Shown: positions 1 through 17,819 of the stretch, piece after piece | Layout of the letters: each line of letters starts with the position of its first letter | Numbering within the stretch: position 1 is the first letter of the stretch | Virus record (IMG/VR): IMGVR_UViG_2541047853_000002 | DNA length: 17,819 bases | DNA from: a virus | Taxonomy: Duplodnaviria; Heunggongvirae; Uroviricota; Caudoviricetes | Reading direction: 5' to 3' (one strand) | Made by a program: the position numbers and the translations under genes | The notes under the pieces: model-generated | Told to the model about the DNA's origin: nothing | The model's database searches: none | The model's input: only the letters and a program-made list of their open reading frames with translations

Positions 1-1
1 T

Positions 2-742
2 ATGCCAACACCAAATCCTCTGGCACCGGTGAAAGGGGCCGGGACCACCCTGTGGGTTTATAACGGGAGCGGTGACCCTTATGCGAATCCGCTTTCAGAC
101 GTTGACTGGTCGCGTCTGGCAAAAGTTAAAGACCTGACGCCCGGCGAACTGACCGCTGAGTCCTATGACGACAGCTATCTCGATGATGAAAATGCGGACT
201 GGACTGCGACCGGGCAGGGGCAGAAATCTGCCGGAGATACCAGCTTCACGCTGGCGTGGATGCCCGGAGAGCAGGGGCAGCAGGCGCTGCTGGCGTGGTT
301 TAATAAAGGGGATACCCGTGCCTATAAAATCCGCTTCCCGAACGGCACGGTCGATGTGTTCCGCGGCTGGGTCAGCAGTATCGGTAAGGCGGTGACGGCG
401 AAGGAAGTGATCACCCGCACGGTGAAAGTCACCAACGTGGGACGTCCGTCGATGGCAGAAGATCGCAGCACGGTAACAGCGGCAACCGGCATGACCGTGA
501 CGCCTGCCAGCACTTCGGTGGTGAAAGGGCGGAGCATCACGCTGACCGTGGCATTCCAGCCGGAAGGCGCAACCGACAAGAGCTTCCGTGCGGTGTCTGC
601 GGATAAAACAAAAGCCACCGTGTCGGTCAGTGGTATGACCATCACCGTGAAAGGTGTTGCTGCAGGCAAGGTCAACATTCCGGTTGTATCCGGTAATGGT
701 GAACTTGCTGTGGTTGCAGGAATCACCGTCACCGACAGTTAA
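2..742 (+). CDS. V: Major tail tube protein V (complete, 246 aa) with C-terminal Ig-like domain
   Basis: ATG at 2-4. The translation closely matches my recollection of lambda gpV along its whole length, including the C-terminal Ig-like (Big_2-type) region ([12 protein letters not shown]...[12 protein letters not shown]...). It sits immediately upstream of G, as in lambda. Confidence 0.9.
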
Positions 743-757
743 TCCGGAGAGTCAGCG

Positions 758-1180
758 ATGTTCCTGAAAACCGAATCATTTGAATATAACGGTATGAGCG
801 TCACGCTTTCTGAACTGTCAGCCCTGCAGCGAATTGAGCATCTCGCCCTGCTGAAACGACAGGCAGAACAGGCGGGATCCAGTCTCAATCGACAGGTGAG
901 CGTGGAAGATCTCGTCAGAACCGGTGCTTTTCTGGTGGCGATGTCCCTGTGGCATAACCATCCGCAGAAGACAAAGATGCCGTCCATGAATGAAGCCGTT
1001 AAACAAATTGAGCAGGAAGTGCTTACCACCTGGCCCACAGAGGCAATTGCTCAGGCTGAAAATGTGGTAATGCGTCTGTCCGGTATGTCTGAGTTTGTTG
1101 TGAATGATGCCCCTGAACAGGCAGAGGACGCCGGGCCTGCAGAGCCTGTTTCTGCGGGAAAGTGTTCGACGGTGAGCTGA
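758..1180 (+). CDS. G: Tail assembly chaperone G (140 aa)
   Basis: 140-aa ORF in the lambda G position; start MFLKTESFEYNGMSVTLSELSALQRIEHL. RBS-like 'ggagag' upstream. Contains the slippery heptamer near its 3' end. Confidence 0.88.
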   Translation: MFLKTESFEYNGMSVTLSELSALQRIEHLALLKRQAEQAGSSLNRQVSVEDLVRTGAFLVAMSLWHNHPQKTKMPSMNEAVKQIEQEVLTTWPTEAIAQAENVVMRLSGMSEFVVNDAPEQAEDAGPAEPVSAGKCSTVS

Positions 1181-1596
1181 GTTTTGCCCTGAAACTGGCG
1201 CGTGAGATGGGGCGACCTGACTGGCGCGCCATGCTTGCCGGGATGTCATCCACGGAGTATGCCGACTGGCACCGCTTTTACAGTACCCATTATTTTCATG
1301 ATGTTCTGCTGGATATGCACTTTTCCGGGCTGACGTACACCGTGCTCAGCCTGTTTTTCAGCGATCCGGATATGCATCCGCTGGATTTCAGTCTGCTGAA
1401 CCGGCGCGAGGCTGACGAAGAGCCTGAAGATGATGTGCTGATGCAGAAAGCGGCAGGGCTTGCCGGAGGTGTCCGCTTTGGCCCGGACGGGAATGAAGTT
1501 ATCCCTACTTCCCCGGATGTGGCGGACATGACGGAGGATGACGTAATGCTGATGACAGTATCAGAAGGGATCGCAGGAGGAGTCCGGTATGGCTGA
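758..1596 (+). CDS. GT: G-T tail assembly chaperone fusion made by programmed -1 ribosomal frameshift
   Basis: Slippery heptamer G GGA AAG at 1156-1162 in the G frame (codons GCG GGA AAG). A -1 shift gives GGG AAA G and continues into the 1162..1596 ORF (VFDGELSFALKLAREMGRPDW...), which has no start of its own in the right context and ends 8 nt into H. This is the conserved lambda G/GT arrangement. Confidence 0.8.
1156..1162 (+). other. Slippery heptamer GGGAAAG for the G-T -1 frameshift
   Basis: Sequence 'gggaaag' read directly; the zero frame is G GGA AAG. Same heptamer class as used by lambda G-T. Confidence 0.75.
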
Positions 1597-4168
1597 ACCG
1601 GTAGGCGATCTGGTCGTTGATTTAAGTCTGGATGCGGCCAGATTTGACGAGCAGATGGCCAGAGTCAGGCGTCATTTTTCCGGTACGGAAACTGATGCGA
1701 AAAAAACAGCGGCAGTCGTTGAACAGTCGCTGAGCCGACAGGCGCTGGCTGCACAGAAAGCGGGGATTTCCGTCGGGCAGTATAAAGCCGCCATGCGTAT
1801 GCTGCCTGCACAGTTCACCGACGTGGCCACGCAGCTTGCAGGCGGGCAAAGTCCGTGGCTGATCCTGCTGCAACAGGGTGGTCAGGTTAAGGACTCCTTC
1901 GGCGGGATGATCCCCATGTTCAGGGGGCTTGCCGGTGCGATCACCCTGCCGATGGTGGGGGCCACCTCGCTGGCGGTGGCGACCGGTGCGCTGGCGTATG
2001 CCTGGTATCAGGGCAACTCAACCCTGTCCGATTTCAACAAAACGCTGGTCCTTTCCGGCAATCAGGCGGGACTGACGGCAGATCGTATTCTGGCCCTGTC
2101 CAGAGCCGGGCAGGCGGCAGGGCTGACGTTTAACCAGACCAGCGAGTCACTGACGGCGCTGGTGAATGCCGGTGTGCGTGGTGGTGAGCAGTTTGAGGCG
2201 ATCAGCCAGAGTGTGGCGCGTTTCTCCTCTGCATCCGGCGTGGAGGTGGACAAGGTCGCTGAAGCCTTCGGGAAGCTGACCACAGACCCGACGTCGGGAC
2301 TGACAGCGATGGCACGTCAGTTCCGTAACGTGACGGCGGAGCAGATTGCGTATGTTGCTCAGTTGCAGCGTTCCGGAGATGAAGCCGGGGCATTGCAGGC
2401 GGCGAACGAGGCCGCAACGAAAGGGTTTGATGACCAGACCCGCCGCCTGAAAGAGAACATGGGCACGCTGGAGACCTGGGCAGACAGGACAGCACGGGCA
2501 TTCAAATCCATGTGGGATTCGGTGCTGGATATTGGTCGCCCGGACACTGCCCAGGGAATGCTGGAGAAAGCAGAAAAGGCTTTTGATGAGGCGGACAAAA
2601 AATGGCAGTGGTATCAGAGTCGGAGCCACCGGCGCGGTAAAACCTCAGCATTTCTTGCCAATCTCCGGGGAGCATGGGAGGACAGAGCGAATGCGCAACT
2701 TGGGCTTTCAGCCGCCACGTTGCAGGCCGATCTTGAAAAGGCCAGAGAGATGGCAGCAAAGGACTGGGCCGAGTCTGAGGCATCACGGCTGAAATATACC
2801 GAAGAGGCGCAGAAGGCTTACGAACGGCTGCAGACGCCGCTGGAGAAATATACCGCCCGTCAGGAAGAACTGAACAAGGCACTGAAAGACGGGAAAATCC
2901 TGCAGGCGGATTACAACACGCTGATGGCGGCGGCGAAAAAGGATTATGAAGCGACGCTGAAAAAGCCGAAACAGTCCGGCGTGAAGGTGTCTGCGGGCGA
3001 TCGTCAGGAAGACAGTGCTCATGCTGCCCTGCTGACGCTTCAGGCTGAACTCCGGACGCTGGAGAAGCATGCCGGAGCAAATGAGAAAATCAGCCAGCAG
3101 CGCCGGGATTTGTGGAAGGCGGAGAGTCAGTTCGCGGTACTGGAGGAGGCGGCGCAACGTCGCCAGCTGTCTGCACAGGAGAAATCCCTGCTGGCGCATA
3201 AAGATGAGACGCTGGAGTACAAACGCCAGCTGGCTGCACTTGGCGACAAGGTTACGTATCAGGAGCGCCTGAACGCGCTGGCGCAGCAGGCGGATAAATT
3301 CGCACAGCAGCAACGGGCAAAACGGGCCGCCATTGATGCGAAAAGCCGGGGGCTGACTGACCGGCAGGCAGAACGGGAAGCCACGGAACAGCGCCTGAAG
3401 GAACAGTATGGCGATAATCCGCTGGCGCTGAATAACGTCATGTCAGAGCAGAAAAAGACCTGGGCGGCTGAAGACCAGCTTCGCGGGAACTGGATGGCAG
3501 GCCTGAAGTCCGGCTGGAGTGAGTGGGAAGAGAGCGCCACGGACAGTATGTCGCAGGTAAAAAGTGCAGCCACGCAGACCTTTGATGGTATTGCACAGAA
3601 TATGGCGGCGATGCTGACCGGCAGTGAGCAGAACTGGCGCAGCTTCACCCGTTCCGTGCTGTCCATGATGACAGAAATTCTGCTTAAGCAGGCAATGGTG
3701 GGGATTGTCGGGAGTATCGGCAGCGCCATTGGCGGGGCTGTTGGTGGCGGCGCATCCGCGTCAGGCGGTACAGCCATTCAGGCCGCTGCGGCGAAATTCC
3801 ATTTTGCAACCGGAGGATTTACGGGAACCGGCGGCAAATATGAGCCAGCGGGGATTGTTCACCGTGGTGAGTTTGTCTTCACGAAGGAGGCAACCAGCCG
3901 GATTGGCGTGGGGAATCTTTACCGGCTGATGCGCGGCTATGCCACCGGCGGTTATGTCGGTACACCGGGCAGCATGGCAGACAGCCGGTCGCAGGCGTCC
4001 GGGACGTTTGAGCAGAATAACCATGTGGTGATTAACAACGACGGCACGAACGGGCAGATAGGGCCACAGGCGCTGAAGGCTGTTTATGACGTAGCCCGTA
4101 AGGCGGCAATGGATGTTGTGACCGGGCAGATGCGCGATGGTGGCCTGTTCTCCGGAGGTGGACGATGA
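1589..4168 (+). CDS. H: Tail tape measure protein H (859 aa)
   Basis: Large ORF right after G-T. Long alpha-helical, Ala/Gln/Lys/Glu-rich middle, and a Gly/Ala-rich hydrophobic C-terminal segment (LLKQAMVGIVGSIGSAIGGAVGGGASASGG). Size is close to lambda gpH (about 853 aa). RBS 'ggagg' before the ATG. Confidence 0.92.
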   Translation: MAEPVGDLVVDLSLDAARFDEQMARVRRHFSGTETDAKKTAAVVEQSLSRQALAAQKAGISVGQYKAAMRMLPAQFTDVATQLAGGQSPWLILLQQGGQVKDSFGGMIPMFRGLAGAITLPMVGATSLAVATGALAYAWYQGNSTLSDFNKTLVLSGNQAGLTADRILALSRAGQAAGLTFNQTSESLTALVNAGVRGGEQFEAISQSVARFSSASGVEVDKVAEAFGKLTTDPTSGLTAMARQFRNVTAEQIAYVAQLQRSGDEAGALQAANEAATKGFDDQTRRLKENMGTLETWADRTARAFKSMWDSVLDIGRPDTAQGMLEKAEKAFDEADKKWQWYQSRSHRRGKTSAFLANLRGAWEDRANAQLGLSAATLQADLEKAREMAAKDWAESEASRLKYTEEAQKAYERLQTPLEKYTARQEELNKALKDGKILQADYNTLMAAAKKDYEATLKKPKQSGVKVSAGDRQEDSAHAALLTLQAELRTLEKHAGANEKISQQRRDLWKAESQFAVLEEAAQRRQLSAQEKSLLAHKDETLEYKRQLAALGDKVTYQERLNALAQQADKFAQQQRAKRAAIDAKSRGLTDRQAEREATEQRLKEQYGDNPLALNNVMSEQKKTWAAEDQLRGNWMAGLKSGWSEWEESATDSMSQVKSAATQTFDGIAQNMAAMLTGSEQNWRSFTRSVLSMMTEILLKQAMVGIVGSIGSAIGGAVGGGASASGGTAIQAAAAKFHFATGGFTGTGGKYEPAGIVHRGEFVFTKEATSRIGVGNLYRLMRGYATGGYVGTPGSMADSRSQASGTFEQNNHVVINNDGTNGQIGPQALKAVYDVARKAAMDVVTGQMRDGGLFSGGGR

Positions 4169-4494
4169 AGACCTTCCGCTGGAAAGTGAAACCCGGTATG
4201 GATGTGGCTTCGGTCCCTTCTGTAAGAAAGGTGCGCTTTGGTGATGGCTATTCTCAGCGAGCGCCTGCCGGGCTGAATGCCAACCTGAAAACGTACAGCG
4301 TGACGCTTTCTGTCCCCCGTGAGGAGGCCACGGTACTGGAGTCGTTTCTGGAAGAGCACGGGGGCTGGAAATCCTTTCTGTGGACGCCGCCTTATGAGTG
4401 GCGGCAGATAAAGGTGACCTGCGCAAAATGGTCGTCGCGGGTCAGTATGTTGCGTGTTGAGTTCAGCGCAGAGTTTGAACAGGTGGTGAACTGA
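4165..4494 (+). CDS. M: Minor tail protein M (109 aa)
   Basis: 109-aa ORF; its start overlaps the H stop (ATGA). Position and length match lambda gpM. Confidence 0.88.
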   Translation: MKTFRWKVKPGMDVASVPSVRKVRFGDGYSQRAPAGLNANLKTYSVTLSVPREEATVLESFLEEHGGWKSFLWTPPYEWRQIKVTCAKWSSRVSMLRVEFSAEFEQVVN

Positions 4495-5192
4495 TGCAGG
4501 ATATCCGGCAGGAAACACTGAATGAATGCACCCGTGCGGAGCAGTCGGCCAGCGTGGTGCTCTGGGAAATCGACCTGACAGAGGTCGGTGGAGAACGTTA
4601 TTTTTTCTGTAATGAGCAGAACGAAAAAGGTGAGCCGGTCACCTGGCAGGGGCGACAGTATCAGCCGTATCCCATTCAGGGGAGCGGTTTTGAACTGAAT
4701 GGCAAAGGCACCAGTACGCGCCCCACGCTGACGGTTTCTAACCTGTACGGTATGGTCACCGGGATGGCGGAAGATATGCAGAGTCTGGTCGGCGGAACGG
4801 TGGTCCGGCGTAAGGTTTACGCCCGTTTTCTGGATGCGGTGAACTTCGTCAACGGAAACAGTTACGCCGATCCGGAGCAGGAGGTGATCAGCCGCTGGCG
4901 CATTGAGCAGTGCAGCGAACTGAGCGCGGTGAGTGCCTCCTTTGTACTGTCCACGCCGACGGAAACGGATGGCGCTGTTTTTCCGGGACGTATCATGCTG
5001 GCCAACACCTGCACCTGGACCTATCGCGGCGATGAGTGCGGTTATAGCGGTCCGGCGGTCGCGGATGAATATGACCAGCCGACGTCCGATATCACGAAGG
5101 ATAAATGCAGCAAATGCCTGAGTGGCTGTAAGTTTCGCAATAATGTCGGCAACTTTGGCAGCTTCCTTTCCATTAACAAACTTTCGCAGTAA
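4494..5192 (+). CDS. L: Minor tail protein L (232 aa) with C-terminal cysteine cluster
   Basis: 232-aa ORF; start overlaps the M stop (TGATG). C-terminal Cys residues (CTWTYRGDECGYSG ... DKCSKCLSGCKF) are consistent with the Fe-S-binding C-terminus described for lambda gpL. Confidence 0.88.
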   Translation: MQDIRQETLNECTRAEQSASVVLWEIDLTEVGGERYFFCNEQNEKGEPVTWQGRQYQPYPIQGSGFELNGKGTSTRPTLTVSNLYGMVTGMAEDMQSLVGGTVVRRKVYARFLDAVNFVNGNSYADPEQEVISRWRIEQCSELSAVSASFVLSTPTETDGAVFPGRIMLANTCTWTYRGDECGYSGPAVADEYDQPTSDITKDKCSKCLSGCKFRNNVGNFGSFLSINKLSQ

Positions 5193-5197
5193 ATCCC

Positions 5198-5941
5198 ATG
5201 ACACAGACAGAATCAGCGATTCTGGCGCACGCCCGGCGATGTGCGCCAGCGGAGTCGTGCGGCTTCGTGGTAAGCACGCCGGAGGGGGAAAGATATTTTC
5301 CCTGCGTGAATATCTCCGGTGAGCCGGAGGCGTATTTCCGTATGTCGCCGGAAGACTGGCTGCAGGCAGAAATGCAGGGTGAGATTGTGGCGCTGGTCCA
5401 CAGCCACCCCGGTGGTCTGCCCTGGCTGAGTGAGGCCGACCGGCGGCTGCAGGTGCAGAGTGATTTGCCGTGGTGGCTGGTCTGCCGGGGGACGATTCAT
5501 AAGTTCCGCTGTGTGCCGCATCTCACCGGGCGGCGCTTTGAGCACGGTGTGACGGACTGTTACACACTGTTCCGGGATGCTTATCATCTGGCGGGGATTG
5601 AGATGCCGGACTTTTATCGTGAGGATGACTGGTGGCGTAACGGCCAGAATCTCTATCTGGATAATCTGGAGGCGACGGGGCTGTATCAGGTGCCGTTGTC
5701 AGCGGCACAGCCGGGCGATGTGCTGCTGTGCTGTTTTGGTTCATCAGTGCCGAATCACGCCGCAATTTACTGCGGCGACGGCGAGCTGCTGCACCATATT
5801 CCTGAACAACTGAGCAAACGAGAGAGGTACACCGACAAATGGCAGCGACGCACACACTCCCTCTGGCGTCACCGGGCATGGCGCGCATCTGCCTTTACGG
5901 GGATTTACAACGATTTGGTCGCCGCATCGACCTTCGTGTGA
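5198..5941 (+). CDS. K: Tail tip assembly protein K (JAMM/MPN+ plus NlpC/P60 domains); 247 aa from the first ATG, alternative internal start at 5342 gives 199 aa
   Basis: JAMM-type motif H-S-H-x7-S-x2-D (VALVHSHPGGLPWLSEAD) with an upstream Glu (PAESCG) that exists only in the longer form. C-terminal NlpC/P60-like Cys/His (GVTDCYTLF ... NHAAIY). The 3' end overlaps I out of frame. Confidence 0.85.
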   Translation: MTQTESAILAHARRCAPAESCGFVVSTPEGERYFPCVNISGEPEAYFRMSPEDWLQAEMQGEIVALVHSHPGGLPWLSEADRRLQVQSDLPWWLVCRGTIHKFRCVPHLTGRRFEHGVTDCYTLFRDAYHLAGIEMPDFYREDDWWRNGQNLYLDNLEATGLYQVPLSAAQPGDVLLCCFGSSVPNHAAIYCGDGELLHHIPEQLSKRERYTDKWQRRTHSLWRHRAWRASAFTGIYNDLVAASTFV

Positions 5942-6510
5942 AAACGGGGGCTGAAGCCATCCGGGCACTGGCCACACAGCTCCCGGCGTTTCGTCAGAAA
6001 CTGAGCGACGGCTGGTATCAGGTACGGATTGCCGGGCGGGACGTCAGCACGTCCGGGTTAACGGCGCAGTTACATGAGACTCTGCCTGATGGCGCTGTGA
6101 TTCATATTGTTCCCAGAGTCGCCGGGGCCAAGTCAGGTGGCGTATTCCAGATTGTCCTGGGGGCTGCCGCCATTGCCGGATCATTCTTTACCGCCGGAGC
6201 CACCCTTGCAGCATGGGGGGCAGCCATTGGGACCGGTGGTATGACCGGCATCCTGTTTTCTCTCGGTGCCAGTATGGTGCTCGGTGGTGTGGCGCAGATG
6301 CTGGCACCGAAAGCCAGAACTCCCCGTACACAGACAACGGATAACGGTAAGCAGAACACCTATTTCTCCTCACTGGATAACATGGTTGCCCAGGGCAATG
6401 TTCTGCCTGTTCTGTACGGGGAAATGCGCGTGGGGTCTCGCGTGGTTTCTCAGGAGATCAGCACGGCAGACGAAGGGGACGGTGGTCAGGTTGTGGTGAT
6501 TGGTCGCTGA
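5839..6510 (+). CDS. I: Tail tip assembly protein I (223 aa)
   Basis: 223-aa ORF overlapping the 3' end of K in another frame. Hydrophobic Gly/Ala-rich C-terminal half (IVLGAAAIAGSFFTAGATLAAWGAAIG). Same length as lambda gpI. Confidence 0.88.
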   Translation: MAATHTLPLASPGMARICLYGDLQRFGRRIDLRVKTGAEAIRALATQLPAFRQKLSDGWYQVRIAGRDVSTSGLTAQLHETLPDGAVIHIVPRVAGAKSGGVFQIVLGAAAIAGSFFTAGATLAAWGAAIGTGGMTGILFSLGASMVLGGVAQMLAPKARTPRTQTTDNGKQNTYFSSLDNMVAQGNVLPVLYGEMRVGSRVVSQEISTADEGDGGQVVVIGR

Positions 6511-6528
6511 TGCAAAATGTTTTATGTG

Positions 6529-6548
6529 AAACCGCCTGCGGGCGGTTT
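6529..6548 (+). terminator. GC-rich hairpin followed by a short T-run between I and J (candidate weak terminator or attenuator)
   Basis: 'aaaccgcc' - tgcg - 'ggcggttt' forms a perfect 8-bp stem with a 4-nt loop, followed by 'tgtcattt'. Lies 19 nt after the I stop and about 20 nt before the J RBS. Confidence 0.35.
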
Positions 6549-6570
6549 TGTCATTTATGGAGCGTGAGGA

Positions 6571-9500
6571 ATGGGTAAAGGCAGCAGTAAGGGGCATACC
6601 CCGCGCGAAGCGAAGGACAACCTGAAGTCCACGCAGCTGCTGAGTGTGATCGATGCCATCAGCGAAGGGCCGGTTGAAGGTCCGGTGGATGGATTAAAAA
6701 GCGTGCTGCTGAACAGTACGCCGGTGCTGGACACTGAGGGGAATACCAACATCTCCGGTGTCACGGTGGTGTTCCGTGCCGGTGAGCAGGAGCAGACACC
6801 GCCGGAGGGGTTTGAATCCTCCGGCTCCGAGACGGTGCTGGGTACGGAAGTGAAATATGACACGCCGATCACCCGCACCATTACGTCTGCAAACATCGAC
6901 CGTCTGCGCTTTACCTTCGGCGTGCAGGCACTGGTGGAAACCACCTCAAAGGGGGACCGGAATCCGTCGGAAGTCCGCCTGCTGGTTCAGATCCAGCGTA
7001 ATGGTGGCTGGGTGACGGAAAAAGACATCACCATTAAGGGCAAAACCACCTCGCAGTATCTGGCCTCGGTGGTGGTGGGTAACCTGCCGCCGCGCCCGTT
7101 CAATATACGGATGCGCAGGATGACGCCGGACAGCACCACAGACCAGCTGCAGAACAAAACGCTCTGGTCGTCATACACCGAAATCATCGATGTGAAACAG
7201 TGCTACCCGAACACGGCACTGGTCGGCGTGCAGGTGGATTCGGAGCAGTTCGGCAGCCAGCAGGTGAGCCGTAATTATCATCTGCGCGGGCGCATTCTGC
7301 AGGTGCCGTCGAACTATAACCCGCAGACGCGGCAATACAGCGGTATCTGGGACGGAACGTTTAAGCCAGCATACAGCAACAACATGGCCTGGTGTCTGTG
7401 GGATATGCTGACCCATCCGCGCTACGGCATGGGGAAACGTCTTGGTGCGGCGGATGTGGACAAATGGGCGCTGTATGTCATCGGCCAGCATTGCGATCAG
7501 TCGGTGCCGGACGGTTTTGGCGGCACAGAGCCGCGCATCACCTGTAATGCGTACCTGACCACACAGCGCAAGGCGTGGGATGTGCTCAGTGATTTCTGCT
7601 CTGCGATGCGCTGTATGCCGGTATGGAACGGGCAGACGCTGACGTTCGTGCAGGACCGACCGTCGGATAAGGTGTGGACCTATAACCGCAGTAATGTGGT
7701 GATGCCGGATGATGGTGCGCCGTTCCGCTACAGCTTCAGCGCCCTGAAGGACCGCCATAATGCCGTTGAGGTGAACTGGATTGACCCGAATAACGGCTGG
7801 GAGACGGCGACAGAGCTTGTGGAGGACACGCAGGCCATTGCCCGTTACGGTCGTAACGTCACGAAGATGGATGCTTTTGGCTGTACCAGCCGGGGGCAGG
7901 CACACCGCGCCGGGCTGTGGCTGATTAAAACAGAACTGCTGGAAACGCAGACCGTGGACTTCAGCGTGGGTGCCGAAGGGCTTCGCCATGTACCGGGCGA
8001 TGTCATTGAAATCTGCGATGATGACTATGCCGGTATCCGCACCGGCGGGCGCGTGCTGGCGGTAAACAGCCAGACCCGGACGCTGACGCTCGACCGTGAA
8101 ATCACGCTGCCATCTTCCGGCACCACGCTGATAAGCCTGGTTGACGGGCAGGGGAGTCCGGTCAGCGTGGAGGTTCAGTCCGTCACCGACGGCGTGAAGG
8201 TGAAAGTGAGCCGTGTTCCTGACGGCGTTGCTGAATACAGCGTATGGGGGCTGAAGCTGTCGACGTTGCGCCAGCGCCTGTTCCGCTGCGTGAGTATCCG
8301 TGAGAACGACGACGGCACGTATGCCATCACCGCCGTGCAGCATGTACCGGAAAAAGAGGCCATCGTGGATAACGGGGCGCACTTTGACGGCGACCAGAGC
8401 GGCACGGTAAATGGTGTCACGCCGCCAGCGGTGCAGCACCTGACCGCAGAAGTCACCGCAGACAGCGGGGAATACCAGGTGCTGGCGCGCTGGGACACGC
8501 CGAAGGTGGTGAAGGGCGTGAGCTTCCTGCTTCGCCTGACCGTGGCAGCGGATGACGGCCGTGAGCGGCTGGTCAGCACGGCCCGGACGACGGAAACCAC
8601 TTACCGCTTCACACAACTGGCTCTGGGGAACTACAGGCTGACAGTCCGGGCAGTAAATGCGTGGGGGCAGCAGGGCGATCCGGCGTCGGTATCGTTCCGG
8701 ATTGCCGCACCGGCAGCGCCGTCGCGGATTGAGCTGACGCCGGGCTATTTTCAGATAACCGCCACGCCGCATCTTGCGGTTTATGACCCGACGGTACAGT
8801 TTGAGTTCTGGTTCTCGGAAAAACGGATTGCGGATATCAGGCAGGTTGAAACCAGCGCGCGTTATCTTGGTACGGCACTGTACTGGATAGCCGCCAGTAT
8901 CAATATCAAACCGGGCCATGATTATTATTTTTACGTTCGCAGTGTGAACACCGTTGGCAAATCGGCATTCGTGGAGGCTGTCGGTCAGCCGAGTGATGAT
9001 GCATCAGGCTATCTGGATTTTTTCAAAGGCGAGATAGGGAAAACCCATCTGGCTCAGGAGCTGTGGACGCAGATTGATAACGGTCAGCTTGCGCCTGACC
9101 TGACTGAAATCAGGACGTCCATAACGGATGTCAGCAATGAAATAACACAGACCGTCAATAAGAAACTGGAAGACCAGAGTGCGGCAATCCAGCAGATACA
9201 GAAGGTTCAGGTTGATACAAATAATAACCTGAACAGCATGTGGGCAGTGAAGCTGCAGCAGATGCAGGACGGACGCCTTTATATTGCGGGTATCGGTGCC
9301 GGTATTGAGAACACCCCTGACGGCATGCAGAGTCAGGTGCTGCTGGCAGCAGACAGGATTGCGATGATTAATCCTGCGAATGGCAACACAAAGCCGATGT
9401 TTGTTGGTCAGGGCGATCAGATATTCATGAATGAAGTGTTCCTGAAACGCCTGACGGCCCCCACCATTACCAGCGGTGGCAGTCCTCCGGTATTTTCCCT

Positions 9501-10068
9501 GACATCAGACGGAAAGCTGACCGCTAAAAATGCGGATATCAGTGGTAGTGTGAATGCGAACTCAGGAACGCTCAACAATGTCACGATTAACCAGAACTGT
9601 ACGATTAAGGGCATGCTGGAGGCGACCCAGGTCAGAGGGGATTTCGTTAAAGCTGTATCAAAAGCCTTCCCGAAAAAAGTCGGTACGTGGGGTAACACGG
9701 AAACACCAAACGGTACGGTTACAGTCACCATCAGCGATGATCATAACTTTGACCGCCAGATTATTATTCCGCCCATTATTTTTAACGGTATAGCGTATGA
9801 CGATCCGGGGAGCGGAAATAACCCAGGAGGCACGCGATACACGGGTTATGGTTTTGAAGTTCGCAAAAACGGCGTATTAATCGCATCCAGAGAAACTAAA
9901 GGGGCCATTCCCGGTAGTTACAGTGCAGTTATTGATATGCCTAGTGGTGGTGGTAGCGTCACTCTGGAGTTTAAGATTTTCCAGAAAGGCAATCAGGGGG
10001 CAGGCAATATCACCGACTGTACGGTGATTGTGACCAAAAAAGCCGCTTCCGGCATCAGTATTCGTTGA
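6571..10068 (+). CDS. J: Central tail fibre / host specificity protein J (1165 aa)
   Basis: Very large ORF after I with RBS 'gagga'. Fibronectin type III-like segment (about 8400-8700: ...[27 protein letters not shown]). Size is similar to lambda gpJ (about 1132 aa). The C-terminal 300 aa or so has lower GC than the rest. Confidence 0.93.
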
Positions 10069-10089
10069 AATTGTTATAACCCATATAAG

Positions 10090-10113
10090 GGCACCAGAAA
10101 TGGTGCCTTTTTT
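10090..10113 (+). terminator. Rho-independent terminator downstream of J
   Basis: 'ggcacca' - gaaa - 'tggtgcc' stem-loop followed by 'ttttttatt'. Confidence 0.6.
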
Positions 10114-10137
10114 ATTGCAGAAAAGCGAGAGGTAATT

Positions 10138-10737
10138 ATGCGTAAACTTTATGCCGCCATTTTGTCCGCAGCCATTTGTCTGGCCGTATCCGGTGCGCCT
10201 GCATGGGCATCTGAACATCAGTCCACGCTGAGCGCGGGGTATCTTCATGCCTCGACGAACGTTCCCGGCAGCGATGATCTTAACGGGATTAACGTGAAAT
10301 ACCGTTATGAGTTTACGGACACACTGGGGCTGGTGACGTCATTCAGCTATGCAGGAGACAAGAATCGCCAGCTTACCCGTTACAGCGATACCCGCTGGCA
10401 TGAAGATTCCGTTCGTAACCGCTGGTTCAGCGTGATGGCGGGGCCGTCTGTGCGCGTGAATGAATGGTTCAGCGCGTATGCGATGGCGGGTATGGCTTAC
10501 AGCCGTGTGTCGACTTTCTCCGGGGATTATCTCCGCGTAACTGACAACAAGGGGAAAACGCACGACGTGCTGACCGGAAGTGATGACGGTCGCCACAGCA
10601 ACACGTCTCTGGCGTGGGGGGCTGGCATGCAGTTTAACCCGACCGAATCCGTGGCCATTGATATTGCTTATGAAGGTTCCGGCAGTGGTGACTGGCGCAC
10701 TGACGGTTTCATCGTGGGTGTCGGTTATAAATTCTGA
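10138..10737 (+). CDS. lom: Lom outer-membrane beta-barrel protein (Ail/Lom/PagC/OmpX family), 199 aa
   Basis: Signal peptide ([24 protein letters not shown]) and a C-terminal aromatic residue (…GVGYKF) typical of outer-membrane beta-barrels. Sits between J and stf as in lambda. Own RBS 'gagagg', and flanked by terminators on both sides (moron-like). Confidence 0.88.
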
Positions 10738-10764
10738 TTAGCCAGGTAACACAGTGTTATGACA

Positions 10765-10790
10765 GCCCGCCGGTTCAGGCGGGTTTTTTT
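10765..10790 (+). terminator. Rho-independent terminator downstream of lom
   Basis: 'gcccgcc' - ggttca - 'ggcgggt' stem-loop followed by a run of seven T. Confidence 0.65.
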
Positions 10791-10801
10791 GTGGGGTGAA
10801 T

Positions 10802-13800
10802 ATGGCAGTAAAGATTTCAGGTGTACTGAAAGACGGCACAGGAAAACCGGTACAGAACTGCACAATCCAGCTGAAAGCAAAACGTAACAGCACCACGGTG
10901 GTGGTGAACACGCTGGCCTCAGAAAATCCGGATGAAGCCGGGCGTTACAGCATGGACGTTGAGTACGGTCAGTACAGCGTTATTCTGTTGGTGGAGGGAT
11001 TCCCGCCGTCACATGCCGGGACCATCACCGTGTATGAAGATTCCCGACCCGGTACGCTGAATGATTTTCTCGGTGCCATGACGGAGGATGATGCCCGTCC
11101 TGAGGCACTGCGCCGTTTTGAACTGATGGTGGAAGAGGTGGCGCGTAACGCGTCCGCGGTGGCACAGAACACGGCAGCCGCGAAGAAGTCAGCCAGCGAT
11201 GCCAGCACATCAGCCCGTGAGGCGGCAACCCATGCGACTGATGCTGCAGGCTCAGCACGCGCAGCCAGCACGTCAGCCGGACAGGCCGCGTCGTCGGCTC
11301 AGTCAGCATCTTCCAGCGCAGGAACGGCATCAACAAAGGCCAGTGAAGCATCGAAAAGTGCTGCTGCTGCAGAGTCCTCAAAAAGCGCGGCAGCTACCAG
11401 TGCCGGTGCGGCGAAAACGTCAGAAACGAATGCGGCAGCGTCACAACAATCAGCAGCCACTTCTGCATCCGCCGCGACCACGAAGGCGTCAGAAGCAGCC
11501 ACCTCAGCCCGGGATGCGGCGGCCTCAAAAGAGGCAGCGAAATCATCAGAAACGAACGCATCATCAAGCGCCAGTAGTGCCGCTTCCTCGGCAACGGCGG
11601 CAGGCAATTCCGCGAAGGCGGCAAAGACGTCTGAGACAAACGCCAGGTCTTCTGAAACGGCAGCGGGACAGAGCGCCTCGGCTGCGGCAGGCTCAAAAAC
11701 AGCGGCTGCGTCGTCTGCCAGTGCCGCGTCAACAAGTGCCGGGCAGGCCTCAGCCAGTGCCACCGCCGCCGGAAAATCGGCAGAAAGCGCCGCATCGTCT
11801 GCTTCAACAGCCACAACGAAGGCTGGCGAAGCCACTGAACAGGCCAGCGCAGCAGCAAGGTCTGCTTCCGCAGCGAAGACATCCGAGACGAACGCGAAAG
11901 CGTCGGAAACCAGCGCAGAATCCTCAAAAACGGCTGCCGCATCGTCCGCCAGTTCGGCGGCGTCATCGGCATCATCGGCGTCTGCTTCAAAAGATGAGGC
12001 GACCAGACAAGCGTCCGCAGCGAAGGGCAGCGCCACGACGGCATCCACGAAGGCGACAGAGGCAGCTGGCAGTGCGACGGCGGCAGCACAGAGCAAAAGT
12101 ACGGCGGAATCCGCGGCAACGCGCGCCGAGACAGCGGCAAAACGGGCAGAGGATATTGCATCCGCCGTGGCGCTTGAGGATGCAAGTACGACGAAAAAGG
12201 GGATAGTACAGCTCAGCAGTGCGACCAACAGTACGTCTGAAACGCTGGCGGCAACGCCAAAGGCAGTAAAATCAGCCTATGACAATGCAGAGAAACGTCT
12301 GCAGAAAGACCAGAACGGCGCTGATATACCCGATAAGGGACGCTTCCTGAACAACATTAACGCGGTCAGTAAAACAGACTTTGCTGATAAGCGTGGTATG
12401 CGTTATGTGCGGGTTAACGCTCCTGCAGGTGCAACATCTGGAAAATATTACCCTGTTGTTGTTATGCGTTCTGCTGGCTCAGTAAGCGAACTGGCATCAA
12501 GGGTCATTATCACCACGGCAACGCGAACCGCAGGCGATCCGATGAATAACTGCGAGTTTAACGGATTTGTTATGCCTGGTGGCTGGACTGACAGGGGGCG
12601 TTATGCTTATGGAATGTTCTGGCAATATCAAAACAATGAACGAGCCATCCACTCAATAATGATGAGTAATAAGGGCGATGATTTGCGCTCTGTGTTCTAT
12701 GTTGATGGCGCTGCTTTCCCTGTTTTTGCGTTTATCGAAGATGGCCTGTCAATATCCGCACCTGGTGCTGATCTCGTTGTTAATGATACGACCTATAAGT
12801 TTGGGGCAACAAATCCGGCGACTGAATGTATCGCGGCGGACGTTATCCTTGATTTTAAGAGTGGGCGTGGTTTTTATGAGTCTCATTCGTTAATCGTTAA
12901 CGATAACTTGTCGTGCAAAAAACTTTTTGCCACAGACGAAATTGTAGCGCGTGGTGGTAATCAGATTCGAATGATAGGTGGGGAGTATGGGGCATTATGG
13001 CGTAATGATGGCGCTAAAACTTACCTGCTGCTTACCAATCAAGGTGATGTTTATGGTGGCTGGAATACATTAAGACCGTTTGCTATTGATAACGCAACCG
13101 GCGAACTGGTTATTGGAACCAAACTGTCCGCAAGTCTGAACGGTAATGCATTAACAGCAACAAAGCTGCAAACGCCAAGACGGGTTTCTGGTGTTGAGTT
13201 TGATGGTTCCAAAGATATTACTTTAACCGCCGCGCATGTGGCTGCTTTTGCCAGAAGGGCAACGGATACATATGCCGATGCGGATGGTGGCGTTCCCTGG
13301 AATGCCGAATCAGGCGCTTATAATGTCACCCGCTCTGGCGACAGCTATATTCTGGTTAACTTCTATACCGGAGTCGGAAGTTGCCGGACCTTGCAGATGA
13401 AGGCGCATTACAGAAATGGTGGTCTGTTCTACCGTTCTTCAAGAGACGGTTATGGTTTTGAGGATGACTGGGCAGAAGTTTATACCTCGAAAAATCTTCC
13501 ACCAGAAAGCTACCCAGTCGGCGCACCAATCCCGTGGCCATCAGATACCGTTCCGTCTGGTTATGCCCTGATGCAGGGGCAGACTTTTGACAAATCTGCT
13601 TACCCGAAACTTGCAGCCGCTTATCCGTCAGGCGTGATCCCTGATATGCGTGGCTGGACGATTAAGGGCAAACCTGCCAGTGGTCGGGCCGTATTGTCTC
13701 AGGAACAGGACGGCATTAAATCGCATACCCACAGCGCCAGCGCATCCAGTACAGATTTGGGGACGAAAACCACATCGTCGTTTGATTACGGCACTAAATC

Positions 13801-14200
13801 CACGAATAACACTGGTGCGCATACCCATAGTTTAAGTGGCAGCACGAATGCAGCTGGTAATCACAGCCATAGAGATGGCCGTCGATTTAACCCCAGTGTT
13901 TTTAAAGATACTTATCAATATGGTTATACAAGCTCAGGTCAAAATACCTGGGGTGTACAAGGCTCAGTAGGTATGTCTACGGGGTGGTTAGCGAATACCA
14001 GTACAGATGGTAATCATAGCCATTCACTGTCCGGCACAGCAGCATCTGCAGGTGCACACGCGCATACTGTCGGTATTGGTGCTCATACGCACTCCGTTGC
14101 GATTGGTTCACATGGACACACCATCACCGTTAACGCTGCTGGTAACGCGGAAAACACCGTCAAAAACATCGCATTTAACTATATTGTGAGGCTTGCATAA
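10802..14200 (+). CDS. stf: Side tail fibre protein Stf (about 1132 aa from ATG 10802; the ORF track starts 2 codons upstream at GTG 10796)
   Basis: N-terminus [26 protein letters not shown] is typical of the lambdoid Stf tail-attachment domain. Followed by a long Ala/Ser/Thr-rich repetitive shaft, a conserved fibre motif ([27 protein letters not shown]), and a His-rich HxH-repeat C-terminus. RBS 'ggggtg' before ATG 10802. Stop overlaps the tfa start (TAATG). Confidence 0.9.
11150..12210 (+). repeat. Ala/Ser/Thr-rich low-complexity coding repeat in the stf shaft (GC about 70%)
   Basis: Recurring peptide units such as AAKTSETNA (four copies with small variations) and [10 protein letters not shown] tracts. 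This codon-biased GC-rich repeat produces long spurious ORFs in the other frames. Confidence 0.75.
13724..14125 (+). other. His-rich HxH repeat region of the Stf C-terminus (putative metal-coordinating fibre tip)
   Basis: Motifs [46 protein letters not shown] read from the translation. They resemble the HxH iron-binding repeats of the T4 gp37 distal tip. Confidence 0.55.
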
Positions 14201-14775
14201 TGGCATTCAGAATGAGTGAACAACCACGGACCATAAAAATTTATAATCTGCTGGCCGGAACTAATGAATTTATTGGTGAAGGTGACGCATATATTCCGCC
14301 TCATACAGGTCTGCCAGCAAACAGTACCGATATTGCACCACCAGATATTCCTGCTGGCTTTGTGGCTGTTTTCAACAGTGATGAGGCATCGTGGCATCTC
14401 GTTGAAGATCATCAGGGTAAAACGGTTTATGACGTAGCTTCCGGCGACGCGTTATTTATTTCTGAACTCGGTCCGTTACCGAAAAATGTTACCTGGTTAT
14501 CGCCGGAAGGGGAGTTTCAGAAGTGGAACGGCACAGCCTGGGTGAAGGATACGGAAGCAGAAAAACTGTTCCGGATCCGGGAGGCGGAAGAAACAAAAAA
14601 CAACCTGATGCAGGTAGCCAGTGAGCATATTGCGCCGCTTCAGGATGCTGCAGATCTGGAAATTGCAACGGAGGAAGAAATCTCGTTGCTGGAAGCATGG
14701 AAAAAGTATCGGGTATTGCTGAACCGTGTTGATACGTCAACTGCACAGGATATTGAATGGCCAGCACTGCCGTAG
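14200..14775 (+). CDS. tfa: Tail fibre assembly protein Tfa (191 aa)
   Basis: ORF directly coupled to stf. The C-terminal motif [36 protein letters not shown] is characteristic of the Tfa/gp38-like assembly chaperones of lambdoid and P2-like phages. Confidence 0.9.
14620..14742 (+). repeat. tfa 3' repeat, copy 1 (direct repeat partner of 17391-17513)
   Basis: About 123 bp with roughly 88% identity to 17391-17513 in the same orientation (aligned by eye, about 15 mismatches). Confidence 0.8.
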
Positions 14776-14872
14776 GGTAAAACATATAAATTCTATAATT
14801 AGATGTATCTTTCCATTTACGGCAAGGAAGGGGGCTTGGAAGACGTAAAGCATCTCACACCGAGATTATTTT

Positions 14873-15463
14873 TTATATGTCAGGTGTCTGAAGTTTTGCT
14901 TTGGCTCTTAAAATGGTTTGCCGCGAGGTTTTGAATTCCCGGGCAATGGCACTTATACTTACACCTGACTTAATTCGTTCGAATACCACCTGTTTCTGTT
15001 CTTCATTTAACACAGGTGGTCGACCAAAACGTTTCCCTGCGCCGCGGGCTCTTACTATCCCGGAATGAGTGCGTTCAAGTAAAAGGTCTCGTTCAAATTC
15101 AGCGACTGCTGAAATTACGTGCATCATCATTTTTCCTGTTGGACTGGTCAGGTCAATGCCCCCCAATGCTAAGCAATGCACTCTGATACCTGTTTCGGTC
15201 AGTTGTTCCACTGTTTTCCTGATATCCATTGCATTACAACCAAGGCGATCCAGTTTTGTCACAATCAATTGATCACCACATTTCAGGCGAGCAAGCAACC
15301 GGTTAAAACCAGGACGCTCACTGGTTGCTGCTGAGCCGCTAATGTGTTCTTCGATTATTTGCTGAGGTTTGATTTTAAAACCTGCACTTTCGATTTCCCG
15401 GCGTTGATTTTCGATGGTCTGATCCAGCGTTGATATCCGACAGTAAGCAAAAATTCGAGACAT
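14873..15463 (-). CDS. pin: Serine recombinase of the DNA-invertase family (Pin/Gin/Hin-like; PinR/PinQ-type), 196 aa
   Basis: N-terminal catalytic motif ([12 protein letters not shown], Ser nucleophile), the resolvase/invertase catalytic domain, and a C-terminal helix-turn-helix ([21 protein letters not shown]). Convergent with tfa. I recall this as closely matching the Rac/Qin prophage invertases of E. coli, but I could not verify by search. Confidence 0.88.
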
Positions 15464-15600
15464 AGTGAGACTCTATACGAAATTGGTGTTCATATCATAA
15501 TGCATCTCAGAAAATAATTTTGATTATTTTTGTGCATATTTGTATGTACACGTTCGAAAATAAACGAATGCGTATGCAACCCCGTAATTTTGGTGAGACC

Positions 15601-15614
15601 CAAAATCGATTTTG
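15601..15614. promoter_or_regulatory. Perfect 14-bp palindrome CAAAATCGATTTTG, nested with a second inverted repeat, in the pin upstream region
   Basis: Read directly. The second inverted repeat is AATTTTGG (15586-15593) against CCAAAAT (15599-15605). Located about 140 bp upstream of the pin start codon. Function unknown. Confidence 0.25.
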
Positions 15615-15779
15615 TGAAAAATGGCTTTAACTCGGTTTGTTTTTCGAGTTCCGGGCGGACTCAAGGAAGAAGAATAGTGTTGCGTGTTATTTTAACCAGA
15701 TTTCAAGTTGTTTGATCGTGGAAAAGTGGAGCAAAATGTTGTTAAAGTGGAAAAATGATAAAAAAGTAAGTTTATTATA

Positions 15780-16013
15780 TTACATTTTACCATTTAAATT
15801 TTGGTTGTCTTTAAGAACTGATATCGCTGTTTGTAATAATTCTTTGTTATCCAGCCATGATTTTTTCTTTATGTTTCCTTCAATGTAATCAAGCAATGTT
15901 CTGGTATTGATAGGTCTTCCCTGTTTTGCTACTTCCACTACAGCATCCCCTAGGATAATTCTTACTTCAGGAAGCTGCGCAGGGAACCACTTTAGGGTGT
16001 CTTTTGATTTCAT
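15780..16013 (-). CDS. ydfK: Small prophage protein resembling YdfK/YnaE (cold-shock-induced in E. coli Rac/Qin); 77 aa from ATG 16013, 88 aa if ATG 16046 is used
   Basis: The translation MKSKDTLKWFPAQLPEVRIILGDAVVEVAKQGRPINTRTLLDYIEGNIKKK... matches my recollection of YdfK/YnaE. Lies just upstream of pin on the same strand, as in Rac and Qin. Identity is from memory, not a search. Confidence 0.6.
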   Translation of the reverse strand: MKSKDTLKWFPAQLPEVRIILGDAVVEVAKQGRPINTRTLLDYIEGNIKKKSWLDNKELLQTAISVLKDNQNLNGKM

Positions 16014-16510
16014 GAAGATATTCCTTAAAATATTATTGATTTTCATTGCGATATTGTATGTCTGATTCAGGATATGTTGACTTATACATCGGTTTTGTCT
16101 GGGTTATTGGATATGCCAATCCCTAATTTTATTAGGGCATGACTAAAAATGCTGAATATGATAAGGAGAGAAGTGATTATCAGTATGCTGTTCATATAGC
16201 CTCGAATTAGTAATGTGTTATATATGATATAGTTGACAATTTTTATCCTGGGTGTTCTTAAAGTTCGTAGATAAACATTGTCGTTTCAGGTATACAGGAA
16301 TGCTAACAGGTGGCGGCAAAAATCAGGCGGTTTATGGCGCAAGCTGAAGTGGCAACTGCAAACTATCTTATGCAGAGACTCTACACGGATTGGGTTTAAA
16401 AGTATACATAGATAACAGTTTTTATCTGAAGAAGAAAAATATCAAGGTGATATAGCCTATATGCCTATGATGCGGAGGAATGAATGTGATGGGAGTGATG
16501 TATCTGAATA

Positions 16511-16555
16511 GTTGAAAAACCGCAGACACGCCTTATGCAAGAACGTGCTGCGGTT
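16511..16555 (-). terminator. Rho-independent terminator downstream of the methyltransferase gene (minus strand)
   Basis: Inverted repeat 'aaccgcagacacg' (16518-16530) against 'cgtgctgcggtt' (16544-16555). On the minus strand the stem is followed by 'tttttcaac'. It begins 6 nt after the methyltransferase stop. Confidence 0.5.
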
Positions 16556-16560
16556 GGATG

Positions 16561-17229
16561 CTATTTTTTCCCTGAAGCGGAAAACATTACTACAGTACCT
16601 TGAACCTTGGTTTTAACATTCTCGAAATGCTCTGAGAGTATATGTGTTAAGCCTTCTTCGGAATCTTTTGTGTTTGAAAAGATGCCTTTCTGATTGTAAA
16701 TGCGCATCAGTTTTTGACCGAAGCTATTGTGCACAACTCCATCGCCAAGAATTGTGGCTCCGTATAGAGTTCCATCGTCAGTTAAGGCCTGCGCCGCATT
16801 GCGTATTACACAGCTTTTTGTAGATATATTTCCAGGCAGGCAGTGAAGAAGGTAAAACATGGAAATGGAATCAAATTGACCATGTAACGCCGCGGGATAA
16901 GGTTCAAAAACATCATGGTTAATTTTATGTTTAATTTTTGATTCCCCAGCCCTTGTAGATGCCGCGTTCAGGCTAGCTTCGTTCAAATCCATTAAAGATA
17001 TCAGACTACTCTCAGGTACGTGAGTAAGGTAAAACCCAGTTCCAACACCAATATCCAGATGGTTGTTACCTAAATGTTCCAGAAAGTGTGGAAGAAGGTG
17101 TTCCTTTGTAGGACATCCCCATGCAAGCCGATTTGATACTCCCAAAACCCACCAGTCATAAAGCTTTAGGGTAAGTGGTGTGTAAATTTTAGCCCCATCA
17201 TCTGTGTTTTTTTTCATTAATTTCACCAT
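16561..17229 (-). CDS. Class I SAM-dependent methyltransferase (222 aa), target unknown
   Basis: Rossmann-fold motif I (LDIGVGTGFY), an acidic residue after beta-2 (LMDLNE), and a motif-II-like HDVF. No (D/N/S)PP(Y/F/W) motif, so it is probably not a DNA amino-methyltransferase. Low-GC gene. It may correspond to the ybcY-type methyltransferase found near tfa remnants in the E. coli DLP12 prophage (recollection only). Confidence 0.75.
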   Translation of the reverse strand: MVKLMKKNTDDGAKIYTPLTLKLYDWWVLGVSNRLAWGCPTKEHLLPHFLEHLGNNHLDIGVGTGFYLTHVPESSLISLMDLNEASLNAASTRAGESKIKHKINHDVFEPYPAALHGQFDSISMFYLLHCLPGNISTKSCVIRNAAQALTDDGTLYGATILGDGVVHNSFGQKLMRIYNQKGIFSNTKDSEEGLTHILSEHFENVKTKVQGTVVMFSASGKK

Positions 17230-17285
17230 GTTATAGTTTTATTTGTGAATTAAATCAATTATGGCGATGAATTACAAGGGGTTAA

Positions 17286-17591
17286 ATGCTGCCGCAGCAT
17301 AGCGATATTGAAATAGCCTGGTATGCTTCGATACAGCAGGAGCCGAATGGCTGGAAGACCGTCACCACACAGTTCTACATCCAGGAATTCAGTGAGTATA
17401 TTGCGCCACTGCAGGATGCTGTAGATCTGGAAATCGCAACGGAGGAAGAAAGATCGTTGCTGGAGGCATGGAATAAATATCGGGTATTGTTGAATCGAGT
17501 TGATACATCAGTAGCTCTGGGTATGAAGCTGTTTGTAACTCATGTTACAGTAACAGTCATTACTATCTCGAAGGTGCAAAATGTATATTGA
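17286..17591 (+). pseudogene. Truncated, degenerate tail-fibre-assembly (tfa-like) remnant
   Basis: The 101-aa ORF contains [40 protein letters not shown], about 90% identical to the Tfa C-terminus at 14620-14742. The N-terminal 38 aa and the tail after VDTS do not match Tfa, and it is far shorter than the 191-aa Tfa. Confidence 0.6.
17391..17513 (+). repeat. tfa 3' repeat, copy 2 (direct repeat partner of 14620-14742)
   Basis: See copy 1. Same orientation, roughly 88% nucleotide identity. Confidence 0.8.
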
Positions 17592-17758
17592 TTTGATATT
17601 TTATAAATTTACTTCGAATCTGGCACGTCAACTTTTGATTAAAGTAATATCAGTTTTCGGCGAAAAAAGGACCGTGTACATGAGACGATTTCATACAATA
17701 ATAACAAAAATATGAATATGCTCCCTAGACTGGCCCCCTGAATCTCCAGACAACCAGT

Positions 17759-17776
17759 ATCACTTAAATAAGTGAT
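17759..17776. promoter_or_regulatory. Operator-like perfect palindrome ATCACTTA-AA-TAAGTGAT upstream of a gene start at the window edge
   Basis: Read directly: 8-bp arms with a 2-bp spacer. Followed by two ACTAGT copies (17786-17791 and 17798-17803), an RBS-like 'ggag', and an ATG at 17817-17819 at the very end of the window. Confidence 0.3.
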
Positions 17777-17819
17777 AGTCTTAATACTAGTTTTTAGACT
17801 AGTCATTGGAGAACAGATG

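Follow-up and report, generated by a model that had tools for sequence, protein, structure and literature searches.

It is quite probable that, in the side tail fibre gene stf of this prophage, a protein domain boundary and a joint between constant and variable parts of the gene coincide at positions 12150-12360, that exchange at the joint occurs by homologous recombination and that the specificity modules beyond it are swapped as internal cassettes. The window, the whole stretch of 17,819 nucleotides that was analysed, is the tail region of a Rac-like lambdoid prophage. Its open reading frames and Pfam matches gave the gene order J, lom, stf, tfa, and annotated relatives are alike. Compared across 11700-12900, the stfR genes of K-12 MG1655 and strain 600468 were 98.7% and 100% identical to the window, respectively, and the Stf gene of PhiR34_1 was 99.9% identical in nucleotides, junction included. 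When the two halves of stf were searched separately, the best matches of both were the same phages (PhiR34_1, Kati, mEp332 and ev099), indicating that this particular combination is itself widespread. The N-terminal half was present in 235 phage records, nearly all of them, by record name, Escherichia, Stx-converting, lambda or Enterobacteria phages, and the distal half had DNA-level matches in 44, myoviruses among them. The Stf proteins of Ur-lambda, according to work cited in PMC7291167, form trimeric fibres on virions and speed adsorption. The features of the region are collected in Table 1.

Table 1. Features of the stf region, in window coordinates.
Feature	Position	Strand	Evidence
stf, side tail fibre gene (Rac/StfR type), 1132 aa	10802-14200	+	ORF, translation, Pfam phage_tail_N, Gp34_trimer and Collar
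PfN tail-attachment domain, aa 1-134	10802-11203	+	PF08400, E 1.6e-71
Ala/Ser/Thr-rich shaft, about 48 heptads in a single register (xAxxSAx), GC-rich plateau	11177-12181	+	Heptad analysis, GC2 0.82
PF03406 Phage_fiber_2 repeat, aa 462-502, containing the 27-residue motif	12185-12307	+	E 1.2e-22
Junction zone, staircase of similarity ends	12261-12360	+	Nucleotide-level comparison
Module B, variable middle/distal shaft (Rac type)	12290-13480	+	Other sequence in PhiR26_1, PhiR29_1, O157, 22F46, 55989 and lambda types
17-letter protein box, colinear with the Mu gix crossover site in S (codon ~170, ~nt 12356)	12314-12370	+	Mu S alignment, Mu G-segment boundary annotation, gix sequence; no gix-like site in the window
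T4 gp34-like trimerisation domain, aa 663-762, in Module B	12788-13087	+	PF21446
Block C, conserved collar and proximal needle of T4 gp37-like tip	13480-13840	+	PF07484 Collar; 2xgf match, E 2.4e-86
Block D, hypervariable insert between the third and fourth of seven HxH motifs	13840-14014	+	Similarity gaps 13840-13999/14032 in most relatives
Block E, conserved stf 3' end and tfa (tfa 14200-14775)	14014-14775	+	PF02413 Caudo_TAP, E 1.3e-42
pin, PinR/PinQ-type serine invertase, apparently orphan	14873-15463	-	Resolvase and HTH_7; PinQ/PinR-type annotation in PhiR34_1 and Qin

The sequence-only reading had reported about 73% GC in the shaft against 33-48% beyond it. The contrast was reproduced in the sampled 60-mers (70% at 11701-11760, 35% at 12601-12660); its size was not, as the 60-mers differ by 35 points and the segment means by about 16 (0.629 for the shaft at 11201-12151 vs. 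0.471 at 12302-13480). The drop is real under windowed analysis, GC falling in 200-nt windows from 0.64 (12000-12199) to 0.495 (12200-12399) and 0.425 (12600-12799). With 600-nt flanks, the step of 0.163 at nt 12259 was the largest in the window and exceeded the 99th percentile of codon-shuffled controls (0.122). When the flanks were cut to 300 nt, a step of 0.153 at 12173 ranked second in the window and was below the codon-shuffled maximum of 0.180. The 27-residue motif at which the break had been placed was located at aa 467-493 (nt 12200-12280), within the proposed interval of 12150-12300. A GC step in J at 8745 was rejected as a second example; similarity to lambda J holds at 95% to 9067 and the breakpoint is elsewhere.

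The GC drop was then divided by codon position, with GC2 contributing 74%, GC3 24% and GC1 unchanged. The raw drop occurs at the end of the shaft because Ala, Ser and Thr codons force GC2 there to 0.82, compared with 0.47 after the shaft, and the GC predicted from the amino acids alone accounts for 75-78% of the drop. About 75% of the break is therefore the amino-acid composition of the heptad coiled-coil shaft, not foreign origin. Only GC3 carries an origin-type signal, and its shift is modest. GC3 is 0.61 over 10802-11200 and 0.54-0.68, mostly 0.61-0.68, in the upstream tail genes; it falls from 0.55 to 0.41 across the joint and stays at 0.41-0.43 from 12302 through tfa. The change point was placed at nt 12368 (support interval 12227-12428) and was reached in 0 of 1000 permutations. 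A residual synonymous shift was left after amino-acid control (CMH p = 1.4e-5), although this small shift could in part come from codon constraints that differ between helical and beta-structured parts of the protein. Furthermore, low distal GC3 was common to all ten relatives measured, whatever their distal module, which argues for a long-standing separate gene pool rather than recent acquisition in this prophage.

The GC-rich plateau (~11180-12180) matches the extent of the heptad array. The shaft spans aa 126-460, about 335 residues, with Ala at position 1 in 47 of 48 heptads, Ser at position 4 in 37 and Ala at position 5 in 34, and its protein sequence has a 3.5-residue Fourier peak. Apart from a 9-nt unit in 2.4 copies, Tandem Repeats Finder reported no tandem array in the shaft DNA; the periodicity is at the protein level. 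Single-sequence AF2 modelling of aa 367-633 predicted one helix at aa 368-462 (pLDDT 65-92); everywhere beyond segment residue ~91 the pLDDT was below 50 and the model was left uninterpreted. The lambda shaft is shorter by exactly 105 aa, or 15 heptads, and experiments showed the homologous PCoil region to be a trimeric coiled coil, with lengths that differ in steps of seven (PMC3368898).

The PF03406 repeat was unreported in the Pfam scan of full-length Stf, probably because the shaft is compositionally biased, and was recovered when a 70-aa segment was scanned alone (79.7 bits vs. a gathering cut-off of 22). The motif within it is an island shared by 28 tail-fibre PHROG families, at varied positions, and is present in relatives as one to three tandem copies. 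Two records matched the linker DNA alone, at 12190-12354 or 12215-12283, with 84-87% identity (H119, H120). A literature search for the literal motif strings gave no match.

The 11700-12900 region was matched by 4017 E. coli records, 1251 of which cover at least 80% of it. Junction endpoints were defined as the ends of BLAST HSPs in a spread sample of 60 E. coli records and in 18 fetched loci. Similarity ended within the 28 nt at 12261-12288 in 33 of the 60 sampled records and at 12331-12360 in another four (37/60 total), and HSP ends in relatives fell at 12270-12271, 12282-12283, 12288, 12330 and 12360. In relatives, the motif is followed by one of at least five unrelated distal modules. A phage-plasmid fibre that differs at its N-terminus and matches the window only in shaft and motif also breaks at 12288. 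The Turner and OHT76 types have their junction at 12350-12360 and are still recognisable homologues beyond 12360. Loss of similarity at the joint can also arise by divergence instead of exchange. Nevertheless, similarity is lost at 12261-12360 in many independent relatives, and at the sequence level the proposed mosaic junction immediately 3' of the conserved motif was confirmed independently of the composition data. Neither a uniform GC profile nor constant co-occurrence of both halves with the same relatives, the outcomes named as arguing against mosaicism, was seen. One hit restricted to the right half (H85) was rejected as a reciprocal exchange, since it stems from a deletion in the Qin prophage, by which stf was fused at 12334 with a terminase fragment.

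If the GC break were a mere by-product of the end of the Ala/Ser-rich shaft, there would be no evolutionary junction at all. The coincidence of plateau and heptad array, the share of the drop reproduced by amino-acid composition, the 74% contribution of GC2 and the flat GC1 all agree with this. However, the GC3 shift at the same position is significant, and about two-thirds of the shaft-matching E. coli records lose similarity less than 100 nt past the motif and continue into unrelated modules, which leaves this explanation scarcely credible.

Beyond the joint, the gene is a series of alternating blocks. By tblastn, protein-level relatives of Module B occur in 1279 records, mostly T4-like, with rV5-like and FelixO1-like myoviruses also present. 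Block C is 86-96% identical in most relatives, including those in which 12290-13480 is unrelated, and Block E is 93-98% identical in most, whichever Module B they carry. Block D is the sole stretch that aligned poorly with T4 gp37 in 2xgf and, by analogy with the published description of 2XGF (PMC7291167), is probably the receptor-contacting head. The pin gene lies 98 bp downstream of tfa. A partial copy of tfa in direct orientation was observed at 17286-17591.

The distal half of stf, tfa and possibly the downstream cassette had been proposed to be a separate acquisition. As a single foreign block taken up by this prophage lineage, they would account for the uniformly low GC3 from 12302 through tfa and for the Qin prophage, which carries 12334-15500 colinearly except for the hypervariable 13840-14013. 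Such a block is nevertheless very unlikely. At least three further junctions lie within it: 13480-13840 and 14014-14762 are 86-96% identical in relatives whose 12290-13480 is unrelated, and the head block varies separately. The low distal GC3 is the same in all ten measured relatives. Moreover, the presence of the pin cassette (14780-16520) is uncoupled from the type of distal module, since EL361 has an O157-type module with pin and PhiR26_1 is without pin, and co-acquisition of this cassette with the distal half was not borne out.

The adjacent invertase gene raises another possibility, that the joint is the fossil of Pin/Gin-type site-specific recombination at a crossover site in the fibre gene, with pin as the responsible or residual enzyme. 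In the model attributed to Sandmeier, invertases reportedly drive fibre shuffling, as in the Mu G, P1 C, e14 P and p15B Min segments. Several observations fit: a serine invertase gene adjoins the fibre genes; the alignment with Mu S 109-172 stops exactly at the Mu gix site; and the Turner/OHT76 junction and the GC3 change point fall at the gix-equivalent position. In addition, phi458 keeps an inverted alternative fibre fragment, starting from the NGADI box, beside an invertase. De Paepe et al. considered ancient stf exchanges to be probably invertase-driven (PMC3945230), which counts for this explanation. However, sites of the gix/hix type with up to three mismatches were absent from the window and from the loci of 18 relatives, under a pattern that recovered both Mu gix sites, and the colinear window sequence, TTCCTGAACAACATTAACGCGG, is unlike gix. 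Of the 37 sampled junctions, 33 are at the end of PF03406, 70-95 nt before the gix-equivalent position. By its ORF list the window has no inverted alternative cassette, its sole additional tfa copy being partial and direct, and there are relatives with the same kind of junction that lack the pin cassette. On balance, an invertase origin of the joint is improbable. Two candidate sites were rejected: a single 1-mismatch match to the gix core at 16602 is at chance level (0.6 expected), and the 21-nt inverted repeat 12315-12335/14707-14727 is only 76% complementary and has no resemblance to gix.

A mixed history was also considered, in which the Rac-type stf-tfa-pin arrangement is a decayed, one-cassette relative of Mu G. 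Position ~12356, as the former crossover point, would then still mark a second tier of natural junctions (12331-12360) and the GC3 change at 12368, and the main tier at 12261-12288, at the end of PF03406, would be separate and due to homologous recombination. On the same reading, the orphan PinR might still recombine quasi-sites with those of other prophages on rare occasions. The reading as a whole is doubtful.

Exchange at the joint by homologous recombination is the preferred explanation. The trimeric alpha-helical coiled-coil shaft ends at about aa 460, where the raw GC drops, and the constant/variable joint lies some 80-180 nt beyond it, in the PF03406 repeat and then the NGADIP box. These two elements form a DNA-level island in otherwise unrelated tail-fibre genes, which may serve as a foothold for homologous recombination of the phage Red type or by RecA, so that one tail-attachment and shaft part comes to carry various distal cassettes. 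Two further islands, the collar (13480-13840) and the stf 3' end with tfa (14014-14775), bracket 12290-13480 and the head at 13840-14014, and would thus allow the specificity modules to be swapped as internal cassettes. The distal region would draw on a gene pool common to lower-GC phages (T4-, Mu- and P2-like), hence the modest GC3 drop from the joint onward. The composition split, the heptad array, the clustered junctions, the alternative distal modules and the homologies were observed directly; how the modules recombined, and which way they were transferred, is what we infer from them. Homologous recombination between lambda and Rac stf/tfa occurs at ~2e-6 and is mainly Red-dependent (PMC3945230). 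The same study by De Paepe et al. found no recombination hotspot among 12 lambda-Rac recombinants (PMC3945230); junctions may therefore cluster at the joint because functional chimeras were selected, not because crossover is preferred there.

The swap point is ordinary, already known and already in engineering use. Haggard-Ljungquist in 1992 and Sandmeier in 1992 and 1994, as cited in PMC3945230, reportedly established that tail-fibre genes are mosaics exchanged among unrelated phages. Lambda STF chimeras have been built at the joint after AATPKAVK (PMC11338833). In an engineered lambda-P2 STF the fusion point, lambda R393, is eight residues past AATPKAVK, which by residue count is ~nt 12295 here. 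The practical value of the analysis is methodological, and the biology adds little beyond the textbook. About three-quarters of a raw intragenic GC break can be protein composition, and codon-position or amino-acid-matched controls are therefore needed before foreign origin is inferred. Going by the conserved islands and variable cassettes mapped here, specificity is likely to be determined by the small head cassette at 13840-14014 rather than by the distal half as a whole, which bears on host-range prediction and on the engineering of Rac-type fibres.

Among known systems, the closest are K-12 Rac StfR/TfaR/PinR and PhiR34_1 Stf, for which no functionally relevant difference from the window was found. 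PhiR34_1 has the same J-lom-stf-tfa-pin order, and the Qin prophage the same stf-tfa-pin order. Stf/Tfa of lambda (Ur-lambda) likewise consists of a PfN domain, heptad shaft, PF03406 motif, gp37-like tip and Tfa. However, an unrelated module (beginning VVMDETNRK) follows AATPKAVK in lambda, and similarity resumes only at 13520 and in tfa.

In Mu, residues 109-172 of S align to Stf 458-521 (PDB 5yvq, 8ju3), covering the motif and the NGADIP box. The boundary between constant and variable parts of S/S' is at the same place, and genes for tail-fibre assembly and a serine invertase come next, as in the window. Unlike the window, Mu G has gix-type crossover sites and a second, inverted cassette, and S has no counterpart of the N-terminal anchor or the coiled-coil shaft; the window's pin, in turn, is on the opposite strand, unlike the Mu arrangement. 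The P1 C, e14 P and p15B Min invertible segments were grouped with Mu G in this comparison.

The collagen-like tail fibres EPclA/B of EHEC prophages (PfN-PCoil-Col-Pf2-PfC) share with the window PfN and an Ala/Ser-rich trimeric coiled coil that varies in sevens, and in them Pf2 (PF03406) is likewise the joint between modules (PMC3368898). The window differs from them in having no collagen domain, a shaft of 335 aa vs. 116 aa and a gp34/gp37-like end in place of PfC. The T4 long tail fibre, with gp34 and the gp37 tip (PDB 4UXE/5NXF, 2XGF), shares with it the gp34-like trimerisation domain, and the C-terminal 231 aa of Stf align to the gp37 tip, seven HxH motifs included, with unrelated head inserts between HxH 3 and 4. 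Unlike in T4, the gp34- and gp37-like modules of the window are fused in one polypeptide after a lambdoid anchor.

A lambdoid prophage tail module lies in the window, and its leading genes are V/G/H/M/L/K/I as judged from ORFs and Pfam matches. Identity of the stf region to that of phage PhiR34_1 is 99.9%. Over nucleotides 11700-12900 it is 98.7% to the stfR annotated in the Rac prophage of E. coli K-12, and it reaches 100% with some other E. coli strains. The stf gene is therefore one that was annotated long ago.

Coordinates of tail genes and of the blocks that make up the distal part of stf
Feature	Position (nt)	Strand	Remarks
J	6571-10068		3' of the V/G/H/M/L/K/I genes
lom	10138-10737		between J and stf
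stf	10802-14200		side tail fibre gene
tfa	14200-14775		3' of stf
pin	14873-15463	minus	serine invertase
Variable module	12290-13480		T4 gp34-like trimerisation domain inside
Collar	13480-13840		86-96% conserved, most relatives
Hypervariable block	13840-14014
stf 3' end + tfa	14014-14775		93-98% conserved

The sequence-only reading had placed a sharp GC drop within stf at 12150-12300, and this drop is borne out by sliding windows, segment means and 600-nt flanks. The profile is not uniform: 200-nt windows fall from 0.64 (12000-12199) through 0.495 (12200-12399) to 0.425 (12600-12799), and averages over whole segments are 0.629 (shaft, 11201-12151) and 0.471 (12302-13480). The size of the drop had been exaggerated by the choice of two 60-mers, which have 70% and 35% GC when recomputed. 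Measured with 600-nt flanks, the step of 0.163 at 12259 is the biggest in the window, above the 99th percentile of codon-shuffled controls (0.122); when the flanks are 300 nt, it ranks second, behind one in J, and is within the codon-shuffled maximum. The break was correctly assigned to a conserved peptide, which was located at aa 467-493 (nt 12200-12280). The step in J (8600-9700) lies at ~8745, measures 0.177 with 300-nt flanks and is accompanied by a fall in GC3 from 0.74 to 0.54; the similarity breakpoint of that gene is at a different position. The receptor of this J is probably other than LamB.

From shaft to distal part, GC1 changes from 0.539 to 0.532, GC2 from 0.817 to 0.466 and GC3 from 0.530 to 0.415, so that GC2 accounts for ~74% of the drop and GC3 for ~24%. 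When each codon was given the average GC of all codons for the same amino acid, 75% of the drop was reproduced with the codon usage of the upstream tail genes and 78% with that of stf itself. The drop is mostly one of amino-acid composition because aa 126-460 form an Ala/Ser heptad coiled coil of ~48 heptads in a single register. One heptad position is Ala in 47 of 48, a second is Ser in 37 and a third is Ala in 34; the Fourier spectrum has a sharp peak at 3.5 residues. Single-sequence AlphaFold2 predicted a single helix for aa 368-462 (pLDDT 65-92), stopping where the motif starts; the remainder of the model was of low confidence and was left out of the interpretation. In keeping with the heptads, the lambda shaft is shorter by exactly 105 residues, or 15 heptads. 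The coiled coil thus makes up the GC-rich plateau, which ends on the right at a protein-domain boundary. Long ORFs of 335, 309 and 263 aa also cross the shaft (11199-12228) in other frames and on the complementary strand; these look like artefacts of periodic, GC-rich, stop-poor codons, and ORFs of that kind are annotated in public records (lambda orf206b, phi458 Orf45).

Synonymous sites also shift. GC3 falls from 0.553 on the 5' side of the junction to 0.421 on the 3' side (Fisher p = 2e-5), and the shift persists when stratified by amino acid (Cochran-Mantel-Haenszel p = 1.4e-5). By maximum likelihood, GC3 changes at nt 12368 (2-log-unit support interval 12227-12428), with a likelihood that none of 1000 permutations reached. 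GC3 is 0.61-0.68 in most upstream tail genes (full range 0.54-0.68) and 0.43 in tfa. The same pattern was found in all ten relatives measured, whatever the distal module (N part 0.47-0.55, distal part 0.39-0.47), and low distal GC3 looks like a long-standing trait of the distal-module gene pool, not a sign of recent acquisition here.

The N half (10802-12200) matched 235 phage records, by organism name only nearly all Escherichia, Stx-converting, lambda or Enterobacteria phages, and the distal half (12300-14200) had just 44 matches, among them myoviruses and phage 9g. The halves do not always occur with the same relatives: among 4017 E. coli complete-genome records matching 11700-12900, at least 80% was covered in only 1251. 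Of 60 such matches sampled at even spacing, 19 spanned the junction, 33 lost similarity at 12261-12288 and four at 12331-12360; the remainder were one right-half-only match and three fragments, two confined to the motif region. Local BLAST of the window against 18 fetched relatives' loci was consistent, with endpoints at 12270-12271 (lambda, 22F46, ST131), 12282-12283 (O157, EL361, PhiR26_1), 12288 (55989, phi458, pAPSLC), 12330 (PhiR29_1) and 12360 (OHT76). Relatives are near-identical through AAGGCAGTAAAA (KAVK), after which similarity is suddenly lost in a staircase. The distal modules found 3' of the motif in relatives are of at least five other kinds. The pAPSLC fibre has another N-terminal anchor, yet shares the shaft and motif and breaks at 12288. 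With neither a uniform GC profile nor constant pairing of the two halves observed, both proposed grounds for rejecting mosaicism fall away, and the mosaic junction is real.

The 111-kb plasmid pAPSLC-111K carries phage tail genes and is apparently a phage-plasmid; its 1341-aa fibre (L018, 3112-7137) has an unrelated N-terminus (MWYREGTITF...), followed by a heptad shaft and PF03406 joint that share 88% of their DNA sequence with the window (11335-12288), then a 55989/phi458-type distal module. In the ETEC1701 Qin prophage (L010, 5996-6001), a truncated terminase gene is joined straight to stf at nt 12334 of the window, which falls in the NGADIPDK box, with no obvious microhomology at the join. 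A 26-nt repeat family coding AAKTSETNA has six copies at 11177-11916, the intervals between them being multiples of 21 nt, the length of a heptad. PhiR70_1 similarity stops at 11643, exactly at one copy, beyond which this phage has another distal module without PF03406; mEp460 megablast similarity stops at ~11637. The breakpoint at 11643 is a second class of junction, within the shaft.

Scanned alone, the motif segment is Pfam PF03406 (Phage_fiber_2, E 1.2e-22), which was not reported in the full-length Stf scan, and it matches 28 PHROG tail-fibre families at widely differing profile positions. The unit is single in the window and present in one to three tandem copies, with a 44-residue period, in relatives; it is doubled or tripled in the stf of O157, EL361, PhiR26_1 and 2017.02. 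The motif and the stretch following it align to residues 109-172 of Mu tail fibre S (PDB 5yvq, 8ju3), stopping at the G-segment boundary annotated at S codon ~170, where the Mu gix crossover site TTATCCAAAACCTCGGTTTACAGGAA codes IQNLGLQE; the colinear window position is ~nt 12356.

The possibility was considered that the junctions arose by invertase-mediated exchange. This rival reading draws on the adjoining pin gene and the homology to the Mu Sc/Sv boundary; the minor tier of junctions at 12331-12360 and the GC3 change point are compatible with an old invertase boundary. However, a search that recovers both Mu gix sites found no gix-type sites in the window or the 18 relatives' loci, and 33 of the 37 junctions in the sample precede the gix-equivalent position by 70-95 nt. 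No crossover sites or invertible segment for the PinR/PinQ-type invertase were recognisable in the whole window, and the enzyme is apparently an orphan. Homologous recombination in conserved islands around variable cassettes is the best-supported model; the islands would recombine and the cassettes between them would be exchanged. Recombinants of lambda with Rac stf/tfa were scored at ~2e-6 per lysogenised cell and were mostly Red-dependent, with no hotspot in 12 sequenced (De Paepe et al., PMC3945230); selection for chimeras that function may thus also contribute to the clustering seen in nature.

The distal half had been taken as one acquired unit together with tfa and possibly the downstream cassette, which over-reaches. 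It is itself mosaic, with variable stretches (12290-13480, 13840-14014) alternating with conserved blocks, the last of which includes tfa. Relatives of the variable module at protein level occur in 1279 phage records, most of them T4-like, rV5-like or FelixO1-like. The last 231 residues of Stf align with the receptor-binding tip of T4 gp37 (2xgf, E 2.4e-86); the sole poorly aligned stretch is the hypervariable block, between HxH motifs 3 and 4 of seven, which by analogy with the published 2XGF description (PMC7291167) is probably the receptor-contacting head. The seven HxH motifs (13700-14150) equal in number the described His-coordinated iron sites of the gp37 needle.

The segment 14780-16520, containing pin, a YnaE/YdfK-like gene and small ORFs, occurs in Turner, PhiR34_1, Qin and EL361 but not in PhiR26_1, 55989 or ST131, independently of distal module type. 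In relatives without pin, tfa directly adjoins the YbcY-like methyltransferase (16561-17229, minus strand), and the segment therefore behaves as an insertion/deletion. Downstream of pin, 15500-16300 is very AT-rich (GC 0.27-0.39) and holds the YnaE/YdfK-like small gene (15780-16046, minus strand); another compositional step lies by it at ~15340-15480. After the methyltransferase comes a partial second tfa copy (17286-17591, a 101-aa ORF), with a direct repeat (14608-14753 and 17379-17524) of 84% identity. The original proposal was correct in substance, although based on a mostly misleading signal and over-extended to tfa and the downstream cassette.

The stf swap point is already known. Classically, tail-fibre modules are horizontally exchanged among lambda, Mu, P1, P2 and T4, and Haggard-Ljungquist in 1992 and Sandmeier in 1992 and 1994 reportedly described such exchange with conserved motifs at the boundaries. 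In lambda Stf and K-12 StfR, the domains PfN, PCoil and Pf2 have been named, their modular combinations being ascribed to prophage recombination (Ghosh et al., PMC3368898). Moreover, a lambda STF-P2 gpH fusion was made at lambda R393 (Brödel et al., PMC11338833), eight residues past AATPKAVK; by residue count from AATPKAVK, its equivalent in the window is ~nt 12295, within the natural junction zone.

Follow-up and report, generated by a model that had tools for sequence, protein, structure and literature searches.

The recombinase gene that lies beside the tail-fibre genes of the viral contig IMGVR_UViG_2541047853_000002 is, very probably, what is left of a transposon and not of a tail-fibre switch. 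In the stretch of DNA that we analyzed (17,819 nucleotides, which we call the window), the segment from approximately 14830 to 15575 is in all likelihood the truncated tnpR end of a Tn3-family transposon: an orphan that serves no fibre switch here, and whose protein is likely a crippled DNA-binder. The locus is the familiar pinR/pinQ arrangement, which is already known and not new; our addition to it, a modest one, is an explanation of what the gene is.

Results

The features on which this account is built are collected in Table 1. The 3' 3.8 kb of the window are present in several E. coli chromosomes at 100% identity across 98% of the length. In E. coli STN0717-20 the same DNA is the final part of a lambdoid prophage that occupies the ompT/envY (DLP12) locus, with the gene order tail genes, gpJ, lom, stfR, tfa, pinR, ydfK, ynaM, a SAM-dependent methyltransferase gene, a partial tfa, a hydrolase gene and ompT; the identical record NZ_AP022482.1 annotates the window's stf as stfR. 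Escherichia phage Turner has the same gene arrangement, and its recombinase is 100% identical to that of the window.

Table 1. Features of the stf-tfa-recombinase region, with positions counted from the first nucleotide of the window.
Feature	Coordinates	Strand	Basis and remarks
Side tail fibre gene stf	10796..14200	+	ORF and annotation; context only, outside any invertible segment
Tail fibre assembly gene tfa	14200..14775	+	ORF and annotation; convergent with the recombinase gene
Tn3-family terminal inverted repeat remnant	14830..14864	+	Colinear with the L108 repeat GGGGTCCGCTTGGAAAACGGAAAATATCCCACGCTAAG, with a 3-nt deletion
Small serine recombinase gene (pinR/pinQ type), homologue of tnpR resolvase	14873..15463	-	Intact ORF, 196 aa
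Cys76 codon, corresponding to catalytic Arg71 of Tn3/gamma-delta resolvase	15236..15238	-	Alignments; LDRLGC instead of LDRLGR
Remnant of res subsite III (putative)	15473..15493	-	Alignment with 10 family members; proximal half-site kept, TATACGAAAT on the + strand at 15474
Presumed -10 element TATGAT, between subsites II and III	15494..15499	-	Conserved alignment column
Degraded res subsite II (putative), 32 bp, TGCACAAAAATAATCAAAATTATTTTCTGAGA	15505..15536	-	Length and position of the family subsite II
Remnant of res subsite I, the crossover site (putative)	15550..15575	-	Gene-proximal half alone recognizable, 15551-15559, CGTTCGAAA
Palindrome CACAAAATCGATTTTGGG, unexplained	15599..15616	.	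Just past the res remnant
Second copy of the tfa 3' end, direct and truncated	17379..17524	+	84% identical; by annotation, a partial pseudogene for tail fibre assembly

Comparison with the Rac (pinR) and Qin (pinQ) prophages of E. coli K-12, which the sequence-only reading had proposed, revealed the same gene in the same stf-tfa-pin-ydfK/ynaE-ynaM arrangement, with the same remnants. The proteins are 98-99% identical (two of 196 residues differ between the window protein and K-12 PinR), and all of them have Cys76 together with an identical inverted-repeat remnant and degraded res. The window's prophage differs in being located at the DLP12/ompT locus and in carrying extra cargo past ynaM, namely the SAM-dependent methyltransferase gene and the tfa fragment, which lie within the window; the hydrolase gene and ompT come just outside it.

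From the sequence of the window the gene had been described as an intact Pin-family invertase convergent with tfa. It is indeed intact and convergent, but only its name makes it a Pin-family member: identity of the protein to PinE is 38%, and to the invertases of Mu-like, P1 and P2-like phages 36-38%. Gin, Cin, Pin and Hin share approximately 60-70% identity with one another. Against solved structures the bit scores were 106 for Gin and 83-84 for the gamma-delta and Tn3 resolvases. Pfam recognizes a Resolvase and an HTH_7 domain in the protein, and the sequence of its DNA-binding domain is unrelated to that of PinE. Homologues at 60-84% identity number in the thousands, with 1,858 plasmid records among them, and one homologue, P0015 (83% identical), is the TnpR of a Tn3-family element in L108. 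On these comparisons we place the recombinase outside the tight Gin/Cin/Pin/Hin invertase group and in the resolvase lineage, a placement under which no invertible tail-fibre segment would be expected. The resemblance to those invertases lies in its being a small serine recombinase, with an N-terminal catalytic domain, a C-terminal helix-turn-helix and tail-fibre neighbours; the window differs in having neither paired inverted 26-bp crossover sites (core AAACC-NN-GGTTT) nor an inverted fibre cassette. The invertases have, besides, a recombinational enhancer to which Fis binds, inside the 5' part of the gene; the consensus for Fis is so degenerate that a scan for it would mean little.

The L108 element is 3.8 kb long and consists of tnpA, res and tnpR only, between 38-bp inverted repeats GGGGTCCGCTTGGAAAACGGAAAATATCCCACGCTAAG; one copy of the element is flanked by a 5-bp target duplication, TAATA. 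Its transposase (994 aa, DUF4158/DDE_Tnp_Tn3) is encoded divergently from tnpR at a distance of 160 bp. The same layout is general among the relatives: in 24 of 26 homologue contexts, drawn from three clusters of Arg-type homologues (P0015, P0101 and P0085, 77-83% identical), a Tn3-type transposase or a fragment of one stands at this spacing (~160 bp, divergent). A homologue on a Yersinia pestis plasmid, 72.5% identical by tblastn, likewise lies 160 bp from a divergent Tn3-family transposase, in an element that has 38-bp inverted repeats and that carries an arsenic-resistance operon as well. The L108/L113 element resembles Tn5403 in its compactness and its lack of passenger genes, and an annotation pipeline puts a gene labelled 'pinR' beside Tn5403; on these descriptive grounds Tn5403 is a candidate name for the element. 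ISEc63 was considered as a name for the parent transposon and dropped.

The terminal inverted repeat of the family is about 38 bp long, of the form GGGG...ACGCTAAG, and one decayed copy is present in the window, with its outer GGGG toward tfa and its inner end reaching the stop codon of the recombinase gene. Homology to the transposon runs approximately 45 nt beyond that stop codon and ends exactly at the outer CCCC/GGGG. Although this segment is the window's best match to the transposon repeat, one of 30 shuffles equals its score; the match alone is thus marginally above the window-wide shuffle null, and it is the position that makes it convincing. When the whole window was scanned for another copy of the transposon's repeat, all further matches were at background level. 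There is no tnpA in the window, and the gene upstream of the res remnant is ydfK, which is unrelated to the transposon. The element in the window is a truncated relic and not a complete mobile transposon: compared with the L108/L113 transposons, its terminal repeat, res architecture and promoter position are colinear, whereas the transposase and the second inverted repeat are absent.

The upstream regions of ten diverse family members align readily and share a fixed architecture of three subsites. Subsite I is a 26-bp dyad at approximately -115 (consensus TGaCCGAAAccGACCGGTTTCGtACA) and subsite II a 32-bp dyad at approximately -75. Next come a TATAAT box and then subsite III, whose sequence overlaps with the promoter and transcription start. 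To judge from this architecture, the three sites would be the classical subsites I, II and III of a resolvase res. The window is colinear with the family alignment, and its half-sites are degraded (remnant 15473-15575). By a family half-site matrix that gives 10-16 bits to all family half-sites but one, the proximal half-site of the window's subsite III scores 12.7 bits (in the 10-nt version of the matrix), the second-best score in the whole window, and it is the only res half-site there to keep a family-level score. The half-sites of subsite II score 5.8 and 3.8 bits. At subsite I the gene-proximal (right) half scores 7.4 bits, no left half exceeds 3.1 bits, and the distal half and central bases are unrelated to the family sequence. 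Within the gene, 80-90% of the nucleotides are identical to those of the transposon; upstream the identity drops, and at about -100 from the ATG, within subsite I, it is at background. The homology fades gradually across res, with no sharp break, which leaves a truncation placed exactly at subsite I unproven. The column that holds the window's TATGAT reads TATAAT in nine of the ten aligned family members, which suggests TATGAT as the -10 element of the recombinase promoter; a generic sigma-70 promoter and terminator scan was uninformative on this point.

We scanned for dyads of the family type, with the intact transposon as a positive control (30 bits at each of subsites I and II). There were none in the window, and nothing convincing in the 35.7-kb prophage locus, in 24.4 kb of phage Turner or in e14. 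The palindrome just past the res remnant is identical in K-12 pinR and pinQ and absent in the transposon relatives; it has no score as a pair of family half-sites, and no second copy in 10000-17819.

The motif LDRLGR, which PinE shares with the aligned relatives, reads LDRLGC in the window's recombinase. Of the 120 best homologues, 117 had a readable motif, and Arg occupies the position of Arg71 in 112 of these; the remaining five, with Cys, are E. coli prophage forms, including a lineage 84% identical that lies beside tfa. Cys is found in all 92 full-length gapless copies of the gene (23 unique alleles). From the resolvase catalytic set (Y6, R8, S10, D36, R68, R71) the window protein has Y7, R9, S11 and R73, and the D36 position is Glu throughout the family, including members in transposons with signs of recent activity. 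In Tn3 resolvase, the R71A and R71K substitutions abolish recombination and lower cleavage approximately 1000-fold, while binding is not abolished (PMC2794168). By analogy with these mutants, which bear substitutions other than Cys in another protein, the window's recombinase may have lost its activity. Because the recognition helix is essentially as in the family, changed specificity does not explain the decay of the sites.

We then turn to the fibre genes themselves. The sequence-only reading had reported no inverted copy of the stf 3' end or tfa, no gix/hix-like site, and a second tfa copy in direct orientation, and a search of both half-sites and inverted repeats upheld all three observations, with no pair of crossover sites around stf/tfa. 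In 10000-17819 there is a single long repeat, in which 146 nt from the tfa 3' end recur in direct orientation (14608-14753 and 17379-17524, 84% identical). The inverted-repeat search of the same region gave nothing credible: all repeats were at most 30 nt, mostly 70-80% complementary, and the two pairs that reach 93-94% complementarity are 14-16 nt long. These short repeats resemble chance matches. With the genuine pix sites of K-12 e14 (TCTCGAAAACCTTGGTTTGGGAGAAG and TTCTCCCAAACCAACGTTTATGAAAA) as a positive control, the counts of core and half-site motifs were at or below chance: the window holds four matches to AAACCNNGGTTT with up to two mismatches (7.5 expected) and 15 matches to TTCTCNNAAACC (13.9 expected). 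The best single gix/hix/pix-like match, GAACCTTGGTTT at 16602, lies inside the methyltransferase gene and has no partner. We also considered CTTTAACTCGGTTTG (at about 15625) and the palindrome at 15599-15616 as diverged pix sites and rejected both on the homologue alignment, which puts the conserved sites nearer the gene and in another family.

Orientation was examined in 89 related prophage loci, in which every block that can be aligned to the window is colinear, with no inversion; the C-termini of the tail fibres are mosaic across these loci and never inverted. A scan of viral contigs yielded near-identical E. coli copies only, and is usable for orientation and not for diversity.

Of 5426 complete E. 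coli genomes, 2868 (53%) carry the cassette; most matches are at least 99% identical, and a single genome can have as many as six places that match. The gene is intact in each of the 92 full-length gapless copies, and dN/dS between pairs from the clade is approximately 0.31, values that point to purifying selection on the recombinase gene. Together, the intact copies, the dN/dS and the wide spread argue that the gene still has some function, of which DNA binding with autoregulation would be the simplest. Two recombinase copies, in L019 and L020, are frameshifted.

Discussion

In our reading, an ancestral lambdoid phage received a Tn3-family replicative transposon immediately downstream of its tfa gene. 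The transposon later lost the transposase, the second inverted repeat and, at res subsite I, the distal half. One terminal inverted repeat, tnpR, res subsites III and II and half of subsite I remain; sequence comparison shows both the insertion and the losses. The gene adjoins stf-tfa because the transposon inserted there, and not because of a fibre switch. In cis the recombinase has no substrate: its own crossover site is destroyed, and the window offers neither another res nor a gix- or pix-like site. The protein itself is probably catalytically crippled and most likely still binds DNA, as the Cys at the Arg71 position, the unchanged helix-turn-helix and purifying selection suggest; it may act as a repressor of its own promoter at the surviving parts of subsites II and III, and a role under selection, if there is one, would presumably be played in trans.

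The gene had previously been taken, as one possibility, for an orphan relic of an ancestral host-range switch. We agree on the orphan, which has no substrate in cis, and not on the switch, given the inverted repeat, tnpR and decayed res. Mu, P1 and e14 are precedents for an invertase beside tail-fibre genes, and the e14 layout was confirmed in the K-12 sequence. The gene adjoins stf-tfa with a second tfa fragment 2.8 kb off, so that one might suppose a Gin/Cin/Pin-type switch whose second cassette and crossover sites were deleted. However, pinE in e14 has its 5' end abutting the invertible segment, whereas the window's gene is convergent with tfa and its 5' end points away from the fibre genes; the protein is 36-38% identical to Gin, Cin and PinE against 83% to the transposon TnpR; the gene is flanked by remnants of a Tn3-family inverted repeat and a res; and the second tfa copy is direct, with an inverted fibre cassette in none of the 89 loci. 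We regard such a switch relic as extremely improbable. Only slightly less improbable, and still very unlikely, is a recombinase that works in cis on sites we do not recognize, such as the palindrome at 15599-15616 together with some partner, or cassette copies that further prophages carry on the chromosome. An intact, conserved gene, the palindrome beside the res remnant and the up to six matching places per genome would suit it, but the palindrome has no second copy, the window no dyad of the family type and the 89 loci no orientation polymorphism; Arg71 is replaced by Cys, and a published BLAST survey found inversions in e14 only and none in Rac or Qin (PMC12529663).

Crossover sites outside the window were the other possibility raised earlier, and here there are published data to weigh. 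Kirigo et al. (NAR 2025, PMC12529663) reported that overproduced PinQ raises the inverted fraction of the e14 P segment to 88%, from 30% in the wild type, and that it protects cells from phage T2. Strains deleted for stfP, stfE or e14 no longer show the effect, and deletion of pinQ sensitizes cells to T2 (PMC12529663). At 98-99% identity to PinQ and PinR, the window's recombinase too could then be an active invertase in trans, which would flip the e14 P segment and so yield a chimeric StfE2 that blocks T2 adsorption. Table S4 of the same study weakens this reading: without pinE the inverted fraction falls to 1.5% although pinQ and pinR are intact, which means that PinE is required, and without pinQ it falls merely from 30% to 22% (PMC12529663). 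The value of 88% lies above the approximately 50% expected of a freely reversible inversion, and PinE overproduction gave 49% (PMC12529663); selection or an indirect effect is suggested. The conditions in Table S4 include neither PinQ overproduction without pinE nor a catalytic mutant (PMC12529663). The Cys at Arg71, a DNA-binding domain unrelated in sequence to PinE's, the lack of a family dyad in the e14 P region and the absence of e14 sequence from the window also count against it. Action at sites outside the window is thus favoured by the published PinQ effect on e14 and disfavoured by the requirement for PinE there and by the Cys, and we hold an active invertase in trans to be possible but doubtful. 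If the PinQ effect on e14 is direct, Cys76 does not abolish catalysis.

Beyond the transposon origin that we favour, we offer a further suggestion, tentatively and with as much doubt as the active trans invertase: PinR/PinQ may be a domesticated resolvase, in which the Arg-to-Cys change left a DNA-binder without normal recombinase activity that lambdoid prophages in about half of E. coli keep for a function in trans. Candidate roles would be to repress or poison incoming Tn5403-like transposons with cognate res sites, or to bias the PinE-driven orientation of the e14 P segment without strand exchange of its own. The transposon origin, res and the Arg-to-Cys change are not discussed in the PinQ study (PMC12529663), and in the searchable literature we found no paper on that origin, on the destroyed res crossover site or on the clade-wide Cys at Arg71.

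That the gene is what a Tn3-family transposon left behind, and at no time belonged to a fibre switch, explains why no invertible segment can be found at this locus. The reading carries a warning for annotation as well, as the name 'PinR, DNA invertase' is spreading onto genuine transposon resolvases on plasmids. The destroyed crossover site and the clade-wide Cys bear on the 2025 claim that PinQ is an active anti-phage invertase, and the roles of a domesticated resolvase, if true, would reinterpret the published 'recombinase-activated' anti-phage system.

Possible exchange of the recombinase block among prophages

The transposon relic lies, together with ydfK, ynaM and the methyltransferase gene, in a 2.77-kb block that has a copy of the tfa 3' end on either side, the two copies being in direct orientation. 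The cassette that carries the recombinase, 99% conserved where it occurs in other prophages, often begins there within the tfa 3' end and most often ends at one position. These arrangements suggest that homologous exchange in tfa is the route by which the block passes between prophages.

Repeats, RNA-family match and cassette boundaries (window coordinates)
Feature	Position	Details
tfa 3' end direct repeat	14608-14753 and 17379-17524	146 nt each; 84% identical
Rfam IS009 (RF02111) match	14543-14741 (+)	220.9 bits
Cassette start in other prophages	about 14639-14664	often
Cassette end in other prophages	16569	most often
Palindrome	15599-15616	CACAAAATCGATTTTGGG
stf repeats	11170-12070 and 13800-14100	in-frame, direct

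The match to IS009, a candidate small RNA, falls wholly within the tfa coding sequence, in its 3' half, and overlaps the portion of tfa that is duplicated downstream. The repeats within stf are many, short and imperfect, and include an Ala/Ser-rich region; near the C-terminus there are recurring motifs with CATAGCCAT/CATACCCAT (His-x-His).

Palindrome and recombinase copies elsewhere

Immediately past the res remnant is a palindrome whose sequence is the same in K-12 pinR and pinQ; the transposon relatives lack it, and it is not a binding site of the family type. The res remnant itself is kept upstream of two pseudogenised, frameshifted recombinase copies, one in Shigella flexneri (L019) and one in E. 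coli (L020). Erwinia oleae (L016, about 1700-2070) encodes two divergently transcribed PinR-family recombinases, and the region common to both genes contains a duplicated array of family half-sites. Contigs L006, L009, L010 and L023, assigned to assemblies of Alistipes, Draconibacterium, Caldithrix and Nocardioides, also carry the E. coli recombinase at 97-99% identity; they most likely represent E. coli contamination of those bins.

A related sequenced phage

Escherichia phage Turner (PP925837.1), a sequenced phage, has a gene arrangement in common with the window prophage and a recombinase 100% identical to that of the window. Its genome apparently includes the alpha/beta hydrolase gene and ompT, both lying in the interval from the tfa fragment to the integrase gene, an assignment made by matching position, length and gene order to compared locus L001 (19776-22400) rather than by alignment. 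If the phage Turner genome does include ompT, this lineage would carry the gene as phage cargo.

Follow-up and report, generated by a model that had tools for sequence, protein, structure and literature searches.

Towards the end of a lambdoid phage genome, a group of minus-strand genes lies between two direct repeats of the same tail fibre assembly (tfa) coding sequence, which raises the question of whether the repeats mark the place where these genes entered and by which they might be lost again. The stretch of DNA analysed here (17,819 nucleotides, hereafter the window) forms the tail end of a DLP12-type lambdoid prophage that is intact. Its relative L001, a prophage located at the ompT/envY/nfrA site, is 99.1% identical overall, and the viable phage Turner shares its layout (99.1% identity over 14015-17725), with the gene order lom-stf-tfa-invertase-...-methyltransferase-101-aa ORF-hydrolase-ompT-integrase. 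One repeat is the 3' end of a working tfa gene and the other its dead counterpart; recombination among related E. coli phages left them there, and the resulting phage mosaic joint is of an ordinary kind, widespread and annotated before.

The two copies of the tfa 3' region

A repeat search of the window placed 14608-14753 and 17379-17524 in one direct-repeat family of 146 nt, with a start-to-start spacing of 2771. The two copies are identical at 122 of 146 positions (83.6%) over the full length and at 106 of 122 (86.9%) in the core (14620-14741 versus 17391-17512), with a longest shared perfect run of 16 nt. BLAST with the left copy as query gave E = 7e-40 against the right copy of L001, which is nearly identical to that of the window; the similarity is far beyond chance. 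The first-pass annotation had described two same-orientation segments of ~123 bp and ~88% identity, a description that the precise pairwise alignment confirms.

The left copy lies in frame within an intact tfa gene of the Rac/Qin allele (14200..14775, plus strand, 191 aa; PF02413 Caudo_TAP, E = 1.3e-42; phrog_105, E = 7e-97), in which it encodes the conserved C-terminal part of Tfa and ends 22-34 nt short of the stop codon. The stretch 14346-14762 is 93.8% identical to K-12 tfaD. North et al. (2019, Nat Microbiol) are said to have described a conserved C-terminal domain of Tfa; this domain accounts for the conservation of tfa 3' ends, so that selection for a role as recombination linkers, proposed earlier for these ends, need not be invoked. 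Upstream of tfa, the side tail fibre gene stf (10796..14200, plus strand, 1134 aa; Pfam phage_tail_N, Gp34_trimer, and Collar; annotated stfR in L001) is 97.9% identical to K-12 stfR except at 13840-14015, which has no match in Rac.

The right copy (17379..17524, plus strand; alignment and PF02413) is an internal fragment of a different tfa allele, with its left joint at 17373-17379 and similarity fading after 17510-17524. It is contained in a 101-aa ORF (17286..17591, plus strand; phrog_2341, E = 5e-56) that shares its start with K-12 tfaX and covers only positions 75-121 of the 131 in the PF02413 profile (E = 9e-18). The right copy is a dead internal tfa fragment, the orthologue of K-12 tfaX, and the earlier assignment of one copy to an intact tfa and the other to a degenerate remnant is correct. 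Among the 40 core codons compared, 27 are the same in both copies, 9 show synonymous differences, and 4 show non-synonymous ones. This mostly synonymous divergence indicates that each copy evolved within a functional gene of its own phage, and that the differences did not accumulate in a decaying in situ duplicate. The relatives match the window only as far as 17725; beyond it, 17726..17819 (plus strand) is the left terminus of an insertion sequence of the IS3 family (97.9% identity to the end of such an element in strain SRY149) and lies outside the repeat structure.

Two modules and the boundaries of the variable slot

All genes between the repeats are encoded on the minus strand. The first in coordinate order is pin (14873..15463), a serine DNA invertase gene of 196 aa (Pfam Resolvase and HTH_7; phrog_125 DNA invertase), followed by an ORF homologous to ydfK/ynaE (15780..16046; phrog_2718; 'cold shock protein YdfK' in L001), for which PGAP places the start at ~16013 to give 77 aa. 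The small protein gene ynaM/ynfT (16082..16195, 37 aa), identified from its translation (NCBIfam NF041477, E = 1.2e-17), was missing from the first-pass gene list. The last gene (16561..17229, 222 aa; Pfam Methyltransf_12/23/25/11; phrog_2132, E = 3e-156) encodes a predicted class I SAM-dependent methyltransferase, a homologue of the K-12 pseudogene ybcY; the protein matches PDB entries only weakly, namely UbiG and juvenile-hormone methyltransferases (E ~1e-3). The spacer upstream of it (17230..17372), presumably the promoter region, contains a promoter-like site on the minus strand (17285-17258), and an RpoD-holoenzyme and H-NS site has been reported in the K-12 ybcY/tfaX spacer (PMC3946193). 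In some genomes PGAP calls a DinI-family fragment in this spacer, a label that Pfam and NCBIfam did not confirm.

The earlier description of a single 2.9-kb cassette does not hold: the segment consists of two modules with separate histories. The region from tfa through pin, ydfK, and ynaM (14015-16557) is 98.9% identical to tfaR-pinR-ynaE-ynaM of the K-12 Rac prophage, and 14004-16569 is 98.4% identical to K-12 Qin. The region 16520-17515 matches K-12 DLP12 at 97.3% identity over a stretch that starts at the hairpin downstream of ybcY and ends within tfaX, and hairpin, methyltransferase, spacer, and tfa fragment together are 97-99% identical to DLP12-type prophages.

The edges of the exchanged segment can be placed by comparison with the variants. 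Homology to the window stops at exactly 14762 in four of four variants (K-12 DLP12, O157 FRIK804, ZJ3920, and WWCOL-236), which sets the left boundary at 14762..14763, 13 nt before the tfa stop codon, and it restarts at 16517-16520 in all of them. The latter position is the base of a conserved hairpin (16520..16553), whose plus-strand minimum free energy is -24.5 kcal/mol (z = -4.9). On the minus strand the value is -22.3 kcal/mol (z = -3.9), and there, followed by UUUUU, the hairpin forms the predicted terminator of the methyltransferase gene. The same hairpin is found in Rac and Qin, and in two copies in ZJ3920. The variable slot runs from the final conserved bases of tfa (14762) to the hairpin base (16520) and does not extend to the second repeat.

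To count the contents of this slot, 301-nt junction probes were searched against 5426 complete E. coli genomes and matches of ≥80% coverage were scored; the counts derive from megablast coverage thresholds and not from curated alignments. Its commonest content is 36 bp (tfa-36 bp-hairpin-methyltransferase; 3066/5426 genomes), and a catalase-yciEFG-like operon of the O157 type occupies it in 343/5426. In the window it is filled by a 1.76-kb Rac/Qin-type segment (pin, ydfK, and ynaM), and the corresponding ynaM-hairpin-methyltransferase junction is present in 316/5426. Related prophages thus carry alternative contents at this place, as the first-pass annotation had anticipated.

The remaining ~1-kb block (terminator hairpin, methyltransferase, spacer, and tfa fragment) occurs in at least 3700 of the 5426 genomes and in several viable phages, in every case immediately after a tfa 3' end. 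Within it, the tfa 3' fragment stays left of the methyltransferase even beside other kinds of fibre gene (WWCOL-236, MB53, and Ayreon), and phage Ayreon has the spacer sequence 17256-17372 in common with the window and diverges past 17372. The second repeat is a scar of earlier origin, carried along with the methyltransferase.

Crossover within the repeat and the question of deletion

The homologous repeat of the sister prophages located at the ompW site is longer (227 bp, 89% identical); in ZJ3920 it extends beyond the tfa stop codon and takes in both the 36 bp and the hairpin, so that the duplication occurred at the DNA level. At this site, tfa directly adjoins the downstream region in 20 genomes, with the methyltransferase block absent. 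In all eight empty alleles examined, the SNPs are of the left-copy type up to position 5217 and of the right-copy type from 5257, and the switch falls within the only long identical run, of 39 bp. Alleles with and without the methyltransferase block in the ompW sisters therefore differ by a crossover inside the tfa repeat, although the switch interval is the same in all eight and independent events are not demonstrated. The view of the repeats as a recombination junction holds in that tfa 3' sequence marks phage joints and the SNP switch lies in the ompW repeat; it fails in placing the edge of the exchanged segment at the second repeat.

It has been proposed that the repeats could mediate deletion of the cassette, and in its strong form they would be active substrates that regularly remove the 2.77-kb pin-ydfK-ynaM-methyltransferase segment. 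The ompW site lends this some weight, with the longer repeat separating occupied from empty alleles, and phage Rad52-type recombinases tolerate ~12% divergence (PMC3945230). The 20 empty alleles could instead be ancestral recipients, and whether the block was gained or lost cannot be read from present-day sequences. The repeats of the window are only 84-87% identical, with at most 16 identical nt in succession, whereas efficient RecA recombination in E. coli needs ~23-27 nt, as Shen and Huang reportedly found in 1986. The 39-bp run and the second hairpin copy of the sister lineage are missing from the window, the 5426 complete genomes yielded no deletion product formed between its own repeats (0 contiguous matches to synthetic deletion junctions at ≥80% coverage), and 310-316 genomes retain the full arrangement. 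Active deletion is accordingly unlikely in the lineage of the window, whose repeats are too diverged for an appreciable recombination rate; direct tfa-downstream joints and a crossover between repeats belong to the ompW sisters.

Origin of the second copy and comparison with known systems

The repeats as such serve no function. It is quite improbable that the right copy works as a small gene, its ORF encoding a stand-alone Tfa C-domain protein under selection, even though the 101-aa ORF is intact in the window, Turner, and ev243 (annotated as a gene in the two phages), forms its own PHROG family, has AAGGGG four bases before its ATG, and in phages of the ev243 and WWCOL-236 types has no full-length tfa annotated upstream. 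Against this, K-12 tfaX is truncated by a TGG-to-TGA change and its WWCOL-236 counterpart is frameshifted, unrelated sequence stands in place of the final 11 codons of the Tfa C-terminus, and PGAP treats the ORF as a pseudogene, labelled in relatives 'tail fiber assembly protein, incomplete, missing N-terminus'. The ORF also lacks the variable N-terminal domain, which, according to what North et al. reportedly found in 2019, binds the fibre.

Both copies match the whole 199-nt Rfam model RF02111 (IS009) in cmscan, the left at 14543-14741 with 220.9 bits, above the gathering score of 117, and the right at 17309-17512 with 107.7 bits, below it, and IS009 is among the listed phage-associated small RNAs (bioRxiv 10.64898/2026.05.13.724894). 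A small-RNA gene in two copies, conserved for its RNA function, is nonetheless very unlikely: the above-threshold matches in K-12 all lie wholly within tfa frames on the coding strand (tfaD, tfaR, and tfaQ), the differences between the copies are mostly synonymous, and many modelled pairs are broken without compensation in the right copy (NC marks). The model itself is in essence this duplicated tfa 3' sequence, and analysis of the window and K-12 gave no evidence of an RNA function for IS009-like repeats.

That the right copy (tfa') is the remnant of a tail-fibre segment invertible by Pin, of the kind known from Mu G, P1 C, and e14 P, and once an alternative chaperone gene, is scarcely credible and already disfavoured: a serine invertase gene adjoins tfa with a second tfa-like sequence nearby, and phage invertases have been proposed as drivers of tail fibre gene exchange (PMC3945230), but the copies are direct and not inverted, tfa' lies beyond pin, the window contains no pix/gix-type sites (four matches to AAACCNNGGTTT with ≤2 mismatches versus 7.5 expected by chance, and none to an e14-derived crossover-site pattern, the e14 sites being recovered by the same repeat tool as a positive control), the methyltransferase-tfa' block occurs without pin in the 3066 genomes with 36 bp in the slot, and Rac and Qin have pin without tfa'.

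We consider it likely that the two C-terminal Tfa coding copies were brought side by side by recombination among different lambdoid phages. The duplication would have arisen once, through an illegitimate joint at 17373-17379 between the methyltransferase upstream spacer of one phage and the middle of tfa in another; no phage was found in which the presumed parent arrangement is intact. The block may then have spread among phages with different integrases by homologous recombination via the tfa-derived flank and the hairpin, catalyzed by RecA or the phage's own Red/Rad52-type recombinase, and the layout of the window would result from a crossover between a Rac-like and a DLP12-like phage within the ~40-bp hairpin homology. 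As an experimental precedent, phage lambda recombines with Rac and Qin via stf-tfa homology of 88-96% identity at ~2e-6 per phage (PMC3945230).

The window resembles the relaxed recombination between phages and defective prophages described by De Paepe et al. (2014, PMC3945230) in having crossovers in short, diverged homology; this locus was not examined in that study, the text of which mentions neither ybcY nor pinR. Rac and Qin (the stfR-tfaR-pinR-ynaE-ynaM type) correspond to the window from the stf 3' end through the hairpin (16520-16557), with the same orphan invertase after tfa, but the prophages end after the hairpin, without the methyltransferase or a second tfa copy. The Mu G/Gin, P1 C/Cin, and e14 P/Pin systems likewise have a Din-family invertase gene beside stf-tfa and a second tfa-like sequence, whereas the repeats of the window are direct and lack crossover sites and an alternative stf C-terminus. 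The closest arrangement in K-12, tfaD-ybcY-tfaX of DLP12 (b0561-b0563), agrees in site (next to ompT), gene order, and orientation; it differs in having 36 bp in place of pin-ydfK-ynaM, so that tfaD is directly followed by ybcY and tfaX, in its ybcY pseudogene and the premature stop in tfaX, and in the downstream gene, which is appY in K-12 and an alpha/beta hydrolase gene in the window lineage. The modular theory of phages is commonly credited to Botstein, and the concept of morons to Hendrix and colleagues. As at lambdoid mosaic boundaries and morons, identity in the window changes abruptly at common coordinates, and the alternative cargoes of a single slot each come with a terminator; the window differs from these mosaics in that one of its homology flanks is a dead gene-end duplicate travelling with the cargo.

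The two copies of the tfa 3′ end

A repeat search of the window identified two direct repeats of 146 nt, at 14608–14753 (left copy) and 17379–17524 (right copy), with a spacing of 2771. By direct count the copies are 83.6% identical (122/146; longest identical run, 16 nt), and the core delineated in the first-pass annotation, 14620–14741 versus 17391–17512, is 86.9% identical (106/122), so that the direct repeat of the tfa 3′ end described there is borne out. The left copy lies in frame inside a 191-aa gene (14200–14775), whose start overlaps the stop of stf. Its product matches PF02413 (Caudo_TAP; E = 1.3e-42) over profile positions 2–130 of 131, i.e., to the C-terminus, as well as phrog_105 (E = 7e-97); this is a full-length lambdoid tail fibre assembly gene, tfa, located directly after stf. 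The right copy is held in a 101-aa ORF (17286–17591) on the same strand as tfa, which matches only positions 75–121 of the 131 in PF02413 and whose translation departs from Tfa after VDTS; the corresponding gene in relatives is labelled by PGAP as an 'incomplete, missing N-terminus' tail fibre assembly gene. This is a tfa pseudogene fragment like K-12 tfaX, with an internal stretch of the C-domain but neither the N-terminal domain nor the proper C-terminus. Its position is also that of tfaX, in divergent orientation immediately upstream of a methyltransferase gene of the ybcY type. The core codons of the two copies differ at nine synonymous and four non-synonymous positions, a pattern that would fit two alleles, each evolved as a working gene in a different phage before being joined. 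Between the repeats, all on the minus strand, are pin (14873–15463), ydfK (15780–16046), ynaM (16082–16195), and a class I SAM methyltransferase gene (16561–17229).

A functional protein working as a stand-alone Tfa C-domain is an unlikely reading of the 101-aa ORF. In its favour, the ORF is intact in the window and in phages Turner and ev243, and forms phrog_2341; against it, the K-12 version is truncated and the WWCOL-236 version has a frameshift. The repeat could also be read as a small RNA, Rfam RF02111 (IS009), which matches the left copy at 14543–14741 with 220.9 bits, above the gathering score of 117, and the right copy at 17309–17512 with 107.7 bits, below that score. Against this reading, every strong match lies within tfa coding sequence and on the coding strand (K-12 tfaD, tfaR, and tfaQ), and the modelled pairs are broken without compensation in the right copy. 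RF02111 essentially models the 3′ coding region of tfa, and its prophage matches are likely to represent coding sequence rather than sRNA genes. For annotation, it is useful to read tfaX-type ORFs and IS009 matches in prophages as tfa sequence.

Two modules and a cargo slot

The region 8101–17725 is 99.1% identical to a prophage beside ompT/envY/nfrA in strain STN0717-20, the site of the cryptic prophage DLP12 in K-12. In DLP12 the genes tfaD, ybcY (a pseudogene for a methyltransferase), and tfaX are arranged and oriented as their counterparts in the window are; tfaD is 93.8% identical to 14346–14762, and the sequence that extends from the hairpin, downstream of ybcY, to within tfaX is 97.3% identical to 16520–17515. 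K-12 tfaX and the right repeat are therefore orthologues. A viable phage, Turner, has this layout too; it is 99.1% identical over 14015–17725 and continues with an alpha/beta hydrolase gene, ompT, a tRNA-like sequence, and an integrase gene. The left part of the segment resembles other K-12 prophages, Rac (tfaR-pinR-ynaE-ynaM; 98.9% identity over 14015–16557) and Qin (98.4% over 14004–16569), and from 16517–16520 onward the window instead matches DLP12-type prophages without pin. On these alignments, the 2.9 kb that the first-pass annotation had taken as a single cassette bounded by the repeats consists of two modules, one of Rac/Qin type and the other of DLP12 type, with the slot bounded by 14762 and a hairpin. 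The structure corresponds to K-12 tfaD-ybcY-tfaX in intact form, with the Rac/Qin tfa-pin-ynaE-ynaM module fused to it.

The hairpin (16520–16553; −24.5 kcal/mol, z = −4.9) lies where the two homologies overlap. With UUUUU following it on the minus strand, it is the terminator of the methyltransferase gene; it was detected by folding, a terminator scan having missed it because its loop exceeds 8 nt. The same hairpin is found near the right end of Rac (L006, ~8732–8769) and Qin (L007, ~3529–3566) and twice in ZJ3920, the ompW-site sister prophage (L004, 5292–5328 and 6341–6382); this ~34-nt element thus recurs at module boundaries of Rac, Qin, DLP12-type, and ompW-site prophages. The copies in the first two resemble orphan terminators left by a vanished methyltransferase gene.

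In four independent relatives (K-12 DLP12, O157:H7 FRIK804, ZJ3920, and WWCOL-236), homology to the window breaks off at precisely 14762, 13 nt short of the tfa stop, and restarts at 16517–16520; further breaks occur among relatives at 17510–17517, downstream of the remnant. The slot between these points (14763–16519) has three variants, which were counted with 301-nt junction probes (coverage at least 80%) in 5426 complete E. coli genomes: only 36 bp, the form of K-12, ZJ3920, WWCOL-236, and MB53, in 3066 genomes, the pin-ydfK-ynaM set of the window in 316, and the O157 operon of a manganese catalase and yciE/yciF/yciG-like genes in 343. The layout of the window is thus a minority form. The swap boundaries are the conserved tfa end and the hairpin, with the second tfa copy not among them. 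Identity switches at shared coordinates and alternative gene contents in otherwise related phages are the marks of a mosaic joint or moron slot, and the structure in the window is a textbook lambdoid mosaic joint. The O157 stress operon occupies the equivalent slot at 2483–5290 of L003 (FRIK804). The chromosomal yciEFG genes of E. coli happen to adjoin the ompW-site sister prophage; the identity of the O157 cargo to these genes is just 73.9%, so it is not a recent local capture.

The serine invertase gene pin (Resolvase and HTH_7 domains; phrog_125, DNA invertase) adjoins the segment, which raises the alternative of a Pin-invertible tail-fibre segment of the Gin/Cin/Pin/Hin type. This was rejected: the repeat copies are direct, the second tfa copy, located past pin on the same strand, is not accompanied by any stf fragment, and the methyltransferase block occurs without pin in 3066 genomes. 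A search for an inverted pair of the crossover core AAACCNNGGTTT gave four loose matches versus 7.5 expected, none of them paired, and an e14-derived crossover pattern (pix/gix type) gave no match in the window; the e14 sites were recovered as a positive control. A one-mismatch core match at 16602–16613, within the methyltransferase gene, has a poor right half and no partner and was therefore judged to be chance; Pin-mediated inversion or excision is thus left without crossover sites in the window. A transposon- or integron-type cassette with terminal repeats was likewise rejected, as the repeats span 146 nt at 84% identity rather than being short exact duplications, terminal inverted repeats are absent, and the sole recombinase is the invertase without sites.

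Several features of the surrounding prophages were also observed. In Turner (L012, 7275–9899) and ev243 (L013, 5255–7879), the stretch separating the tfa remnant from the integrase gene holds the outer-membrane protease gene ompT and the alpha/beta hydrolase gene; viable phages, and not solely the K-12 cryptic prophage, therefore carry OmpT as cargo. In strain DE17 (L008, 3295–5232) DLP12 is extremely reduced, and all that is left beside ompT is a fragment each of the integrase gene and tfa, and a methyltransferase gene that is still intact; the right tfa remnant is deleted there, and the methyltransferase gene outlasts the remaining prophage. The 3′ tip of stf (13840–14015) has no match in Rac, Qin, or Turner, with flanks 87–98% identical, and is a mosaic patch of its own at the end of stf presumed to bind the receptor, among three 27-nt repeats (13802–14023) encoding ...GNHSH-type motifs.

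The remnant, its block, and recombination through the repeat

The remnant belongs to the methyltransferase block, i.e., the hairpin, the methyltransferase gene, its upstream spacer, and the tfa fragment. In every variant examined, the methyltransferase gene has tfa 3′ sequence on its left; this is so even in WWCOL-236, MB53 (bio site), and phage Ayreon, which have fibre genes of another type and retain only 100–135 nt of tfa. The copies in ZJ3920 share 227 bp at 89% identity, a stretch that starts in the middle of tfa, crosses its stop codon, and extends over the 36 bp and the hairpin; it therefore represents a DNA duplication and not a convergent protein motif. At the left edge of the remnant, Ayreon shares the spacer to 17372 and then diverges, and tfa similarity begins at ~17379; this edge is a novel joint. 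The right edge is a mosaic boundary, followed by a complete tfa end in ZJ3920, a diverged tfa end in K-12, and sequence with only residual similarity in the window and O157, the latter with an IS66-family insertion at 17517. A tblastn search of phages for the intact parent arrangement, with the methyltransferase gene beside an uninterrupted upstream neighbour, returned only the same block and Ayreon. The scar is old and nearly ubiquitous, a point that the first-pass annotation had missed. Farther right, 17726–17819 is the left end of an IS3-family insertion sequence, starting TAGACTGGCCCCCTGAATCTCC and 97.9% identical to an IS copy inside ydfK of strain SRY149. The top relatives listed match the window to 17725 only, and the three with 100% coverage reach it via the ydfK IS copy, so the insertion between remnant and hydrolase gene was seen in none of those examined.

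As to the cargo itself, the window has the strong hairpin and U-run after the methyltransferase gene, and promoter-like sites at consensus level only; RNA polymerase binding has been reported for the ybcY/tfaX spacer of K-12 (PMC3946193). The methyltransferase showed only weak PDB similarity to small-molecule O-methyltransferases (E ~1e-3) and no NCBIfam family above cut-off. An anti-phage defence role for pin or the methyltransferase was discarded, the PADLOC matches being insignificant (E = 0.009 and 7e-4). A 'DinI' fragment labelled by PGAP in the spacer of some genomes was also discarded, as neither Pfam (E up to 10) nor NCBIfam returned a match; no ORF is intact at this position in Ayreon. 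In Ayreon (L022, positions 3920–4108 of the reverse complement), the 659-bp body of the methyltransferase gene is missing, whereas the hairpin, the final 36 nt of the gene, and the upstream spacer are retained; this is a clean internal deletion in a viable phage.

Recombination through the repeat is seen in the ompW-site sister prophage, where tfa is joined straight to a downstream DUF4376 remnant, without the methyltransferase, in 20 genomes; the occupied alleles number roughly 360. In all eight empty-site alleles examined, the 27 informative sites are of left-copy type to 5217 and of right-copy type from 5257 (ZJ3920 positions), and the switch interval is the sole long (39-bp) identical run of the tfa repeat. 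This switch is the pattern produced by a crossover inside the repeat, through either block loss or acquisition from a donor; the data give no direction, and the interval shared by eight alleles does not prove independent events. Crossovers in shared flanking homology are found for the ompW-site prophage only, not for the lineage of the window. Two synthetic junction queries for the deletion product of the window's own repeats had a contiguous match in 0 of 5426 genomes, and the full arrangement is kept in 310–316. The first-pass reading of a recombination junction was right. Of the relatives with tfa joined directly downstream that it suggested looking for, there are the 20 ompW-site genomes and none in the window's lineage, and the cassette deletion it anticipated did not appear in that lineage.

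Relation to known systems

The locus provides a clear, countable case of temperate phages shuffling accessory genes beside host-range genes: in 5426 E. coli genomes, one slot behind tfa is found with any of three alternative sets of cargo, and a gene-end duplicate marks a crossover point. We also considered, as an improbable reading, that the terminator hairpin and the dead tfa fragment are more than debris and act as portable homology arms, through which homologous recombination moves the methyltransferase block and the slot contents into any tfa-bearing lambdoid phage, with the 101-aa ORF as a working protein being a further possibility. If true, such arms would explain the presence of the block in prophages at the argU/ompT, ompW, and bio sites, and the scar might even be retained because scar-bearing cargo spreads better.

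A literature search on tfaX/ybcY yielded no paper on the repeat structure, the slot boundaries, or the presence/absence polymorphism. These boundaries and the polymorphism are details within a well-known phenomenon, and we therefore regard the overall finding as already known. Current understanding is unchanged: K-12 is already annotated with tfaD-ybcY-tfaX, and the sequence is catalogued as PF02413, IS009, and PHROG 2341. Recombination through stf–tfa homology has already been shown experimentally, in that lambda recombines with Rac and Qin via 88–96% identical stf–tfa sequence at ~2e-6 per phage (PMC3945230).

What the first reader, a model, noticed from the sequence alone, without database searches (positions are those of the whole stretch)
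15464..17819. AT-rich accessory island with an intact methyltransferase of unknown target
From about 15464 onward the sequence is much more AT-rich than the tail module (sampled 60-nt stretches in stf and J ranged from about 33% to 73% GC). The island encodes a complete 222-aa class I SAM-dependent methyltransferase with its own terminator. It lacks the DPPY/NPPY motif of DNA amino-methyltransferases, so its substrate may be RNA, protein or a small molecule. A similar methyltransferase is, as I recall, only a pseudogene in the E. coli K-12 DLP12 prophage; an intact copy at a prophage tail-fibre-proximal hotspot could be a moron with a host-fitness or anti-phage role. No partner genes (nuclease, ATPase, toxin) are visible, so this is a lone gene and not a demonstrable multi-gene system.
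Basis: partly seen in the sequence, partly recalled or inferred. Interest (0 to 1): 0.5.

Follow-up and report, generated by a model that had tools for sequence, protein, structure and literature searches.

The report
Intact ybcY methyltransferase in prophage cargo
The AT-rich stretch is real, but it is the well-known cargo region at the right end of an E. coli lambda-like prophage, and its methyltransferase is the intact form of the K-12 pseudogene ybcY, found in about 70% of complete E. coli genomes and still of unknown substrate.

Summary
From 15464 to 17725 GC is 0.38, against 0.57 in the tail genes. An intact class I SAM methyltransferase ORF lies at 16561-17229 (-), followed by a strong terminator hairpin.

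The gene is not new. It is the intact allele of K-12 ybcY (DLP12 prophage, ompT locus). It occurs at 95% identity or more in 3831 of 5426 complete E. coli genomes, belongs to PHROG 2132, and is carried by free lambdoid phages such as ev243, Turner and Kati.

The true start is probably Met5, giving 218 aa. The island is composite:
- pin, ydfK and ynaM form one exchangeable module.
- ybcY and a tfaX relic form a second module.
- An IS2 end begins at 17725.

In related phages the cargo continues with an alpha/beta hydrolase, ompT, attP and int.

The protein belongs to an uncharacterised family conserved from Gammaproteobacteria to ascomycete fungi. Its relatives in other genera are stand-alone chromosomal genes with no conserved partner. 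Sequence and fold neighbours are small-molecule and lipid methyltransferases. It has no DNA-methyltransferase motif and no real match to known defence systems.

Best reading: a moron-type, independently transcribed small-molecule methyltransferase under purifying selection, substrate unknown. Interest is low.

The parts
14873..15463 (-). Pin-type serine DNA invertase (196 aa). It lies just left of the finding and is the first gene of the exchangeable pin-ydfK-ynaM module.
   Evidence: Pfam Resolvase 2.5e-36 plus HTH_7. Annotated 'recombinase family protein' or 'DNA invertase' in identical loci. No gix/hix-like crossover site in the window.
15780..16013 (-). ydfK/ynaE-type prophage cold-shock protein gene (77 aa). 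The mechanical ORF runs up to 16046.
   Evidence: A locus with 100% identical DNA is annotated 'cold shock protein YdfK', WP_000836768.1. PHROG 2718, 2.8e-47, aligned to residues 12-88 of the long ORF.
16082..16195 (-). ynaM/ynfT small hydrophobic protein gene (37 aa).
   Evidence: Pfam PF23676 YnaM, 6.5e-28. Annotated in identical loci. ORF located.
16514..16555 (-). Intrinsic terminator of the methyltransferase gene (hairpin plus U run). It is also the shared boundary of the two cargo modules.
   Evidence: RNA fold -22.3 kcal/mol, z = -4.2. Phage matches to module 1 end at query 1107, and matches to module 2 begin at query 1057, which is window 16520-16570.
16561..17217 (-). Class I SAM-dependent methyltransferase, the intact ybcY allele. 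218 aa from the conserved Met5. The longer 222-aa ORF reaches 17229.
   Evidence: Pfam Methyltransf_12/23/25/11. PHROG 2132, 2.7e-156, aligned 5-222 to a 218-position profile. Homologues start at Met5. The Nissle allele has ACG in place of the first ATG. About 99% identical to K-12 ybcY. AF2 pLDDT 89.5 with a Rossmann-type methyltransferase fold.
17230..17258 (-). Sigma-70 promoter-like element TTGATT-17-TATAAC, directly upstream of the methyltransferase gene.
   Evidence: Read directly from the sequence and conserved in all alleles compared. The same hexamers are listed for ybcY inside an RpoD genomic-SELEX peak, with an H-NS mark in the ybcY/tfaX spacer, in PMC3946193. A second promoter-like site lies at 17285-17258.
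17286..17591 (+). tfaX-like relic of a tail-fibre assembly gene (101-aa ORF, C-terminal Caudo_TAP part only).
   Evidence: Pfam Caudo_TAP 9.1e-18, covering profile positions 75-121 only. PHROG 2341. RefSeq annotates 17379-17591 as an incomplete tail fiber assembly protein. A sub-threshold Rfam IS009 match covers it.
17379..17524 (+). Right copy of a 146-nt direct repeat (84% identical). The left copy is 14608-14753, in the 3' end of tfa. The pair brackets the pin-ydfK-ynaM-ybcY cargo.
   Evidence: the repeat finder family D1.
17725..17819 (+). Left end of an IS2 element. The window ends at the first codon of its transposase.
   Evidence: 100% match to the IS2 copy in L002 at 4940-5034, where the transposase CDS starts at 5032. 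Homology to uninterrupted loci stops at 17725. No complete genome in the collection holds this junction.

Best explanation
The region is the start of the accessory (lambda 'b-region'-like) cargo of a lambdoid prophage at the E. coli argU/DLP12-ompT locus. The cargo lies between the side tail-fibre genes (stf, tfa) and the phage attachment site.

It is a mosaic of two independently exchangeable modules, interrupted by an IS2 insertion at 17725:
- pin, ydfK and ynaM.
- ybcY and a tfaX relic.

The methyltransferase is the intact form of K-12 ybcY. It is a moron-type gene. It is read leftward, opposite to the tail operon, from its own sigma-70 promoter (probably H-NS-modulated) and ends at its own intrinsic terminator. 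It can therefore be expressed from the repressed prophage.

The 218-aa product is a stand-alone class I SAM-dependent methyltransferase. It most likely methylates a small, probably lipophilic, metabolite or xenobiotic, not DNA. It was captured from a family of single-gene chromosomal methyltransferases of Gammaproteobacteria.

Shown: identity, anatomy, distribution, fold, and purifying selection.
Inferred: expression in lysogens, substrate class, and host benefit.
For: Locus and identity:
- DNA 100% identical over 15464-17725 occurs in many E. coli chromosomes. The annotated order there is J, lom, stf, tfa, recombinase, ydfK, ynaM, methyltransferase, tfa relic, alpha/beta hydrolase, ompT, envY.
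- K-12 has tfaD, ybcY (pseudogene), tfaX, appY, ompT inside the annotated DLP12 prophage. K-12 ybcY is about 99% identical, with a 2-nt deletion at the start codon.

Phage carriage:
- Free phages ev243 and Turner have tfa, (pin-ydfK-ynaM), methyltransferase, tfaX, hydrolase, ompT, int.
- The whole window is 98% identical to phage Kati.

Modules:
- Phages carry query 1-1107 or query 1057-2262 separately.
- O157 TW14359 has Mn catalase, ferritin-like and KGG stress genes in the same slot.
- A 146-nt repeat of the tfa 3' end brackets the slot.

Moron features:
- Promoter hexamers are present. PMC3946193 reports an RpoD genomic-SELEX peak plus an H-NS mark in this spacer.
- A terminator follows the gene.
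- GC is 0.41.

Enzyme class:
- Pfam methyltransferase families pass their gathering scores.
- Motif I LDIGVGTG and the acidic D81 are invariant.
- The AF2 model has pLDDT 89.5.
- The best sequence and fold neighbours are JHAMT, UbiG, PmtA, NodS, phosphoethanolamine methyltransferase and natural-product methyltransferases.
- One family member is fused to a cytochrome P450.
- The protein has pI about 7 and no [DNS]PP[YFW] motif.

Selection and retention:
- dN/dS is 0.10-0.12 against Citrobacter and Enterobacter homologues and 0.17 against the Nissle allele.
- The gene is at 95% identity or more in 3831 of 5426 complete genomes.
- In Nissle 1917 the prophage is reduced to argU, int relic, tfa relic, intact methyltransferase, ompT.

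Origin:
- Homologues at 56-65% identity in Salmonella and Enterobacter are stand-alone chromosomal genes.
- Only the Escherichia and Shigella copies are flanked by tfa sequence.
Against: - No substrate is known for any member of the family. All relatives found carry only generic names.
- Expression in a lysogen was not measured. The cited promoter is an in vitro binding peak with a sequence-predicted hexamer pair, and H-NS may silence it.
- K-12 lives without the gene, and a K-12 ybcY mutant showed no effect in the one screen found. However, the K-12 gene is already a pseudogene.
- The gene sits close to the prophage end, so position alone could partly explain its survival in decayed prophages.
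Confidence: 0.65

Rival explanations
1. The methyltransferase acts on nucleic acid (host or phage DNA, tRNA or rRNA). It would serve anti-restriction, superinfection exclusion or another phage-defence or counter-defence role.
For: - It sits in a prophage cargo hotspot where defence genes are often found (established knowledge).
- There is a weak PADLOC match to mad2, E = 7e-4.
Against: - It has no [DNS]PP[YFW] motif and no DNA C5 or N6 methyltransferase Pfam hit.
- It is only 218 aa, with no extra target-recognition or RNA-binding domain, and pI is about 7.
- The PADLOC match covers only the generic methyltransferase core, at 16.6 bits.
- Homologues in other genera are lone chromosomal genes with no nuclease, ATPase or other conserved neighbour.
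- Closely related family members occur in filamentous fungi.
- The nearest sequence hits are all small-molecule enzymes.
Confidence: 0.1
2. The gene is a functionless passenger in E. coli. It persists because it lies next to the prophage end and ompT, and it gives no benefit to phage or host.
For: - It is a pseudogene in K-12.
- Truncated and frameshifted copies exist, for example a 161-aa cluster with 445 members and 668-nt copies.
- It is AT-rich DNA with H-NS binding reported in the spacer.
- No phenotype is known.
Against: - dN/dS is well below 1, both within E. coli and across genera.
- The main full-length cluster has 6589 member sequences, against a few hundred in truncated clusters.
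- The gene is intact in Nissle 1917, where nearly all other prophage genes are gone.
- Promoter hexamers and the Met5 start are conserved across phylogroups.
- 32 residues are invariant across bacterial and fungal members.
Confidence: 0.15
3. The enzyme is a protein methyltransferase, for example acting on a ribosomal, envelope or phage protein.
For: Class I methyltransferases of this size include protein methyltransferases (established knowledge). No substrate has been excluded experimentally.
Against: - No protein methyltransferase family (PrmA, PrmB/C, CheR, PCMT) was hit in Pfam or NCBIfam.
- No protein methyltransferase was seen among the top fold neighbours listed.
- No gene for a candidate substrate is conserved nearby.
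Confidence: 0.07

Closest known systems
E. coli K-12 ybcY (b0562), DLP12 cryptic prophage pseudogene
   Same: - Same gene at the same locus: between a tfa gene and tfaX, upstream of ompT.
- About 99% nucleotide identity.
- Same promoter hexamers and the same terminator region.
   Different: - The window copy is intact. K-12 has a 2-nt deletion in the A-run that removes the conserved ATG (Met5), plus three missense changes.
- In K-12 the pin-ydfK-ynaM module is absent.
- In K-12 appY replaces the alpha/beta hydrolase.
PHROG 2132 and RefSeq WP_000239874.1 'class I SAM-dependent methyltransferase' of lambdoid phages (ev243 gp26, Turner CDS0021)
   Same: Full-length match at 2.7e-156. The DNA is 98.6-99.9% identical in free phages and lies in the same position after the tail-fibre assembly gene.
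   Different: Nothing substantive differs. These entries also have no assigned function.
Lambda-type morons (a transcriptionally autonomous gene with its own promoter and terminator, inserted between phage genes)
   Same: - Own promoter-like element and own terminator.
- Opposite orientation to the late operon.
- Deviant base composition.
- Present or absent among otherwise near-identical phages.
   Different: Expression from the repressed prophage and a benefit to the lysogen have not been shown for this gene.
Small-molecule and lipid class I methyltransferases: JHAMT (7ec0), UbiG (4kdr), bacterial PmtA (8ys9), NodS (3ofj), phosphoethanolamine methyltransferase (3uj7)
   Same: - Same Rossmann-type fold with an N-terminal helical cap.
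- They are the best sequence hits in the PDB (profile E = 1.2e-5 to JHAMT).
- They are the best Foldseek hits (E = 1e-12 to 1e-10).
   Different: - Only 13-21% identity, with TM about 0.55-0.67.
- NCBIfam equivalog scores are 16-18 bits, against cut-offs of 175-390.
- The family-specific invariant motifs (YDxxVL, WxC, YLLHCLPG, YNxxGIFxN) are not those of any of these enzymes, as far as the alignments show.

Membership tests
Class I (Rossmann-fold) SAM-dependent methyltransferases | Glycine-rich motif I (D/E-x-G-x-G-x-G) and an acidic residue at the end of strand 2 that binds the SAM ribose | tested here: met
   LDIGVGTG at residues 58-65 and D81 (DLN). Both are invariant in 30 enterobacterial homologues and in 20 diverse bacterial and fungal members.
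Class I (Rossmann-fold) SAM-dependent methyltransferases | Profile match above the curated threshold | tested here: met
   Methyltransf_12 scores 39.2 bits (cut-off 30). Methyltransf_23, _25 and _11 are also above their cut-offs.
Class I (Rossmann-fold) SAM-dependent methyltransferases | Seven-stranded alpha/beta fold | tested here: met
Class I (Rossmann-fold) SAM-dependent methyltransferases | SAM binding and methyl transfer | not testable with these tools
   This needs biochemistry.
DNA N6-adenine / N4-cytosine amino-methyltransferases | (D/N/S)PP(Y/F/W) catalytic motif | tested here: not met
   A regular-expression search of the protein finds none.
DNA N6-adenine / N4-cytosine amino-methyltransferases | Target-recognition domain, or a profile hit to N6_Mtase, N6_N4_Mtase or MethyltransfD12 | tested here: not met
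   No such Pfam or NCBIfam hit. The protein is a single 218-aa domain.
Known anti-phage defence systems (PADLOC-DB v2) | Significant match to a defence-system protein model, together with the system's partner genes | tested here: not met
   The only hit is mad2 at E = 7e-4 and 16.6 bits, over the generic methyltransferase core. No partner genes occur in the window or next to homologues.
Orthologue of E. coli ybcY (DLP12) | High sequence identity and conserved position between tfa and tfaX, next to ompT | tested here: met
   About 99% nucleotide identity to K-12 ybcY. Same gene order in K-12, 2013C-3181, DSM 103263, TW14359 and Nissle.
Phage moron | Own promoter and own terminator | tested here: met
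   TTGATT-17-TATAAC lies at 17258-17230 and is conserved. The same site is in an RpoD SELEX peak in K-12. The terminator hairpin has z = -4.2. Both are sequence-level or in vitro evidence.
Phage moron | Present or absent among otherwise closely related phages, with deviant composition | tested here: met
   PhiR34_1, 2H10 and mEp332 match the tail module but lack the methyltransferase part. ev243 and 2G7b have it without the pin module. GC is 0.41, against 0.57 in the tail genes.
Phage moron | Expression from the repressed prophage and an effect on the lysogen | not testable with these tools
   No transcript or phenotype data were found.
UbiG / RquA / PmtA / CpaM equivalogs (NCBIfam) | Score above the curated equivalog cut-off | tested here: not met
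   Scores are 16.3-17.7 bits, against cut-offs of 175-390.

The most novel reading that the evidence does not exclude
YbcY may represent an uncharacterised, deeply conserved family of stand-alone small-molecule methyltransferases, found from Gammaproteobacteria to Ascomycota at 40-50% identity. Lambdoid phages picked it up and deliver it to E. coli together with OmpT and a secreted-type alpha/beta hydrolase. E. coli then keeps it after the prophage decays, because it methylates a common lipophilic metabolite or gut xenobiotic and improves host fitness. That would make it a domesticated phage gene with a defined chemistry.
Probability: 0.15. Interest if true: 0.5.

Novelty: already known. Interest (0 to 1): 0.2.

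Why it matters
As a feature it adds little. The gene, its locus and its pseudogene status in K-12 are already annotated, and nothing here is a new kind of system.

A modest open question remains. A strongly conserved methyltransferase family has no known substrate, yet it is kept intact in most E. coli, including Nissle 1917 and O157:H7. It sits beside the phage-borne ompT virulence gene, in a cargo slot bracketed by repeated tfa sequence that swaps stress-related modules. Finding its substrate would annotate thousands of genomes. It would also show whether this is a case of phage-gene domestication.

Tried and rejected
- The consensus terminator scan found nothing. Direct folding was needed to see the terminator.
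- I looked for a conserved partner gene around 80 homologous loci from different species, using ORF calling and all-against-all BLAST. Neighbours are conserved only within Pseudomonas (crotonase-family protein, CorA, a small protein), which is ordinary synteny. Nothing is shared across genera.
- I tested whether the phage alpha/beta hydrolase is related to the hydrolase next to the Enterobacter homologue. Only the fold is shared (20% identity over 100 aa), so I rejected the link.
- Pfam scans of longer family members showed one P450 fusion and one RCC1 fusion, probably eukaryotic. This is a weak hint of small-molecule chemistry, not a functional assignment.
- PADLOC gave no real defence hit.
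- Rfam gave only a sub-threshold IS009 match on the tfaX relic and a chance-level CssrB hit.
- A search for Gin/Hin/Pin-type crossover sites found none.
- Literature searches for ybcY and related terms returned no functional study. They gave a promoter and H-NS table entry, a negative phenotype note and a gene-order description.
- I considered a Tyr/His catalytic dyad like that of phosphoethanolamine methyltransferases (invariant Tyr in the N-terminal helix, invariant His in YLLHCLPG). I could not test it because model coordinates and structural superpositions are not exposed.
Full report
**Observation**

The base-composition shift is real. GC is 0.57 over the tail genes at 1-10795, 0.53 in stf, 0.48 in tfa and 0.45 in pin. 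It is 0.378 over 15464-17725, with a minimum of 0.318 at 15751-16250.

An uninterrupted 222-codon ORF lies at 16561-17229 on the minus strand. It passes the Pfam gathering thresholds of Methyltransf_12, _23, _25 and _11.

The consensus scan reported no terminator. Folding the 76 nt after the stop codon gives a 13-bp GC-rich hairpin followed by a U run, at -22.3 kcal/mol and z = -4.2 against shuffles. The hairpin and U run occupy window 16514-16555.

The protein has no [DNS]PP[YFWH] motif.

**What else is in the interval**

Annotated E. coli loci are 100% identical to 15464-17725 (locus L001). Together with family scans they show:
- ydfK, a prophage cold-shock protein, at 15780-16013 (-) (PHROG 2718).
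- ynaM/ynfT, a 37-aa small protein, at 16082-16195 (-) (Pfam PF23676).
- The methyltransferase.
- A relic of a tail-fibre assembly gene (tfaX type) at 17286-17591 (+). It matches only the C-terminal part of Caudo_TAP.

Homology to uninterrupted loci stops at 17725. The last 95 bases are the left end of IS2, up to the first codon of its transposase. None of the 5426 complete genomes in the collection holds this junction.

Immediately to the left, at 14873-15463 (-), is a Pin-type serine invertase.

**Where it sits**

The flanking genes in identical loci are J, lom, stf, tfa on the left. On the right are an alpha/beta hydrolase (494 aa), ompT, envY, ybcH and nfrA. This is the argU/DLP12 locus.

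K-12 MG1655 has tfaD, ybcY (annotated pseudogene), tfaX, appY and ompT, all inside the annotated DLP12 prophage. An alignment shows K-12 ybcY is about 99% identical to the window gene. It differs by a 2-nt deletion in the A-run at the 5' end and three missense changes. The window gene is the intact allele of ybcY.

**Start codon**

Four lines of evidence point to Met5, giving a 218-aa product:
- Homologues in 29 other taxa begin at the window's Met5, which is invariant.
- The 218-position PHROG 2132 profile aligns to residues 5-222.
- The Nissle 1917 allele has ACG instead of the first ATG and is annotated from Met5.
- The K-12 deletion removes exactly the Met5 ATG.

**Promoter**

On the minus strand, TTGATT-17-TATAAC occupies 17258-17230 and abuts the first ATG. 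It is conserved in K-12, O157, Nissle and phage ev243.

The same hexamer pair is listed for ybcY inside an RpoD-holoenzyme genomic-SELEX peak in the ybcY/tfaX spacer. That entry carries an H-NS mark (PMC3946193). A start 5-9 nt after this -10 element would leave only a very short leader before Met5. A second promoter-like site lies at 17285-17258.

With the terminator, this gives the anatomy of a transcriptionally autonomous moron oriented against the tail operon. Transcription in a lysogen was not measured.

**The region is phage cargo and is modular**

Free lambdoid phages carry it. The whole window is 97.9% identical over 98% of its length to phage Kati.
- Phage Turner has tfa, invertase, ydfK, ynaM, methyltransferase, tfaX, hydrolase, ompT and int.
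- Phage ev243 (Nesevirus) has the methyltransferase and tfaX directly after its tail-fibre genes. They are followed by hydrolase, ompT and int.

The interval is therefore the first part of a roughly 6-kb accessory region between the tail fibres and the attachment site, and ompT is part of the same cargo.

Phage matches fall into two classes. One covers query 1-1107 (pin-side module) and the other covers query 1057-2262 (methyltransferase plus tfaX). They overlap only at the methyltransferase terminator.

In O157:H7 TW14359 the slot between tfa and the methyltransferase holds Mn catalase, two ferritin-like genes and a KGG stress protein instead.

A 146-nt direct repeat (84% identical) of the tfa 3' end lies at 14608-14753 and 17379-17524 and brackets the slot. 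It offers homology for cassette exchange or deletion. That last step is an inference.

**Distribution**

The methyltransferase gene is present at 95% identity or more in 3831 of 5426 complete E. coli genomes. In 3798 of them the match covers at least 80% of the gene, with one copy at the median and up to four. The main full-length protein cluster holds 6589 member sequences.

In Nissle 1917 the prophage is reduced to argU, an integrase relic, a tfa relic, the intact 218-aa methyltransferase and ompT.

dN/dS is 0.17 against the Nissle allele (8 differences). It is 0.10 and 0.12 against the Citrobacter and Enterobacter homologues. The gene is therefore under purifying selection, although K-12 and some other strains have lost it.

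**The protein family**

Homologues at 56-65% identity in Salmonella and Enterobacter are single chromosomal genes in non-prophage contexts.

A scan of one genome per species found 527 relatives. The best 80 came from Enterobacterales, Pasteurellaceae, Pseudomonas, Xanthomonadales and Oxalobacteraceae, plus a few other lineages and metagenome bins. Among the fetched loci, only the Escherichia and Shigella-type copies are flanked by tfa sequence. That group includes two metagenome bins that are probably contaminated. Neighbour genes are conserved only within Pseudomonas.

The exhaustive representative search gave 195 clusters at E < 1e-30. These include ascomycete proteins at 40-50% identity, such as those of Aspergillus, Fusarium, Trichoderma and Thermomyces. 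All have generic names.

Across 20 bacterial and fungal members, 32 positions are invariant. Several fall in the family's conserved motifs: YD in the N-terminal helix, WxC, the GVG core of motif I, D in DLN, LH in the YLLHCLPG motif, and Y and G in YNxxGIF.

No NCBIfam equivalog is approached.

**Likely activity**

The AF2 model is confident, with pLDDT 89.5. PDB sequence profiles hit juvenile-hormone acid methyltransferase (E = 1.2e-5), UbiG, ToxA/XrdM and phospholipid N-methyltransferases.

One family member is fused to a cytochrome P450. The protein is a single domain with pI about 7.

I therefore commit to a small, probably lipophilic, metabolite or xenobiotic as substrate. This is an inference from neighbours, not a demonstrated activity.

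A DNA-modifying or defence role has no positive support. The only PADLOC hit is a 16.6-bit match to a generic methyltransferase core, and no partner genes exist.

**Comparison and verdict**

The feature is the already annotated ybcY/PHROG 2132 gene in the well-known DLP12-ompT prophage cargo.

The suggestion of novelty or of an anti-phage role is not supported. The island is larger and more composite than described.

Literature searches found no functional study. Interest is low. The only open point is the unknown substrate of a widely conserved and widely retained enzyme.

Noticed in passing
L092 7926-8879 and L093 8982-9935 (phages ev243 and Turner); beyond the right end of the window: ompT (omptin protease) and a 494-aa alpha/beta hydrolase (Abhydrolase_1 plus a TAP-like C-terminus) are carried inside free lambdoid phage genomes, between the methyltransferase and int. 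The E. coli ompT locus is therefore phage cargo that can still move.
   Followed up: partly
window 14873-15463 (-): The Pin-type DNA invertase has no recognisable partner. The window holds no inverted second copy of stf or tfa, and a Gin/Hin/Pin-type crossover-site pattern has no match with up to 3 mismatches. It looks like an orphan invertase, as in Rac and Qin.
   Followed up: partly
window 14608-14753 and 17379-17524: A 146-nt direct repeat (84% identical) of the tfa 3' end brackets the pin-ydfK-ynaM-ybcY cargo. In O157 TW14359 (L090) the same slot holds Mn catalase, two ferritin-like genes and a KGG stress protein.
   Followed up: partly
window 17725-17819: The IS2 left end is inserted just after the tfaX relic. 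None of the 5426 complete E. coli genomes searched has this junction, so it is a strain-specific insertion. A different IS2 insertion sits between ynaM and the methyltransferase in strain DSM 103263 (L002).
   Followed up: yes
window 17309-17512 (+): A sub-threshold Rfam match to the E. coli candidate sRNA family IS009 (107.7 bits, gathering score 117) lies on the tfaX relic. A partial second match lies at the 3' end of tfa (14700-14741). The 'sRNA' family seems to be modelled on tfa-derived sequence.
   Followed up: no
window 11000-12250 (inside stf, 10796-14200): The side tail-fibre gene has a long Ala/Ser/Thr-rich repetitive stretch. It contains several short direct-repeat families and a strong AT skew, up to 0.43.
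   Followed up: no
L011 (MAG 'Bacillus sp.' PUUB54_bin.016) and L021 (MAG 'Planococcaceae bacterium UBA3370'): Short contigs binned as Firmicutes carry the E. coli methyltransferase and tfaX at 99-100% identity. This is most likely contamination or mis-binning of E. coli prophage DNA.
   Followed up: no
window 16520-16570: The methyltransferase terminator is the only sequence shared by the two cargo modules as they occur separately in phages (query 1-1107 and query 1057-2262). It may act as a recombination boundary between modules.
   Followed up: no
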